The notes below the pieces were generated by a model. That model was not told the origin of the DNA. It did not search any database and saw only the letters and a program-made list of their open reading frames with translations. From a virus (lineage: Duplodnaviria > Caudoviricetes), in the IMG/VR virus record IMGVR_UViG_3300036761_002481, positions 808-64,807 of that record: a DNA stretch of 64,000 nucleotides, one strand, 5' to 3'. A program made the position numbers and the translations under genes. How positions within the stretch are numbered: the first letter of the stretch is position 1; each line of letters opens with the position of its first letter. Positions 1 to 64,000 of the stretch are shown in pieces.

Positions 1-447
1 ATCGTCGGCGGACTCTTCGGCGAGCAGCTCTCGTTCCGGAGCGGCGTGCTTACCGGCGAGCTCCTGCGCGACAGCTGGCCGGCGCGCTCCTGGTTCCGGA
101 ACCGGATCGCGCTGACCGTCGGGCACGCGGTGCTCTTCGCTCCGGCGCGAGCAACGCAGCGAGCCTGGACGCACCAGCGAGTGCACGTCGACCAGGCCGA
201 GGCGGTCGGTCTCTCCGCGCTGCTCGTCGCGATCCCGGTGGCGTTTGTCAGCTGGCCGGCAGCGCTCGCGCTCTGGTCAGCGAGCGGTTTCGCGTCGGTG
301 GTCGGCGCGGCGATCGTCGCTTGGCTTCGCGGCGGACATGCACATCACGACTCGGTTCACGAGCGGGCGGCGTACGCGCTCGACGGCATGATCGACAGCG
401 ATCGGGACGTCACGCGTCGAAGCTTTCAACCGAACCTTCGCGCCTGA
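1..447 (+). CDS. Membrane-associated hypothetical protein, HExxH-peptidase-like with a degenerate motif (5'-truncated)
   Basis: Frame open from position 1; LTVGHAV..HQRVHVDQ..hydrophobic segment..HERAAYA. Confidence 0.45.
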   Translation: MVGGLFGEQLSFRSGVLTGELLRDSWPARSWFRNRIALTVGHAVLFAPARATQRAWTHQRVHVDQAEAVGLSALLVAIPVAFVSWPAALALWSASGFASVVGAAIVAWLRGGHAHHDSVHERAAYALDGMIDSDRDVTRRSFQPNLRA

Positions 448-669
448 GCTGCTCGTCCGGCTACGCTCGCGCGCGTCCGCTCGGGTGCTCGATGCGCGGT
501 GACCCCGCTAGCGGTATCCCGCACGTCGCCATCGGGGTGGAGACGCCGCGTAAGGGCGTCCGAGCGGACACCTAGGCTACCCTAGCGACCCGATCGCTAA
601 GGTCGCTTATCGAGGCGGTCAGGAGCGGCAATCGGGGTGTGCTCGGGCGGGTGACGTCTTACGTGTCCG

Positions 670-685
670 GTCTCCCCGGGGAGAC
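670..685. repeat. 16-bp palindrome GTCTCCCCGGGGAGAC, copy 1
   Basis: Exact match; perfect palindrome extends 667-688. Confidence 0.95.
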
Positions 686-1416
686 CGGGATCTCACGACG
701 TGACGATCGTCGGGTGGTAGGTCGTTACGTCGACGGCGGTCAGCGTGACCGTCGACCAGCGAACGTCGCCGGACTTCCTGACGTGAGCCTCGAGCTCGGA
801 GCCGGACTCGATCAGATGGTTGCCGGTTCGATCGAGATCGTCGGCGAGACGGACGGCAGCTTCGCCTAGGCTTCCGGCGCGGACGCGACGCGGACGGCTC
901 ATCAAGCCGGGGATCCTGACCTCGTAGATCGCGACGCAGCGATGATCGCCGAAGAGTTGCGTGACGCCGCAGCTAGCGCAGGCGGCTCGGCGGTAGCAGC
1001 TAGCGCAACGAGCGTTTCCGCAGCTGCATCGAAGTCTTCGTCGTCTAGGCATGAACATCTCTCACCCGGAGGTTCCCGCCGGCGGTTCCGGTAGGTCAAC
1101 CAGACATATCCGCGCGGCGCGAGCTTGGTCGCGCCGGACGCGACGCGTCAGCGTCGCTGTAGATGTGTTCGACCGACGATCACCGTCCGGTTCGGTAGGA
1201 GAGGACGCAGTCCTCTCCAGAAGAGGAAGCCGACACGTCTGCCGGTTTGTTTAGATCAACATAGAGATAACGATCTGCTTTCGATCCTTTCGATCGTTAC
1301 TAAAGAAAGCCGCGGGCGCGCGGGCGCGCGGGCGCGCGAATACCGCGAAGAGATCGAAACGTGTCCGACGGCGCCGAACGAACCTCTCGCGGAACCGGAT
1401 CTAGCGGAGGAACAGC

Positions 1417-1758
1417 ATGATCGACCCGCAACGAACGACCGAGTCTCCCCGGGGAGACTCGACCACCGAGACGCATCGCTGGCAGCTCGGACCGGACCAC
1501 TGGGTTGAGCTGACGCTATCGAAGCCGCTCGACGAGCGGTCGTTCGAGAAGCTTCGGCGATACCTCGAGCTCGTCGAACCGGAGCCGGTGCCGCGCGTGA
1601 TCGTCACCGGGCCGATGAGCGATCACATCGTCGGCCGAGTCGTCGGTCCAAAGCTCGACGGCGTCGGTACCTTCGGCGAACCGAGCCCGAGCGACGGCGT
1701 GAACACGACAGACAACTCCGAGAGAGCGGCGGCTGCTCAGCTCGCGGGCAATCGATGA
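1417..1758 (+). CDS. Hypothetical protein
   Basis: GGAGGA RBS, ATG start, ATGA coupling to the next gene; contains palindrome copy 2. Confidence 0.6.
   Translation: MIDPQRTTESPRGDSTTETHRWQLGPDHWVELTLSKPLDERSFEKLRRYLELVEPEPVPRVIVTGPMSDHIVGRVVGPKLDGVGTFGEPSPSDGVNTTDNSERAAAAQLAGNR
1443..1458. repeat. 16-bp palindrome, copy 2
   Basis: Exact match; extends 1440-1461; translated as ESPRGDS. Confidence 0.95.
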
Positions 1759-2336
1759 GCGCTCGCCGTCCTCGCGTGCTGCTCGACATCGACGGCGTCG
1801 TCGGAGACTTCATCTCGAGCGCGCTCGAGATCGTCACCGAGCTCGGCGTCGCCGGCCTGACCGCCGACGGCATCGTCGACGCGCGGATGGAGAACCTGCT
1901 TCCGAGCGAGCACCGCGAGACGTTTCTCGACCGGCTCCGGCAGCGCGGCTTCTGCACGCGGCTTCGTCCGTATCCGGGCGCGGTCGAGTTCGTTCGCGAG
2001 CTGCAGCGCAGGCACGACGTCGCGGTCGTCACAACAGCGATGCCCGGCTCCGAGACCTGGGCACACGAGCGCGAGAACTGGCTCGCCGAGACGTTCGATC
2101 TCCGGACCGTGATCAGCACGCGCCACAAGGACTGGATCGCGGGCGACTACTTGATCGAGGACACGATCGCGAACGCCGTCGCTTGGACGCACGCGCATCC
2201 GCACGGCGTCGCGATGCTGATCGATCGGCCCTACAACCGCGGCTACACGTTGATCGACCGCATCGTTCGTTACCGGAGCCTGCCGGCCGTGCTCGGCGCG
2301 ATCGACCGGTCGGTCGCCGAACGTTCTCTCGCGTAA
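1755..2336 (+). CDS. HAD-family 5'(3')-deoxyribonucleotidase (NT5C-like)
   Basis: LLDIDGV motif I; PYPGAVE; HK..GDYLIED; DRPYN. Confidence 0.85.
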   Translation: MSARRPRVLLDIDGVVGDFISSALEIVTELGVAGLTADGIVDARMENLLPSEHRETFLDRLRQRGFCTRLRPYPGAVEFVRELQRRHDVAVVTTAMPGSETWAHERENWLAETFDLRTVISTRHKDWIAGDYLIEDTIANAVAWTHAHPHGVAMLIDRPYNRGYTLIDRIVRYRSLPAVLGAIDRSVAERSLA

Positions 2337-2350
2337 CTGGATCTCGCGAG

Positions 2351-3835
2351 ATGGACGCTCATGTCGCGGTGAACAACGTGCTCGAGATCACCGGCGGCTC
2401 CGCCGAGTTGTTCGATGCGCTCAAGAAGGCGACGACGCATTCGAATCCGGAGTTTTTCAAGAAGAAGGCGATGGGCATGTGGACCGGCGGCACACCGTCG
2501 AAGCTCGTGACCTGGCGACAGGCAGGCCCCGTGCTCGCGGTTCCGCGCGGCGTGATGTCGAAGCTTCGCGCGATCGCTGCCGAGGTCGGCGACCGGTTGA
2601 TCCTTCACGATCAGCGAGTCTCGATCGAGAGCGACTGGCCGGCGTTCGTCGCGGATCCCGGAAGCGCGACCGACACCGTCAGCGAGCGGCGCTATCAGGT
2701 CGAGACCGAGACGGCGTGCCGCGAGCGCGAGCAAGGCATCGTTCGCTCGCCGACCGGATCCGGAAAGACGCACGTCGCGCTCTCGGTCTTCAGCAAGATC
2801 CGGCAACGCACGCTCGTCATCGTCCGCGACCGCCAGCTGCTCGAGCAGTGGGTGAAGAAGGCGCGGAAGCATCTCGGGATGGAGACTCCGCAGATCGGCG
2901 TCGTCCGCGGCGGAAGAAAGCACGCGATCGGCACCTGCCTGACGCTCGCACTCCAGCAGACGCTCTGGACGAAGAGCTTTCCGCTCGCGGAGTTCGCGCG
3001 GCAGTTCGGCGTCGTCGCGGTCGACGAGGTGCATCTCGCGGCCGCGCGAACGGTCAGCCAGACGATCGACGCGTTCCCCGCGCGCTATCGTTTCGGCTTT
3101 TCCGCCGACGAGACGCGGAAGGACAAGAAAGAGTTCCTGATTTACGACCTGTTCGGCGAGGTCATCTACGAGATCACGCGCTCCGAGGTCGAGGAGCTCG
3201 GCTACACGTGCCCGGTCGTCGTCCGGCTCGTGCCGACGAGGTTCCGCGCGGACTGGTACCGGAACGCTCCGCCGGAGGAGCGCGACTTCAAGCGCCTGAT
3301 CGACGAGATGACGACCGACTCGGATCGCAACGCGCTGATCCGCCACGTCGTGCTCGTGATGGTGCGCGAGAAGCAGGACATACCGGCGCTCGTCTTCACG
3401 CACCGTCGCGAGCACGGGCACCGACTCTCGACGGAGCTTCTCGCGGCGGACGGCATCGCGTGCGGTTTGATGATGGGCTCGAAAGAGTCAGCCGCTGCGT
3501 TCGAGGAGTCGCGCGAGCTGCTCGAGAAGGGTCGGCTCCCAGTAGCGGTCGGGACGTTCAACGCGATCGGCACCGGCATCGACATCCCGAACGTTCGCGC
3601 CGGCATCGTCGCGACGCCGCTCGGTAACAACCGGCAGAACTTCAACCAGGTTCGCGGTCGGCTCTGTCGGCCGTCGAAGGGGAAGTCGATCGGACATCTC
3701 TACTATCTCTGGGACCGCGAGGTGTTCCCGTACGCGGTGAGAAACCTCCACGATTGGAACGACGGCAACGTCGAGATGCTCGACTCTGACACCGCTGCTT
3801 GGGTGCCGGTCGACGCGCAAGGAGAACCCGAATGA
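2351..3835 (+). CDS. SF2 DEAD/DEAH-box helicase (RadD/UvsW-like)
   Basis: SPTGSGKT, DEVH, SA motif III, GIDIP, QVRGR; ATG 2351 chosen as start. Confidence 0.9.
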   Translation: MDAHVAVNNVLEITGGSAELFDALKKATTHSNPEFFKKKAMGMWTGGTPSKLVTWRQAGPVLAVPRGVMSKLRAIAAEVGDRLILHDQRVSIESDWPAFVADPGSATDTVSERRYQVETETACREREQGIVRSPTGSGKTHVALSVFSKIRQRTLVIVRDRQLLEQWVKKARKHLGMETPQIGVVRGGRKHAIGTCLTLALQQTLWTKSFPLAEFARQFGVVAVDEVHLAAARTVSQTIDAFPARYRFGFSADETRKDKKEFLIYDLFGEVIYEITRSEVEELGYTCPVVVRLVPTRFRADWYRNAPPEERDFKRLIDEMTTDSDRNALIRHVVLVMVREKQDIPALVFTHRREHGHRLSTELLAADGIACGLMMGSKESAAAFEESRELLEKGRLPVAVGTFNAIGTGIDIPNVRAGIVATPLGNNRQNFNQVRGRLCRPSKGKSIGHLYYLWDREVFPYAVRNLHDWNDGNVEMLDSDTAAWVPVDAQGEPE

Positions 3836-4107
3836 GCGACCGTCTATCGAAGAAACCCGAAGCACCGTTGCTCGCACGCCAGGGCGACGTGCTCGTCGTC
3901 GCGTTCCCGGAGATGACGATCCCGATCGCCTCGTACGCGAACGTGAAGATCGGCGGTCTGACCTACTCGCGGCATCTCGTCGACGGCGAGTCGGTCGAGG
4001 ACCAATACGAGAAAATCTACGCGTTCCTGACGCGGCGCGCGCTGCTCGACGGCAAAGCGAAGGTCGCCGAGGCGCAGGCGGAGCTAGAGAGAGTTCGCGC
4101 TCGATGA
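3832..4107 (+). CDS. Hypothetical protein
   Basis: ATGA-coupled at both ends. Confidence 0.6.
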   Translation: MSDRLSKKPEAPLLARQGDVLVVAFPEMTIPIASYANVKIGGLTYSRHLVDGESVEDQYEKIYAFLTRRALLDGKAKVAEAQAELERVRAR

Positions 4108-4586
4108 GCATCGCGGCATTCGTCAAGAACGCGGCTCCGCCGGATCCGCCAAAAGAGCGGACCGCGGGGCGGCCGCGCGTTCGTCGCGGCGGCAGGAAGC
4201 AGCTGACGCCGCTCGAGGTCGCCATCGATGACGCGACGCATCGCGCGAAGAGCGGCGACTGGGACGATGCGAAGGGCGCGACGCTCGTCGGTCTATACGC
4301 GCTCTGCCATCGGCTGATCTACGGCATCGTTCCGGACGAGCTCCAGGAGCTTCCGACGTTTCACGCCGCGGCGAAGCTCGCGAAAGCGATCACGCACGCG
4401 CACTTCGCCGACGACTTCGCGTCGTCGGCAGTGTTCGTGAAGTGGTGCTGGGAGCGCGAGAAGCGAAAGGACACTTGGGCGCGCCGCAACGGCATCGACC
4501 GGAACAGGATGTCGTGGAGGCTCCAGTTCTCGGCGAGCATGGTGACCGACTGGCGCGTCGATCAGCGGAAGGGACCGGTGCGCTGA
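4104..4586 (+). CDS. Hypothetical protein upstream of DnaB (possible loader/initiator)
   Basis: Translationally coupled; function inferred from position only. Confidence 0.55.
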   Translation: MSIAAFVKNAAPPDPPKERTAGRPRVRRGGRKQLTPLEVAIDDATHRAKSGDWDDAKGATLVGLYALCHRLIYGIVPDELQELPTFHAAAKLAKAITHAHFADDFASSAVFVKWCWEREKRKDTWARRNGIDRNRMSWRLQFSASMVTDWRVDQRKGPVR

Positions 4587-6004
4587 TGGGCAAAGAGATC
4601 ACGTTCGACGTCGGCAACGAGCAGATCGTGATCCGCGCCGCGATGGCGGATCCGGCGAAGCGCAAAGCGCTCGTCCACACGCTCAGCGACTCGGAGTTTC
4701 TGGTCACGCAGCACTCCGCGCTCTGGCGAGCGATGCGCGCGCTGACCGACCGCGCGCTCGACTACTCGCCGGAGACGATCCGCCAGCTGATGGTCGTCGA
4801 GGGCGCGCATCTCGATGACGAGTATCTCGCCGAGCTCGAAGAGGGCGCAGCGCTGCCGGCGAACCTCGACTGGCACATCGCGACCATGCGCTGGGACGCG
4901 ACGCGCGCCCGCGTCTTGAAGGAAGCGCTGCCGGCGCTCGTGAAGGAGCTCGAGAGCTCGAAGACAGGCGTCGACGAAGCCGTGGGGGCCGCTCGCGGCG
5001 TCCTGAAGGCGCTCGAGGGCGGAGGCGGACGACGACACATCCATCGCCCGGAGGAGCTCGCACGAGCCTACAAGGCCGACCTGCGCGACCGCCGGCAGCA
5101 CGGCAACTTCTGGAGCAGCGGCTTCGCCTCGATGGACGTGAAGCTCTCCGAGGGCTTCATGCCGCGACGGCTCGCGGTCGTCACCGGGCTGCCAGGCTCC
5201 GGGAAGTCGACGTGGGTCGCGACGCTCGCTCTCGAGCTCGCGAAGCGCGGCAGGCGGGTCCTGATGTGCGTCTGGGAGATGCCCGCGCGCTCGACGCTCG
5301 ACGTGATGGTCTGCGCGATGACCGGCTTGAACCTGCGGTCGCTCGTTCAGGGGTTGATCACCGACGAGGAGCTCGTTCGCGCCGACAGAGCGACCGACTG
5401 GATCAACCATCGGATCCGGTTCATGGACAACGCCTTCTTTGCTCGCGTCGCGAGCGGGAAGCGCTCGAACGACAGGAACCTCGACATACTCGAGGGGTAC
5501 GTCGCCGAGGCGGGCTGCGACGAGGTCATCATGGACCTCTGGGAGCGCTGCTTGTGCGACCTCTCGCCGGACGCGGTCGCGCTTGCGCTCTATCGACAGC
5601 AGCAGATGGCGGTCGAGTACGGATTCCACGCGATCGTGGTCCAGCAGCTCAAGTCGAAGGACGTTGAGAAGCGAAGCGACAAGCGACCGACGCGCGAGTC
5701 GATCAAGGGAACCGGCGCGTACACCGAGGTGCCGGATCTCATCTTCGGCGTACATCGGCCGGCTCAGTTCAAGGCGGTCCCGGACGACTCGCTCGAGGCG
5801 ATCTGCTTGAAGCAGCGAAAAGGCGACCTGAACTGGGCGATCCAGTTCGACTGGAACGGTGCGACTTGCAAAATCGCCGGTGGGGTCGAGGTTGCTTACG
5901 ATCCAGGATTGGAGAGTGCCGGTGAGCTCGGCGAGGTGACCGAGATATCGGCCATCAAGACGAAGCCGGCGCGCAAGAGCAAAATCGGCAGGAGGGACCA
6001 GTGA
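4586..6004 (+). CDS. dnaB: Replicative DnaB-like (SF4) helicase
   Basis: GLPGSGKS Walker A, WEM, IMD, VQQL, KGTGAY..D, KQRKG. Confidence 0.9.
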   Translation: MGKEITFDVGNEQIVIRAAMADPAKRKALVHTLSDSEFLVTQHSALWRAMRALTDRALDYSPETIRQLMVVEGAHLDDEYLAELEEGAALPANLDWHIATMRWDATRARVLKEALPALVKELESSKTGVDEAVGAARGVLKALEGGGGRRHIHRPEELARAYKADLRDRRQHGNFWSSGFASMDVKLSEGFMPRRLAVVTGLPGSGKSTWVATLALELAKRGRRVLMCVWEMPARSTLDVMVCAMTGLNLRSLVQGLITDEELVRADRATDWINHRIRFMDNAFFARVASGKRSNDRNLDILEGYVAEAGCDEVIMDLWERCLCDLSPDAVALALYRQQQMAVEYGFHAIVVQQLKSKDVEKRSDKRPTRESIKGTGAYTEVPDLIFGVHRPAQFKAVPDDSLEAICLKQRKGDLNWAIQFDWNGATCKIAGGVEVAYDPGLESAGELGEVTEISAIKTKPARKSKIGRRDQ

Positions 6005-6207
6005 GAGGGAACACGGTCATCGACGCGCACGACGCAACGCGGCGGCTGCGGAACGTGCTCGCGCGGCTGCGAATGAAGGCGACGCGTAGCGCGAGCTGCG
6101 AGCTGCGGGACGACATCGCGGAAGTGTTCGACGAGGAGGAAGCGCTCGCGGAGCGCGAGCTCGAACGGCTGCTTCATCTCGCGGTCGGCGAAGCCGCGAT
6201 CGCATGA
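6001..6207 (+). CDS. Small hypothetical protein
   Basis: GGAGG RBS; coupled to neighbouring genes. Confidence 0.5.
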   Translation: MRGNTVIDAHDATRRLRNVLARLRMKATRSASCELRDDIAEVFDEEEALAERELERLLHLAVGEAAIA

Positions 6208-6410
6208 GCACGCGGATGGAGGTATCGCCCGAGCAGCTGCGGCGAGAGCGCGCTCGGCACGTCCGCCAGATGCGCGACGCGAACCGCGAGCAGCCGGATC
6301 TTTTCAACATCGAAGCCGGCTTCACGTGCGACGCCTGCTCGCTCGCACCGACGTGCGCGTACGCGTTCGACTTGTACAACACCGACGGCGACTGCATCTC
6401 TTCCAAATGA
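6204..6410 (+). CDS. Small Cys-rich protein
   Basis: CDAC..C..DLYNTDGDC; ATGA-coupled. Confidence 0.6.
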   Translation: MSTRMEVSPEQLRRERARHVRQMRDANREQPDLFNIEAGFTCDACSLAPTCAYAFDLYNTDGDCISSK

Positions 6411-7378
6411 GCGGGTTCGAGCCGGTCGCGATCGAGGATCTTCTCCGAGAGCTCGGCATCGCGGCCGAACGCCGCGGAACGAAATGGCATGCGCGATGCC
6501 CGGCGCCGGACCACGACGACAAACACCCGTCGTGGTTCATCCGCGACGATCCGGGCGAGAAGTGGCACGGGTCGCATAGTTGCCGAAGCTGCGGACTCTC
6601 CGGCGGCCCTTGGGAGCTCGTCGCGTCGGTCCGGAAGCTCGGCATCGACGAGGCGGCCGCGTTCGTTCGCGCGCTCCTAAGCGGCCGCACGCCGACCCAG
6701 GAGGGCGTTCCAGAGATTGTGGTGAAGATCCGACGGCGCAGGAAGGTCTACGAGCTGCCGCCAGGGGTCGTCGTGCCGGCGACGATCGAGGATTGGTATC
6801 AGCCGGCGCTGCGCTACCTGCTCGAACGCGGCGTCACTGCTGAGCAGATCCTGCGTTGGGGCATCGGCTACGCGAAGCGTGGCCCGCTCGCTTGGCGAGT
6901 CGTCGTGCCGGTCCACACGCGGGGAAAGCTCGTCGCGTTCGCGGCGCGCGCCATCTTTGACGACGGCTCGAAGCGCTACGACATGCCGACGCGGAACGAG
7001 AGCGGAGCGCGACCCGACGTCGCGGTCTGGGGCGAGCCAGGCTTCGATCGAAGCCGCGGCGCGATCACCGTCGCCGAGGGCGTCTTCTCGGCACTCGCGC
7101 TCGAACGAATCGGAGCGCCGAACCCGTGCGCGCTGCTCGGCTCCGAGACGACCGCGCAGAAGGTGTCGGTGCTCGAGCAGTGGCCGGTCGTGCTCGTCGC
7201 CACGGATCCCGATGCAGCGGGCGAAAAGGCAGCACGCAAGCTCGCAGCGCTTCTCGGTCGTCGCTGCTGGGTCGAGCGCGTCGAGCTCGAAGCGTCGCCC
7301 GACGACTGCGACCCGAAACGACTTCGTCGCGCTGTCAACATCGCGACCGGTGGATTCGCGCACGTACGCGTCGCGTGA
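6407..7378 (+). CDS. DnaG-type primase (CHC2 zinc finger plus TOPRIM)
   Basis: CPAPDHDD..CRSC; YLLERG; AEGVFS; TDPDAAG. Confidence 0.9.
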   Translation: MSGFEPVAIEDLLRELGIAAERRGTKWHARCPAPDHDDKHPSWFIRDDPGEKWHGSHSCRSCGLSGGPWELVASVRKLGIDEAAAFVRALLSGRTPTQEGVPEIVVKIRRRRKVYELPPGVVVPATIEDWYQPALRYLLERGVTAEQILRWGIGYAKRGPLAWRVVVPVHTRGKLVAFAARAIFDDGSKRYDMPTRNESGARPDVAVWGEPGFDRSRGAITVAEGVFSALALERIGAPNPCALLGSETTAQKVSVLEQWPVVLVATDPDAAGEKAARKLAALLGRRCWVERVELEASPDDCDPKRLRRAVNIATGGFAHVRVA

Positions 7379-7692
7379 CCTAGGTGTAAGTCGCTGTCCC
7401 GTGAGCGCCCGGTTCGCCTACGAGTCAGGCAATCAGGCGATTCGCTGAAATAGTCGACGAACGCAGGCTCGTTCGCTCGGACACGTCACCTTGTGCGAGC
7501 GCGTCGCACACCGAGGTCGACGGTCACGTTCTGAAAAAATCGGCGTCCGCCGCGGTCGGAAAACGATCTCTCACGGAATGGGATGAAGTACGATCGCCAA
7601 CTCTCGCCGGTCGAGCGCGCGCGGACGCCGGAGAGTCAGGGCCACTGGCCCGAACAAAATAGAGCCGACTCGGCTCGGTCAGGTAACGGCGC

Positions 7693-9720
7693 ATGGAACA
7701 ACGGAGTTGTGGAAGTGCCGAAGTCGATCCTCGTCACCTCGGACTGAACGCCGAGCAGCTCGCGGTCGTAACGCATCTGTTGGGTCCGCTGCTCGTCGCG
7801 GCGGTCGCCGGGTGCGGCAAAACACGGGCGATAGTCCATCGAATCGCCGAGCTTGTCCGACGCGGCGTCGACGAAGCACGCATCCTCGCGGTCACGTTCT
7901 CGGCGAAAGCCGCGAAAGAGATGAACGACCGACTGATGGCGCTCGGAGTCCACTACGCGCGCGTCGGCACGTTCCACTCGGTAGGTCTCCAGATCGTTCG
8001 CGAGGAGTGGGGCGCGGACGAGTTCGAGAGCTGGCAGGTCGACGACACGAACCGCTATCGCGCGGTGGTGAAGGAGATCCTCGGCTACCGGCACATGAAC
8101 TGGGCGACCGCCGACCTGACCGCGGTGCTGCGGTACATCAGCATATGCAAAGCCAACGCGGCGCTACCCGACAGCGAGCGAGCGCTGGAGCTCGCTCGCG
8201 CGATGCCGCAACCGCGAGATCCGCGATTGTTGCTCGCCGCGTACACGAGTGCGGAGGAACTTCGTCGCGACCGAAGGCTCCTGACGTTCGACGACATGTT
8301 GGTCGAAGCTTGGATCCTGCTCTGCAACGAGGAGGTTCGTGAGCGCTGGGCGGCGCGCTGGGATCACGTTCTGCAGGACGAGTCGCAGGACGAGAACGTC
8401 GTTCAGCGCTCGATAGCGCAGATGCTGGCGCGCGATCACCGCAACTACATGATCGTCGGCGATCCGGCACAGAGCATTTACGGGTTCCGCGGCTCGGACC
8501 CGACCGGGATGTTGAACTTCGCCCAGACCTGGGAGGCGACGGTCGTCCGGATGACGCGAAACTACCGCAGCGGTCGACGGATCATCGAGGTCGCGAACGG
8601 AGCGCTTCGCGCGATGCCGCCGAACACGCATCTCGGCGTGACGATCGACGCCGAGCGAGATCTCGACGGAGTCGTCACGGCGTCGCGGTTCGCGTCGTTC
8701 GACGAAGAAGGCGAGGGGGTCGTCAAGTCGATCGTCGAACTTCATGCCGACGGTCGGCCCTGGAAGGACTGCGCCGTGCTTTACCGGACGCACGCCCAGT
8801 CTCGCGGCGTCGAAGAGGCGCTGCTCTCTGCTCGCGTTCCGTATTTCGTGATCGGGGGAACGAACTTCTACGACCGAGCCGAGGTCAAGCACCTGCTGGC
8901 GTATCTCCGGATCGCGCAAGGACGTGCGAACTTCAACGCCGTCAAGCGAGCGATCAACACACCGTTTCGGTTTCTCGGACGGGCGTTTCTCGATGGACTT
9001 GAAGAGGCCGGCCGTTCGGCGCCGGAGACGTTGCCTTGGACCGACATCGTTCGAGAGCACGTCGAGCGAGCGCGTCTCCAGAGCAGGCAGAAGACTGCGG
9101 CGCTCGCCTGGTGCTCGCTGATGGAGAGCATGGCCGCGACGATCGTTAGCGCTGCCGGCGAGACCGCGACCGAGCAGGAGAAGATGAACGGGCGACCGGC
9201 GATCATGCTGGAGCGCCTGATCGCCCAGGTCGGCTACGTGCAGTGGCTGACGCGCGACGAGGGCACCGAGAGCCCTGAAAACAATCGAGTGTCGAACGTC
9301 CGCGAGCTGGTACGCGCCGCCGAGCGGTTTCCGACGGTCGACGAGCTGCTCACGTACATCGAGGACACGCTCCAGAAAGCGGTCGAGGTACAGCAGCACG
9401 GCGAGGGCGCCGACTGCGTCGTTTTGACGAGCCTGCATCGGAGCAAAGGTCTCGAATGGCCGGTCGTCTACATGATCGGCACCAACGAGAAGATACTGCC
9501 CCACGCTCGCGCGGAGGACGACTCCGAGGAGCTTCGCTTGTTTTACGTGGGCGCGACGCGCGCGCGAGATGAACTCCACTTCTCGTGTGTTTGCCGAGCG
9601 CCTGTGGGAGCGCGGATAGTCTCGCTCGGTCCGTCGAAGTTCCTCGACGGCTCCGGGCTCGAAGTCCGAGATCACGGTTCGTGTCGCGACATCGCGCTAA
9701 GCGATCGCGAGGAAAGGTGA
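7693..9720 (+). CDS. UvrD/PcrA/Rep SF1 helicase
   Basis: AVAGCGKT, TFS, TFHS, DESQD, VGDPAQSIYGFRG, NYRS, HRSKGLEW, YVGATRA. Confidence 0.95.
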   Translation: MEQRSCGSAEVDPRHLGLNAEQLAVVTHLLGPLLVAAVAGCGKTRAIVHRIAELVRRGVDEARILAVTFSAKAAKEMNDRLMALGVHYARVGTFHSVGLQIVREEWGADEFESWQVDDTNRYRAVVKEILGYRHMNWATADLTAVLRYISICKANAALPDSERALELARAMPQPRDPRLLLAAYTSAEELRRDRRLLTFDDMLVEAWILLCNEEVRERWAARWDHVLQDESQDENVVQRSIAQMLARDHRNYMIVGDPAQSIYGFRGSDPTGMLNFAQTWEATVVRMTRNYRSGRRIIEVANGALRAMPPNTHLGVTIDAERDLDGVVTASRFASFDEEGEGVVKSIVELHADGRPWKDCAVLYRTHAQSRGVEEALLSARVPYFVIGGTNFYDRAEVKHLLAYLRIAQGRANFNAVKRAINTPFRFLGRAFLDGLEEAGRSAPETLPWTDIVREHVERARLQSRQKTAALAWCSLMESMAATIVSAAGETATEQEKMNGRPAIMLERLIAQVGYVQWLTRDEGTESPENNRVSNVRELVRAAERFPTVDELLTYIEDTLQKAVEVQQHGEGADCVVLTSLHRSKGLEWPVVYMIGTNEKILPHARAEDDSEELRLFYVGATRARDELHFSCVCRAPVGARIVSLGPSKFLDGSGLEVRDHGSCRDIALSDREER

Positions 9721-9725
9721 CGGGA

Positions 9726-10307
9726 ATGGTTGCGGGTACCCAGTACGATCAAGACCTCACGCGGCTACGAGACAACCCCGACACGTTTGCCGAGTTCGCT
9801 CGCCGGCATACGGGAATCGTGAAGCGGATCGCTGGCCCTTGGGTGCGGCGATGCCCCGACAAGATCGATATCGACGATGTCTCTCAGGAGGTGCTCGAAG
9901 CGATTTGGCGAGCGGTCGACTCCTGGGATCCTGAGCGCGGCGTGACGCTGCCGCAGTGGGTGCGCAAGTACGTTCGCTTCCGGCTCTTGAAGATGACTGC
10001 TCGGCTTCGCCAAGCGCGCCGAGTAGAGATGCGCCATATCCAGCGGTACGGGCAGCGCGACGACACGGTCTGTGACGAGTCCGCGATCTCGCTCGACGAC
10101 GGAGTCGAGTATTGGCGCCGCGCCGCGATGGTCATCGGTTCGATTCCGGATCGGCAGTCAGCCGACTTCATCGCGCGAGTGCTTCGCGGCCACGGCGTCG
10201 AGCGAGCTCGCCAAGCAGTCTATCTCGACAGCTCTTTCGGCGGAGCGATCCGGAAGTCGCGACGAGCCATCAATAACGCGATCGTCGTCGCTGCGCGTCT
10301 CGCGTAG
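9726..10307 (+). CDS. Phage sigma-70-family sigma factor
   Basis: Region 2-like DIDDVSQE..IWRAVDSWDPERG...W. Confidence 0.75.
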   Translation: MVAGTQYDQDLTRLRDNPDTFAEFARRHTGIVKRIAGPWVRRCPDKIDIDDVSQEVLEAIWRAVDSWDPERGVTLPQWVRKYVRFRLLKMTARLRQARRVEMRHIQRYGQRDDTVCDESAISLDDGVEYWRRAAMVIGSIPDRQSADFIARVLRGHGVERARQAVYLDSSFGGAIRKSRRAINNAIVVAARLA

Positions 10308-10352
10308 AGACGCGCTCAACTCTCTCAAAACTAAACGATTCCGGAGGACCGA

Positions 10353-11432
10353 ATGGGTACGAAGAAAAAGACGACGACGGCTGCGCAACCAGCGAGTGAC
10401 GGCGGCGATCTGCCGTCGTTGGTGCTCGCGAACGGACAGGCACCAGATCTCGACGCGATGCGGCGTGCTGCCGAGATTCTCAAGGTGAAGATTCCGTCAG
10501 GCACCGGCGATGCTGCGACGCGCGAGCTGCTCGGGCTGCTCCGGATGAAGATGGACGAGCTCAACGAGGAAACCGAGGAGGACATGCAGCTCCAGTGCGA
10601 CCAGTGCGGAGAGCGCAGCACCGAGGACACGGATTGGTGTCCTTTCTGCGGCGACCTCGGTACCGCTCCGGACGGTGTTGTGCCGTCCGCGATCGTCGGC
10701 GCTTCGAACATCTCGAGCCTGCCCGAGGTCGCACCGAAGCGAGACGTCGACGGCGCCGTCGCCGCGCTCGGCTCGAAGCTCGACGCGGCGATCGCTCGGC
10801 TCCACACCCTCAAGCACAGCATCGTCGACACCAGCTACGAGATGGGTCTCGTCTGCAAGGAGATCCACGACAAGCAGCTTTTCAAAGCGCGCGGCTTCGA
10901 CTCCTTCAAGCAGTTCGCGGAGTCATCCGAGCTCACGATCTCGCGCTCGACCGCATATCAGTTGATGGCGCTCGTCGAGAAGTTCACGAAAGAGACCTAT
11001 CACGAGCTCGGCTACCGGAAGCTGCGGACGATCGCAGTGCTCGGAAGCGGCGAACGCGAGCAGGTCGTCGCCGCGGCACGCGAGAGCGGCAGCAGCGTCC
11101 GCGAGATCGACGAGAACGTGAGAGAGCGCCGCGGCATCCCGGCACCTGAGAAGAACCGACCGGCACCGACTGCGCCGAAGAGCTCGTCGAAGGTGACGAT
11201 CCTGACGAAGCTCGACGGCAAACCGCGCGAGCTTCGGTTCAAGTCGAGCAAGACGGGCGCGCCGATCGGCAGCGCTGCGAAGGTCTCGCAGTTCGTGGGC
11301 GACGCGTATGCCGAGGTTGAGCTCGAGGGCGGCGTGTTCATTCGCATCGGTCTTCGCGTTAGCGGACGCGACCTGATCGGGCTCAGCGCCGAGTTCCGGC
11401 GTGCCGAGGAGCTTGCTGCGGCGGCTCAATGA
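10353..11432 (+). CDS. Zn-ribbon plus HTH DNA-binding protein (DUF3102/ParB-HTH-like)
   Basis: CDQC..CPFC; KEIHDKQLF..GFDSFKQF..ISRSTAYQLM. Confidence 0.6.
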   Translation: MGTKKKTTTAAQPASDGGDLPSLVLANGQAPDLDAMRRAAEILKVKIPSGTGDAATRELLGLLRMKMDELNEETEEDMQLQCDQCGERSTEDTDWCPFCGDLGTAPDGVVPSAIVGASNISSLPEVAPKRDVDGAVAALGSKLDAAIARLHTLKHSIVDTSYEMGLVCKEIHDKQLFKARGFDSFKQFAESSELTISRSTAYQLMALVEKFTKETYHELGYRKLRTIAVLGSGEREQVVAAARESGSSVREIDENVRERRGIPAPEKNRPAPTAPKSSSKVTILTKLDGKPRELRFKSSKTGAPIGSAAKVSQFVGDAYAEVELEGGVFIRIGLRVSGRDLIGLSAEFRRAEELAAAAQ

Positions 11433-13927
11433 GCGTCGAGCTCGTGAGCGGCTGGGCCGATGGCGACACCGTCTACGTCGTCGAGCGGTCCGGAGACGAC
11501 ACGCGGATACGAGCGCTGCCGGCGAAGTGGAGCGCGTTCGTCGAGAACCTGGAGGACGACGACCGGAGACATCTCCAGCGGATGAAAGAGGTCCGCGGTC
11601 TCCAGGTCGTCGGCAACCAGACGCGCATCGACTTCCGCGATCGATATGCTCGGAAGAACGTCTGCTGGCAGCTGAAGGAGCTGTCGGACAGCAACTACCG
11701 AGTCACCGGGCGCCGGCGCAATCAACCGCTCGAAGCCGACGTGAACCCGCTGCGTCGCCTGCTCTCCGACTTCCCGGCGCTGACGGTCTCGGCGACGCCG
11801 CGTCTCGCGTGGTTCGATCTCGAGACCGACTCACGCAAGACGTTCAACGAAGCTCGAGAGGGCAAGTCGCGGATTCTCTCTTGGGCGCTCGTCGATCACC
11901 GGGGCGCGGAGTTTCACAGCTATCTCGAGAACGAGAGCGACGCGGCCGAAAAGCACCTGATCGAGGAGTTGTTGATCGCTGCGCGCGAGAGCGACGTGAT
12001 GATCGCTTGGAACGGCGACGGCTTCGACTTCCCCGTGCTCGAAGCGCGCGCGATGAAGCTCCGCGTCCTGCCGAACGGGCGGCATCCACTTTGGCACCGA
12101 TGGTGCTGGCTCGATCATCTCGAGGTCTACAAGAAATATAACCAGCACGCCCACGAGTCGGGCGACGAGAAGAGCTCGTTCAAACTCGACGACGTTGCGC
12201 ACAACGTGCTCGGCACCGGAAAGGACCCGTTCGACTCGCGCCGCACCTACGAGGCGTGGGCGGCCGGCGGCGACGAGCTCGCTCGGCTGCTCAGGTACAA
12301 CCGCAAGGACGCGAAGCTTCTTCCGGAGATCGAGGCGAAGACCGGCTACATCGCTCTGCATCTCGCGGCGAGCCACATCACGCGGTGCTTCCCGGACACT
12401 GCGAGCTTGATGGCGTCGCAGCAGGGCGACGGTTTCCTGCTCTCGCTCGGCGCGCAGCACGGGCATCGCTGGCCGTCGAAGATCGAGCGCGACTACGAGG
12501 CGGCTTACGAGGGCGCCTACGTGATGGAGCCTACTCGGCTCGGCATCGTCGACAACGTGCACGTCGCGGACTTCGCGAGCCTGTATCCGTCGATCATGCG
12601 GACCTGGAACATGTCGCCCGACACGCTGCTCGCGAGCCAGCCAGCGAACGCGAGCTTCGCCCACTGCCGGCTTCCGACCGCTCGCGCGTCCTGCTTCCGG
12701 CTCGACCGACGCGGCATGCTCCCGCTCGCGCTCGATCAGCTCGTCGCGAAGCGATCGGAATATACGAAGCGCGCCGAGAACGCGGAGCCGATGAGCGACG
12801 AGTTCGAGCATTACAAGCGGCTCAGCCAGGCGTTCAAGGTCGTCGCGAACTCGTTCTACGGCATCGTCGGCAGCGCGTTCACGCGGTTCTTCTGTCGCGA
12901 GGTTGCCGAGGGGGTCACGCAGACCGGTGCGTGGTTGATCAAAGCGAACGTCGTCGAGCGAGCTCGCACGGCAGGTCTCGACCCGTTCTACGGCGATACC
13001 GACTCGGTGTTCGTCTCCGGCGATTCCGCCGCGTTCGCTGAGGTTGTGCGGCAGCTGAATGCCGAGTGGCCGGCGCTCACGAGACAGCTCGGCTGCGATC
13101 GAAGCCTGATCAGTCTCGAGTTCGAGAAGTCGTTCCGCCGACTCGTGATCGTGTCGGCGAAGCGCTACGCGGGGGTGTTCAGCGTCTACAAGGGCAAACC
13201 GGTCGCCGACGGTCGAAAGCCGGAGGTGAAGGGCCTCGAGTACAAGCGCGGCGACAGCGTGAAGCTCGCGCGCGAGATGCAGCGCGAGCTGATCTGGATG
13301 CTGCTCGGTGACCGAGAAGGAGCCGTCGTTCCGCCGGTCGACGATCTGGTCGCCTGGGTCGAGCGCTGGCGCAACCGCGTCCTGCATGAACCGCTCGCGC
13401 TTGCTGACATCGTGCTGTCGCAGTCGGTTCGCGCGCTCTCCGAGTACAAGGAGCGTTACACCTCGCGAACCTGCGGCGGCGCCGGTCGCGCGAAATCGAA
13501 GAAGTGCGGCTTCGACTACGGCGGCACCGATCGAGATGGTGACGCGCCGGACTCGTGTCCACGTTGCGGAACCATCAGGAAGATCGCAGCGCCGCAGGCG
13601 CATGTTCGCGTCGCGAAGGTGCTCGCCGAGCGCGGCGAAGAGATCCGAGACGGAACGCGCGTCGAGTACCTGATCGTGGCGAGCAACGGCGAGCGCCTCG
13701 AAGCGGTGCCGGCGCACGACGCTGGAGCGCTTGAGAGCATCGATCGCGACTATTACTGGAGCTCTCGCATCTACCCGCCGTGTTCACGCGTGCTCGAAGC
13801 CGCGTTTCCGACCGTGACGTGGGTCGAGACGTCTGCGCAAAAGAAGCTGCGCCTGAAGACCGAAGCGATCGGCGCGAACCGCGGCGTCGACGGTCTGCCG
13901 CTCTTCGAGACGCAGCAGCAGCAGTAG
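11429..13927 (+). CDS. Family B DNA polymerase with 3'-5' exonuclease
   Basis: DLETD, WNGDGFDFP, YNRKD; DFASLYPS, KVVANSFYG, YGDTDS, KRY, KGLE. Confidence 0.97.
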   Translation: MSVELVSGWADGDTVYVVERSGDDTRIRALPAKWSAFVENLEDDDRRHLQRMKEVRGLQVVGNQTRIDFRDRYARKNVCWQLKELSDSNYRVTGRRRNQPLEADVNPLRRLLSDFPALTVSATPRLAWFDLETDSRKTFNEAREGKSRILSWALVDHRGAEFHSYLENESDAAEKHLIEELLIAARESDVMIAWNGDGFDFPVLEARAMKLRVLPNGRHPLWHRWCWLDHLEVYKKYNQHAHESGDEKSSFKLDDVAHNVLGTGKDPFDSRRTYEAWAAGGDELARLLRYNRKDAKLLPEIEAKTGYIALHLAASHITRCFPDTASLMASQQGDGFLLSLGAQHGHRWPSKIERDYEAAYEGAYVMEPTRLGIVDNVHVADFASLYPSIMRTWNMSPDTLLASQPANASFAHCRLPTARASCFRLDRRGMLPLALDQLVAKRSEYTKRAENAEPMSDEFEHYKRLSQAFKVVANSFYGIVGSAFTRFFCREVAEGVTQTGAWLIKANVVERARTAGLDPFYGDTDSVFVSGDSAAFAEVVRQLNAEWPALTRQLGCDRSLISLEFEKSFRRLVIVSAKRYAGVFSVYKGKPVADGRKPEVKGLEYKRGDSVKLAREMQRELIWMLLGDREGAVVPPVDDLVAWVERWRNRVLHEPLALADIVLSQSVRALSEYKERYTSRTCGGAGRAKSKKCGFDYGGTDRDGDAPDSCPRCGTIRKIAAPQAHVRVAKVLAERGEEIRDGTRVEYLIVASNGERLEAVPAHDAGALESIDRDYYWSSRIYPPCSRVLEAAFPTVTWVETSAQKKLRLKTEAIGANRGVDGLPLFETQQQQ

Positions 13928-13997
13928 CGCGCGACACCGTTTCGGTCGCTCGGCGAATAGAGATCAACGCGGGCAGTGCAACCCAGGAGGTTGGTAG

Positions 13998-14738
13998 ATG
14001 GCGACGCGACGTCGGAAGAAGTCGGCAGCACCAGCGATCGAAGAAGCTGAGTCTCCCCGGGGAGACTCGGAAGCTGAGCAGGAACAAGGCGAGTTGCCGG
14101 ATGACCCGTTCGAGGACGACGATTTGTTCGAGCAGCAACCGGACGAGTTTGACCAAACGTCGGACTCGCTGAGCGCGACCGCCGACACGGAGCCTCCGGC
14201 GGCGGTGAAGCAGGCGAGCGCAGAACGGACGCCGGCAGATCGGCGGATGCCGCCGCCTTGGGGAAACGTAATCACCGACGTTTTCAACATCGACATAGAG
14301 AAGACGTACAAGCGCCTGACCGAGGAGCTCGCGCTCGGCGGCGCCGCGACGCAGTACGCCACGGTGCTCTCCGCGCTCGACGTGTCAGCGCGGAACGCGT
14401 TCGACGCGGTCCGGCTATCGCGCGCCGCCAAGCGGACCGACGAGGACGTCTCGCGCGAGATCGACGAGCGGCTCGAGGTGCTGCGCACGACCGCGCGCGA
14501 GCTGCTCGAGACCGAGAAGGCGGCCGCGAAGAAGGCCGGCGGAACCGTCAAGGCGCCGACCGTCCAGGAGATCAAGGACCGGATGATCGCGACCTGGCCC
14601 GACGAGATGCAGTCTCTCGAGTCGCGCAAGAGCTACATGCACGGAGCGTTTCGCTCCATCGAGGGGCTCGAGAAAGCGTGGTGGGACCGCTGCCAGAGCC
14701 TGCGGAAGATCGCTGATCGCTTCACGGCTCGCAGCTGA
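13998..14738 (+). CDS. Hypothetical helical protein with acidic N-terminus
   Basis: AGGAGG RBS; lies between polymerase and SSB-like gene; contains palindrome copy 3. Confidence 0.65.
   Translation: MATRRRKKSAAPAIEEAESPRGDSEAEQEQGELPDDPFEDDDLFEQQPDEFDQTSDSLSATADTEPPAAVKQASAERTPADRRMPPPWGNVITDVFNIDIEKTYKRLTEELALGGAATQYATVLSALDVSARNAFDAVRLSRAAKRTDEDVSREIDERLEVLRTTARELLETEKAAAKKAGGTVKAPTVQEIKDRMIATWPDEMQSLESRKSYMHGAFRSIEGLEKAWWDRCQSLRKIADRFTARS
14051..14066. repeat. 16-bp palindrome, copy 3
   Basis: Exact match; extends 14049-14068; translated as ESPRGDS. Confidence 0.95.
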
Positions 14739-14756
14739 AGAGAGAGGAAACGACCG

Positions 14757-16274
14757 ATGGGCATATCCAGTTTCGTCGAGCACACGCGTAAGAACTCGTT
14801 CGGGGGATCGTTTCTCGACAAGTGGAAAGACGACGGGAAGATCGTCGTCTGGCTACACACGCTGGTCGATCCGGTCGCGGTGTGGAGTCACAGCTTCTGC
14901 TTTCTCGACACGGTGGAGGACAAGGAGAGCGGGAAGCAGAAGGCGATCCTCCGGTTCCCGCACTACGTCTCGCCCGATCCGGAGACAGTTCACCGGAATC
15001 AGTATTTCCGTAAAGACGATGACGACACGCTGCGAGTCCCGCCGGACCGCGACGCGTTCCTGCTCCTGCGCGAGTGGCTTCGCCGAGCCGAGCACATCTC
15101 GCTTGAGCAAGGCGTGTTCCGGTGGACGAACCCGAAGAACAACGACGTGCAGACCTGGACGCGCGGTGAGCTCTCCGGACTCGTCAAGCGAGGACGGAAC
15201 TTCGGACATTCGCTCGACACGAAGCAGCAGTATCTCTTCGCGGTCGTGCGCAACGATGCACCGAAAGACGGTGTTTTTCTCGCACGCGAGACCGCGCTGC
15301 TCGGCAAACGCATCGCGGAGGTCATCAAGCAGCGGCAGGAGGAGCACGGCGAAGACGGCGGCGATCCGCAGAAGCATCCGTACTCGTTCGTTTGGTCGTA
15401 CGACGACAAGGCGAAGTCGCCGATGGACTCCTACAAAGCTTGGAAGGGCGATCACGAGCTCACCCAGGATGTGTGGGACGCGATCACGTCGGACAGTCCG
15501 CCCGACCTGACCGAGTTCTCGACGCCGCGAGACGGCGATCAAGACAAGATCCGCGCCGCGATGGAGGACGCAGCTCAGGTCGATCTGCCGTTCGACGAGA
15601 TATTCTCCGAGGATCCGGCGGTTCGACTCGATCTCGCTCTCGGTCGAGCGAAAGCGCGACCGCCGACGCGCGCTGCCGCGCCGCCACCTGCGTCTGCTCC
15701 GAGCGTCGCGAAACCACCGGTCCCGCGACCGGCTCCGGGGCCGGCTGCCGCCAGGCCGGCGGCGAGCGTGCCAGCGACGCCCGCTCAGCGCCCCGCGGCG
15801 CCCGCTCAATCTTCGGCGGTAGCGAAGCCAGGGCCTGTCGTTCGATCGCCCCCTGCCGCGCCTCCTGCGCAGGCTGCGAGGCCGAACGGCGCTCAACGAC
15901 CGCCGCCTGCGACCGGGCCGACACCACCGGTCGCCACGCCGGGTCCGGCTTCGCCAGCAGTCGCGGGTAGAACGCGACGTCGGAAGCCCGATCCGGAACC
16001 TGAGCCGGAACCCGCACCGGAGCCGGAGGAGGAGCAGGTCGCGTGCGACGACTGCGGTATCGCGATGCCGGTGAGCGCGACGAAGTGTCCGAACCCGGCG
16101 TGCGGTGCCGAGTACGACGTCGATCCCGACGACGCCGGAGAAGCTGCCGAAGCGGCGCCGGCAGAACCGGCGGCGGCCGTGGCCACCGAGTGCTGGTCCT
16201 GTCAGGGACCGGTCGCGAACGACAAATGCTCGTCGTGCGGCATCGAGCAGCAGAGCGACGAGATCCCTTTCTGA
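14757..16274 (+). CDS. Putative ssDNA-binding protein with Pro/Ala linker, Zn ribbons and DEIPF tail
   Basis: C-terminal SDEIPF resembles the bacterial SSB tip; directly upstream of RecA. Confidence 0.6.
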   Translation: MGISSFVEHTRKNSFGGSFLDKWKDDGKIVVWLHTLVDPVAVWSHSFCFLDTVEDKESGKQKAILRFPHYVSPDPETVHRNQYFRKDDDDTLRVPPDRDAFLLLREWLRRAEHISLEQGVFRWTNPKNNDVQTWTRGELSGLVKRGRNFGHSLDTKQQYLFAVVRNDAPKDGVFLARETALLGKRIAEVIKQRQEEHGEDGGDPQKHPYSFVWSYDDKAKSPMDSYKAWKGDHELTQDVWDAITSDSPPDLTEFSTPRDGDQDKIRAAMEDAAQVDLPFDEIFSEDPAVRLDLALGRAKARPPTRAAAPPPASAPSVAKPPVPRPAPGPAAARPAASVPATPAQRPAAPAQSSAVAKPGPVVRSPPAAPPAQAARPNGAQRPPPATGPTPPVATPGPASPAVAGRTRRRKPDPEPEPEPAPEPEEEQVACDDCGIAMPVSATKCPNPACGAEYDVDPDDAGEAAEAAPAEPAAAVATECWSCQGPVANDKCSSCGIEQQSDEIPF

Positions 16275-16288
16275 GACGCGAGGTCTAA

Positions 16289-17455
16289 GTGGTCCGAACT
16301 CGACAGGCAAAGGTGTCGGAAAACCCGATCAGCGACGGCTCGGCGCCGGCGCCGAAACGCGCGATGCCGTTGCCGAAGGGCTGGTCGAAGCCGAGCGAAG
16401 CTCTCGATCGCGTCACGTCGGTTCGCACGATCTTCCCTGACTTCAACCGCGCGGTGCGGCGCGGCGGCTTGCCCGTCGGACGGATCACGACCGTCCACGG
16501 GCCGACCCACGGTGGGAAAACCGCGTTCGTTCTCGGCTTGCTGAAGTCGTTCGTCGACGGCGGGCACATCGGCGCGCTCGTCGACGCGGAGCATGCGACC
16601 GGGTACGAGTTCGCCCAGGAGCTTCTAGGCGAGCTCGAGCAGCGCGACAACTTTCTCGCGATGCGGCCGCACTCCTACGAGGAGACCATCGACGCGGTCG
16701 ACTCGCTGCTTGCGCATGCACGAAGCGAGCGCGCGCTGAACGCCGACCTCAAGTCGATCTGCGTCGTCGACTCGATCAACAAGCTGGTACCGAAGCGCGA
16801 GCTCCAGCAGATGCTGAAGGCGCTGAGCGACGAGCCCGAGACGGCTGCTCGCGGGAGCGGTAAGCGGTTCAAGAAAGAGGCTGGCGCCGACCAGCTCGCG
16901 AAGGGTCACTGGGGGCGCTCTCGAGCAGCGCTCAACCAGAGCTGGCTCGACCATCTCGTGCCGCTGCTGAGCGCGGCGGGCTGCGCTCTGACCCTGATCG
17001 CACAGGAGCGCGAAGAGGAGCCGGAGTGGGGCACCAAGCCGGACGTGAAGATCAAGGGCGGCGCGGCGCTGACGTTCGACAGCTCGCTGCTTATCCGCGT
17101 TAGCAAAGCGCAGCCGATGTACGACGGCGAGCGGAAGGACGAGAACATCATCGGCTTCCAGCACCGCGTCCGGATACACAAGAGCAAGGTCGGGCACATG
17201 GACGGTCGGCACTCCGACTGCGTCTTTCATCTCTCGAACGGGCGCTACTCGCCGCCTGGTTTCGACACAGCGCGCGACGCGCTTTACGTCGCGAAGAACC
17301 TCGGCGTCGTACAGGGCGGCTCGTGGGTCGTCTGGCGCCGTCGCAAGTGGCAGGGCGAGAACCGCGCCGTGACCGCGCTCTCGAAGGATCCGCAGGCGCT
17401 CGCCGAGCTGCTCGACGACGTTCACGCAACCATCGACAAGGCGGAGGGTCGCTGA
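16289..17455 (+). CDS. RecA/UvsX-like recombinase
   Basis: GGLPVGRI, GPTHGGKT, VDAEH, VVDSI, GGAALTFDSS, KSK. Confidence 0.92.
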   Translation: MVRTRQAKVSENPISDGSAPAPKRAMPLPKGWSKPSEALDRVTSVRTIFPDFNRAVRRGGLPVGRITTVHGPTHGGKTAFVLGLLKSFVDGGHIGALVDAEHATGYEFAQELLGELEQRDNFLAMRPHSYEETIDAVDSLLAHARSERALNADLKSICVVDSINKLVPKRELQQMLKALSDEPETAARGSGKRFKKEAGADQLAKGHWGRSRAALNQSWLDHLVPLLSAAGCALTLIAQEREEEPEWGTKPDVKIKGGAALTFDSSLLIRVSKAQPMYDGERKDENIIGFQHRVRIHKSKVGHMDGRHSDCVFHLSNGRYSPPGFDTARDALYVAKNLGVVQGGSWVVWRRRKWQGENRAVTALSKDPQALAELLDDVHATIDKAEGR

Positions 17456-17680
17456 ATGCGAGAGTTCATACGTGATGCTCGAACACGGCAAAGCAAGGTC
17501 TGGCAGAAACGACACGTTCGAGCGCGGATCTACCAGGTGATGGCGACGACGCTCGACCACGACGTGTACGCGAACGGCTCTGCCTGGGTAGACGAACTAG
17601 TCGAAGAAGAGGGCATCGATCGAGACCTGATCGTCACGGAGACTCGGCGCGTTCTGGCTCACCTGAAGAAGCTCGGCTGA
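17456..17680 (+). CDS. Hypothetical protein
   Basis: Coupled ORF within the operon. Confidence 0.55.
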   Translation: MREFIRDARTRQSKVWQKRHVRARIYQVMATTLDHDVYANGSAWVDELVEEEGIDRDLIVTETRRVLAHLKKLG

Positions 17681-18465
17681 TGCGGCTCCTGCTCACCAGC
17701 GACTGGCACGACGATGCGATCACGCTCGGAGTCGAGCGCCGCACCGAGCTGCTGAAGTACCTCGACCGCATCACTCGCGCGGTGTGCGACGAAGCCGTTG
17801 ACGTTCCGATCTTTTCCGGCGACGCGTTCGATCCCGGCTCGATGATGCAGTCGCAGTACGAGGTCGACGTGATCTGCGCGTTCCGCGGTCTCGCGCAGAT
17901 GAGCACTCGCGGAAAGCTCGTCGCGGTCGCCGGCAATCACGACGTGGTCGAGGTCGCGCGCCCTCTAAGCACGTTGAGCCCGGCCGCGAACGCGGGCGAC
18001 GGCAGCAGCTACGTCGCTGAGATACCGTCGGTCTTCTCGCTCCACGAGAACGAGTCGAGCTCCGAAGGTGTTTCGTTTCTGTTGTTGCCGTACATCTCTC
18101 GCGCTTGGGCGGACGCGGAGCGGAACACTCCGGGCATGGTCGGACCCGCAGCGCTGACCGACATCGCTTTCGAAACCGCCGCGACGCTGCGCAGGCGCGG
18201 GCACCGGATCGTGGTTGTCGGTCACATGACCGTTGCCGGCGCCGTGATCGGAAGCGAGAGCGTCGAGATGTCTCGCGGTCGCGATCTCGACCTGCCGATC
18301 GAGCGCATCCGCGCGCTCGAACCGACGCTCGTCGTCAACGGGCACTATCACCGACCGCAGGTCGTCGATGTCGGCGGGCTTCAGATCGTGATCCCAGGTT
18401 CGCCGCTCAGCTTCACGACCGACGATCCGTCGGACGGCAAGGGTTACGTGATCGCGGAGGTATGA
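17680..18465 (+). CDS. SbcD/Mre11 metallophosphoesterase nuclease
   Basis: SDWH, GDAFD, GNHD, GH, GHYH. Confidence 0.92.
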   Translation: MRLLLTSDWHDDAITLGVERRTELLKYLDRITRAVCDEAVDVPIFSGDAFDPGSMMQSQYEVDVICAFRGLAQMSTRGKLVAVAGNHDVVEVARPLSTLSPAANAGDGSSYVAEIPSVFSLHENESSSEGVSFLLLPYISRAWADAERNTPGMVGPAALTDIAFETAATLRRRGHRIVVVGHMTVAGAVIGSESVEMSRGRDLDLPIERIRALEPTLVVNGHYHRPQVVDVGGLQIVIPGSPLSFTTDDPSDGKGYVIAEV

Positions 18466-18468
18466 GAG

Positions 18469-18867
18469 ATGCGACAACGCGTGCGGAAAAGCGACGAGAC
18501 GAAGCGAGCACCGACATCGAGCGTTCGGTTCGTCGTGCTGCCCTCGTCGCCGGTGATCAAACTCGAGAGCGACGACGGTCGATGCGTCGATGGAGCGTTC
18601 GTCAGGCTCGCTCCGAAGCTGCGTCGGTCCGAGCGTGAAGCGTTCGATGCGTCTGCCGCTAAGCAGCTGCTTCGAGATCGAGGCGCGGTCGCGGTCGTCA
18701 CGTCGCCGGTGATGTTGCCTGATGACGAAGCGAGACCGCGGCGATCGCGGTCGCAGAACGTCGACGCGCGCGACGAGATTCGCGCGTGGTTCGGCGCCGC
18801 GCCGAGCGCGGAAGCTGCCGAGGCTCGAGAGGGCTGTCTGCGGATAGTCGACGAGCTCAGGTTCTGA
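18469..18867 (+). CDS. Hypothetical protein, possibly a detached SbcD C-terminal domain
   Basis: Starts 3 nt after the short SbcD ORF; inferred from position. Confidence 0.45.
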   Translation: MRQRVRKSDETKRAPTSSVRFVVLPSSPVIKLESDDGRCVDGAFVRLAPKLRRSEREAFDASAAKQLLRDRGAVAVVTSPVMLPDDEARPRRSRSQNVDARDEIRAWFGAAPSAEAAEAREGCLRIVDELRF

Positions 18868-19124
18868 CAAGAGCGAGCACAGGAGGAAAACGGATGCGGA
18901 TGCGACAGCACGCTGGTGGGCCCGACGAACCGGAGGAGACACCCCCTCCGCCGCCCGACAACGACGAGGCGGAGGACGAAGACGAAGACACGGAGGACGA
19001 CGAAGAGAGCGACGAGAGCGACGACTGAGCGAGACAACACGCCGCAAGGTGGCAGAGCTCGTCGGATCCCATCGGAGGATCCGGCGAGCGATTGCCTCTC
19101 ACAAACCGGAGCTTGCTGACGAGA

Positions 19125-21086
19125 ATGGCCCGAATCGAGCGAATCAAGTTGTCCGGCTGGATGCCGTTCGCGTCCGAGCACGACGTCGCGCTGCCGGCAG
19201 GCCCGATCGCCGTCGTCGCGACATATCGCAGCAACCCGCGCCGATCGAACTGGGCAGGGAAGACTTCGCTGATCGAGGCCGTGACCTGGTGCTTGTTCGG
19301 CTCTCACCGCAAGCGGCTCGACGACGGCGTCATCAACAACAGCTGCGACGAGTGCATCGTCGAGCTCGATCTCGGCGACGGCGTGATCGCTCGCCGGAGC
19401 CGGAAGCGCGGATCGTCGACGGTGTTCACGATCACGGTCGACGGCGAGAGCCGCCGCGGTTCGGCAGCGCAGCAGCTGCTGGTCGAGCGGCTCGGCGTCA
19501 CGCTCGAAGATTACGAAGCGACCGTCAGCTTTCGGCAGGACGACATCGAGTCGATCGTGGGCCTGCGTGCGGGAATGCGGCGAGAGATCATCTCGACCTG
19601 GCTCCGGCTCGAACGCTGGACGCACGCCGCGAAGAAAGCGTCGGAGCGCTCGCGAAAGGCGCTTCAGCGGCTCGGCGAGCTCCGCGCCGCGAGAACGACG
19701 CTCGCTGCCACGCACGTCAGCGTCGACACGACCGAGAGAATGCGCGGTGAGCAGATCGCGGACGATCTCGACGACGCGCTACGCAAGCTCCGAGCGCGTG
19801 CCGCCGAGATCGATCGCGAGCTCGCTGGTAGCGACGCCGTCGACGAGCTCGAACGCCAGCTACAGGAGTTGGCGCGTCTCCGAGCGACGATCGCCGAGCT
19901 GCGGCCGCAGCTCTTGAGCCGCGCGCCGGTGCAACGCGAGTTCGACCAAGCGTCCGACGCGCTGGGCGCGGCAGCGAGCGCGCTCGACGCTGCGACGAAG
20001 CGCGACGCTGAGATCCTGCGAATCCGGTCGCGAGAGTTCGACGGGCTCTGCCCGATCACGTGCAAGAGCTGCCCGGTCGCCGACGAGGTTCAGGCAGAGG
20101 TTGCGAGCTCGGCAACGCTGCGCGCGGCCGCGATGAGCGAGCGCGAGAGAGCGACCGCTGCGAAACGAGCCGCCGAGGGCGTCGTCGAGCGATTGCGCTC
20201 GCGACTACGCACGCTCGACCAGGTCGCCGGCTCCTACAACGCGGCGATGGAACGCGGAAAAGAGCTTCGCGCTCTCGTCGGCGACCGGTCGATCGCTGAC
20301 GTCGAGGCTGCGCGCGTCGCACTCGTTCGGCTTCGAGAGCGCAAGAGCGAGATCGCGGTCGAGATCGAGCAGCACGTTCGAGAGCAGGCGAAGGTGCTCG
20401 CGGTGCTCGACGCGAGCAAGCGAACGAGCGCCGAGCTCGCTCGACTCGATCTCGAGCTGGTCGCGGCGGAGCGCGAGGTCAGGATCTCCGCGCTCATGGT
20501 GCGAGCTCTCGGACCGACCGGCGTTCCGGCACGCATTGCGCGCGCTCACATCGAGACGCTCGAGAGCTCGGCGAACGAGCTGCTCGTCGACAGCGGACTA
20601 TCGCTCGAGTTCGCTTGGGAGCGAGCGACGAAGGACCGAACGCCGACCTGCATCGAGTGCGGGCACATCTACGTCGGACAGCGCGACAAGAAGTGTCCGC
20701 ACTGCGGAGCGGAGCGAGGGCAGAAGATGAGCGACGAGCTGGAGATCATGGTCGACGATGGCTCCGGCGAGATCGAGGACGTGAAGGCGAAGAGCGGCGG
20801 CGCCAAGGTGCTCGTCGCGTCGGCACTGCGGCTCGCCGCGGCGGCGATGTTGCGCGAGGTACGCGGTGCGAGCATCGCGTGGGCGACGATCGACGAGCCG
20901 TTCGGTCCGCTCGATTCGGAGCTTCGCGAAGCGCTCGCGCGCGTCTTCTCCGGAATGCTTGGTTCTGTCGGTCTCGAGCAGGCGTTCGTCGTCAGCCACG
21001 ATCAAGCGCTGCTCGACTCGCTGCCGAGCAAGCTGGTCATCGAGCGCGCGGACGGTGCCTCGACGTTCCGCCTGGAGGCTGCGTGA
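19125..21086 (+). CDS. SbcC/Rad50 ATPase
   Basis: NWAGKTS, Q-loop, coiled coil with central Cys hook, SGG, IDEPFGPLD, SH. Confidence 0.93.
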   Translation: MARIERIKLSGWMPFASEHDVALPAGPIAVVATYRSNPRRSNWAGKTSLIEAVTWCLFGSHRKRLDDGVINNSCDECIVELDLGDGVIARRSRKRGSSTVFTITVDGESRRGSAAQQLLVERLGVTLEDYEATVSFRQDDIESIVGLRAGMRREIISTWLRLERWTHAAKKASERSRKALQRLGELRAARTTLAATHVSVDTTERMRGEQIADDLDDALRKLRARAAEIDRELAGSDAVDELERQLQELARLRATIAELRPQLLSRAPVQREFDQASDALGAAASALDAATKRDAEILRIRSREFDGLCPITCKSCPVADEVQAEVASSATLRAAAMSERERATAAKRAAEGVVERLRSRLRTLDQVAGSYNAAMERGKELRALVGDRSIADVEAARVALVRLRERKSEIAVEIEQHVREQAKVLAVLDASKRTSAELARLDLELVAAEREVRISALMVRALGPTGVPARIARAHIETLESSANELLVDSGLSLEFAWERATKDRTPTCIECGHIYVGQRDKKCPHCGAERGQKMSDELEIMVDDGSGEIEDVKAKSGGAKVLVASALRLAAAAMLREVRGASIAWATIDEPFGPLDSELREALARVFSGMLGSVGLEQAFVVSHDQALLDSLPSKLVIERADGASTFRLEAA

Positions 21087-21763
21087 GCGACCTCGTGGCC
21101 GCGATCGGTTTCGATCTCTCGCTCGAGAACACCGGGATCGTCGCGCTCCGAGCGTCGACGTTCGACTTCCCGATCGGACGCGGTCCGGAGATCGTCGCGC
21201 AGGTCTCGATCCAGACGAAGAAGCTACGCGGGATGGCGCGTCTCGAGATGATCGAGCGCGAGACCGGCAGGTTTCTCGACAAGGTCGTTCACATCCTGGG
21301 CGTCCGACCGCAAGCGGCGATCTTCGAGGGGCCCGGTTTCAACTCGCACGTCGCGCACTCGCTCGGTCACGTCCACGGGATCATCAAGCTCCGGGTCTGG
21401 CAGGTCAGCATCGCCTGCGGGATCGAGTTCATCGCCGACCTGCCGCCAGCGAACCTGAAGCAGTTCGTGACCGAGAAGGGCAACAGCGAGAAGAACGTGG
21501 TGATGAAGCGCCTGCTGTGGCGCTACGGCTACGACGACGACGACGACAACCTGAACGACGGGTATGCGTGCGCGCTCGTCGGGCTCTGCAAAGTGCTAGG
21601 CGGCGGCTCGGCGATGCAGCGCCAGGTGGTCGACGAGAAGCTGGAGGTCGGTCTTTATGAGGGTGAGAGTCAACAAGCGGCTCAGCGACGACGTGCGATC
21701 GCCGCCGTTGGATCTACGACCGGGACGCTGGCAGGACGTGTTAGGCGACGACGTTTGCCCTGA
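21083..21763 (+). CDS. RuvC-like Holliday junction resolvase
   Basis: IGFDLSLENTG, FEG, LKQFVT.KGNSEK, DDN..D. Confidence 0.8.
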   Translation: MSDLVAAIGFDLSLENTGIVALRASTFDFPIGRGPEIVAQVSIQTKKLRGMARLEMIERETGRFLDKVVHILGVRPQAAIFEGPGFNSHVAHSLGHVHGIIKLRVWQVSIACGIEFIADLPPANLKQFVTEKGNSEKNVVMKRLLWRYGYDDDDDNLNDGYACALVGLCKVLGGGSAMQRQVVDEKLEVGLYEGESQQAAQRRRAIAAVGSTTGTLAGRVRRRRLP

Positions 21764-22403
21764 TGCCGTGATCACCGATCCGCCATACAGCGAGACGACG
21801 CACCGAGGACACAACAACGCCGAGCTTGCGAGCGACGGCGGCTTTCGTCGAAAGATCGGATATGCGTACTGGACCGAGCGCGAGGTCAACGAGCTCGTCT
21901 CGACGCTCTCGCCGCGAACGAGCGGGTGGTTCGTCGCGTTCTGCGACGACGTTCTGGCACCGGTTTGGAAGCAGGCGTTCCGCGACGCGGGTCGGTACGT
22001 TTTCGCTCCGGTCCCGTTCGTCGACGTCGGCTCTCGCGTTCGGATGCGCGGTGACGGCCCGTCCTCGTGGACATGTTGGATCGTCGTCGCGCGACCACGC
22101 ACGCGTGAGATGTCGAACTGGGGAACGCTGCAAGGCGCTTACATTGCACCCAAGGGGACGCGCGAGCGCATCCGCGTTCCCGGAATCGCGAGAGCTCCGG
22201 TCGGCCTGAAGAGCCAGTGGCTGATGCGCTCGCTCGTGCGCGACTACAGCCGACCCGGCGATCTCGTCGTTGACCCGTGCGCCGGCAGCGCTTCGACGCT
22301 GATCGCCGCGGTCGCCGAAGGGCGAAGAGCGCTCGGCGCAGAGATGGATGAAACGAACCTCGAGATCGCTCGTTATCGAGCAAGCCAGGGAGAGACACGA
22401 TGA
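21657..22403 (+). CDS. N6-adenine/N4-cytosine DNA methyltransferase (beta class)
   Basis: TDPPY precedes VVDPCAGSAST; GAE. Confidence 0.88.
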   Translation: MRVRVNKRLSDDVRSPPLDLRPGRWQDVLGDDVCPDAVITDPPYSETTHRGHNNAELASDGGFRRKIGYAYWTEREVNELVSTLSPRTSGWFVAFCDDVLAPVWKQAFRDAGRYVFAPVPFVDVGSRVRMRGDGPSSWTCWIVVARPRTREMSNWGTLQGAYIAPKGTRERIRVPGIARAPVGLKSQWLMRSLVRDYSRPGDLVVDPCAGSASTLIAAVAEGRRALGAEMDETNLEIARYRASQGETR

Positions 22404-22675
22404 CCACGCCGGAGAAGAAGCTAACGCAGCAGCCGCCAGGCCACTACCACCAGGTGCTGAAGGAGCACTTTACGAACATGAGCTGGATCCAGCAGCGCGT
22501 TTGCACCGCGGCGATCGACGAGTACGAGGCGCTTGCGAAGCGCGAGTCGTTCCTGAAATCCGAGAACGACAAGCTGATCTCGAACGTCGCCGGTTTGACG
22601 AAACGCCTGCTGACGCGGAAGCCGAAGCTCGCGGTTCGAGAGAAGAACGGCAGCGCCGCTCGCGTGACCCGATGA
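22400..22675 (+). CDS. Hypothetical protein
   Basis: ATGA-coupled. Confidence 0.55.
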   Translation: MTTPEKKLTQQPPGHYHQVLKEHFTNMSWIQQRVCTAAIDEYEALAKRESFLKSENDKLISNVAGLTKRLLTRKPKLAVREKNGSAARVTR

Positions 22676-23058
22676 CCGGCGAGCGCATCGCGGTGCTCGG
22701 AGGTCTCGAGTACACGAACCACTCGGCGGTCAGGCGCTTCATCAAGCTGCTAGCTGCCGGAACGGTCGTGTTGCTCGACGACGATCCGTTCGATGTGCAC
22801 GTCGCCGCGCTGCGCGAGTGCCGCTGCTCGTCGCTGGTCGCCGTCGTTCATCGACTACCGTCGAACGCCGGCAGGAAAGCAGTCGAGGCGCGTCGCCAGC
22901 GCGACCTGGTCTTGCTCGAGAGCGCGAGCCGAGCGGTCGTGTTCGGGCGGCTCTCGCCCGACAGAGAGTCGACCTTGAGCGAGCTCGAGGGACGAGGGTT
23001 ATCGGTGGAGAGGAGATCTGATGAAGAACGAGCAGCAGCAGCAGCAACAGAAGGCTAG
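22672..23058 (+). CDS. Putative SLOG/YspA-like protein
   Basis: RIAVLGG..Y N-terminus; RRQRD. Confidence 0.4.
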   Translation: MTGERIAVLGGLEYTNHSAVRRFIKLLAAGTVVLLDDDPFDVHVAALRECRCSSLVAVVHRLPSNAGRKAVEARRQRDLVLLESASRAVVFGRLSPDRESTLSELEGRGLSVERRSDEERAAAAATEG

Positions 23059-23395
23059 CAACCGCCGCGCGAAGCGGCTTCGAGCGAAGGAGCAGCGGCT
23101 CACGGCCAAGCGACGCGGCAGGCAGTCGAGCGTCGTGCCGGCGTCAGTTGCCGGCGCGATCGCGGTCGAGGGGCAGAACTTGAAGCGAGTTCTATTCGCG
23201 CTGCTCGACGCCGCCGGCGGCACGGTCGAGATCACGCGCGAGTCGATCGTTCGAGTCACCACGGATAGGTTGATCCTGCGAAGCACGCCGCGCGAGGACG
23301 GCGGATACATGCTGGAGCTAGTGCCGAAGATCGATGAGCCGCTGCTCGATCGCTCCGGGTCGCACGAGCAGCGGAGAGCGGAGTCGTCGCCATGA
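23021..23395 (+). CDS. Hypothetical protein
   Basis: GGAG RBS; coupled downstream. Confidence 0.5.
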   Translation: MKNEQQQQQQKASNRRAKRLRAKEQRLTAKRRGRQSSVVPASVAGAIAVEGQNLKRVLFALLDAAGGTVEITRESIVRVTTDRLILRSTPREDGGYMLELVPKIDEPLLDRSGSHEQRRAESSP

Positions 23396-23934
23396 CTCCG
23401 ACGATCGCCGAGCTCGCCGAGCGTGCCTGCCTGCGCTTGATCACGTGCGAGCGGAACCTCGGGAAGATGCGACCGGAGGCGTGCGTGATGCGCTGGATGG
23501 TCGCCGACGGTCGAGCGCCAGGTACCGCGAACGTCCGGGAGTCGCGGTGCCGCGACTGCGAGCACGGTGCCGCGCGGCACGCGGCGATGAAGCCGATCGA
23601 GCAGCGCGCGCTTCTGTCGCGGCTCGGCGGGCGACCTCGGAAACCGCGCCGAGCGCCCAAGCCGCCGGTCATGCGGAAGTGTGAGGGTCCCGGCTGCGAG
23701 GTCGTCTTCCAGCTCCACGGCGCCGTCGACGGCAACAAGCGCTACCACGACGATGCCTGCCGCGCGGCCGCGCGAGCGCTTGCGCCGAAGAAGAAGCGCG
23801 AATCGTCACCTCAGCTGCCGGTCGAGGAGCGGCGGCGTTGCTCCGACGCGACCTGCGGCGAGGTGCTCGCGATCGGGCAGTCCTGCACGAGCTGCATGTC
23901 GCTCCGAGCGGTCCGGCGCGTCAGCGGCGTTTGA
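23392..23934 (+). CDS. Cys-rich (Zn-binding) hypothetical protein
   Basis: Several CxxC-type motifs. Confidence 0.55.
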   Translation: MTPTIAELAERACLRLITCERNLGKMRPEACVMRWMVADGRAPGTANVRESRCRDCEHGAARHAAMKPIEQRALLSRLGGRPRKPRRAPKPPVMRKCEGPGCEVVFQLHGAVDGNKRYHDDACRAAARALAPKKKRESSPQLPVEERRRCSDATCGEVLAIGQSCTSCMSLRAVRRVSGV

Positions 23935-23966
23935 TCGCCGGCTCGGTTCCGGTCCACGCTTACCGC

Positions 23967-24920
23967 GTGACCGACCAACCACGAAGTCGCCGAAGTCCGG
24001 CAGCCGGCAAGCCGAAGAAGTTCTCGGAAGCCGAGTGGGACTCGATGGTCAACGCGTTTCGCGAGCATCCGGGGCAAACGACGCGCGTCTCGGAGCTGAC
24101 CGGCATCAAGCGAGCGCGCGTCGTCCGGGCTTGGCATCACGGGTACGAGCTCCAGGGCCGACCGCCGATCTCGGAGCTCCTGGACGCCGACAAGGTGCTC
24201 GCGCGGGCGAAGCGCGCCGACCTCGTGCCGGGAGCGACCGTCATCGTCGAGGACGAGCCTGGCGATCTCGCCGCCGAGGTCGTCGACACGATCGAGCCTG
24301 ACGACGTCGTCCACACGCGACAGCACCGGAAGATGATGGCCGGCATGGTCGAGCGCGACCGGATTCGCCGGAAGGCTCTCGAGGACTCCGCTCGGACGCG
24401 TGCCGAGGAGGGCGCGCTGATCGCGGTCAGCCGGCGCAACGTGATGGCGCTCGGCACGATCTCCGCGCAAGTGCTTCGCGGCGCCCAGCAGCTCGCGACC
24501 CGGATGCAGAAGCAGCTCGAGAAGGCGAGCAACACCGACATCTCGCTGAAGGAGGGCATGCAGCTTATCCAGCGCGCGTCGGTCGTCGTTCGGCTCGGCA
24601 CAGAGGCGGGCAAGATGGCGGTCCAGATGGAGCGTCTCGCGATGGGTCAACCGATCGGCGAGGGACTCGACACGAACACGACGAAGCTCTCGCCCGACGA
24701 CGCCGAGCGCTGGATCGACATGACCGTGAGAGCGCTCGAGCGAGCGCGCAGGCGGCGAGAGAGCGGAGGCGAGAATGAGGTTCCGAGCCGGAGCGCTCAG
24801 GCAGAGCGACCACCCGAGCGACCGAGCGAGCAGCCAGCAGCACCCGAACCTCCGCACCGTCTCGAGCCGGACGCAGGACTCGCCAGAGCCGTCGGTCGCA
24901 CCACGCCCGAGCTCAACTGA
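23967..24920 (+). CDS. Candidate terminase small subunit (N-terminal HTH)
   Basis: HTH-like TRVSELTGIKRARVVRAW; directly upstream of TerL; start uncertain. Confidence 0.5.
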   Translation: MTDQPRSRRSPAAGKPKKFSEAEWDSMVNAFREHPGQTTRVSELTGIKRARVVRAWHHGYELQGRPPISELLDADKVLARAKRADLVPGATVIVEDEPGDLAAEVVDTIEPDDVVHTRQHRKMMAGMVERDRIRRKALEDSARTRAEEGALIAVSRRNVMALGTISAQVLRGAQQLATRMQKQLEKASNTDISLKEGMQLIQRASVVVRLGTEAGKMAVQMERLAMGQPIGEGLDTNTTKLSPDDAERWIDMTVRALERARRRRESGGENEVPSRSAQAERPPERPSEQPAAPEPPHRLEPDAGLARAVGRTTPELN

Positions 24921-26439
24921 GCCTCCCCCGGCACCGGCGCCCGCTCCCGAGGATCTCGAGCTCGAGGTCCGCGGGCTCGAAGCGCGCGCGATCATGATCG
25001 AGCTCTGCAGAGAGGACGTGAACGACTTCTGCGAGTTCGTTCTTCGTGACGACGACAGCGGCGAGCCGATCTCGCAGCTCGATTTCCACGTGCAGATCCA
25101 GGACGCGTTCGATCGCTACAAGAAGATCGTCGTGATGGCTCACCCCGAATCGGGGAAGACGAACCAGCTCGCGATCGGTCGAGTGCTCTGGGAGCTCGGC
25201 AGGAATCCTAACTTGCGCGTGATGCTGATCGGCAACACGCAGGAGAGCGCGCGGAAAAGTCTCACGTCGATCAAGAAGTACATCGAGAAAAGCGAAGAGC
25301 TCCATCTCGTGTTCCCCGATCTTCGGAAGGGCGACATCTGGCAGGACGTCGCGATCACGGTCCAGCGCCCGACCTACTCGAAGGATCTAACCGTCCTGGC
25401 CGTCGGCTACGGCTCGAACAACGTGCTCGGTTCGCGCGTCGATCTGATGATCATGGACGACTTGCTGAACCTCGACACGACGTCGACCGAGGCGCAGCGC
25501 AGGAAGGTCAGCCAGTGGGTGCGCACGACCGCTCTGTCGCGCTGCGCGCTCAACGCGCGCGTCGCGTTCCTTACGAACGCTTGGCACCCGCGCGACCTCG
25601 CCCACGAGCTGTTCAAAGAACGCGGCTGGCACCTCGTCAAGCGACCGATTCGCGTTCCGGACGCCGACGGCAACCTCGTGTCGGTCTGGCCGGAGCGCTG
25701 GCCCGAGCACCGCATCCGAGAGAAGGAGAAGGGCGGCTCGCTCGAGTTCGCTCAGATCTACATGTGCGAGCCGCGCGACGAGGGCGACATCATCTTCAAG
25801 CCGGCGTTCTTCGTTCTCTGCAAGCGAAAGGGGCAGGGCATCGCGCCGGTCCAGCGGCTCGACTCGATCCCGCCTGGCTGCCTCGTCGTCTCCGGCGTCG
25901 ACATCGGCGGCACCAGGATCGTCGGAGCGCTGTCGGTCATCGCGACGCTGTTCCTGCATCCGAACGGCGTCCGCCAACCGCTCTGGTGCGAGTCCGGCCG
26001 CTGGGGCGTCACCGAGCTGATTCATCGCGTCGTCTCGACCGGCCAGCGCTACGGCGGCGTCATCGCGGTCGAGAACAACGGCATCCAGCAGCACCTGGTC
26101 GATCTCGCGATCGAGAACAACACCGCGGTCGTTCCGATCATCCCGTACTACACCGGCGCGCAGAAGTCCGACCCACGCTTCGGCGTCGCGTCGATGGCGA
26201 GCGAGTTCGAGGGCGCGCGCTGGATGTGGCCGACCGAGTATCCGGACCTGATGTCGCGGAACGTCGAACGCGAGCTCGAAGAGTCGATCGTCGACATGAT
26301 CGACTACACGCCCGAGGCGCACACCGGAGACCGCCTGATGGCTTGGTGGATCGCTCGCGAGGTCGCTCGCCGGCTTCACGCTTACCTGTTCGGCGACGAC
26401 TCGCAGAGAAACAGCGTCGCGGTTCAGGTCTTCGGCTAG
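24775..26439 (+). CDS. terL: Terminase large subunit
   Basis: HPESGKT Walker A, LMIMDD Walker B, GVDIG, VENNG, HTGDRLMA. Confidence 0.9.
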   Translation: MRFRAGALRQSDHPSDRASSQQHPNLRTVSSRTQDSPEPSVAPRPSSTEPPPAPAPAPEDLELEVRGLEARAIMIELCREDVNDFCEFVLRDDDSGEPISQLDFHVQIQDAFDRYKKIVVMAHPESGKTNQLAIGRVLWELGRNPNLRVMLIGNTQESARKSLTSIKKYIEKSEELHLVFPDLRKGDIWQDVAITVQRPTYSKDLTVLAVGYGSNNVLGSRVDLMIMDDLLNLDTTSTEAQRRKVSQWVRTTALSRCALNARVAFLTNAWHPRDLAHELFKERGWHLVKRPIRVPDADGNLVSVWPERWPEHRIREKEKGGSLEFAQIYMCEPRDEGDIIFKPAFFVLCKRKGQGIAPVQRLDSIPPGCLVVSGVDIGGTRIVGALSVIATLFLHPNGVRQPLWCESGRWGVTELIHRVVSTGQRYGGVIAVENNGIQQHLVDLAIENNTAVVPIIPYYTGAQKSDPRFGVASMASEFEGARWMWPTEYPDLMSRNVERELEESIVDMIDYTPEAHTGDRLMAWWIAREVARRLHAYLFGDDSQRNSVAVQVFG

Positions 26440-26544
26440 GCGGCGAAGCCGTCGAGTTGTCCCCGATCGGCCAGGAGCCGGTGTAGGTTCCGGTGCTCCG
26501 AAAGCCGCATAATCTTGGAGCTCGGGGGACTTTCCTCTAGTCTT

Positions 26545-26564
26545 GTATCCACGAGTCGAGATAC
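26545..26564 (+). promoter_or_regulatory. GTATC-N10-GATAC operator/promoter, divergent copy
   Basis: ttGTATCCacgagtcgaGATACtaaa has the same spacing and flanks as the 48493 copy; intergenic. Confidence 0.55.
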
Positions 26565-26621
26565 TAAACCGGCTCGAGAGTTCCCTTCTCCGGGAGCTCC
26601 GAGTCGAGGAGGAAAGCGGGA

Positions 26622-26960
26622 ATGACGACGACGACGAAGACGCCGAGAGGCGAGAAGACGCGGTTCGTTTTGGAACACGGTCCGAACGAGCCGGTCGAAG
26701 CGATCATCGCGGCGGCGAGAAAGGCCGGTCTTCGGATCACGCCGCAGCACGTCTACCAGGTCCGTTCGCGGCTCCGGATCGAGCCGGCTAGCGTAGGGGC
26801 CATGCGACCGGCGAAGCGCCCGGAGCGGGCGGTCAGGAGCGCCGAGCAGCAGTTCCAGGACATCGCTCTCGCGATCGGTCTCGTTCGCTCGGTCGAGCTG
26901 ATCCAACAGACTCGCACGCTCGCTCGCGGCATCATCAACGGAATCGGCGCGCCGGCGTGA
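26622..26960 (+). CDS. Hypothetical protein
   Basis: GAGGAGG RBS. Confidence 0.6.
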   Translation: MTTTTKTPRGEKTRFVLEHGPNEPVEAIIAAARKAGLRITPQHVYQVRSRLRIEPASVGAMRPAKRPERAVRSAEQQFQDIALAIGLVRSVELIQQTRTLARGIINGIGAPA

Positions 26961-27184
26961 GCGAGCTGACCAGCTGCAACTACTGCACCCTTCGGGCGAT
27001 CCGGAACAGGGCCCCGAAGGGTGCGCGCGTGATCGTTCGAGAGCACGACGGGCGGTTCAGCGGCTTCGAAGGCGGCGTCGACGTTTTCGTCGTCCCGGCC
27101 GGCATCGCGGTCTCGGACGACGACGATCTCGGCTCCTACCACAAGTGCTGGTTCATGGAGCTCACGACGAAGTGCGCTTGCTGA
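26957..27184 (+). CDS. Small Cys-containing protein
   Basis: CNYC..CAC; coupled. Confidence 0.55.
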   Translation: MSELTSCNYCTLRAIRNRAPKGARVIVREHDGRFSGFEGGVDVFVVPAGIAVSDDDDLGSYHKCWFMELTTKCAC

Positions 27185-27200
27185 GAGGAAATCTCGAGCC

Positions 27201-27695
27201 ATGTCGAAAAAGAGACCGACGATCGACAAGCGCTACGCGGACGCTGCCGCGCTGCTTCGCGAGTTCGCGGACGGCGACGCGGCGTTCGTTTACGTCGCGA
27301 ACGGTTCGAGCGGGAGCGGCTACAGCCTCGATCGCGGCGCGATGGCTGACCCGCAGAAGCGGCGGAAGCTGGCGAAAGCGCTCGCCCTGATCGCGCTAAC
27401 GCTCGCGCTCGACGCCGACATCGAGATGGGCGTCGCGAGTCCGAGCGACAAACCGCCGCCGCCGGACGAGACGCCGGACCCGCATCATCATTGCCCGACC
27501 TGCAGGTCGGGGATCGCGGAACCGGAGCACGAGATGAACGCCGACGATCTGGCGATCTGCTACGGCTGCGGGACTCCGCTCGTCGTCGTCGCGATCGACG
27601 GCGGGCTCGGCTTCCGGCGAGCGAAGCCTGACGAGATGCCGCCGGGCTTTGCTCGGCGCGTAGAGGAGATCGCTCGGAAGAGAGGGCAGGCGTGA
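27201..27695 (+). CDS. Zn-ribbon hypothetical protein
   Basis: CPTC..CYGC. Confidence 0.55.
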   Translation: MSKKRPTIDKRYADAAALLREFADGDAAFVYVANGSSGSGYSLDRGAMADPQKRRKLAKALALIALTLALDADIEMGVASPSDKPPPPDETPDPHHHCPTCRSGIAEPEHEMNADDLAICYGCGTPLVVVAIDGGLGFRRAKPDEMPPGFARRVEEIARKRGQA

Positions 27696-28015
27696 TCGTC
27701 AACGTCAAAGGGCTCGATCGAGCCGAGCTGCTCGCAGGGCTCTACAACGCGACGCACGCCGTCGGTCTCGGCGTCCGCGACGATCTTCGACGCGACATGA
27801 CCGTCGACGAGGCGCGGCAGCGACTCCACGAGCGTCGGTCCGAGCTCGGACCGCTTCGTCGCCACGGACTGCTCGCGGCCTTCGACTGGGTCGCCGGCCG
27901 TCCGATCAAGTGCGACGTCGACCAGGACGAGATCGACTTCGACGTTTACGACGACGTGGCCGGTCCGGGGACCGGTGCGAGAGTCGTACAGCAACTGCGG
28001 GAGAAACAGAGATGA
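27692..28015 (+). CDS. Hypothetical protein
   Basis: GLDRAELLAGLYN..FDWVAGRPIK; coupled. Confidence 0.6.
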   Translation: MIVNVKGLDRAELLAGLYNATHAVGLGVRDDLRRDMTVDEARQRLHERRSELGPLRRHGLLAAFDWVAGRPIKCDVDQDEIDFDVYDDVAGPGTGARVVQQLREKQR

Positions 28016-28371
28016 CCGAAGCGCGCCGCGCGATGATCGTCCGAAAGAAGCAGTGCAAAGCGTGCCCCTGGCGGCGAGACGTTCTGCCCGCCAAGGAGAT
28101 CCCGAACGGCTACTGCCGAGCGAAGCACGCGAACCTCGATAGAACGATCGCGAAGCCGGGAGTGCTGTCGACCAGCGACACGTTGCGGCTGATGGCCTGC
28201 CACGAGTCGCCGGTCGGCCGCGAGTATCCGTGCGTCGGCTGGCTCGCGAACCAGCTCGGGCCGGGGAACAACCTGACGTTGCGGCTTCTCGCTCGCGACG
28301 GTCGCTTCAGCGGGATCCGGACCGTCGGCGCGCAGTGCGAGACCCTGCAAGAGACGCTGAGGCCGGAATGA
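28012..28371 (+). CDS. DUF6283-like Cys-rich protein
   Basis: CKACPWR..MACHES..CVGWL. Confidence 0.6.
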   Translation: MTEARRAMIVRKKQCKACPWRRDVLPAKEIPNGYCRAKHANLDRTIAKPGVLSTSDTLRLMACHESPVGREYPCVGWLANQLGPGNNLTLRLLARDGRFSGIRTVGAQCETLQETLRPE

Positions 28372-28718
28372 CCGCCGCGGTCGAGAGCCATCGAGTCGGC
28401 GACTACACGATACGGTTCGACGCGCGGCTCGACGCTTCGCGCTTCGTCGTCGTCGAGCACGCATCGATCTGGCGACTGCTCGCGCGCGCGTTGACGCTCT
28501 GGCTCGGCTTCCGAGGCGACCGCTCGACCTGCGGGCTCGTCGAGCACGTCGGGAGCTCGTCGGGACCGATCGCCGAGCACGTCGTCTGCGGCGTCCGGAT
28601 CCTGGTCGACACAGGGCAGGCGCCGCTATCGCCGAGCGTCGAGCGCTCGTTCGCGCTTCGGTGGCTCGCGATGCAGCAGCGGCTACGGAACGACTTCCAG
28701 CAGAGGAGAGCGTCATGA
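28368..28718 (+). CDS. Hypothetical protein
   Basis: ATGA-coupled. Confidence 0.45.
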   Translation: MTAAVESHRVGDYTIRFDARLDASRFVVVEHASIWRLLARALTLWLGFRGDRSTCGLVEHVGSSSGPIAEHVVCGVRILVDTGQAPLSPSVERSFALRWLAMQQRLRNDFQQRRAS

Positions 28719-28831
28719 GCAGCTTCAGCCCGGAGCAGATAGCGGCGGTCGCTCCGCACGTCGCGGGCAAGATCGTCCACGAGGCATTCGATCACTCGAT
28801 GTCGGTTAACAAGGATCGGAGTTAACAGCCG

Positions 28832-30564
28832 ATGAGCAACTCAATCTTCCATGTCCGTCCGCTAGATAGCGGTAAAGGCTGGGCAATCGATGAATACGAC
28901 GGACGCGGCGCTTGGCAGCATAGCGTGCCGATCGGGCCGGATGGCGCTCCAATGGACAAGATCCAAGCTCAGCGCGCTGTCTTTCAACTGCGCCGGAAAG
29001 CGGTTAACAGCGCTCCAAAGGCGCTGCCAGTTAACAACCTTCTGCCCGGTGAGCGCGTCGATTTTCGGAAGGTGCGGCCATGAGCGACGAACACTGGTCC
29101 GGGACGATCAAGGTGGGCTGGACGATCCGCGATCGTGACCTCGGTCCGCAGAGCGATGGAGAACCGACGCCGGCAGAGATGCGCGCGATCTACGACCGCA
29201 TCGAGGAGCTGGTGACGAGTGCATTTCATCAGCGGGTCACGATCTGGATCGACGGCGAGGACAAGCCGGCCGTCGATGTGTTCCTCGAAGCGGACGGCAA
29301 CGAGATTGAGATCGACGAGGGCGCCGAAAACGGGATGCTCTCTGACCTGCGCAACACGCCGGAGGAGGCTGTATGAACCCGACATGCAAGCAATGCGGGC
29401 AACGCGAAGTGGAAGACGCGCGAGTGTGCTACGCGACGCCGGTTTGCTTCGCGTGTCTCCCTGAGCCGCGTCCGCTGAATACAGCGTGGTCGCTGTCCGC
29501 CGAGTGGCTGGCGGACATGGCCGAGGCGCTTGAGCACGTACGCCACGAGGACGGTGCGCCGAAACTGCTGACCCGAGACGTGCTGCTCGGGCTCGTGAAC
29601 GAGCTGCGTGAGGACCGCGATCACTGGAAGCTCCGAGCAGAGCGGTCCGAGTTCGCCCACGCCGGATGTGACCAGGAGCGGGCAATCCTCGCTGAGCAGG
29701 CGTGCCCGGAAGGGATGCTGCGATGACCACGATCGGAGAAGCAAACCGCCGTCGCATGTGCCTTGACTGCGGAGAGCCCGGTGCGCGGCTATTCACTGAC
29801 CGCACCGATCGGATTCTTCGTGTCTGCGACGCGTGTCTGCGAAAAGATGACTGGCACAGGTTCGGCCTATTGGACCGCGAGCCAATCCTCGGCGAAGTGC
29901 CAACGGAATACGTCGAGGGTGAATGGTGCTGGCCAACAGCAGACGAGCCCGGCGCGGTAATCACCTTCACGACCGAACCATCACCGGAGACCGGGCACGT
30001 TGGCTGGTGCTGGTGGGCACTCGGAGACATGGGCGATGCCACGACCTACGACGAGGCGCGGCAGAAGGCCGAGTCATCGCTGCGCTTGAGGGTCGGACTG
30101 TGAACCCGCAAATACGCCACGCCCAACGCGCCTGCGAGGCTGCCAAGGCCCGGCAGGCCGTCGTCGTGTGGTTCGACGAGCACGGCCAGCACGCGGTCGC
30201 CAGCTACGGCGAGACGAAGGCCGAATGCACGGCGGTCAAGCCAGTCTGCAACGCCATCGCGGACGCGCTCGACGCTGGCGATATCCAGCGTCCGGGCAAC
30301 GGAGGCGGGAGACGCAAGAGCGAGCGCCAAAAGGAGTTGGAGGCGATGGCCGACGCCCACGACGACTGGAAGGAGCGAGCACTCGTCGCAGAGCAACGCC
30401 TGGCGAGCATCACCACGCTGGTCTCGATCTACGACAACCAGGACGAGCCCGAGGGGCAGGTGTCGGCACGCCGCGCTCTCACGGCCATCGGCGAGACCAT
30501 CGGCCAGCAGTGCTCGATCTGCCGCAGCCGGCACGGCTCGGAGGTGCGCCATGCGGCCGAATAG
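28832..30564 (+). other. Run of small coupled hypothetical ORFs (28832-29083, 29080-29376, 29373-29726, 29723-30103, 30100-30564)
   Basis: Serial ATGA/GTGA overlaps. Confidence 0.55.
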
Positions 30565-31531
30565 AGAGCGGGGAGAACATGGGACTGAGAACGCTGGTTC
30601 GTGCAGCGGACCGAATGGGGACCTCGGCGCCGGCAACCTACGGAACAGCGTCTGGCTGGCGACCGCGGGCGCTTCCGTCGTCGCGATCGAGCGAGACGCA
30701 GCGCAGATCGCTTCCGGAGTTCGCGAGCTCGACGAGTTGCAACGAGGACGAGTTCAGGTGCGCCGCCAGGACTTCGCAGCGCTTCGAGCGAACATCGAGC
30801 GCGGCGAGGATTCGGTCGAGATCGCGTTCGTAGCGTGGCCGCTGAACCAACACGACGACGACCTGCTCGCGATCGTCTCGAGCGCTCGGCTCGTGGTCTA
30901 CGCGGGCAGCTGCTGCGACAGCAACGCATGCGCGTTCCCGGACTTCTTCCATCACTTGTGTCATCGAGAGCTTCTCGCGTACCTGCCGGAGCGCGGTAAC
31001 TCAGTCATCATCGCGGGCGAGCTGCTGCCGACGCGGCGAGCGCCGACCGGCGAGGAGTACGCCGGTCTTCGGCTTCTCGACGGCAGCTCGGTCTTCACGT
31101 TCGAGCGAGCCGAGCTCTCCGCGTCGCTGATGAGAAGATCGTCGGATCCGGCATCGTTCGTCGCGGAGAGCTGCGCCGGTCTCCTGAGCGAGATCGCTTG
31201 GGAGCCGGGCACGCACCTGGAGGTTCGCCTGGCGCTGCTCCGAGTCGTTTTTCACCTGGCCGACGTGTCCGAGTCGACACGCGCAATCTCCGAAGCGACG
31301 CAGACCATCTTCCGGGACCTCGCCGTCGGACCTGAGTTCATCGCGCAGACGCTCAAACCGCCGGACGTTTCCGACTTCCGGATCGCGGCGAACCTGATGC
31401 AGGCTCACAAGCTCGCGTTCATCGAGAAGGCCGGCGCCTACTCGACCGGCGTCGACTACCTGATGAGGCGCGCCGAGGGCGTTAGCATCGAGAGTCCGAC
31501 GACGAGCAGGCCGAGGGAGAGCGAGAGATGA
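30551..31531 (+). CDS. Putative class I SAM-binding protein (start uncertain, possible frameshift)
   Basis: DLGAG followed by VVAIERD. Confidence 0.45.
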   Translation: MRPNRERGEHGTENAGSCSGPNGDLGAGNLRNSVWLATAGASVVAIERDAAQIASGVRELDELQRGRVQVRRQDFAALRANIERGEDSVEIAFVAWPLNQHDDDLLAIVSSARLVVYAGSCCDSNACAFPDFFHHLCHRELLAYLPERGNSVIIAGELLPTRRAPTGEEYAGLRLLDGSSVFTFERAELSASLMRRSSDPASFVAESCAGLLSEIAWEPGTHLEVRLALLRVVFHLADVSESTRAISEATQTIFRDLAVGPEFIAQTLKPPDVSDFRIAANLMQAHKLAFIEKAGAYSTGVDYLMRRAEGVSIESPTTSRPRESER

Positions 31532-31815
31532 CCGACGAGACGAAGAGCCGAGCCGAGATCGTGGGCTTCGCCGCTGACGGCGTCGTCGTCAAGCGCGACG
31601 ACGGACGAGTCGGGCGGATCGCACCGCTGCGCGAGGGCAGTCCGATCTATCCGAGCGCCGACATCCTGCAGGTCGAGCACGTCGAGCACGCAGAGGGCGG
31701 GCGGTGCACCCTCGAGCTGACGACCATCTACAACTCGAAGCGCGGACCAGCGCGCGCGAGCACGAAGCGATATCGGAGCGGCTGGGACTCGACCTTCGGA
31801 TCGAAGCCGAACTGA
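31528..31815 (+). CDS. Hypothetical protein
   Basis: Coupled; GPARASTKRYRSGWD C-terminus. Confidence 0.55.
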   Translation: MTDETKSRAEIVGFAADGVVVKRDDGRVGRIAPLREGSPIYPSADILQVEHVEHAEGGRCTLELTTIYNSKRGPARASTKRYRSGWDSTFGSKPN

Positions 31816-32254
31816 TGGCGAGCAAGCCGCGAGACTGCTGCCGATGTGGATTCGTCACGTTCCACGCGCAGCGCTACGTCTACACGCCGAAGGGCGCGCG
31901 CGTCGACGCGAGGGTCTGCTCGCGGTGCGAGATGATCACGATCGAGTGCGAGGTCGCTACTACTCCGCGATCGCCCGAGCCTGCATCGTCTCGATGAGCT
32001 GCTCGATCCGCGACCGAAGCGCTTGAGCGGCGCGCGCGATGTCGTGCTTCGTCCGCAGGTTGAGCGGAACGAGATCGACGACGAAGTCATCCTGCGCGAA
32101 CCGCGGGCCGTTCCTGAGCAGGACGCGGAACGTCGCGAACGTCGTCTCGGGCTCGAACCGCGTGCACATGATCACCGCGGCGCGATCCGAGACGAGCGTT
32201 TCGAGCTCGGCAGCGAGCGCGTCGAGCTTCCAGGTCCAGGAGCGGTTCAATTGA

Positions 32255-32270
32255 GTCTCCCCGGGGAGAC
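32255..32270. repeat. 16-bp palindrome, copy 4
   Basis: Exact match. Confidence 0.95.
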
Positions 32271-32621
32271 CGGAGCCGTGTCGCGGTCGGCGTCGGCTGC
32301 TCGCCGGTCGGCGACTACGTGAGCGGCGGTCATCAACCGTTCGTGCAGGCAGCTGGCGCAGAACGGGTTCTCTTGTCGAGAGCGAAGAGACCCGCCGCGC
32401 TTGCTGCCGCAGTACGGGCAGATCCCCGTCCGGATGTCGCGCAACCGCTCGCACGACTTGAAGAGCGCAGCGGCGGAACGCTGAAGCAGCCGAGCTTCGT
32501 CGATCAGCCGATCCGAGGTCTCGCCGCTCGCGTCTCGGAAGTCGCGCTGCGTTCGCGCGCAGTGGTAGGTGTCGGCCGTCAGCAGCTGGAGCCGCAGTTC
32601 CTCGGCGTAGTCCGGAGTCAT

Positions 32622-32658
32622 GGACCGAAACCTACCCCCGACAGGGGGCGAATGGAAG
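32622..32658 (-). promoter_or_regulatory. Minus-strand promoter-like element, copy A
   Basis: CTTCCaTTCGCCCCCTgTCGgGGGTAGGTTtcggtcc-ATG; near-identical to 35150-35188. Confidence 0.6.
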
Positions 32659-35149
32659 AAACTCAGCCGAGCTTGTGCGGTCGAAGCGCGATCGGGGCAT
32701 CTTCCGGGCCGCGCCAGTACGGCTCGACGAAGATCCGCTTCCGCTCGCTCCGACCGACGCCGTGCGCCTGTCGCTTCCAGTGCCCGGCGACGATCCCCTG
32801 GACCGAGAGCGCGCTTCGCTCGCCGCGCGAGTACTCGGCGACCGCCGCGCGGAAGTCGCAGCGGACCGACGTCGAGAGCTGAAAGACTCGACCGATCGGG
32901 AGCGCCGAGCTTCGACCGGAGCCGGAGCTCGACCGCTGCCGATGTGACTTCCCGATCGGGCGATAGCTCGTCTTGTCGGTCATCATCAGCGAGACGTTCG
33001 CGAAGAGACGCGAGAGCAGGAAGATCGAGCGCGTGTCCGCGTCGGTCGTCTCGAGAGCGACCGCCTTCGCGTAGTTCTCGTGACCGGTCCCGTAGACGAC
33101 GCCCCCGTCGAGGTCGACGCCCTCGACGGCGCCGAGCTCGCGGATCGTTCGCTTGACCGACCAGAGCGAGCACGGAGCCGCGGTCGCGATGATCGCGTAG
33201 CCGAGCATCTCCTCGATCGGACCGTGCGCGCCCGGTCCGCCACCTTCGACGAACGGACCGGCGACGCGCCCGGCAAGCATGAACGCGAGCTCGTGCTGCT
33301 CGCCGTCGACCGCGGTCGAGAACATCCCGCTCGGGAGCTCGATCTCGAACACGGACCACGGAAGCTCGGCAGCGTCGACGAGATCGTTCGGGACGCGCGT
33401 GACGAGCAGCGACGCGGCGAGCTTGTGCCCGACCTGAACGACCGGGAAGCCGTTCTCGGCCCACTCCGGAAGCATCAGGAGCCGCGCAAGGCTGTCGAGC
33501 TTGACGATCGAGTAGCCGATCGTTCGATGGAACACGCGCGCTGTCTCGAGCGCTCCGAAGCGCTCGACTCGCTCGACGATCGAGAGCTTCGTCGCGTCGC
33601 GTCCGAGGCTCGCGCGCGCCTGCGCGACGATCCGCTCGATCGAGAGACGAACGCAGTCGAGGCCCTCGCGGTCGCTGCCGGCGATCCGTCGATAGGCGCG
33701 CCAGCGAGCGTCGTTGCCGATCGAGTAGTCGCGGCAGAGCTGCCAGAGAACGCTCGCGAGGTCGCGGAAGTACTCGCGCTGCGTCCGGACCGGCACCGTG
33801 ATCCGGCCAGCGTCGTCGAAGATCACCGTCACGGCTCCTCGACGTGCTCGCCGCCGACGCAGCAAGCGCAGGACTCGTCGGTGCCGAGCATCACGCGAGC
33901 GGCTCGGTAATCGCGCTCGCTCGCTTCCTGCGCCTCGACGACGTCTTCGGCGGCGAAGGTCGCGACCTCGATGCCGGCGATCTCGACGAGCCGGTAGCAG
34001 TCCGCCAGGGCCGACCGCGCGCGCTCGCTGCCGACCGCGGCCGCTTCCTGGAACTCGGTCGCCATCGCGTCGAAGACGACCCGCGCGCGAGCGTCGTCGG
34101 TCGCAGCGAGCGAGCGGGCCCAGGTCCGGAGCTCGGCGAACGTTCTCGGCACCCGGCGGCTCATCCGAGCTCTCTCCTGACGATCTCCGCTCGGACGACC
34201 TCGACGAGCCGCTCGGCGGCGCGCGCTCGGTCGAGCTGGTGCGCTGAGAGCTCGGCGCGCCCGACGGCGAGAAGCGCGCAGAGAAAGCCGTCGCTGAACG
34301 TCCGGTCGAGCTCCGGCGAGAACCAACCGCGGTGCGAGTCGCGCCAGAACGTCGGCTCGTAGATCGAGTCGTCGAGCCAGTCGACCGTCCGCGCGAACGC
34401 GCGCGCGTCCTGAACGCGCGCGTCGCTAGCTTCCGGCTCGACCGCCATCAGGCGTCGCGCGAGTCGTCCGAGAGTCGCCGCGAGAGCCTGCTCGCCGGCC
34501 ACCCATTGCCGGATCGTGAGGTTGAGCCCGACGACGCGCTCGAACCGGACCGACCCGACGGCAGGCGAGCCGGTCAGCCAAGCGTCGTAGAAAGAGCGAG
34601 CGAGCTCGCTCGCTGCCGAAGCGCGCGCCTGCGCTATCTCCGGCGCAGCGAGCTCGCGGTTCTCGTACCGAACCTGCGCCGCGACCTGCTTCTCCGGCGA
34701 CGGAAGCGCGCGGTCGACCGACCAGGTAACGCCGAAGACCGTTCGCTCGCCGAAGCGGGGAGGACTGCTCAACCGCAGCACGCCCCAGGTACCGAGACGA
34801 CCGCAGCGAGCGCACTGCGCGACCGTCGACCCGCCGATCTCGAGCATCAGGTGCGGTTCCGGATGCGCGCATGCGAGGTCCATCGTCATCGGCGCTCACC
34901 TGAGCCAGCGACCGCCACCGACGAACCGGAGACCGGCGGCTCGACGAAGCACTCGCGCCGGATCCGAACGAGCTCCGCCGCGACGCGGTCGACGTCGACC
35001 GAGCACGCGCTTACCGACCGCGGCCGAACGACGCCGCGTTGCCAAGACAGCACCGCTATGCCGAGCAGCACGGCGATGACGAGCAGCACCGCGACGAGCG
35101 CGACGCGCGCCACCGGTCGGTCGTCGGAGTCGTAGGACAACGAGCCCAT

Positions 35150-35188
35150 CGGAACCGGAACCTACCCTCGAGAGGGGGCGAACGGAAG
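35150..35188 (-). promoter_or_regulatory. Minus-strand promoter-like element, copy B
   Basis: CTTCCgTTCGCCCCCTcTCGaGGGTAGGTTccggttccg-ATG. Confidence 0.6.
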
Positions 35189-35479
35189 CGCGAACCGACA
35201 GGACCTGGACCGGGTCAGGTCAGGAAAGAACGATCCGAACCTGCCAGCCGAGCAGCGTCCGAGCAGGCAATCCGGCTTGGTCCGGTCCGATCCGAACGGT
35301 TAGGCTCCGCCGAGCTCGCCAGCGCCTGACCCTGTCGCGCGAGCGCTCCGGACACGCCGGAGTAGCGGCTCGATCGAGCCCCCGCGGACGGGCCTGCTAG
35401 ACCCCCTGGCGAGCACGTCCGAGCGCGTACGTAGGAGCGACTACGTTCGTGGTCTTTCGCCGAGCTGCCGAGCCGCCGA

Positions 35480-35750
35480 GTCCGGAGACTTTCCGGAGAC
35501 CTGATTTTCGACGCCGGAAGTAGGCGTTCGCTAACGCCTATTCGTGACGACCATCGGCCTGTCACGCCGGAAGTCGCGGGTTCGATCCCCGTTCGCCCCG
35601 CCGAAAGACAGAGTGGTCACGACGAGATAGGAGCTGCCGTGGCGACAGAGCGCGTCGACGACGTTCTCCGGAGAGGTTCGCGATTCCAGCCGAGATACCA
35701 GCTGTCTCGGCCACCGTTCCGGAGACTTCACCGGAGACCTCGGAGACCGG
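35480..35750. repeat. CCGGAGAC direct repeats flanking the tRNA fragment (candidate integrase arm sites)
   Basis: Two copies at ~35482-35500; two copies plus a CGGAGAC at ~35719-35747. Confidence 0.55.
35554..35602 (+). other. 3' part of a tRNA-Asp(GTC) gene: putative attP core
   Basis: Anticodon arm tcggc-CTGTCAC-gccgg, T arm gcggg-TTCGATC-cccgt, acceptor 3' strand tcgcccc-G-CC; no D arm or 5' acceptor strand. Confidence 0.85.
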
Positions 35751-36018
35751 CGTCGACGCCGCGATCGCTGGCACGAGCCGTTCCGCGCACCCCCTCCCCG
35801 GGGGTGGGATTTTCAGCGGCCCGGCGCCCGCTGCCCGGTCGCCCCCCTAGCTCTCCGGCTACGATAGATCCGCATGCGGGCGGCTCGGTTACTAGAGATA
35901 CGCAAGCGGGCGGCTCAAGCGGCGGGCCGGCTCCGGTTTCGATCGGTCTAGCTAGTAACGCGCGAGCCGATCGGTTCGTCGCTCGCGCTTCCGGTTCTCG
36001 CGGTCCTATCGTCCGGCG

Positions 36019-36483
36019 ATGGTCGCCGGTCGTCGGTGTCGAGGTTCCGACTTGAGGCGCCGCTCGCGCTTCGTTCGCCGCGCAGCGGATCCGGTTCCTC
36101 CGGCGGTCCGGTTTCCGGCCGAGCACGGCTGGCGCGTCGTCTCGCTCGACGAGAGACCGCCGCCGGCCGGAACGACCGCGATCAAGATCGTCGTCGGAGT
36201 CTTCGTCGACCGCGTTACCTGGTGGGGGCTCGAAGCTCCGCTCGTCGTTCCGGATCTCGAGCGCTTCGTCGTAGCTTCGTCGCTCGGCGACGGTGCGGCT
36301 CTCGTTCCGCTCTTCGGGCCGGCCGGCGAGCGGCTTCCGGAGTCGTCGCGCGTTCTCGAGATACTTCCGCCGAGCGACGGTAGGTCCGAGCGCTCTCTCG
36401 TCGACGCCGCGTTCGCCTGGCTCGAGCGCCGGAGCGAGACCGGGCCGACGACGCCGGGCGGCGTCCGGAGCCGACCGCGATGA
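36019..36483 (+). CDS. Hypothetical protein
   Basis: ATG preceded by TATCGT-N6. Confidence 0.45.
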   Translation: MVAGRRCRGSDLRRRSRFVRRAADPVPPAVRFPAEHGWRVVSLDERPPPAGTTAIKIVVGVFVDRVTWWGLEAPLVVPDLERFVVASSLGDGAALVPLFGPAGERLPESSRVLEILPPSDGRSERSLVDAAFAWLERRSETGPTTPGGVRSRPR

Positions 36484-36496
36484 GGTTCGTCCGCTG

Positions 36497-37473
36497 ATGG
36501 CCGTTCCGCCGCTCGTTCGCCGGAAGCTCGCGGTAGCGCTCGCTCGCTACGCGTCGGAACTCTTTCGCTACGCGGCGGACGAGCGCACCGAGCTTCGGCC
36601 GAACTCCGATCGTCTCGCTCAAGTAGCCGCGCGCGAGCTAGAGACGATCGCGCGCGAGCTGCGCGAGTCGGTCGCCGATCTAGAGAAGCGGGTCCTCGAG
36701 ACGCCCGGCCCGGACACGCCGCTCTCTGCCGGTTCGGAGCTCGTCGGCGAGCTCGTCCGGACGCGCGCGAGCGTCGCGTATCTCTACGCGGTTAGCCGCG
36801 ACCGCGAGCTGCTCCGGAAGCTCGTCGGCGAGGCGCTTCCGGAAGCGTTCCTGCTTCTCGCTCGACAACCGCCGCGAACGAAGGAGACCGACGTGCCCGC
36901 TGCGCCCTACGCGCGAACGACGAACGCTGATAGCCGACGAGTGGCGACGCTTCTCGTCCGCCGCGCTTTCGCCGACCGCGTCGGAGACCCAGCGAGCGGA
37001 GATGCGGCGCGCGTTCTACGCCGGAGCGTCGACGCTGTTCAGCGCGGTGATCACCAAGCTGTCGCCGGGCAACGAGACGCAGCCGTCGGACATCGACATG
37101 CTCGAAGACCTGCTCGCCGAGCTCGAAGGCTGGGCGCGCAAGCTCGGTGGCGGCTCGGTGTGACCGTCCGGATCTCCGATGCCGAGATCGACTCGATCCG
37201 GAAGCGCTTCCGGGCGCGTCTCGTCGCGGAGCTCGCACCGCTGCTCGGCGCCGACGGCGACGTCTCGACCGTCGACGTAGAAGCTGCGCGGCTCGCGACT
37301 CGGTCCGTTGCAGACGAGATGTTCGCCGGCTCCGGAAGCTTCCGGCGTCGTCGCGGATCGAGCGGACCGCGCGCCAGTTCGTTCTCTTCGCCTATCTCGC
37401 CGAGCTCGCGGCGACCGACGAGATCGGGACCATTCTCGGCGAGGTAGTCGCCGCTCGGAAAGCGTTCTCCTGA
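36497..37473 (+). pseudogene. Two or three small genes with apparent frameshifts
   Basis: Protein-like text changes frame near 36900 and 37327. Confidence 0.4.
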
Positions 37474-37522
37474 TCGTCCCGCTCGGCGGTCGCGCCAGTA
37501 AGAAAGCGCCGAGAACCGACGA

Positions 37523-37538
37523 GTCTCCCCGGGGAGAC
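37523..37538. repeat. 16-bp palindrome, copy 5
   Basis: Exact match; intergenic, upstream of Uma2. Confidence 0.95.
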
Positions 37539-37603
37539 TGGGCGACCCCGAATAAGGGTCGAGCGTTCTGGACTACCGACCCCTAACTGGGGTATGATTA
37601 GGA

Positions 37604-38182
37604 ATGGGCGACGTTCAACCGACGGTTTCGCAGGATCCGTACGCCGCCTACGAAGCGACCGCCGACGGCGTCGTCGCGGAGGTCATCGGCGGCGTGCTGC
37701 ACGTCCAGCCGGCGCCGAGCCCGATGCACTCTCGAGTCATCGGCCGGCTCTATCGGCAGCTCGGCGGCTTCGACGGCGGCGACGCTCCGGGCGGCTGGCA
37801 GATATTCATCGAGCCGGAGATTCGCTTCGCGCGGTTCGAGCAGCGGCCGCAGATCGTCGTTCCGGACATCGCCGGCTGGCGCGTCGAGCGGCTTCCGACG
37901 ATGCCGACCGCTTCGCACTTCTCGATCGAGCCGGACTGGGTCTGCGAGGTTCTCTCGCCGTCGACCGCGCGGAAAGATCGCGCGACGAAGATGCCGCTTT
38001 ACGCCACGGAGGGCGTCGCGAACGCTTGGCTCGTCGACCCGGCGCTGCAGACCGTCGAGTCGTACAGGCTCGTCGACGGCTACTGGTTGCTGCTCGCGGT
38101 TCTCGTCGGCGACGAGCGCGTTCGCGTTGAACCGTTCGAGTCGGTCGAGCTCGACCTCGCTACGCTCTGGGCCTCTCGCTGA
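37604..38182 (+). CDS. Uma2/DUF820 PD-(D/E)xK endonuclease-family protein
   Basis: AEVIGG..P..H, VPDIAGW, PDWVCEVLSPST, YATEGV..WLVDP. Confidence 0.9.
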   Translation: MGDVQPTVSQDPYAAYEATADGVVAEVIGGVLHVQPAPSPMHSRVIGRLYRQLGGFDGGDAPGGWQIFIEPEIRFARFEQRPQIVVPDIAGWRVERLPTMPTASHFSIEPDWVCEVLSPSTARKDRATKMPLYATEGVANAWLVDPALQTVESYRLVDGYWLLLAVLVGDERVRVEPFESVELDLATLWASR

Positions 38183-38202
38183 AAGGGACAGGTGCAACGG
38201 AA

Positions 38203-38544
38203 ATGGCTCGCATACGAATCAACGCTCTTGCGCGCGCTTCGGTGACCGCCGCCGAAGCGGCTGCTCGCTTCGACTCGGAGCTCGGCTCGCCTGCGACGTT
38301 CGGCGCCGCGCTGACCGCTCTCCGCGAGCTCGAAGCCGGTGCTTCGATCGCGTCGTTCGCTCGCCGGCTCGGAGTCTCTGCCGCGCATCTCTCGGACGTC
38401 GAGCGCGGCCATCGTCACGTCTCGGCGGAGCGCGCCGCGGAGTGGGCCGACAAGCTCGGTCGTCCGCGCGAGCTCTTCGTTCGGCTCGCGCTCCAGCGCT
38501 TCGTCGACGAGCTCGGTCTTCGCGTTCGCATCGAGGCAGCTTGA
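38203..38544 (+). CDS. XRE-family HTH regulator
   Basis: SIASFARRLGVSAAHLSDVERG. Confidence 0.85.
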   Translation: MARIRINALARASVTAAEAAARFDSELGSPATFGAALTALRELEAGASIASFARRLGVSAAHLSDVERGHRHVSAERAAEWADKLGRPRELFVRLALQRFVDELGLRVRIEAA

Positions 38545-39404
38545 TGGCTCGGCGCGTGATCGTCGAGGTCGACGTCGCGGCGGAGTCGGAGCCCGACGAC
38601 GATCGCGAGCTTCGGCGCGCTCGCTTACCTGCTCGTCTGGTTCGTCGTTCGGCACGCCGACGGCTCCGCGCGCGTTCGCTTTCGCGGCGACGCGGCGACG
38701 ATCGAGCGCACGTGCTGGCCGGTCTCTTCGAGACGGAGCCGTCGGTCGACATCGGAGCGCCTGACTACGCCGACGCTGCTCGCGAGATCGGTGCCGCGCT
38801 CCGGACGTTCGCCGAGCCCGAATGGTTCGATTCGTTTCGCGATCACGTCACCGGTTGGCTTCTCTCGTTCGTCGTCTACGACCGCTGGAGCGATGGTGAG
38901 GGCGGCACGCTGAGCGACGACGATTCGTTGACGAGCGACACGCGGCTCCGAGTTCTCGAGATGATCTCCGGACTGATTCCGACGGTCGGAATGTTGGAGT
39001 TGTCCGAGGGCTACACGCTCGACGGAATCGGCGACGGAGCGACGACGCACTGCAAGCGGATGATCCGGCACGCGGTCCGGCAAGTGATCTGGTCGAACGA
39101 GATCGCGCGCTGCTGCATTTACGATCTCTACGACTCGCACGAGCTCGGCTTCGTCGCCGATCTTGCTCGTCGGAACAACATCTCGGTCCCCGAAGCGGTC
39201 GGCGCGACCGTGACGATGTTGAACGCGGGCGCGAACATGTTCGGCGTCGATGCCGATTACGCGATCGTCCGGAGCGGAGATTTCCGAGCGGTTCGCTTCG
39301 TTGAATCGCTTTGGAACCTGGTCGCCGCGAACCAACTGCTCGCGTTCGAGCACGATAAGTACGCTTCGGCGAACAAGATCAAGCGGAGGCGCCGAAAGCG
39401 ATGA
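38544..39404 (+). CDS. Hypothetical protein (possible compensating frameshifts at ~38594 and ~38712)
   Basis: TGATG-coupled; the alternate frame is more protein-like over ~40 codons. Confidence 0.5.
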   Translation: MARRVIVEVDVAAESEPDDDRELRRARLPARLVRRSARRRLRARSLSRRRGDDRAHVLAGLFETEPSVDIGAPDYADAAREIGAALRTFAEPEWFDSFRDHVTGWLLSFVVYDRWSDGEGGTLSDDDSLTSDTRLRVLEMISGLIPTVGMLELSEGYTLDGIGDGATTHCKRMIRHAVRQVIWSNEIARCCIYDLYDSHELGFVADLARRNNISVPEAVGATVTMLNAGANMFGVDADYAIVRSGDFRAVRFVESLWNLVAANQLLAFEHDKYASANKIKRRRRKR

Positions 39405-39775
39405 GCGACGACCTGGAGCAGCTCCTTACGAACGAAGACGTTGCGAGAGTGCTCCGCGTTTCGAGCAAACGAGCCTACGCGATCATGCGGCGCTGGCCGT
39501 TCCGCGTGCTGATCGGAACCGGTATCAAGCCGCTCGTCCGCGTGCGACGAAGCGACTTCGATGAGTGGTTAGAGTCGAGGGGAGACGCAGCAACATGTCC
39601 ATCAAGCTCAGGCGAACGAAAAAGTCTCGATACCTCTACGTCGAGGGGCGCGACTGGGAAGGTGTCGAGTATCGGCTCTCGACGGGTCAAACCGAAGAAG
39701 GGCCAGCCCTGCTCCGAGCCCGCCAGATCCAGCTTGAGAGATCGGTTCCCCGGACTAAACCTTACTCGCTACTGA
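39401..39775 (+). CDS. xis: Excisionase-like HTH protein
   Basis: LLTNEDVARVLRVSSKRAY..RVRRSDFDEWL; overlaps the integrase start. Confidence 0.75.
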   Translation: MSDDLEQLLTNEDVARVLRVSSKRAYAIMRRWPFRVLIGTGIKPLVRVRRSDFDEWLESRGDAATCPSSSGERKSLDTSTSRGATGKVSSIGSRRVKPKKGQPCSEPARSSLRDRFPGLNLTRY

Positions 39776-40965
39776 AGGCTTTCTCCGCGCTCCAGGACTA
39801 CAAGAAGGTCGGGAAAAAGTCCGACGCGGAGCTCGAGATCGTGACGACGAAGAGCGAGCGCGTGATGGAGTACTTTGGTCCGGAGCGCGACTCGAACACG
39901 CTGACGCACGCCGAGCTGATCGGCTACGTCGAGCGCCGCAGGCTTTGCGAGATCGGCACGACGATCGACGGCGAGACGAAGTTCGTTTCGGATTCGACGA
40001 TCCGGAAAGAGCTCGACAAGCTCTTCGAAGCGCTCCGGCTCGCGAAGACCGACGGCAAGTTCGTCGGCGACGTTGACAAGCTCGCGCGCTCGCGTCGCGT
40101 TCTCGTTCGTTCTCGACCGCGAACGCGAACGCTGACCGAGGACGAGTTCGTGCTGCTCTACTGGGAGCTGCCGCGCAACCGCCAGGACTATCTCTTCAGC
40201 TGGGTGATGCTCGGCGCTCGATACGGCGAGCTCGAACGGATCGTGCCGGCGAGCATCGATCACGACAACCGACGCGTTTGGATCGTCGGGCACAAGGGCG
40301 ATCCGGAGTGGCGCGAGCGCTGGGTGCCGATCGGCGAAGAGATGTATCGACTGCTCTGCCGGCGAGCTGACCGCGTGAAGGCAGGCGAGCCGCTCTTTCC
40401 GGCTTGGGAGAACTCGAACGCGAACACGATGCTGAAGCGCTACTGCGCTCTGCTCGAGATCGCGCCGCTCTCGATCAACGACCTTCGTCGAACGTTCATC
40501 ACGTGGCACGGGATGTACGGGACGAGCGAGGCGGACATGAAGAAGCTCGTCGGACACTCGCCGGCATCGAAGATGGTCGAGCGCGCCTACCGCCAGCTGC
40601 CGGCAGACGCAGGTCGTCCGGCGATCGAGAGACTCCGCTTCGGCCTGACGCCGAACGACGCGATCGATGTTGGCGACGGCGTGAACGTCGTTCCGATCCG
40701 ACCGCACGTCGCGACGCAGACCGTCGAGCAGCTCGCGGACGTCAAGCAGAGACGCGACCATCGAGAGAAGCTGCTCGACTGGCAGAGCCTGTCGCGCGAA
40801 GCGCTCGCGAAGCTCGTCTGGGCGAAGCCGGCTGACATCATCGCGCACGATTACGGGATAAGTGGAACCGCGGTCGCAGCGCGTTGCAAGCGACTCGGGA
40901 TCGACAAGCCGGGGAACGGCTACTGGCAAAAGCTCGAAGCGCGCGTCGGAAAGAAGACTTGGTGA
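39595..40965 (+). CDS. int: Tyrosine integrase with a C-terminal HTH extension
   Basis: GARYGE (R), K, NDLRRTF, VGHS, RAY (Y). Confidence 0.9.
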   Translation: MSIKLRRTKKSRYLYVEGRDWEGVEYRLSTGQTEEGPALLRARQIQLERSVPRTKPYSLLKAFSALQDYKKVGKKSDAELEIVTTKSERVMEYFGPERDSNTLTHAELIGYVERRRLCEIGTTIDGETKFVSDSTIRKELDKLFEALRLAKTDGKFVGDVDKLARSRRVLVRSRPRTRTLTEDEFVLLYWELPRNRQDYLFSWVMLGARYGELERIVPASIDHDNRRVWIVGHKGDPEWRERWVPIGEEMYRLLCRRADRVKAGEPLFPAWENSNANTMLKRYCALLEIAPLSINDLRRTFITWHGMYGTSEADMKKLVGHSPASKMVERAYRQLPADAGRPAIERLRFGLTPNDAIDVGDGVNVVPIRPHVATQTVEQLADVKQRRDHREKLLDWQSLSREALAKLVWAKPADIIAHDYGISGTAVAARCKRLGIDKPGNGYWQKLEARVGKKTW

Positions 40966-41042
40966 TGGCGACCAAGACGAGAGTGACCGACATCGCATGG
41001 GAGCCGTACGCCGAACCGGTTCTGAAGTAGCATTCCCGGTCG

Positions 41043-41831
41043 ATGACTCGTCGACGCTGGCGCTCGGTGATCGAGCAGCGCGCTTCGCTTCGAGCTCGCT
41101 TCCGGAGCGAGGGCGCACTCTGCGACGCTTTAGCCGCTAAAGCCCGCGGCGAGGGCTTCGTCGTTCACGCGGAGACGAGCGGCTGGGATCTGCTGCTCGT
41201 CGCGCCAGGCGGCGCTCAGGTCGGCGTGCAAGCGAAGCTGCGAGCGAACGTCGACGTGCTCGCGCAAGCGCTCGGATCGCCCTACGGAACGACCGGGCCG
41301 GACTATCACGCCGTTCTCGTCGTCGACGCTCCGCCGCCGTTCCGCCGGCTCGCCACCGAGCTCCGCGTCACGATCGTCGACGGCGCTCGCGTCGTCGCAG
41401 ACGCGCCGCTCGCGGAGTTCGTCAAACGCTCGCCGCTCTGGTCGCACGAGACCGCGGAGTGGGTGCCACCGATCGAGATCGCTTGCGTCGTCGGCGGTCG
41501 CTCCGGTCCGGTTCAGATCACACCGTGGAAGATCGCCGCGCTCCAACTCTGCCGACGACTCCGGAAGCGCGGCTGGGTCGCGAAGCGCGACTTCACGGAG
41601 CTCTCGATCTCGCCGACCTACTGGGTGACCGGCTCGAAGCCGCTCCTGAGAGTCGAGAAGAAGCTCGGGAAGGTGTTCCGCTATCATGCGACCGGCCTTG
41701 CGGCGCTCCCGGACGAGCGCTGGCCGGACATCGCAGCGGCGCTCGATCTACACCTCGGTGTACTAGATGAGCGGAGGAACGACGATGCCCCGCAGACGAT
41801 CGTTGCTGGAGTTAGCAGCTCGCGCAGGTGA
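41043..41831 (+). CDS. Hypothetical protein, PD-(D/E)xK-like
   Basis: ETSGWDLLLV..GVQAKL. Confidence 0.5.
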   Translation: MTRRRWRSVIEQRASLRARFRSEGALCDALAAKARGEGFVVHAETSGWDLLLVAPGGAQVGVQAKLRANVDVLAQALGSPYGTTGPDYHAVLVVDAPPPFRRLATELRVTIVDGARVVADAPLAEFVKRSPLWSHETAEWVPPIEIACVVGGRSGPVQITPWKIAALQLCRRLRKRGWVAKRDFTELSISPTYWVTGSKPLLRVEKKLGKVFRYHATGLAALPDERWPDIAAALDLHLGVLDERRNDDAPQTIVAGVSSSRR

Positions 41832-41963
41832 GACCGCAGTCGTCTGCATCTGCGGCAGCGCGCTCTTCGTCGTCGTTCTGGCCGCCGCGCTCGCGGGCCT
41901 AACGATCTCGGAGCTCGTCGGACCGCTCGCTTGGGTGTTAGAGCACTTTCTCGGACCGACGGC

Positions 41964-42188
41964 ATGAGCGTTTCGATACCGCCACCCTCGCCGGAGGACG
42001 AGCGTGTTCGTGAGCTCGCCCGCGAGTATTGGGAGCTCTGGCAGAAGCTCAGGAAGGGTCCGCGTCGGCAGCTCACGCGCCGCCACAAAGAGACCTACAC
42101 ACGCTGGCTCGAGATCTTCCGTGAGATCATGGAGCTTCGTCCGAACCAGAACCCGGTCGACGTGATCGACCGCCTGAGGCCCTCGTGA
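41964..42188 (+). CDS. Hypothetical protein
   Basis: Coupled ORF. Confidence 0.45.
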   Translation: MSVSIPPPSPEDERVRELAREYWELWQKLRKGPRRQLTRRHKETYTRWLEIFREIMELRPNQNPVDVIDRLRPS

Positions 42189-43450
42189 GGGTCAACCAGA
42201 TCCGAGCGATCGAGCTCTTCGGCTGTGCCGGCGGCATGGCGGACGGCTTTCGCCAGGCAGGGCTTCAGTTCGAGTTCGCGTTCGATCGCGATCCTGACGC
42301 CTGCGCGAGCTACACGGCGAACCTCGGGCGCGCGCCGATCGAGATGGACGTTCGTTCGTTGTCTCGACTGATAGGCCAAGGCTGGCTGCCGCGAAACAAG
42401 ATCGATCTTCTCGTCGCCGATCCACCGTGCACTCCGTGGAGCCGCTCCGGAAAGCGTCAGGGGCTCGCCGATCATCGAGACATGCTCGCCGAAACCTGCT
42501 TGCTGATCTCGAAGCTACGACCGCGCTACTGGCTGATCGGAAACGTCCCCGGACTCGACGACGCCACGAACTGGGAGACGGTCCAGGCAGTGATCGGCGG
42601 CATCGACGGCTACTGCATCGATTACCTCAAGCTCGACGCTGCCGACTACGGCGTGCCGCAGCATCGACTTCGGCCGGTCTGGTTCGGTCACCCGTTCGGC
42701 ACAGCGCATCTCTCCTATCCGCGACCGACGCACTGCGATCCGCGCGAGCGAGATACGCTTCACATCCCCGGCTACGAGATGAGCCCCTGGGTGACCGTTC
42801 GCCAGGCGCTCGAACATTTACCGCTCTCCGATCTCGGCACGCCGATCCGCGTCCGATGGAACAACAAATCGCACGAGCCGTCGCAGCTCGACGTTCCCGG
42901 AAAGGTGGTGCCGGCGAGCCAACCTGGGAACCGCGGAGCGGTGCTGAGCATCGATCACCGGATGAGCGGACCGAACGAGCCGGCGAAGACGCTGACGATG
43001 AACACTCACGGCGATGGAGCGTTGCTCGAGCTCCCGCGTACCAATGCGCCGTGGGCGCTCCTGCGGAACTCGAAGCATCCGATCAACCGAGCGAACGAAC
43101 CGGCGTTCACGATCACGGCGCGCGACACCGGCGGAGCTCAGGGCGGGCGCAGTCTCGAGTGGCCTTGGGATCGACCGTCGACGACCGTCACGTCGCGCGA
43201 CTCGATCCCGAAGTTCGGTCGCAACGGCCGAAATGCGTGGGAGACTCAGAGCGCGAACGCGATAAAGCTCTCGGAGCGAGCGGCATCTCTCCTGCAAGGC
43301 TTTCCTGACGGTTGGAAGTTCGTCGGAAAGACGAAGCGCTCTCGCTGGGCGCAGATCGGCCAGGCGATGCCGCCGCCGCTCGCTCACGCGCTCGCTCGGG
43401 GGATCGTGCGGATCATCTGCGCGCACGATCGACGAGAGGGCCGCGCATGA
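42185..43450 (+). CDS. C5-cytosine DNA methyltransferase family protein, atypical motifs
   Basis: ELFGCAGG, DPPC, GNV in place of ENV, YGVPQHRLR, LQGFPD, QIGQAMPP. Confidence 0.85.
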   Translation: MRVNQIRAIELFGCAGGMADGFRQAGLQFEFAFDRDPDACASYTANLGRAPIEMDVRSLSRLIGQGWLPRNKIDLLVADPPCTPWSRSGKRQGLADHRDMLAETCLLISKLRPRYWLIGNVPGLDDATNWETVQAVIGGIDGYCIDYLKLDAADYGVPQHRLRPVWFGHPFGTAHLSYPRPTHCDPRERDTLHIPGYEMSPWVTVRQALEHLPLSDLGTPIRVRWNNKSHEPSQLDVPGKVVPASQPGNRGAVLSIDHRMSGPNEPAKTLTMNTHGDGALLELPRTNAPWALLRNSKHPINRANEPAFTITARDTGGAQGGRSLEWPWDRPSTTVTSRDSIPKFGRNGRNAWETQSANAIKLSERAASLLQGFPDGWKFVGKTKRSRWAQIGQAMPPPLAHALARGIVRIICAHDRREGRA

Positions 43451-44238
43451 CCGCTTGGGTGAACGCCGAGATACACATCTATCTCGACCGCGACTGTCGC
43501 TGGCGATCGCGCGTCGAGGTCACCCATCGAGGAACGTCGTTGCGCTTCGACGTTCCACCGCGCGATCGACCAGGCACCGAGCACGCGCACGGACTCGTGC
43601 CGCTCTTCATGCAGATCGTCGAAGCGTTCGCCGAGCTCCGCGATCGCGGAGCGTCGCAATGAAGACGCGTGCGGTCGGCAATCTCTCCTACTGGCTCGGC
43701 TTCGTGCGCGGTGTCGAGCGACCGAGGTTCATCGTGCTCGGCAAGCAGCCGAATGCGCGGACGCTCCGACCGACCATCTGCTCCGGATACGTCGAACACC
43801 GACCGAAGCTTCGCGTCGTCGTAGACCAGGGCGTTCTTCCGATGTGGGTCGAGAGTCGGATCTTCCAGGATGCGCGCGACGGACTTTTCGACGGTCCGGA
43901 GGCTGCGAAGCGCAGGTGGCGGTATCTCGTCAGAGATCAGCGATTGGAGAAACGATGAACGAACGTTGGCAAGCATCGCGTCGATCGGCGATCTCGACGA
44001 CCTCGAGAGTCTCGAAACGGTGGCGACCGAAGATGATGGTGAACCGAGCGGCGACGGTTCTCTCGAGAACGCGTTTCTCGTCGACGAAGAGAGCGGCGAG
44101 GTCGTGATTCGACGCCGTCCGAACGCGCGACTGACGCACGACCAGGCGCTGAACCTCGCCGCGTGGATCATCGCGGTCACGGAGAGCGACATTGCGGACG
44201 TCGAGGAGCTCGTTCGTCGCGCGGTCGAGAGCCTATGA
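43447..44238 (+). other. Three small coupled hypothetical ORFs (43447-43662, 43659-43958, 43955-44238)
   Basis: ATGA overlaps. Confidence 0.5.
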
Positions 44239-44738
44239 CGTCCGACGGTCGCGAGCTCGACGACGATGCGGAGCTTCGAGCGATGCTCGACGATGCGCGC
44301 CGCGGCGTGCCCTCGGCGATCGGTCGCGGATCTAAAGCCGAGTCTCCGGCGACGTTCGCGCAGCTTCAGCGCGCTCTCGGCGAGTGGCAGCGCCGCAACT
44401 TCCCGAACGTGAGACGGCTCGAACCGATCGTCGGCATCGCCGAGGAGATGGGCGAAGCGTGGGACGCGCTGCTCGGACTGCTCGCGCTCGGGAAGCTCTC
44501 CGGCGTCGTCGGCGCCGTCTGTCACGCTGCGCTCAAGCACCAGCAGGGGATCCGCGGCACGCCTGCCGAGCTGCGCGAGAAGCTCGTCGACGCGATCGGC
44601 GACCTGATGATCTTCGCGGTCAACGCCTGCAACCTCTTCGATCTCGATCTCCAGGAAATCGTTGACAGGACATGGGCGACGGTCAGCAAGCGCGACTGGC
44701 GAGCCGACCCCGCCGGCGGAGGAACGAATGGCAAGTAA
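44235..44738 (+). CDS. MazG-like NTP pyrophosphohydrolase
   Basis: AEEMGE..DAIGDLMIF. Confidence 0.75.
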   Translation: MTSDGRELDDDAELRAMLDDARRGVPSAIGRGSKAESPATFAQLQRALGEWQRRNFPNVRRLEPIVGIAEEMGEAWDALLGLLALGKLSGVVGAVCHAALKHQQGIRGTPAELREKLVDAIGDLMIFAVNACNLFDLDLQEIVDRTWATVSKRDWRADPAGGGTNGK

Positions 44739-45231
44739 CGTGGATCATCCGGCGCACTACAACGCCGGTCGCATCGAGGTGATCGACGCGATCGAAGACT
44801 GGAAGCTGAACTTCAACTGCGGCAACGCGGTGAAGTACGTCGCTCGCGCCGACCACAAGGGGCGACGTTTCGAGGATCTGCAAAAGGCGATCTGGTACCT
44901 GTCGCGCGAGCTCGCGTCGTTCGAGCCGGAGATACCGGCGCCGGTGCCGCCGAGACAACCGGTGCGTCGGTTTCTGAAGAAGAGCGCGAGCGACGGCGAT
45001 CGTCTCGACGATCTTTCGAGCGCGAAGCGTCTGACGCTCGGCGATCGAGTTGCGGATTTTCTCAACCGACACTCGGACGCCGTCTACCACGTCCGAGTGA
45101 TCGCAGAGCAGCTCGGGTGCTCGGACCGCCGCTCGCTCGGGTCCTGCATGTCGCGGCTCGTCACCAGGCGCGTGATCCGGCGAGAGCGTCGCGGCGTCTA
45201 CGGCGCTCGCGTCTCGAAAGCGTCGTCGTGA
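44728..45231 (+). CDS. DUF3310 protein with a C-terminal winged-helix-like domain
   Basis: VDHPAHY..IEVID..GNAVKYVARA..K..EDLQKAIWYL. Confidence 0.85.
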   Translation: MASNVDHPAHYNAGRIEVIDAIEDWKLNFNCGNAVKYVARADHKGRRFEDLQKAIWYLSRELASFEPEIPAPVPPRQPVRRFLKKSASDGDRLDDLSSAKRLTLGDRVADFLNRHSDAVYHVRVIAEQLGCSDRRSLGSCMSRLVTRRVIRRERRGVYGARVSKASS

Positions 45232-46384
45232 AGACGCGCTGGATCGACACACCGATCGAGCGAGCGGCGGATGTCGGCGAGTGCGCGCTCGCTCCGCTGC
45301 TCGACGCCGACTGCTGCGACGGTGCGATCCAGATCGGTGAGAACGTGCACGTCGGAGACGGTGCGCGGGCGCATGTTCGCTGCGTCGAAGAAGCGTTCCT
45401 GCGTGCGAACAGTTTCGACTTCAGCGGGAGGTTCGGCGTCGCTGCGGCGACGAGACGCGGGCGATGACGAACGACGACAAGCGGAATCCAGGCGCGCCGG
45501 CCGCGGTCGCGGCGGGCTGCATCTGTCCGCGGATCGACAACTGCAACGGTCGCGGTCGCGGTTGCGACGGCGAGAAGTTCGGCTGGGTCGTCCGCCAGGA
45601 CTGCCCGGTTCACAAGGAGGATAGCGATGGGACTGAAGAGCGATGACAGCTGCTTGGCCAAGGCAAAGGACGACGAGCCGATCTTCGTTCTGCGATCGAC
45701 GGACCGACTCGCGCCGGACATCGTGCGCGAGTGGGCGAAGCTCGCGGAGCGCGGCGGAACCGACCGCGGGAAGATCGAAGAAGCCTACAGGCTCGCCGGC
45801 CGGATGGAGGACTGGGCGGCCGCGAACGGCGGAAGCAAGCATCCGGACTAGCGGATGATAAGTCCGCTTCCGAGACCGTGGATGGGATACTTCGGCATCA
45901 CGAAGATCGTCGTGTGGCTTCGCTACGCGCACGACGATCTTGAAGTTCTCGCGAACACGCAGCTTCGTCCGGGCGATGTCGTGCTCGACGTCGAGATGCA
46001 GGTTCGCAACGTCGACGCGCCGCACGATGTTGGACCGATCACGCTCCGGCGAGTTCTGACCGGTCTCAAGTTCGACGGCTCGCCGGAGGATCGTGACGCG
46101 ACGATCCGCAGATACGTGAGGAGCGTCGTTCGCGAGGCGGTTCTTCACGAGGTCGACGAGTGGCTTCGATTCGACGGCGTCCGCCTGACCGACCCGCACC
46201 CGTCACATTACGGGCGACCGCGATGAGCTGGTGGCTCAAAGAGATCGCTCGCTACAAATGCCGAGTGTGCGGCCGGCGCGCGTCGGTCGTGCTGATGAAC
46301 CCGGCGAACGCCGAGTGCGGCTTTTACTGCGCCGCCTGCGGGCGTCGCGAAATGAACCGACGGAACGACGAATCGAGGACCTGA
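45228..46384 (+). other. Small coupled hypothetical ORFs (45228-45467, 45464-45646, 45627-45851, 45855-46226, 46223-46384)
   Basis: Overlapping start/stop codons; several are Cys-rich; DEPIFVLR motif. Confidence 0.55.
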
Positions 46385-47307
46385 TGGGATACGCCGCGAA
46401 GATACTCGCAGACTCGACGAACCCTGCCGGCGTCCGGCTGATCACGTTCGAGATCACGTTTCCTAGGATCGTGCTCGCCGAGTTCAACACGCATCGCGTC
46501 TTCTCGCGGAACTCGGCGAGCAGCCGCGCGATCCCGACGAAGAAGTTGCTCTATCGAGTTCTCGCGGACCCGTTCGTTCCGGAGTATTTCGGCAAAAACC
46601 AGAAAGGGATGCAGGCGCGCGCGGAGCTCTCGCGCTGGCGTCGCTCGCTCGCGAGAGCGACGTGGCTCTTCGCGAGTCGGCTCGCGGTCGCGCTCGTCTG
46701 GCTGCTCTCGAAGCTCGATCTCCACAAGCAGATATCGAACCGACTGCTCGAGCCGTTTCTTTGGCACACGGTGATCGTCACGTCGTCGGAGTGGGCGAAC
46801 TTCTTCGCGCTCAGGTGTCATCCGGACGCGCAGCCGGAGATTCGAGAGATCGCCGTCCGGATGCGCGATCTCGAACGCGCGCTCGCGCATCGCTCGAAGC
46901 GGCTCGTCGTCGGAGAGTGGCACCTGCCGCTCGTGACCGGACTCGACTGGACCGAAGAGGTCTGGCAGCCGCCGGCTAGCCACAGCTACGCATCGAGCGG
47001 CAACTTCGGCCTGCTCTCGCACGATCAAATCGCGCGCGTCTCGTCCGCTCGCTGCGCGCGCGTCTCGTTCCTGACGCACGACGGGCGGCGGAGCATCGTC
47101 GACGATCTCGCGCTCGCAACGAAGCTACAGGACGCGGGTCACATGTCGCCGTTCGAGCATGTCGCGCGAGCGGAAGCCGACACGCAGTTTCGGGGGAACA
47201 TTCGCGGCTTCACGCAGCTCCGGAAGCTTTTGCCGGACGAAGCCGTGTTTCGAGCGCGGAACAACGTCTCGAAACCTCCTACCAATCGACCGCTCCGGGC
47301 CGTTTGA
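46384..47307 (+). CDS. thyX: Flavin-dependent thymidylate synthase
   Basis: AEFNTHRVFSRNSASSRA, LRCHPDAQPEI, HMSPFEH. Confidence 0.88.
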   Translation: MGYAAKILADSTNPAGVRLITFEITFPRIVLAEFNTHRVFSRNSASSRAIPTKKLLYRVLADPFVPEYFGKNQKGMQARAELSRWRRSLARATWLFASRLAVALVWLLSKLDLHKQISNRLLEPFLWHTVIVTSSEWANFFALRCHPDAQPEIREIAVRMRDLERALAHRSKRLVVGEWHLPLVTGLDWTEEVWQPPASHSYASSGNFGLLSHDQIARVSSARCARVSFLTHDGRRSIVDDLALATKLQDAGHMSPFEHVARAEADTQFRGNIRGFTQLRKLLPDEAVFRARNNVSKPPTNRPLRAV

Positions 47308-47328
47308 CCGGCTGCCCGGCTGGCAGAA

Positions 47329-47348
47329 GTATCCGAACGTTGGGATAC
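47329..47348 (+). promoter_or_regulatory. Palindromic operator/promoter GTATCCgAACGTTgGGATAC
   Basis: Intergenic near-perfect palindrome followed by TAGATT; repeated at 48493 and ~51354. Confidence 0.75.
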
Positions 47349-47399
47349 TAGATTGAGAGGACGGCGACTCGCCGGTCCGGGAGAAGCGGAGTAGGTCGG

Positions 47400-47654
47400 A
47401 TGTCGTACTACATTTGCAGGCGCGGGGTTCCGGGTAGCGCGGTCGAGATCAACCGAGAGCCGAACGCGGCTGAGATCGAAGTCTTCGCGCAGTGCGGCTT
47501 CGAGATGGCGTCGCTAGGCGACACGTTCCGCAAAACGTGCCGCTGTCCGGTCAACGGCGACGGCTACTGGTACACGCGAGTCGAGCTCGTCGACGCGTCC
47601 GGCTTCTGCGTCGGTAGCTTCCGCCCCGAGAACTCGATCGGGGGTGAGCTGTGA
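47400..47654 (+). CDS. Hypothetical protein
   Basis: First ORF after the operator. Confidence 0.5.
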   Translation: MSYYICRRGVPGSAVEINREPNAAEIEVFAQCGFEMASLGDTFRKTCRCPVNGDGYWYTRVELVDASGFCVGSFRPENSIGGEL

Positions 47655-47969
47655 GCGCGCTCGTCGCCGAGGTCCGGCTGCTCGGCAGCCGCGAGACCGG
47701 GTTCGGCTTCATCGTCCTGTTGACCGAGCGGAACGCGAAGCTCGTCTCGCTCGCGAGCGACGGTGGCGCGGACGACCATTACTGCGCGACGGCGGGCCTG
47801 CTGGGCGGCGATCCGGCTCATCAAGCGGCTCGGGTACCTCTCCGGCGGCGTCCGCTTCTACGACCCGCACGGCGTCTCCGCGGACTTCGATCTCGAGAAG
47901 CGCGTTCCGGTAGTCGGCTCGCCGCTCTGGGTGTACGGCGGCAACTTCCGCTCGACGGTGGCGTCGTGA
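47651..47969 (+). pseudogene. Frameshifted paralogue of 52452-52724
   Basis: Removing one G at 47794-47796 gives a continuous ORF that aligns with the paralogue. Confidence 0.6.
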
Positions 47970-48492
47970 ACCAAAGTCGGCAGGACGCGTTCTCGCATGT
48001 GATTCGCGGCAGGCTCGGCTCGCTCGCCGGCCGCCCGTCCTACGCCTACCTGACCGCGCTGCGCTCGTTCGTGTACGAGTGGCTTGCGGAGATCGAGGCT
48101 CGGATGGAGCGCGTTCTTCAGGACGAAGCGAGCGCCGAGCAGCTGGCAGCCGAGCTCCAGGAGACCGAGTCATGACCGACGCGATGGCTCTTTTTTCCGA
48201 GTTCGACGTTCTAGACGCGAACGTCGTTCCCGCGATCGAGCGAGCGCTCTCCGACGTCGGAGCGTGCAACGTCGAGTCTGGCTACTACGGCGGCGGAGCC
48301 GGCGAGCTGCTGAGCGTTCGTTGCACGCTCGATCCGTCGCTTCTCGGCGCTGTCGAAGCCGCGCTCGCCCCTTGGGGATACCGGCTCTCGTCGGTCGAGG
48401 GCGGCGAAGTCTTCTGGGAGTAGGCAACTCGCCTACCTAATCGCCACGAACAAGCGCTCGACGGTCGATTCCGTCGAGCGCCTCTGGTCGTT

Positions 48493-48512
48493 GTATCCGA
48501 ACATTGGGATAC
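48493..48512 (+). promoter_or_regulatory. Operator/promoter copy GTATCCgAACaTTgGGATAC
   Basis: One mismatch to the 47329 copy; TTGTAT upstream overlap. Confidence 0.75.
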
Positions 48513-48524
48513 TAAATAGGTCGG

Positions 48525-49004
48525 ATGTACCGACGCGAAGGAGTAGGCGAAGTGCTCGTTACCATGAACGATTTGAAGGTGGTCCTCGGTCAGGTTGTCG
48601 ACGTTCTCGGCCCGAACGGCTACCGCTTCGTGGAAGACAAGTTTCCGCAGTCGGACGTTCCGCGATGGCTGAACGTCGAAGTGTACGCAGGCGGCGTTGT
48701 CTATCGGCATCAGACTCGGACCGCGGTCGCGGAGACCGACGCGAAGCTTAGCTTCAATGACGACGGCAACGGCTGGAAAGCGTCGAGCGAGATCAACGTT
48801 TACTCGGTCAACCGTCCGGCGACCGAAGCTCTCCTGATCCTCTCGCAGCATGTCTCGGCGATCGCGCGGCTCTCGGCGGCCGAGGCGCTGCTCCGCGAGT
48901 TCTTCGCCGGGATGTCCAACGAGACGATCGACGAGATCGTCGATCGGTTGGCAGAAGAGCGCGACCAGCTTCTCTCCGACTTGATGGCTTCGAGGACGAA
49001 GTGA
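48525..49004 (+). CDS. Hypothetical protein
   Basis: ORF after the operator; the start may be a downstream GTG or ATG. Confidence 0.55.
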   Translation: MYRREGVGEVLVTMNDLKVVLGQVVDVLGPNGYRFVEDKFPQSDVPRWLNVEVYAGGVVYRHQTRTAVAETDAKLSFNDDGNGWKASSEINVYSVNRPATEALLILSQHVSAIARLSAAEALLREFFAGMSNETIDEIVDRLAEERDQLLSDLMASRTK

Positions 49005-49574
49005 TCGACGCACGCGCCCACCGGCTCGCGGTCTGGGCGCGCGCCTGCAAGCACGGCGCGCTCGCGCGTTACCTGGTCTTCGTTCAAGGCGGTCGCGTCT
49101 CGTTCGAGCTGCGACCGGCCGGCGGTCTCGATCAGGCGTACGCGTTCGCGGACGAAGCGCGCGCGAACGGAGCCGAGCAGGTCGCGATCTTCGCGTCGCG
49201 CGGTCCGACACGGGTAGGGAAGCTAGTTCGGCAGTGGGTCTAGGGGTTTCAACGGGGGAAGGGTTTTTTCGATGTTCTGCGCAAACACAGCGTCACGTTG
49301 CTCGCAAGCTCGGTCGTCCGGTTTCCGGCTTCCAACGCGAGACCTACGACGGTCGAGCAGTCGTGATCTTCGTCTGCGGCGAGCTCCGCGCGACCGACAC
49401 GGTCGACGAGCGCTTCGTCGAGGTGATCGTCGCTGGCCGCCGGCTGACGCCGCTGCCGGTCGCGGTAGCCGAGCTCGTTCTTCATGACTCGACGCTCTAC
49501 ACGGCGAGCGAGCTTCTTCAGGAGTGCCGGATGATCGCCGCCGAGCACGCCGACGCGCGCGATACGGATCGCCC

Positions 49575-50069
49575 ATGAGCCGCCGCCGAGCATCGACGCC
49601 GCGCGAGCTTCCGCCGGAGAGCGCGATGAAGACGATCCGCCGCTTCGAGCTCCGAGTCGAACGCGTCCGGCTCGAGAACTTGACGGCACCCTACGGCAGC
49701 GTGATCGACAACTCGCGGCGCGCGTTCGTCGCGGTCCGGTCGCTCATCGGCGATCTCGAACAGGAGGTGATGATCGTCCTGCACCTGAACGCGCGCGGTC
49801 GGCTCGTCGGCTACCACGAAGCCGGTCGCGGTTCGATGACGCAGGTCGCGCTCGATCTCCGGTCGATCTTCCGGACCGCGCTCGTCGCCGGAGCTGCGTC
49901 GATCATTCTCGCGCACAACCACCCGAGTGGAGACGTGTCGCCGTCGGAGCAGGACGACGTGTTCAGCGCTCTCGAAGTTGCGAAAATCGTCGGCGTTCCG
50001 ATCGTCGACCACGTGATCGTCGCGACCGAGGGATTCTGGTCGTACGCCGACGCCGACCGGCTCCGCTGA
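49575..50069 (+). CDS. RadC-like JAB/MPN domain protein
   Basis: EQEV..LN, LAHNHPSGDVSPSEQD, IVDHVIV. Confidence 0.9.
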   Translation: MSRRRASTPRELPPESAMKTIRRFELRVERVRLENLTAPYGSVIDNSRRAFVAVRSLIGDLEQEVMIVLHLNARGRLVGYHEAGRGSMTQVALDLRSIFRTALVAGAASIILAHNHPSGDVSPSEQDDVFSALEVAKIVGVPIVDHVIVATEGFWSYADADRLR

Positions 50070-50118
50070 TTCCGCTCGCGGCACGGTTCGCGATCTCGGC
50101 GGTATAGGATCGGGCGAG

Positions 50119-50733
50119 ATGCGACATCGCGCCGGCCAGCTCAGCCTGATGTTCTCCACCGTCGTCGCCGAGCCGGAGAAGGAGCTGAAGCCGGCGACGA
50201 AGTTCGACTGGGTAGCCGCCGCGAGAAGCGCGCGCGGAGCCTGGTTCTCGGACGACAAGCGGCACCGGCTGCTTCTGTGGCGTTCCTGGAACCAACAGCC
50301 GCGCGTTCTCTTCGGCATGCTCAACCCGTCGACCGCCGGCGCGACCGAAGACGACGCGACGATCAAGCGCTGCATCGCGTTCGCGCGCGCGTGGGGCTTC
50401 GGCGGCTTCTGGGTGGTCAACCTCTACTCGCTCGTCGCGACGCAGCCGGCCGCGCTTTGGTCGACCGATCCGGAAGACCGGAACGACCCGGACGCCGACT
50501 CGACGATCGCCGGAGCGCTCGCGAGATCGGAGATGGTCGTCGCCGCCTGGGGCGTCCTGCCGCTGACCGCCGTCGAGCGAGCCGAGAGCGTGACCGACGT
50601 TCTCTCGCACGGTCGAAGCGTCTTCTGCCTCGGTCGGTCGCGCGGCGGCTTTCCGCGGCACCCGCTCTATCTCTCCGGCGACACGACCCGCGAACTCTAC
50701 AGAGACGCGTCGGAAGCCGCCGCGATACACTGA
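50119..50733 (+). CDS. DUF1643 protein
   Basis: MLNPSTA..DDATIKRC..VNLY..AWG..PRHPLY. Confidence 0.85.
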   Translation: MRHRAGQLSLMFSTVVAEPEKELKPATKFDWVAAARSARGAWFSDDKRHRLLLWRSWNQQPRVLFGMLNPSTAGATEDDATIKRCIAFARAWGFGGFWVVNLYSLVATQPAALWSTDPEDRNDPDADSTIAGALARSEMVVAAWGVLPLTAVERAESVTDVLSHGRSVFCLGRSRGGFPRHPLYLSGDTTRELYRDASEAAAIH

Positions 50734-50737
50734 GCGG

Positions 50738-51058
50738 GTGCACCAGTACATCGGGCGCCGTCTCGAGAACGGTTCGACCCTCGTGCTCGTCGTCGGCGCC
50801 AAGGGCGAGCGCGAGCTCCCGATGAGGCGCGACCTGCGGTCGTACTCGGAGAACTTCGAGTGGGGCTACGCCGCGAGCGGACCGGCGCAGCTCGCGCTCG
50901 CGCTTCTCGCCGACTGCTTGTCCGACGAAGACGCGCTCGCACTGCACCACAAGTTCCTGTGGCGGCACGTCGCGAGCTGGTCGCACGAAGGTTTCGCGTT
51001 GACCGACTCGGAGCTCCGCGCTGCCGTCCAAGGCATCCGAGAGGAGCGCTCGTTCTAG
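50738..51058 (+). CDS. DUF6166-like protein
   Basis: FEWGYAASGPAQLALALLAD. Confidence 0.75.
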   Translation: MHQYIGRRLENGSTLVLVVGAKGERELPMRRDLRSYSENFEWGYAASGPAQLALALLADCLSDEDALALHHKFLWRHVASWSHEGFALTDSELRAAVQGIREERSF

Positions 51059-51341
51059 GCGAGCGCTAGATGCGCGGCGACGAGATCGTTCGGCTCTGGA
51101 AGACAGCGCTCGCGTCGAAAGCGACCGCGGTCCTGCCGACCGCGTCGTCGGTCGTCTACATCGCGTGCGTCGAGCGCGGCGACGAAGCGATCTGGCTCGC
51201 CGGTCCGATCCGGATGGAGAGCGGCGGAGCGACCGTCGCCGCGTTCGGCTCGCTCGCCGAAGTCTTCGACCTATGCGAGCGCGCCGGAGTAGCCGTCCCG
51301 AAGGCGTAGACCTCGCACATGTGGTCTCGATCGACCCCGCT

Positions 51342-51378
51342 CGGCTGGCAGAATCGTCCGAACGTTGGGATACTAGAT
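51342..51378 (+). promoter_or_regulatory. Operator/promoter copy
   Basis: CGGCTGGCAGAA..TCCGAACGTTGGGATACTAGAT shared with 47317-47353. Confidence 0.75.
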
Positions 51379-51404
51379 CGTGCGGTTTTCAATCGGAGGT
51401 CTGT

Positions 51405-51632
51405 ATGTCGAAGTCGAAGCGGTTCGGACTCTGTCTCGCGGCTCTCGCGCTCCTCGTTCCGGGGGCCTACGCGCTCTCAGGAAGCCGGGCGCAGGCGGAG
51501 CCGGCGCCACCCTACAGTGCGCAGCTCGACCGGCTAATCGGGGCGCTGGAGCGGAGCAACGAGCTCCAGAAGGACGCGAACGAAGAGCTTCGCGATCTCA
51601 AGCGCGCTGCCGAGCACTGCGGTCGCGACTAG
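51405..51632 (+). CDS. Small protein with a signal-peptide/TM-like N-terminus
   Basis: GGAGG RBS; MSKSKRFGLCLAALALLVPGAYA. Confidence 0.55.
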   Translation: MSKSKRFGLCLAALALLVPGAYALSGSRAQAEPAPPYSAQLDRLIGALERSNELQKDANEELRDLKRAAEHCGRD

Positions 51633-52015
51633 TAGCGGCGCCGTCGAGAGTCGCGCCACTTGGAGCATTCGACGCACCAGCGGTCGGAGCCGGTCGAGCG
51701 GACGAACGGCCGGCTGCAACGCTCGCAGTCCGGAGCCGCGAACGTGTGCTGTCCGATGTCGATGACCTCGGAGCCGGTGCACTCGATCAACTTCCGGAGC
51801 GCGGTCCCCTCGATCTGCCGGACGCGCTCTCGGGTGATTCCCATCTTCGTGCCGATCTGTTCGAGCGTCATCCCCTCGGGGTGGAGCCGAACCGCTTCGA
51901 TCGCTTCGCGGTGCTGGTGCCATTCGAGCTCCGCCCACGGGTCGGAGTAGGCGACCGGAGCCGGAAAGCGACGACGACCGAAGCGCTCGACGAGAAGATA
52001 GGCGCGAAACCGCAT
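51629..52015 (-). CDS. Stand-alone sigma-70 region 4-like HTH plus Zn finger
   Basis: TLEQIGTKMGITRERVRQIEGTALRKL; CERC..CVEC. Confidence 0.8.
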   Translation of the reverse strand: MRFRAYLLVERFGRRRFPAPVAYSDPWAELEWHQHREAIEAVRLHPEGMTLEQIGTKMGITRERVRQIEGTALRKLIECTGSEVIDIGQHTFAAPDCERCSRPFVRSTGSDRWCVECSKWRDSRRRRY

Positions 52016-52149
52016 GCGCGCCGATCGTATGCGAGGGAGATCGCGCGACTCGAAAGAAAAGAGCGACGACCGGCGGCGCGGTTTCCGGGCTTGCGGATAC
52101 TAGATAGCTCGGAGGGCAGCGATGACCTACGAGAACGAGGGAGCGAGTA

Positions 52150-52455
52150 ATGCCAGCACTCAGTCAAATCAACCTTATCCGGCGCCTGCACGGCGACGAA
52201 GCGGCGGCTCGCGAGATTCTTCGCGCGATCGTTTCGGCGAAGGGCTCGAAGACGCAGGCGGCCGGTCTCTTGGGGATCGGCCGGTCGGCGTTCTTCCGGC
52301 TCGTCTCCGAGATGAAGCTCGACGAGCAGATCGCGAAGCTCTCGACCGAGCACGGCTTCCGGAAGCGAGCCGGTCGAGCGCGCGGCGAAGTCGACGAAGA
52401 GGTGCTCGAAGCGATCCGCGAGGGGCGGCGGAAGGCCGAGCAGAAGGCCGGCTGA
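52150..52455 (+). CDS. Fis-type HTH protein
   Basis: GSKTQAAGLLGIGRSAFFR. Confidence 0.7.
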   Translation: MPALSQINLIRRLHGDEAAAREILRAIVSAKGSKTQAAGLLGIGRSAFFRLVSEMKLDEQIAKLSTEHGFRKRAGRARGEVDEEVLEAIREGRRKAEQKAG

Positions 52456-52724
52456 TCGGCGAGATCCTGCTTTACGGCTCTCGCCCCGTCGGCTACGGGC
52501 ACGTCGTCTCGGTCGCCGGAAGGCGCGTCGACGAGCCCGGTCCGCCGCGAGAGCAGTCGGCTACCGAGGCGCTCTGGTCAGGCGTCGGCGAGCTGCTCGC
52601 GTCGACCGGAGCTCGGTCCGGACTCGTCGCCGTTCTAGACCTCGACGGCCGGCGCGTAGCGGTCGTCGACGTTGCCGACGAGGTGCCGTCCTACGGCGGA
52701 CTCGACTGGGTGATCGCCGCGTAA
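52452..52724 (+). CDS. Hypothetical protein (paralogue of 47651-47969; possible CTG start)
   Basis: GSR..G.G..ALW..G..D..G..VP..G..W pattern shared with the paralogue. Confidence 0.5.
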   Translation: MIGEILLYGSRPVGYGHVVSVAGRRVDEPGPPREQSATEALWSGVGELLASTGARSGLVAVLDLDGRRVAVVDVADEVPSYGGLDWVIAA

Positions 52725-52883
52725 ACCCTCTCCGCGCGCCGCCCGATAGCTAGGGGGAAACCGGACGGCGCGCGGTTTGCACGAGAGGGAAGCGCTTCGA
52801 ACGATGACCAGGAGGGACATCCTGGATCATACGCTCGCTCGGAGCACACCGGAGAATCGATCTCGACGCGCTAGAGTTCTCGG

Positions 52884-53501
52884 GTGCTGACACGGTCCAC
52901 CAAAACCACACCCGCTAAAAAGCCGCCCCCTGCGCCGAAGAAGCCGGCGATGAGCGTCGAGTTCATGCCGCTCTCGGAGCTCGCGACCTGGCCAGGCAAC
53001 CCGAAAGCGCACGACGAAGAAGTCATCGACGCGTCTCTCGGTCGCTTCGGCTACGTCGAGCCGATCATGCTCGACGAAACGACGAAGCGAATCGTCGCCG
53101 GCCACGGTCGCCGCAACAGCCTGATCGAGCGCAAAGCGAGCGGCGAAGCTCCGCCGGAGCGAGTCGAGCTCCGCGAGGACGGCGAGTGGCTCGTTCCGAT
53201 CGTCCGCGGCGTCGGCTTCAAGAGCGAGATCGAGGCGGAAGCCTACCTGCTGACGAGCAACCAGAGCACGATCCGCAGCGGCTACCACGACGGGCTGCTC
53301 GCCGAGATGCTCGGTCGTCACGAGGACCTGACCGGGCTCGGCTGGTCGCAGGACGACATCGACGCACTGCTGAAGCGCGCGAGCGACCTCGCCGACGCTC
53401 CGCCGATCGAAGCTCCGGACGATTTCCGAGAGTACGACGAGGGCGAGAAGCCAGGCCACGACTGCCCGCAGTGCGGCTTCCGCGTGACCTGTGACCGGTG
53501 A
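52884..53501 (+). CDS. ParB/Srx-like N-terminal domain protein with a C-terminal Zn ribbon
   Basis: WPGNPKAH..SLGRFGYVEPI..IVAGHGR; CPQCG. Confidence 0.85.
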   Translation: MLTRSTKTTPAKKPPPAPKKPAMSVEFMPLSELATWPGNPKAHDEEVIDASLGRFGYVEPIMLDETTKRIVAGHGRRNSLIERKASGEAPPERVELREDGEWLVPIVRGVGFKSEIEAEAYLLTSNQSTIRSGYHDGLLAEMLGRHEDLTGLGWSQDDIDALLKRASDLADAPPIEAPDDFREYDEGEKPGHDCPQCGFRVTCDR

Positions 53502-55131
53502 GCGCCTAGCGCGCCAGCGACGGATTCGCGAGGCGCTTGCGTTCGACGTGCTCGATTCCGCAGCGTGGAGCGCTGACGAGCTCGAAGCGCTCGTTCAGCC
53601 GAAGTATCTCCACGAGTGGGCGCGTCTTGAGCACGGCGAGCAGTCGGCGAAGTTCTTCAACCTGATCAGGTCGCATCCAGACCGGCCGTGCCAGACGATC
53701 GTCGCTTGCTACGGAACGACCGCCGCCGGTCCGATGCATCCATTTCGACCGCGAAAGTTCACGGTCGCAGAGCTGAAGCGCATATGCAGCTTCCCTGACG
53801 ACTTTGAGCTGCCAGGCAGCTACCGGACGCGCTGCGAACGTCTCGGTCGGTCGGTGCCGCCGATCATGATGAGCACGATTGCGGCTACGGTCGCCGAAAC
53901 GATTCTGGGAGATGAAACGATGCGAGCTCGATTACGATCGACGAGCGCGGAGAGCATCAGCGATACGCAGGACTCCGCGCCAACGAAACCACCGTATCGA
54001 GTACCGTCGATGGCCGAGATCGGCGCGCTGATCGGCACGAACGGTCTCGAGATCGTCTCGACGTTCTCCGGCTGCGGCGGCTCCTGCCTCGGCTTCGAGA
54101 TGGCAGGCTACCGCGTTCGCTGGGCGAACGAGTTCGTGCCGGCGGCGCGCGAGGTCTACGCGCTCAATCACCCGGGCGTCGTGCTCGATCCGCGCGACAT
54201 CCGCGCGATCAAGCCGGAGGAGATCCTGAGCGCGATCGGCAAACGCGTCGGAGAGATCGACGTGCTCGAGGGCTCGCCGCCCTGCGCGTCGTTCTCCATG
54301 TCCGGCGCGCGCGAGAAGCACTGGGGGAAAGTGAAGAAGTATTCCGACACGAAGCAGCGGACCGACGACCTGTTCGACGAGTACATCAGGCTGCTTCGCG
54401 GGCTCAAGCCGAAGGTCTTCGTTGCCGAGAACGTTTCCGGGCTCGTGAAGGGGTCGGCATACGGCTACTTCGAGATGGTCCTGAAGGCGATGCGCGAGAG
54501 CGGCTACCGAGTCCGCGCGAAGCTGCTCGACGCGCAGTGGCTCGGCGTGCCGCAGGAGCGGAAGCGAATGATCTTCATCGGCGTTCGCGAAGATCTCGAG
54601 AAGGCGCCGGAGTTCCCGCGGCCGCTCTCCTATCGCTACAGCTTGCGCGACGCGCTTCCGTGGATCTCGACGGTCGACGGTCGGACAGGTCCGGGCTTCA
54701 AGCGAGTCGAGACCGAGGTCGACCGACCCATGAACACGATCCTGAGCACCGATCCGCGGCATACCCGCTATCGCGTCCGCGGGAAGCCGACCTCGTTCGA
54801 GAAGATGGCGATCGCTCGCGAGTGGAACAAGTTGATGCCGGGCGAGCAGTCGGAGCGTTACTTCAATCTCGTGCGACCGCACCCGGACAAGCCGTGTCCG
54901 ACCGTGACCGCTGCCGGCGGCAGCATCAGCACGGCGAGCGTCACTCACCCGACGGAGCCGCGGAAGTTCTTCATCGCGGAACTGCTCCGGATCTGCGGCT
55001 TCCCGGACGACTTCAAGCTTCTCGGCGGTTACGAGCAGCAGTGGGAGCGTCTCGGTCGCTCGGTTCCGCCGTTGATGATGCGCGCGATCGCGGAGACGAT
55101 TCGCGACCGGTTGGTGGTAGCGCCGACCTGA
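53491..55131 (+). CDS. C5-cytosine DNA methyltransferase-fold enzyme, predicted carboxymethyltransferase
   Basis: TFSGCGG, GSPPC, ENV, GVPQERKR, GFPDDF, motif X LGRSVPP; N-terminal duplicate of the C-terminal module. Confidence 0.9.
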   Translation: MTGERLARQRRIREALAFDVLDSAAWSADELEALVQPKYLHEWARLEHGEQSAKFFNLIRSHPDRPCQTIVACYGTTAAGPMHPFRPRKFTVAELKRICSFPDDFELPGSYRTRCERLGRSVPPIMMSTIAATVAETILGDETMRARLRSTSAESISDTQDSAPTKPPYRVPSMAEIGALIGTNGLEIVSTFSGCGGSCLGFEMAGYRVRWANEFVPAAREVYALNHPGVVLDPRDIRAIKPEEILSAIGKRVGEIDVLEGSPPCASFSMSGAREKHWGKVKKYSDTKQRTDDLFDEYIRLLRGLKPKVFVAENVSGLVKGSAYGYFEMVLKAMRESGYRVRAKLLDAQWLGVPQERKRMIFIGVREDLEKAPEFPRPLSYRYSLRDALPWISTVDGRTGPGFKRVETEVDRPMNTILSTDPRHTRYRVRGKPTSFEKMAIAREWNKLMPGEQSERYFNLVRPHPDKPCPTVTAAGGSISTASVTHPTEPRKFFIAELLRICGFPDDFKLLGGYEQQWERLGRSVPPLMMRAIAETIRDRLVVAPT

Positions 55132-55150
55132 ACCGGGTAGATCGGCGGTT

Positions 55151-55618
55151 GTGAAAGTCTGGTGCGACGTTCCGGGGAAGATCGTCCTGATCGGGCAAGC
55201 GCCGTCGAAGGAGACCGACGGCGGCGTCCCGTTCTCCGGCCGGAGCGGCCGCCGGATCGCCGACCTGATGGGCATCCGCCAGGCGGAGCTAGGCGTGCGC
55301 TTCGCGCTCGCGAACGTCCTCGACGCGTGGCCCGGTCCGTCGCGGTTCGGCAAGGGCGACGCGTTTCCGCTCGACGCGGCTCGGCTCGAGGCGGCGCGTC
55401 TTCGTAAGAAGCTCGCCGGTCGGCGCTTGGTCGTCTTCGGAGCAAGCGTCGCGAAGGTTTTCGGATACGATCCGAGAGAGATCCTGCTTCGTTTCTTGAC
55501 CTCCGAGTCGGGCGCGATCGCTTATGTCCCGCACCCGTCCGGAGTGAACACCTGGTGGAACGAACCGGCTAACGTCGCGCAGGCTCAGCGGTTTCTCCAA
55601 AGTCTGCTGTTGGGGTGA
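55151..55618 (+). CDS. Uracil-DNA glycosylase superfamily protein
   Basis: IGQAPS..PFSGRSG..N..HPSG. Confidence 0.8.
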   Translation: MKVWCDVPGKIVLIGQAPSKETDGGVPFSGRSGRRIADLMGIRQAELGVRFALANVLDAWPGPSRFGKGDAFPLDAARLEAARLRKKLAGRRLVVFGASVAKVFGYDPREILLRFLTSESGAIAYVPHPSGVNTWWNEPANVAQAQRFLQSLLLG

Positions 55619-55655
55619 GAATCCGCGTCCGTGGTCGTGGTAGGTAGGTGAACCG

Positions 55656-55919
55656 ATGCAGAACTTCCAACCCGGTCTATATCGGCACTACAGGGGCGGG
55701 CTCTACACCGCGATCTCGCTCGTCACGCACCACGAGAGCGGGCAGCCGATGGTTCTCTACTGCTCGCACACCTACGGCGGGCTTCGCGTCCGGCCGCTGG
55801 AAGGGTACGAGAACGACCGCGACGGCTGGAACGTGCCGGTGGTCGTCGATGGCGAGCTAGTTCCGCGGTTCGAGCTGATCGGCGAGTTGCCGAGCTCGGT
55901 ACCGATCGCCGATCGTTGA
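55656..55919 (+). CDS. DUF1653 protein
   Basis: GLYRHYRGGLY..HHE..MVLY..VRP..RF. Confidence 0.85.
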   Translation: MQNFQPGLYRHYRGGLYTAISLVTHHESGQPMVLYCSHTYGGLRVRPLEGYENDRDGWNVPVVVDGELVPRFELIGELPSSVPIADR

Positions 55920-55952
55920 CGCTTCCGAACTCTCGCGTCGATCCTGCGGCTC

Positions 55953-56669
55953 GTGGAAGGTTCGAGCCTGGGTCACGTGCCGGCGAGCGAGCGCTGGGAG
56001 TTCGACGAGACCGTCGCCGGAGTCTTCGACGACATGCTCGAGAGAAGCATCCCGCTCTACGCGGTGATGCGAGCGGCCGTTCACTCGGTCGCCAGGCGGC
56101 ACGTCGTCCCGGGGGCATCGATCGTCGATCTCGGCTGCGCCCGCGGTGGCGCGCTTGCAAGCTTCGTCGAGGAGCTCGGTAGCGCGAACCGCTACTTCGG
56201 ATGCGACGTCTCCGAGCCGATGCTCGAAGCGGCGCGAGCGCGGTTCGCGCGCCAGGCCGGGATCGTCAGCATCGACAACGTCGATCTTCGGACGAGCTAC
56301 CCGGACGTCGGCGGCGCTTGCGTGACGATGGCCGTCCTGACGCTCCAGTTCGTGCCGATCAACTATCGGCAGCGAATCATGCGCCGCGTCTTCGACCAGA
56401 CGCGACCAGGCGGCGCGTTCGTTCTCGTCGAGAAGGTGATCGGCGCCGGCGCCGGCATCGACGAGCTGATGGTCGACCTCTACCACGAGAAGAAGCAGGC
56501 GAGCGGCTACACCCGAGACGAGATCGACCGGAAGCGGCTCGCGCTCGAGGGCGTGCTCGTGCCCGTGACCGCTCGCTGGAACGAGGAAATGCTTCGGAGC
56601 ACCGGCTTCCGAGAGGTCGACTGCTTCTGGCGCTGGATGAACTTCGCCGCCTGGCTCGCGGTGAAGTAG
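55953..56669 (+). CDS. cmoA: CmoA-like carboxy-S-adenosylmethionine synthase
   Basis: WEFDETVAGVFDDMLERSIPLY, DLGCARG, LTLQF, EK, KRLALEGVL, NFAAWLAVK. Confidence 0.88.
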   Translation: MEGSSLGHVPASERWEFDETVAGVFDDMLERSIPLYAVMRAAVHSVARRHVVPGASIVDLGCARGGALASFVEELGSANRYFGCDVSEPMLEAARARFARQAGIVSIDNVDLRTSYPDVGGACVTMAVLTLQFVPINYRQRIMRRVFDQTRPGGAFVLVEKVIGAGAGIDELMVDLYHEKKQASGYTRDEIDRKRLALEGVLVPVTARWNEEMLRSTGFREVDCFWRWMNFAAWLAVK

Positions 56670-56700
56670 TAACCTCGACCGCTCGGAGGAACCCCCGCAC

Positions 56701-57003
56701 ATGCGCGCAGACTTCAAACCGCTCGACCTGCCGGCGACGGCGCCGAACGACGGCGACGATATCGAGTGCTCGGTCTACAAGAACAAGACGGTCCAGATCA
56801 TCGGAGCGTTTACCGGCTCGATCGACATCGAGGTGTCGCTCGACAACGGCGGCCACTACGCCAAGTCGCAGACCGGCATCACGGCGCCTGGCGTCTACGA
56901 CGTCCCGCACACCTGCACGAACATTCGCCTGCATTTGAGCGCTCTCACGGTCGGAACGCCGTCGGCGTACCTCGGCGGGCTCCACACCAGAACCGATGTC
57001 TAA
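56701..57003 (+). CDS. Small beta-rich hypothetical protein
   Basis: GGAGGA RBS; precedes the portal gene. Confidence 0.6.
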   Translation: MRADFKPLDLPATAPNDGDDIECSVYKNKTVQIIGAFTGSIDIEVSLDNGGHYAKSQTGITAPGVYDVPHTCTNIRLHLSALTVGTPSAYLGGLHTRTDV

Positions 57004-59056
57004 AAAGACGACTCGAGACGAGGCTCGCCAGGTCGCGCTCGACGCGACCGACCGGCTCGCGAAGGACGCTCGCGAGCTGCTGGACATGGAGCCGGCCGAG
57101 ATCGGCGTTCAGGTCTTCGGCGACGACCGCGTCAGGAGCATCACGTCGCGCCAAGCGCGCGCGCCGCAGAAGAAGAGCCGTCGACCGACGAGCCGACACG
57201 CGCTCGCGAAAGCGGTCGACTCGCAGCTCTCGCAGCCGGACGTCGACGAGGGAACGCTGCAGCTCGAAGCGGTGTTCAACGTCGATGACCTGCTCGCTCC
57301 GCCCTACAACCCGAAAATGCTGTGCGACCACTTCGCCAACAGCAACGCGTTGCGGCAGAACGTCGACGCGTACGCGACGAACATCGAGGGTTTCGGTCAT
57401 CACTTCGAGCCGACGTTCAAGCTCGATTCCGACGACGCGCGCGTGAAGGTGCGCGAGGCTATGTATCTCGATCGCTTGCTCGCCGAGAGCATCGGCGATC
57501 TCGCGGTCACGGAGCCGACCGACCAAGAGGTCGAGGACAAGATCGCCGAGCTACGCCGCGAGATGATGCTCGAGAAGGCGCGGCTCGACAGCTTCTTCAT
57601 GTTCTGCTGCTTCGACATTCCGTTCATCACGCTCCGGAAGCGGACGCGGATGGACATGGAGATCACCGGCAACGGCTACTGGGAGGTGATTCGAGCGGCG
57701 TCGGGCGCTCCGGCGAACTTCGTCCTGATGCCGTCGCACTCGGTCCGGATGGTGCGCAAGCAGACCGCTCCGGTCGTCGTCAACGAGCTGATCAAGCGCG
57801 GGCCGATCACGTTCACGCCGCACCCGGTGCAGCGCCGCTTCCGACGATTCGTGCAGAGCGTGGCCGGCGACAAACCGGTCTACTTCAAAGAGTTCGGCGA
57901 CCCGCGCGTGATGTCGTCGGCGAGCGGCCGCTACTACGCCGACGTCGAAGCACTGCTGAAGGAAGAGCCGCAGAGCACGACCGCGAACGAGGTTATTCAC
58001 TTCGTCGTGCACTCGCCGACGTCGAGCTACGGCGTACCGCGCTGGATCGGGAACCTGCTCTCGCTGCTCGGCAGCCGCTGCTCGGAGGAGGTGAACTTCA
58101 CCTACTTCGAGAACAAATCGATCCCGCCGCTGATCATCACGGTCTCCGGCGGACGGATGTCGGCTGACACCACGCAGAAGATCCGCTCGTTCATCGACAA
58201 CGACATCAAGGGGAAGCGGAACTTCCACAAGATCATGGTGCTCGAAGCCGAGGCCGGCGGAGCCGCCGCCGCGATGGGTCTCGAGAACGCCGGTCGATGC
58301 CGGATCGAGGTGAAGCCGCTGACCGAAGCGCACTTGAAGGACGCGCTTTTCCAGGAGTACGACAGCCGCAACATGGACAAGATCGGCATGTCGTTCCGGC
58401 TTCCGCGACTGCTGCGCGGCGACATCCGCGACTTCAACCGAGCGTCCGCGCAAGCGTCTCTCGAGTTCGCAGAGAGCCAGGTCTTCGGGCCGGAGCGTGA
58501 CGAGATCGACTACGTGTTCAACCGACTGATCCTGCCAGCGCTCAAGGTCCAGTATTTCGAGATGCACTCGCACGGCCCGCGCATCACGGATCCGACCGAG
58601 ATGGCGACCGTGATCGCGCAGCTGACGAACGTCGGCGCGCTCGTACCGTCCGACGCTCGAAGTCTCGCCGAGGAGCGCGTGTTCTACACGCAGCTGAAGA
58701 AGCTGATCGGTGACTGGCAGGACCAACCGATCCCGCTGACGTCGGTCGGCATCCCGCTCGACACGGAGACCGATCACAAGATCCCGAACCCGGGCGGCGA
58801 CGTCTCGTCGAGCGGTGCTGCGGCCGCGGTCGTTGCTGCTGCGAGAAAGCGCCTTACGGGCGAGGCGAAGAAGATGATCAAGCTCCGCGACCTGCTCTCC
58901 GACGCCGAGCTCGAAGAGGCTGTCACGGAGCTCCGGAAAGCGAAGAAGGCGGAGCGCGTGAAGACGGTCGAGTCGGACGAAGCTCCGGAGACGATCCGGC
59001 TAACGGCAGCCGAGATGAAGACGCGGTTCGGCATCGAGATCGAGCCCGCTGCGTGA
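56996..59056 (+). CDS. Phage portal protein
   Basis: TGNGYWEVIR, EVIHF..YGVPRW, YFEN..P, NRA. Confidence 0.92.
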   Translation: MSKKTTRDEARQVALDATDRLAKDARELLDMEPAEIGVQVFGDDRVRSITSRQARAPQKKSRRPTSRHALAKAVDSQLSQPDVDEGTLQLEAVFNVDDLLAPPYNPKMLCDHFANSNALRQNVDAYATNIEGFGHHFEPTFKLDSDDARVKVREAMYLDRLLAESIGDLAVTEPTDQEVEDKIAELRREMMLEKARLDSFFMFCCFDIPFITLRKRTRMDMEITGNGYWEVIRAASGAPANFVLMPSHSVRMVRKQTAPVVVNELIKRGPITFTPHPVQRRFRRFVQSVAGDKPVYFKEFGDPRVMSSASGRYYADVEALLKEEPQSTTANEVIHFVVHSPTSSYGVPRWIGNLLSLLGSRCSEEVNFTYFENKSIPPLIITVSGGRMSADTTQKIRSFIDNDIKGKRNFHKIMVLEAEAGGAAAAMGLENAGRCRIEVKPLTEAHLKDALFQEYDSRNMDKIGMSFRLPRLLRGDIRDFNRASAQASLEFAESQVFGPERDEIDYVFNRLILPALKVQYFEMHSHGPRITDPTEMATVIAQLTNVGALVPSDARSLAEERVFYTQLKKLIGDWQDQPIPLTSVGIPLDTETDHKIPNPGGDVSSSGAAAAVVAAARKRLTGEAKKMIKLRDLLSDAELEEAVTELRKAKKAERVKTVESDEAPETIRLTAAEMKTRFGIEIEPAA

Positions 59057-60105
59057 GCGACGACATCTACGAGCGCGGCATTCGCGCCGCAGAAGAGGCG
59101 GTCGAAACGTTGACTCGTCGATCGGTCGCGAAGTCGCTCGACCCGCTCAAGCCGAACGACTTCGTGATCATCCTCGACAGGCTCACGCGCCGGCTCGAGG
59201 GGGTAACGAAGAAGGACGAGGCCGCTGCGATGTCCGACGCGCTCGACGCGCTCGACGTTCGCTGGTCGTCGTTGGACTCGGAGGGCGTCGACAAGGTGAT
59301 CGGCGCAGCGAACCAGGTGCTCCGGAAACGAGTCGAGTCGATCCCGCAGAAGGTCGAAGCGGCTCTCACGATCGAGGGGCCGAAGCTCGCCGGCTCGACG
59401 CGCGCGTCGGCGAAGAAGACGTTCAACCTCGAGATCGGCAGCGCGCTCGAGCAGCGCGACATCCGCGTCGAGCGCGCGGTTCGATCGATGACGACGAACT
59501 TCGTGCGCGACGAGATGGGGCGCCGCGTCGACGCGATCTCCGAGAAGGCTCGGAACCTGGTCGCGCGCGGGCTCTCTCGCGGATACGGGTCGAAGCAGAT
59601 CGGCGAGACGCTTCAGATAGGGCTCGGCGATCAGGTCGTCCGGAGCCCCGCGTACTGGCGAACGATCGCTGGCAGCTTCGCAGGCACCGCTCGAACGGTC
59701 GTCCAGGTCGGAGCGTTCGAGGACGCCGGCATCGAGAGCTACATGTTTTCAGCAGTGCTCGACGAGGTCACGACCGCGGTCTGTCGGCACTATCACGGGA
59801 AGATTTTCTCGACCGAAGCTGCGAGCGCGCACATCGAGCGGCTCGCGAACCTGACCGATCCCGAAGAGGTCGTCGCCGCGAGCCCGTGGGTCCAGGAGGG
59901 CAAAGACAAGCAGGGCAACAGGTTCCTGTACGTCGCACAAGGTGACCGGAACGTCCGGATCGCGGACATCGTCCGGAGCGGAGTCGGCATAAGCGACGAT
60001 GTCGGAGAGTTCGCGAAACCGAAGTCGAACGCCGCGCTGACCCGCATGGGGATCATCTATCCACCGCTTCACGGCCACTGCCGCTCGTCGATCGTGCCGG
60101 TGTAA
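59053..60105 (+). CDS. Minor head protein (Mu gpF / SPP1 gp7 family)
   Basis: AVLDEVTTAVC..HG; PPLHGHCRS. Confidence 0.85.
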   Translation: MSDDIYERGIRAAEEAVETLTRRSVAKSLDPLKPNDFVIILDRLTRRLEGVTKKDEAAAMSDALDALDVRWSSLDSEGVDKVIGAANQVLRKRVESIPQKVEAALTIEGPKLAGSTRASAKKTFNLEIGSALEQRDIRVERAVRSMTTNFVRDEMGRRVDAISEKARNLVARGLSRGYGSKQIGETLQIGLGDQVVRSPAYWRTIAGSFAGTARTVVQVGAFEDAGIESYMFSAVLDEVTTAVCRHYHGKIFSTEAASAHIERLANLTDPEEVVAASPWVQEGKDKQGNRFLYVAQGDRNVRIADIVRSGVGISDDVGEFAKPKSNAALTRMGIIYPPLHGHCRSSIVPV

Positions 60106-60193
60106 GGGATCCGAGAGCGATCCCCCGCGCCGCAGAGGGATCCGTCCGGGATCCCTGTACCCGAGCCGGATCTCTCCGGCGTAAGGTGGAGCG

Positions 60194-60499
60194 ATGGCCG
60201 GCGAGATCCTCCAAGCCCTCACCGAGAATGGAACGTTCAACAAGCGCGAGTACCAAGCGCTGACGCTCGCGTTCTTCCGGACGATCGAGAAGTCCTACGT
60301 CGACGACAAGTCGCGCCCGACGCGAGCCGAGACGAAGCGTCGCTTCGAGATGCTCGAGAAGACGTTCCGCGTGCTGCGTTCCGACTATTCCTGGGGCATG
60401 CAGCGGATCCTCGACGAGCTACCGCGCTCGCTTCGTTGCCAGCTCGACGGCGCACCGTGGGAGCCGCCGAAGTCGACCGTCTGGGTACCGCCGACCTAG
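60194..60499 (+). CDS. Hypothetical protein
   Basis: GGTGGAG RBS. Confidence 0.6.
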   Translation: MAGEILQALTENGTFNKREYQALTLAFFRTIEKSYVDDKSRPTRAETKRRFEMLEKTFRVLRSDYSWGMQRILDELPRSLRCQLDGAPWEPPKSTVWVPPT

Positions 60500-60501
60500 C
60501 A

Positions 60502-60517
60502 GTCTCCCCGGGGAGAC
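60502..60517. repeat. 16-bp palindrome, copy 6
   Basis: Exact match; intergenic, just after a stop codon. Confidence 0.95.
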
Positions 60518-60605
60518 TCGTCGACCCCTGTCAGGGGTGGTGACGGCGTTCCTTGCGCGGTTCGATCGGGATGCTGTCTACTTTCGGGCTGGGAGGACCG
60601 ACCGA

Positions 60606-61373
60606 ATGAGCCTAGACGCGGAGACCCAGGAGCGGCTGCGAGTCGCGAAAGAAGATGCTGCGGCGCTCGCTGCCGACGGAGCTCCGACGGAGCGGAAGAT
60701 CACGGTGCGCGAGCTGCTGACCGAGCTCTCGAAAGCGGCCGGGATCCCAGCGACGGCGAAGGCGGTTCTCGAGAAAGTGCTCGGCGCCGAGTCCTTCGAG
60801 GACAAGACGACGTTCACGCTCAAGATCGAGATGTACACCGATCCGTGGCAGCTCAAGCCCACGTTGACCGAGGTTCCGATCGACGGTCTGCCGACGACGC
60901 CAGCGACGACGACGTTCTCGTCGAACACTGCCGTGCAGAAGCAGCTGACCGATCTCGTCGCGAAGATCGACAAGAGCGTCGCCGACATCACGAAGGCGAC
61001 CGAAGGCAAGAAGGACAAGCTCTCGATCGCGGTCCGTGCCGAGATCGCGAAGGCTGGTCCGGCGACCGCGAAGCTCGACCAGATCAAGGCGGTCCTGAAC
61101 CTGCCGGCGGACGTCGAGGACAACGACATTCGCTGGCGCGTCGGCGAGCTCGTCGGGATGCTCGCGCAGCATGCCGCGGTCGAGCGGATGTACGAGGGCG
61201 ACTCGGTCGCGAAGGGCGCGAACGCCGAGAAGATCGGGAAGAACGGCAAGCTCGGCAGCACCGTGCCGAAGCAGTCGTGCCCCTGGCCGACCAACCTCGC
61301 GACCGCCGATTTCGACGCGAAGTCGGGACAGTTCAAGCCGGGCGATCTCGCCTGGGGTCGCGACGGCAGCTGA
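60606..61373 (+). CDS. Hypothetical head-module protein
   Basis: GGAGGA RBS; position in the head module. Confidence 0.6.
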   Translation: MSLDAETQERLRVAKEDAAALAADGAPTERKITVRELLTELSKAAGIPATAKAVLEKVLGAESFEDKTTFTLKIEMYTDPWQLKPTLTEVPIDGLPTTPATTTFSSNTAVQKQLTDLVAKIDKSVADITKATEGKKDKLSIAVRAEIAKAGPATAKLDQIKAVLNLPADVEDNDIRWRVGELVGMLAQHAAVERMYEGDSVAKGANAEKIGKNGKLGSTVPKQSCPWPTNLATADFDAKSGQFKPGDLAWGRDGS

Positions 61374-61377
61374 GCCG

Positions 61378-62226
61378 ATGCCATCTACGCCGCCAGCTGA
61401 CGGTGCTCGCAGCACCGTCAACAAGCACGACGACGTAATCACGCTCGTCGCGTCGCGAGCGCTCGGAGACGTCGGTGCGAAGACCTGCGTTTTCGGGCGC
61501 GACTACTGGCTGGACAGTCCCGTCGAGCTGACCAAGCTCGACGGCGTCGTTCAGCGCGTGCACAAGGCGGTCGGCGGAACGAAAGCACCCGCATGGGTGG
61601 CCGAGGTGCCAGGCGCCGCAGCTCCGATCCTCGCGGCGCTTGAGAAGAACGATGCCGCTCCGGACCGGACCGTGTTCTGGTCGCCGCTTGCACCGAGCTC
61701 GCTCTTTGTCACGAGCGAGCCGGTCACGGAGAGCGACGACGTTCACGTTATTGCGAAGGGTGCGCGCGTCGGCGCCGAGCCGAAACCGCACGCGACGCCG
61801 GACACGAAGCTCGCGAAGGCGTTCCGCTCGGTGAAGCTCCACAAGACTGCCGAGGAGCGCTTCGTTCTCGGCGTCGTGCTCGAACCGAACGTCGTCGACA
61901 CGCAGGACGACTTCGAGTCGCCGGAGGACATCCGGAAAGCGGCTCACACGTTCATGGAACAGTTCGAACAACTCGGCATGCAGCACACCGAGATCGTCAC
62001 GGGAAAACTGAAGATTCTCGAGTCGTACATCGCTCCGGTCGACTTCCAGCTCGGCGACGATGCGACGACGAAGGTCACGAAGGGAACGTGGGTGATGGGC
62101 ATCCGCGTTGTCGACGACGATCTCTGGACCAAGGTCAAGAAGGGGAGCTTCACGGGCTTCTCCATCGGCGGCACCGCCTATCGAACAGAGGCGACGTTGC
62201 CGGAGGTCGGAGCTTCAACTCCTTGA
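61378..62226 (+). CDS. XkdF-like putative prohead protease
   Basis: EERFVLGVVLEP..DTQDD..H..ESYIAP..GTWV..GFSIGG. Confidence 0.85.
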   Translation: MPSTPPADGARSTVNKHDDVITLVASRALGDVGAKTCVFGRDYWLDSPVELTKLDGVVQRVHKAVGGTKAPAWVAEVPGAAAPILAALEKNDAAPDRTVFWSPLAPSSLFVTSEPVTESDDVHVIAKGARVGAEPKPHATPDTKLAKAFRSVKLHKTAEERFVLGVVLEPNVVDTQDDFESPEDIRKAAHTFMEQFEQLGMQHTEIVTGKLKILESYIAPVDFQLGDDATTKVTKGTWVMGIRVVDDDLWTKVKKGSFTGFSIGGTAYRTEATLPEVGASTP

Positions 62227-62284
62227 TGGATTGATCCGCGGTCAGGTACGTTGTGTTGCGAAACCTAATGAAGAGAGCTCCTCG

Positions 62285-63157
62285 ATGAGAGTCCGAGCGC
62301 GAGTCCTGAAGGCCGCCGAAGAAGCGAAAGCTACGGCGCCCAAGGTCAATCAGCTGACCGACATCACAGTCGAAGAGGTCTCGATCGTCGATCGCCCGGC
62401 GAACGCGCGGACGTTCTTGGTCATCAAGAGCGCTGCCGGAACAACGGCGGAACCGAAGACGAAGACGCCGGAGCCAGCACCGATGAAGATATCTCCCGAA
62501 GAGAAGGCGAAGCTCACGCAGAAAATGACGGCGATGAACGCCGCGATCGCTGCGATGAACACCGCGCTCGAAGGTGCCGAAGAGTCGGCAGGTGCGGCGC
62601 TCCCGGACGCGCTCGCGAAGACGCTCGCCGACATCGGCACGCTCGTCAGCGTGTCCGCTGCTCCGGTGACGCCCCCGACTCCGCCCGTTACTCCGCCGGT
62701 CACGCCGCCAGTGCCGAAAGCCGACGACGATGTCTCGAAGGCAGGTCGGAAGCTCTCGGGCGCGAACCAGAAGAAGCTCGAAACCGCGATGGCGGCTCTT
62801 ACCGATCTCTTCACGGACATCGGCGGAGTGAAAGACGAGACCGTTCCGGAGACCGCGGCGACCACGAAGACCGTGACGCCTCCGGCGCCGACGCCTCCGC
62901 CACCTGCGATCGACGCGACGACCGACGCCGCGATCAAGCAGCTGACCGAGACGGTTTCGCTGCTTACCAAGGCGGTCAAAACGCAAAAGACGCTGCTCGA
63001 TCAGGTCCGGAACGCGACGCCCGGAAGTCGCCAGCCGAACATCGAGAAGGCGGACGACGACGAGAAGCCGGAGCCCGAGGCGTTCTCGTGGTCGATGGAC
63101 ATGAACGCCCCGCATACGAAAGAAAACACGCCGGTCGAGAAGTCGTTCTTCGACTGA
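62285..63157 (+). CDS. Putative scaffold protein with an EVSIVDRPAN segment
   Basis: Protease-type C-terminal motif at its N-terminus; Pro-rich and coiled; directly upstream of the capsid gene. Confidence 0.65.
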   Translation: MRVRARVLKAAEEAKATAPKVNQLTDITVEEVSIVDRPANARTFLVIKSAAGTTAEPKTKTPEPAPMKISPEEKAKLTQKMTAMNAAIAAMNTALEGAEESAGAALPDALAKTLADIGTLVSVSAAPVTPPTPPVTPPVTPPVPKADDDVSKAGRKLSGANQKKLETAMAALTDLFTDIGGVKDETVPETAATTKTVTPPAPTPPPPAIDATTDAAIKQLTETVSLLTKAVKTQKTLLDQVRNATPGSRQPNIEKADDDEKPEPEAFSWSMDMNAPHTKENTPVEKSFFD

Positions 63158-63228
63158 CCACCGTTACGTAACCCCCACTGCCCCCGGCGGGGGCCGAGCA
63201 ACGTTTCGGGAACCGAGAGAGGAACAGC

Positions 63229-64000
63229 ATGGCCGACGGCGGAATCTATCTGGACAACAAGACGATCCTTCACAAGGCGGATCTCGCCCTGTCGACGCTT
63301 CAGTCGGACGGCGGCTATCTCTTGCCCGTTCAGAGCGCGAAGTTCATTCGCATCCTGATCGACGAGAGCAAGATCATGAAGCTCGCGACGGTCACGCCGA
63401 TGAAGGCGCCGAAGCAGCCGATCAACAAGATCCGCTTCGCGAGCCGCATCCTGCGACCTGGCCAAGAGGCGACGCAGCTGGCCGAGGCGGATCGAGCGAA
63501 GCCGGACCTGACGGCTCTCGAGCTCGACGCGAAGCTCTTCAAGGCCGAGGTGCATCTCTCGAACGAGGTGCTCGAGGACTCGATCGAGCGCGACGAGCTT
63601 CGTCAGACGATCATGCAGCTGATGGGCGAAGCGATCTCGCGCGACATGGACGAGATCATCGTTCAGGGCGACACGTCGAGCGGCGACGCGTACCTGGCGC
63701 AGTTCGACGGCCTGCTCAAGCAGGTCACCTCGAACATCGTCAACGCGGGCGGACAGAGCCCGAACAAGACGATCTGGCGCGACATGCTGAAGACGATGCC
63801 CAGCGCGTTCCTGCGGAACAAGCGGCTGATGCGTTACTTCACGTCGGTCGACGCCGAGATCATGTACCGCGATTCGATCTCGGATCGGCAGACGAACTCC
63901 GGCGACAACGCGCTCAACAGCGATGCACCGTGCGGCTACTCCGGCATTCCCGTCGTGGACGTGCCGCTCTTCCCCGAGAATCTCGGTCTCGGCGGCGACG
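63229..64000 (+). CDS. Major capsid protein (XkdG/HK97-like), 3'-truncated
   Basis: GAGAGGA RBS; MADGG..KAD..GGYLLPVQSAKFIR..LEDSIE..GD..DGLLK; open to the window end; absent from the ORF track. Confidence 0.9.
   Translation, partial: MADGGIYLDNKTILHKADLALSTLQSDGGYLLPVQSAKFIRILIDESKIMKLATVTPMKAPKQPINKIRFASRILRPGQEATQLAEADRAKPDLTALELDAKLFKAEVHLSNEVLEDSIERDELRQTIMQLMGEAISRDMDEIIVQGDTSSGDAYLAQFDGLLKQVTSNIVNAGGQSPNKTIWRDMLKTMPSAFLRNKRLMRYFTSVDAEIMYRDSISDRQTNSGDNALNSDAPCGYSGIPVVDVPLFPENLGLGGD

Follow-up and report, generated by a model that had tools for sequence, protein, structure and literature searches.

A probable phage CmoA-CmoX module for DNA 5-carboxymethylcytosine with a UDG-like partner and an additional N-terminal module in CmoX

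Here, we describe a gene cassette in 64,000 nucleotides of DNA from an uncultured phage (the window; part of a 64.8-kb record). The cassette is very likely a CmoA-CmoX module for DNA 5-carboxymethylcytosine (5cxmC), its chemistry being assigned by homology to tested enzymes. CmoA would convert SAM and host prephenate to carboxy-SAM (Cx-SAM); CmoX would flip the target cytosine, attack C6 with Cys265 and move the carboxymethyl group to C5, with the cofactor carboxylate held by Arg523 of motif X. The preliminary description of this DNA had proposed the same route, from phage-made Cx-SAM through a C5-MTase with a motif X Arg to 5cxmC, and homology supports it, in agreement with the experiments on Synechococcus phage S-B43 and the cofactor contacts of SpCmoX as reported in PMC12783734. 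Because the CmoA-CmoX carboxymethylcytosine system, including its ParB partner, has been published (Yang et al., Nat Commun, December 2025; PMC12783734), the core claim is not new, and the caveat on novelty in the preliminary description was justified. Three features go beyond the main text of PMC12783734: a ligase-free cassette, a family of UDG-like partners and a selected extra N-terminal module in CmoX.

Cassette organization and closest relatives

The five ORFs, encoding a ParB-like protein, a C5-MTase, a UDG-like protein, a DUF1653 protein and a CmoA-like protein, are co-oriented and lie just upstream of the portal gene, as originally described (Table 1). The GC content of the genome is 65%, the completeness of the 64.8-kb contig is 59% according to CheckV, and several of its large ORFs match no family. 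CmoA relatives are encoded by 131 viral stretches, of which the best 80 were kept as loci for the counts given below.

Table 1. Features of the cassette and its downstream flank (positions in the window)
Feature	Position	Strand	Match
ParB-like protein, 205 aa, first cassette gene	52884..53501	+	PHROGs, phrog_620 2.6e-22
CmoX-type DNA cytosine-C5 carboxymethyltransferase (predicted), 546 aa, extra N-terminal module	53491..55131	+	PF00145 4.5e-63
Extra N-terminal module of CmoX (TRD end, motif IX FPDDF, motif X GRSVPP), residues 42-139	53614..53907	+	
Arg120, motif X of CmoX N-terminal module	53848-53850	+	
Catalytic Cys265, motif IV (GSPPC) of CmoX	54283..54285	+	aligns with SpCmoX Cys98
Arg523, motif X (LGRSVPP), predicted Cx-SAM carboxylate ligand	55057..55059	+	aligns with SpCmoX Arg350
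Small UDG-superfamily protein, 155 aa	55151..55618	+	PF03167 5.4e-10; phrog_12275 9e-23
DUF1653 protein, 87 aa	55656..55919	+	PF07866 1.2e-12
CmoA-type carboxy-SAM synthase (predicted), 238 aa	55953..56669	+	TIGR00740 1.9e-46
100-aa ORF, then portal gene, directly downstream of cassette	56701..59056	+	
Portal gene	56996-59056	+	Phage_portal PF04860 3.9e-13

Phage S-B43 resembles the window in that CmoA is encoded next to a C5-MTase with SPPC and a Cx-SAM-binding Arg, in the presence of a ParB-domain partner and the absence of CmoB, as described in PMC12783734. The two MTases share about 36% identity (tblastn). The window differs from S-B43 by lacking CmoY, by the UDG-like and DUF1653 genes between CmoX and CmoA, by the extra N-terminal TRD-IX-X module in CmoX and by its high GC content. 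The nearest relative is an uncultured viral contig of 109.5 kb (L004) with the order ParB-CmoX-UDG-CmoY-CmoA-small ORF-portal; its proteins are 53-69% identical to those of the window, and the succession CmoA-small ORF-portal is common to both. Streptomyces phage TurkishDelight encodes ParB-ParB-MTase-GATase ligase-CmoA-like proteins (gp121-125); its MTase is 52.5% identical to that of the window, and its annotation lists no UDG-like gene. In both L004 and TurkishDelight, a glutamine-amidotransferase/Asn-synthase ligase occupies the place that DUF1653 has in the window, and CmoX lacks the N-terminal module; as far as records show, both systems are known from their genes alone. Among the features that had been suggested to be new, the UDG partner and the duplicated module stand, both being unmentioned in the main text of PMC12783734, while ParB is part of the published system and DUF1653 occurs in none of the 80 CmoA loci (best 80 of 131).

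The predicted CmoX and CmoA enzymes

Three observations place the MTase in the CmoX family. First, it has the C5-MTase fold with the SPPC Cys: its best solved relative is SpCmoX (8YF3, E 2.1e-61), followed by the M.HaeIII family at 5.8e-25, its GSPPC aligns with S95-C98 of SpCmoX (DGSPPC), and the position of the catalytic Cys265 is invariant among 51 aligned homologues. Second, Arg523 in LGRSVPP aligns with Arg350 in VGRMVPP of SpCmoX, and the counterparts of SpCmoX Phe25, Glu47, Phe48, Asp69, Cys98 and Arg350 are all identical in the alignment. The GRSVPP form of motif X, already pointed out in the preliminary description, is found twice in the ORF, with its Gly at residues 119 and 522. Third, the MTase is associated with CmoA, whose co-oriented gene lies 822 bp downstream. 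An MTase adjoins CmoA in 59 of the 80 viral loci (best 80 of 131), a co-occurrence far from chance, and 56 of these 59 MTases have Arg in motif X, the other three being unaligned across the motif; co-occurrence with cmoA, suggested as a check in the preliminary description, is borne out for MTases with this Arg.

In SpCmoX, Arg350 binds the Cx-SAM carboxylate, the wild-type enzyme took Cx-SAM only, and the R350N variant was inactive with both cofactors, so that the motif X Arg is necessary there (PMC12783734), though not necessarily sufficient for Cx-SAM selectivity in the lineage of the window. Likewise, a basic residue in place of the motif X Asn leads to use of Cx-SAM in the engineered M.MpeI N374K cited in the same paper; the window CmoX differs from this variant in being natural, in having Arg rather than Lys and in belonging to a different MTase lineage.

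The 238-aa protein matches TIGR00740 over model positions 13-239 of 239 with 158.7 bits (E 1.9e-46), far above the next-best family at 28.9 bits. Its scores lie below the curated cut-offs for CmoA equivalogs (158.7 vs 193.3 for TIGR00740; 111.7 vs 285 for NF011995), and its sequence marks it as a divergent phage branch of the same family. Residues 14-238 align without large gaps to the solved CmoA proteins of H. influenzae and E. coli (PDB 1IM8, 1.4e-35; 4GEK, 4e-32), covering the class I SAM fold and the C-terminal helical KR..LE.V segment. Both conserved segments named in the preliminary description, VFDDMLERSIPLY and DRKRLALEGV, are present, and the latter aligns with SQKRSMLENV of E. coli CmoA. 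In CmoA, the Arg of the KR segment has a role in prephenate/Cx-SAM binding.

End product of the module

An Asn-synthase-type ligase (PF00733) has no match on the 64.8-kb contig, and tblastn of the contig with four CmoY/ligase queries gave a best E of only 0.088. Thus, as far as this 59%-complete contig shows, the CmoA-CmoX system of the window lacks CmoY. Among viral loci, CmoX in many cases directly abuts CmoA with no ligase between them, and a match to CmoY is present in only 18 of the 80 viral CmoA loci (best 80 of 131). Because neither the cassette nor the contig contains a CmoY-type amide ligase, this gene context suggests that the end product is probably free 5cxmC.

It is possible, though we consider it clearly the less probable case, that 5cxmC is only an intermediate and, like that of S-B43 by CmoY, is converted further by an enzyme encoded off the contig or by one that is unrecognized on it (DUF1653 or the product of an unannotated ORF). 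At a completeness of 59%, the contig could be missing the gene for a ligase or another tailoring enzyme; in S-B43 virion DNA, the glycine amide but not 5cxmC was found, according to PMC12783734; and the cassettes of L004 and TurkishDelight contain a ligase in exactly the slot that DUF1653 occupies here. Against a further conversion, 64.8 kb of sequence contain neither an Asn-synthase match nor a remnant of CmoY, and ligase-free CmoX-CmoA pairs are frequent among viral loci. Moreover, DUF1653 is an 87-aa domain in which no nucleotide-binding motif was detected; besides its absence from the CmoA loci, it was seen once among 25 UDG loci, at a distance of 5.5 kb. The DUF1653 protein has a match (E 4e-6) to 3BE3, a structural-genomics entry titled "uncharacterized protein", and, judged by its context, is probably a passenger gene.

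A small branch of UDG-like proteins

The 155-aa protein encoded downstream of CmoX belongs to the UDG superfamily based on its fold, motif A (G-x-x-P) and motif B (HPS). It contains the motifs GQAPS, WPG..GKGDAFP and VPHPSGVN, and scores 39.9 against PF03167 (cut-off 24.3). Its AF2 model (pLDDT 94.3) has UdgX and family-4 UDGs as best Foldseek matches (E 1e-7 to 1e-5, probability 1.00). An alignment of 12 sequences shows conservation of GQAPS and VPHPSG, with His128 invariant and Asn55 and Asp70 nearly so. Family-4 UDGs and UdgX have four Cys ligands of a 4Fe-4S cluster. The window protein has a single Cys and, hence, lacks these ligands, and it scores 16.6 bits against TIGR00758 (cut-off 125.3), which together argue for a separate small branch. 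Among solved structures, the uncharacterised 3IKB is closest to it in sequence (E 5.9e-5). The UDG fold is shared with family-4 UDGs, UdgX and the polymerase UDG domains of T-hypermodified phages, whose genomes have C5-modified pyrimidines (PMC13697223); the window protein differs from all of these by its size, its single Cys, its own GKGDAFP loop and its occurrence as a stand-alone protein in modification cassettes.

Members of this family are encoded beside CmoX, CmoA or CmoY in 14 of 58 distinct loci, in several gene orders, and near a TET-associated glycosyltransferase (TAGT) in 20 of the 58; two further loci have a radical-SAM gene alone. Conversely, just one of the 80 CmoA loci (best 80 of 131) contains a member. 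In a quick, weakly supported tree, Cmo-linked and TAGT-linked members are interspersed. These contexts suggest an accessory role for the protein in clusters for post-replicative pyrimidine hypermodification. Most likely, it would excise uracil or a deaminated product, since C5-MTase-type enzymes promote C-to-U deamination at low cofactor supply and uracil cannot be marked by the modification machinery. In T-hypermodified phages, active UDGs excise dU and spare modified T (PMC13697223).

Fusions to neighboring genes could point to a role other than repair. In L090, a PP-loop ligase domain and the UDG are fused in one ORF between CmoX and CmoA, fusions to such CmoY-type domains recur in L092 and L093, and a chorismate mutase is fused to the UDG-like protein in P0010. 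The protein might then be an integral, possibly non-catalytic subunit of post-replicative pyrimidine hypermodification machines that flips bases or presents the substrate, or it might shield modified bases from host glycosylases; we regard this as unlikely, although the varied gene orders beside Cmo genes would fit it. In L090, a further UDG is encoded separately, in fusion with a polymerase exonuclease domain, so that a second plain UDG would be redundant there. In addition, GQAPS has Ala in place of the acidic residue of motif A, the catalytic Asp of family-1 UDGs; however, family-4 and family-5 UDGs also lack this Asp. Furthermore, the protein stands alone in ligase-free cassettes (the window, L088, L105 and L106), the invariance of its motif B His and the near-invariance of its Asn and Asp would be expected of an active enzyme, and fusions of neighboring genes can be accidental.

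The extra N-terminal module of CmoX

The duplicated module noticed in the preliminary description is borne out by 55% identity between residues 42-139 of CmoX and residues ~444-542 of the same protein. The entire architecture of the 546-aa ORF is shared with P0020, P0021 and P0022, and identity to P0020 is 84% in the module, 82% in the core, 68% in the C-terminal module and 23% in the linker. The conservation of the module relative to the linker argues that it is under purifying selection and is a translated part of CmoX. The module is also present in other C5-MTases, with Arg (P0145, P0146 and P0154) or Asn (P0143 and P0147) in motif X, and all copies have intact motifs IX and X; by comparison, it was not found in CmoX of L004 or TurkishDelight. 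In the predicted model, its pLDDT is mostly 80-91 and its helices match those of the C-terminal module. It probably works as a second small domain of CmoX.

Circularly permuted C5-MTases of the M.BssHII type also have a TRD-IX-X block before motifs I-VIII, and, in the permutation-by-duplication model (PMC5944983), the layout of the window CmoX is what a tandem duplication would leave once the first copy alone has been truncated. Unlike in the M.BssHII type, the C-terminal block is kept as well and both copies appear to be selected; the window CmoX is, therefore, doubled rather than permuted.

More speculatively, and with considerable doubt, CmoX might be a "two-headed" carboxymethyltransferase and the small UDG-like protein a dedicated, undescribed component common to Cmo, TET/5mYOX-glycosyltransferase and thymidine hypermodification clusters. 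In such a CmoX, a single core (motifs I-VIII) would alternate between two divergent TRD-IX-X modules, both equipped with an Arg for binding Cx-SAM, and thereby introduce 5cxmC at two different target sequences. If so, CmoX would represent, in natural and selected form, the intermediate that the duplication model of circular permutation proposes, and a new way of achieving multispecificity that ordinary C5-MTases share.

GC3 is lower in the N-terminal module (0.75) and linker (0.67) than in the core (0.89), and an internal ATG at 53920 is preceded by a GGGAG box 8 nt upstream; a shorter isoform of CmoX is, therefore, possible. The same two observations, and the start of CmoX near this point in L004, TurkishDelight, L088 and L008, would also fit a module left over from a second cmoX gene and now decaying, with translation of a 403-aa protein from the ATG at 53920. 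This explanation is improbable in light of the P0020 comparison, the architecture common to three homologues, the recurrence of the module with either Arg or Asn and the intact motifs of every copy.

Other methylation-related genes

CmoB (TIGR00452) has no match across the whole 64.8-kb record, extending what had been noted for the window, and no tRNA gene was found within the 64-kb window. A second, separate C5-MTase with GQAMPP as motif X is encoded at 42185-43450. That the cassette MTase is an ordinary SAM-dependent 5mC methylase and the CmoA homologue serves otherwise, e.g., in RNA modification or in SAM depletion (raised as a possible side effect in the discussion of PMC12783734), would fit the sub-cut-off CmoA scores but is highly improbable given the strict Cx-SAM use of SpCmoX (PMC12783734), whose cofactor contacts, the Arg among them, recur in the window enzyme, the prevalence of this Arg in CmoA-adjacent MTases, the lack of CmoB on the record and of tRNA genes in the window, and the second MTase, which already covers ordinary methylation.

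The ParB-like protein gave no match at E<=0.01 in a Pfam search. Association of ParBc with CmoA-CmoX has been published (PMC12783734), and CmoX has a ParB-like gene upstream in 34 of the 80 viral CmoA loci (best 80 of 131); from this context, the protein is a common partner with a likely role in DNA loading or activation. A further match is to the ParB-fused DNA methyltransferase family phrog_498, in its N-terminal part.

A CmoA-CmoX cassette predicted to write 5-carboxymethylcytosine

Six co-oriented genes lead into the portal gene between 52.9 and 59.1 kb. The locus adds a new and somewhat unusual member to a system whose core chemistry was already in print in December 2025. The ParB-like, C5-MTase, UDG, DUF1653 and CmoA-like genes described earlier from the sequence, together with the motifs quoted for them, are all present next to the portal. 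CmoB has no match anywhere on the contig, and there are no tRNA genes within the window.

Cassette genes and other features of the window
Feature	Position	Strand	Match
ParB-like protein	52884-53501	+	PHROG ParB families, best 2.6e-22; Pfam, nothing at E ≤ 0.01
C5-cytosine methyltransferase homologue, 546 aa	53491-55131	+	PF00145, 4.5e-63
UDG-superfamily protein, 155 aa	55151-55618	+	PF03167, 5.4e-10
DUF1653 protein, 87 aa	55656-55919	+	
CmoA homologue, 238 aa	55953-56669	+	TIGR00740, E 1.9e-46, 158.7 bits, below the 193.3-bit equivalog cut-off
100-aa ORF, then portal gene	portal 56996-59056	+	
Second C5-cytosine methyltransferase, 421 aa	42185-43450	+	PF00145, 3.3e-41
Large terminase	24775-26439		PHROG, 3.7e-52
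Integrase-like gene	39565-40965		
RadC-like JAB domain protein	49524-50069		
DUF1643 protein	50119-50733		4e-33

The preliminary description had proposed that the phage makes its own carboxy-SAM (Cx-SAM), which an Arg-type C5-MTase uses to place 5-carboxymethylcytosine (5cxmC) in phage DNA, and this proposal is supported by comparison with solved structures. First, the closest structure to the window MTase is by far 8YF3 (E 2.1e-61 versus 5.8e-25 for M.HaeIII). It is that of SpCmoX, the enzyme with which Synechococcus phage S-B43 carboxymethylates C5 of DNA cytosines (Yang et al., Nat Commun 2025, PMC12783734). As described in that paper, the CmoA of S-B43 produces Cx-SAM, SpCmoX accepts Cx-SAM as its only cofactor and forms 5cxmC at GC sites, Arg350 of SpCmoX, standing where ordinary MTases have the Asn of motif X, touches the cofactor carboxylate, and the amide ligase CmoY afterwards attaches glycine. 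Second, in the HMMER alignment, Arg523 of the window MTase is aligned to Arg350, and SpCmoX residues Phe25, Glu47, Phe48, Asp69 and Cys98 have identical counterparts. Third, the window CmoA homologue can be aligned over its whole length with the CmoA structures from H. influenzae and E. coli. Together, the structural match, the shared cofactor residues and the CmoA alignment support the proposal, and the window system likely writes 5cxmC.

The association of Arg-type MTases with cmoA, put forward earlier as a check, also holds across viral loci. Scanning viral contigs with the window CmoA gave 131 stretches encoding relatives, of which 80 loci were retained; neighbours were counted by tblastn with the window's proteins. 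A CmoX-type MTase was found in 59/80 loci, the 21 without an MTase match including short contigs, and a ligase like gp124 of Streptomyces phage TurkishDelight in 18/80. Of these 59 MTases, 56 have Arg at the position of Arg523; the remaining three are unaligned across the motif. A ParB-like gene recurs in 34/80 loci, but this association is already published, with 1,660 ParBc among the contigs of 5,615 candidate CmoX in the survey described in PMC12783734. The earlier caution about novelty was thus justified, the CmoA-CmoX system itself being described there.

A divergent MTase class lies immediately upstream of CmoA in loci L050-L054, L056, L074 and L080 and has GFPC rather than SPPC as motif IV; Arg is kept at motif X (GRTVTIP or GRTVSIP) in the five of these loci aligned there. 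Such enzymes would escape the SPPC filter as stated in PMC12783734.

A candidate for free 5cxmC as the end mark

The nearest relative of the locus, on the uncultured viral contig L004, encodes a CmoA 69% identical to the window's and is the sole one of the 80 CmoA loci carrying a UDG-like gene. Its gene order is ParB-CmoX-UDG-CmoY-CmoA-small ORF-portal, and the slot that DUF1653 takes in the window is filled by a 460-aa glutamine-amidotransferase/Asn-synthase ligase. TurkishDelight, the MTase of which is 52.5% identical to the window's, likewise has a ligase in the arrangement ParB-ParB-MTase-ligase-CmoA-like. On the window's contig, no asparagine-synthase-type ligase was matched by PF00733, and tblastn of the window with the CmoY proteins of L004, TurkishDelight and the fetched locus L097 and with the ligase domain of L090 gave a best E of 0.088, i.e., chance level. 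The ORF at 41043-41831, a recurring weak match, was rejected as a ligase; it has no PP-loop motif and just a weak REase-like Pfam hint.

Given the DNA at hand, there is about an even chance that the carboxylate is left free and the mark un-amidated; the estimate is no higher because 41% of the genome is missing and several ORFs are unannotated. The source record is linear, has 64,807 bases and is 59% complete by CheckV; the window lacks only its first 807 bases. The window phage is a candidate for having free carboxylate 5cxmC as its end DNA mark; in S-B43 (PMC12783734), free 5cxmC went undetected. A high-GC member (~65% across the whole window) without a ligase is the chief addition of this locus to the known system.

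DUF1653, earlier thought to be a possible new partner, did not prove to be a recurrent one. Because it is not a recurrent neighbour (0/80 CmoA loci by tblastn), we read it as a passenger gene. It matches just an uncharacterised structural-genomics protein, 3BE3; a single-sequence scan of viral contigs found nothing, and neither its longer homologues nor the PDB offered a clue to its function. In an exact-sequence look-up of the window's called proteins in a protein collection, DUF1653 was the sole match.

A duplicated TRD-IX-X module in CmoX

The duplicated module of the preliminary description is real. Residues 42-139 of the window MTase repeat its own C-terminal block, consisting of the end of the target-recognition region (TRD), motif IX and motif X, at 55% identity, and GRSVPP is present in each copy. 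When the full-length protein is modelled with AF2 (pLDDT 82.5), the extra module shares the helices of its C-terminal counterpart at moderate to high confidence.

The N-terminal module might instead be a pseudogene remnant lying before a true start at ATG 53920. Its GC3 is reduced, a GGGAG box precedes this ATG, and L004, TurkishDelight and similar relatives begin at about residue 140-160. We rejected this as the main reading because homologues of the same layout conserve the module far better than the linker. A search with residues 1-186 matched 1,103 proteins, 120 of which were listed, and among the 26 of these that were examined, P0020, P0021 and P0022 share the layout; identity to P0020 is 84% in the module, 82% in the core and 68% in the C-terminal module versus 23% in the linker. 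Such a difference between module and linker is typical of a domain that is translated and kept by selection on a free linker, and the N-terminal module is predicted to be such a domain.

Two modules in one open frame occur in none of the 159 fetched loci. When 1.84 billion representatives were scanned with the module, 13 proteins among the 150 matches listed (of 1,993) contained two to five matched stretches. N- and C-terminal Arg-type copies are found in P0145, P0146 and P0154, and tandem C-terminal Arg-type copies in P0141 and the fragment P0140; P0142, P0143, P0144, P0147, P0237, P0240 and P0244 are Asn-type multi-module enzymes, and P0148 is mixed, pairing an Arg-type module with a weaker second copy of Asn type. 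In P0142, P0237, P0244, P0144 and P0141, two to five complete modules stand in C-terminal tandem or ahead of the catalytic core. Natural permuted C5-MTases carry TRD-IX-X in front, as described in part of PMC5944983, and the layout of the window CmoX is that predicted by the permutation-by-duplication model when only the first copy is truncated. We speculate that two modules could alternate on one core and so confer two specificities. Multi-module C5-MTases under selection suggest an unstudied way to change or multiply target specificity, which would be useful to those who engineer carboxymethyltransferases into tools for sequencing and labelling; a narrow literature search met no description of doubled-module enzymes.

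Many CmoX homologues have N-terminal extensions; those of P0035, P0054, P0074, P0091, P0104, P0126 and P0139 contain at least one TRD-like D-R-P-x-P-T-I/V unit without motifs IX and X, and their variable regions also contain several such repeats. P0154 carries a long insertion, a putative intein, directly behind the Cys of its SPPC motif IV. The variable, target-recognition region of the L004 CmoX (3894-5081) is far shorter than that of the window enzyme, and the sequences modified probably differ between these two phages.

A UDG-like protein shared by hypermodification clusters

The UDG-like protein is a compact superfamily member (AF2 pLDDT 94.3) with UdgX and family-4 UDGs as its top Foldseek matches and the uncharacterised 3IKB as the nearest solved sequence. 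It has a single Cys and therefore no Fe-S ligands; the family conserves GQAPS, WPG..GKGDAFP and VPHPSGVN. A single-sequence query of viral contigs found nothing, while scans with an alignment recovered 25 viral loci and 50 from metagenomes. Merging those whose UDG regions matched in an exact-substring test left 58 distinct loci, some of them still near-identical. Seen from the UDG side, 14/58 distinct loci have CmoX, CmoA and/or CmoY beside the gene, in at least five different gene orders; seen from the CmoA side, the gene is rare (1/80). A TET-associated glycosyltransferase (TAGT; PF20691) lies within 20/58 loci, Pfam-confirmed for four; a radical-SAM/SPASM gene alone adjoins the UDG-like gene in 2/58, and 22/58, mostly contigs under 2.5 kb, have none of these partners. 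Cultured-phage relatives (45 records) come nearly all from Yuavirus-type Pseudomonas phages, plus PhiJL001. In Pseudomonas phage LKO4 (L084, 6998-7504), the gene is directly upstream of PLP and radical-SAM genes in the thymidine-hypermodification region, and in PhiJL001 (L085, 5616-6465) it is upstream of glucosyltransferase and dUMP hydroxymethylase genes. In both phages, the gene thus lies at the border of a thymidine-hypermodification gene set. The PhiJL001 match covers the annotated ORFs gp16 and gp17, a sign that the gene was mis-called or is split.

C5-MTases starved of cofactor are known to promote deamination of C to U. As our leading reading, the UDG-like protein would excise uracil or deaminated bases and thereby guard a genome handled by base-flipping C5 enzymes; the UDG domains of T-hypermodified phages, as part of PMC13697223 describes, take out dU and leave modified T. 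An accessory, non-repair role is a serious rival and is favoured by fusions of the domain to a PP-loop ligase and to chorismate mutase. In L090, L092 and L093 (6206-7459), from a phage with 47% GC, CmoX and CmoA flank a 417-aa ORF in which the UDG-like domain is fused to a PP-loop domain of Asn-synthase type without GATase; P0010 (226 aa) joins a chorismate mutase domain (PF01817) to the UDG-like domain. Chorismate mutase produces prephenate, the co-substrate of CmoA, and the P0010 fusion thus appears to link the family to prephenate supply. The L090/L092/L093 phage also has a separate UDG joined to a PolA exonuclease domain (9246-10412).

In a quick, weakly supported tree, Cmo-linked and TAGT-linked members are intermixed, which argues for a function shared across both systems. 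A compact UDG-fold protein recurs in three kinds of pyrimidine hypermodification cluster, at times fused to pathway enzymes, and may supply a step that these pathways have lacked so far, either in quality control or in substrate handling. Term searches in the body text of PMC12783734, PMC8256090 and PMC8989533 found no mention of a UDG-type partner, nor did section 12 of PMC13229309 or wider literature searches, as far as the text of these sources extends; the supplementary neighbourhood tables of PMC12783734, PMC8256090 and PMC13229309 may still list the gene. What deserves following up in this locus is its UDG-like partner, together with the doubling of the TRD-IX-X module.

Other features of the contig

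The large terminase and portal genes are ~30 kb apart, with an integrase-like gene, Uma2, RadC-like genes, DUF1643 and ThyX between them; this layout is unusual and possibly reflects a mosaic genome or a join made in assembly. The genes of the RadC-like JAB domain protein and DUF1643 immediately precede the cassette. DUF1643 may be UDG-like; hhalign with the profile of the small UDG family showed no relation (probability 0.4), which speaks neither for nor against this. The second C5-MTase adjoins the integrase-like gene and has DPPC as motif IV and GQAMPP as motif X, with Gln rather than Asn or Arg; the same phage probably makes ordinary 5mC at further sites.
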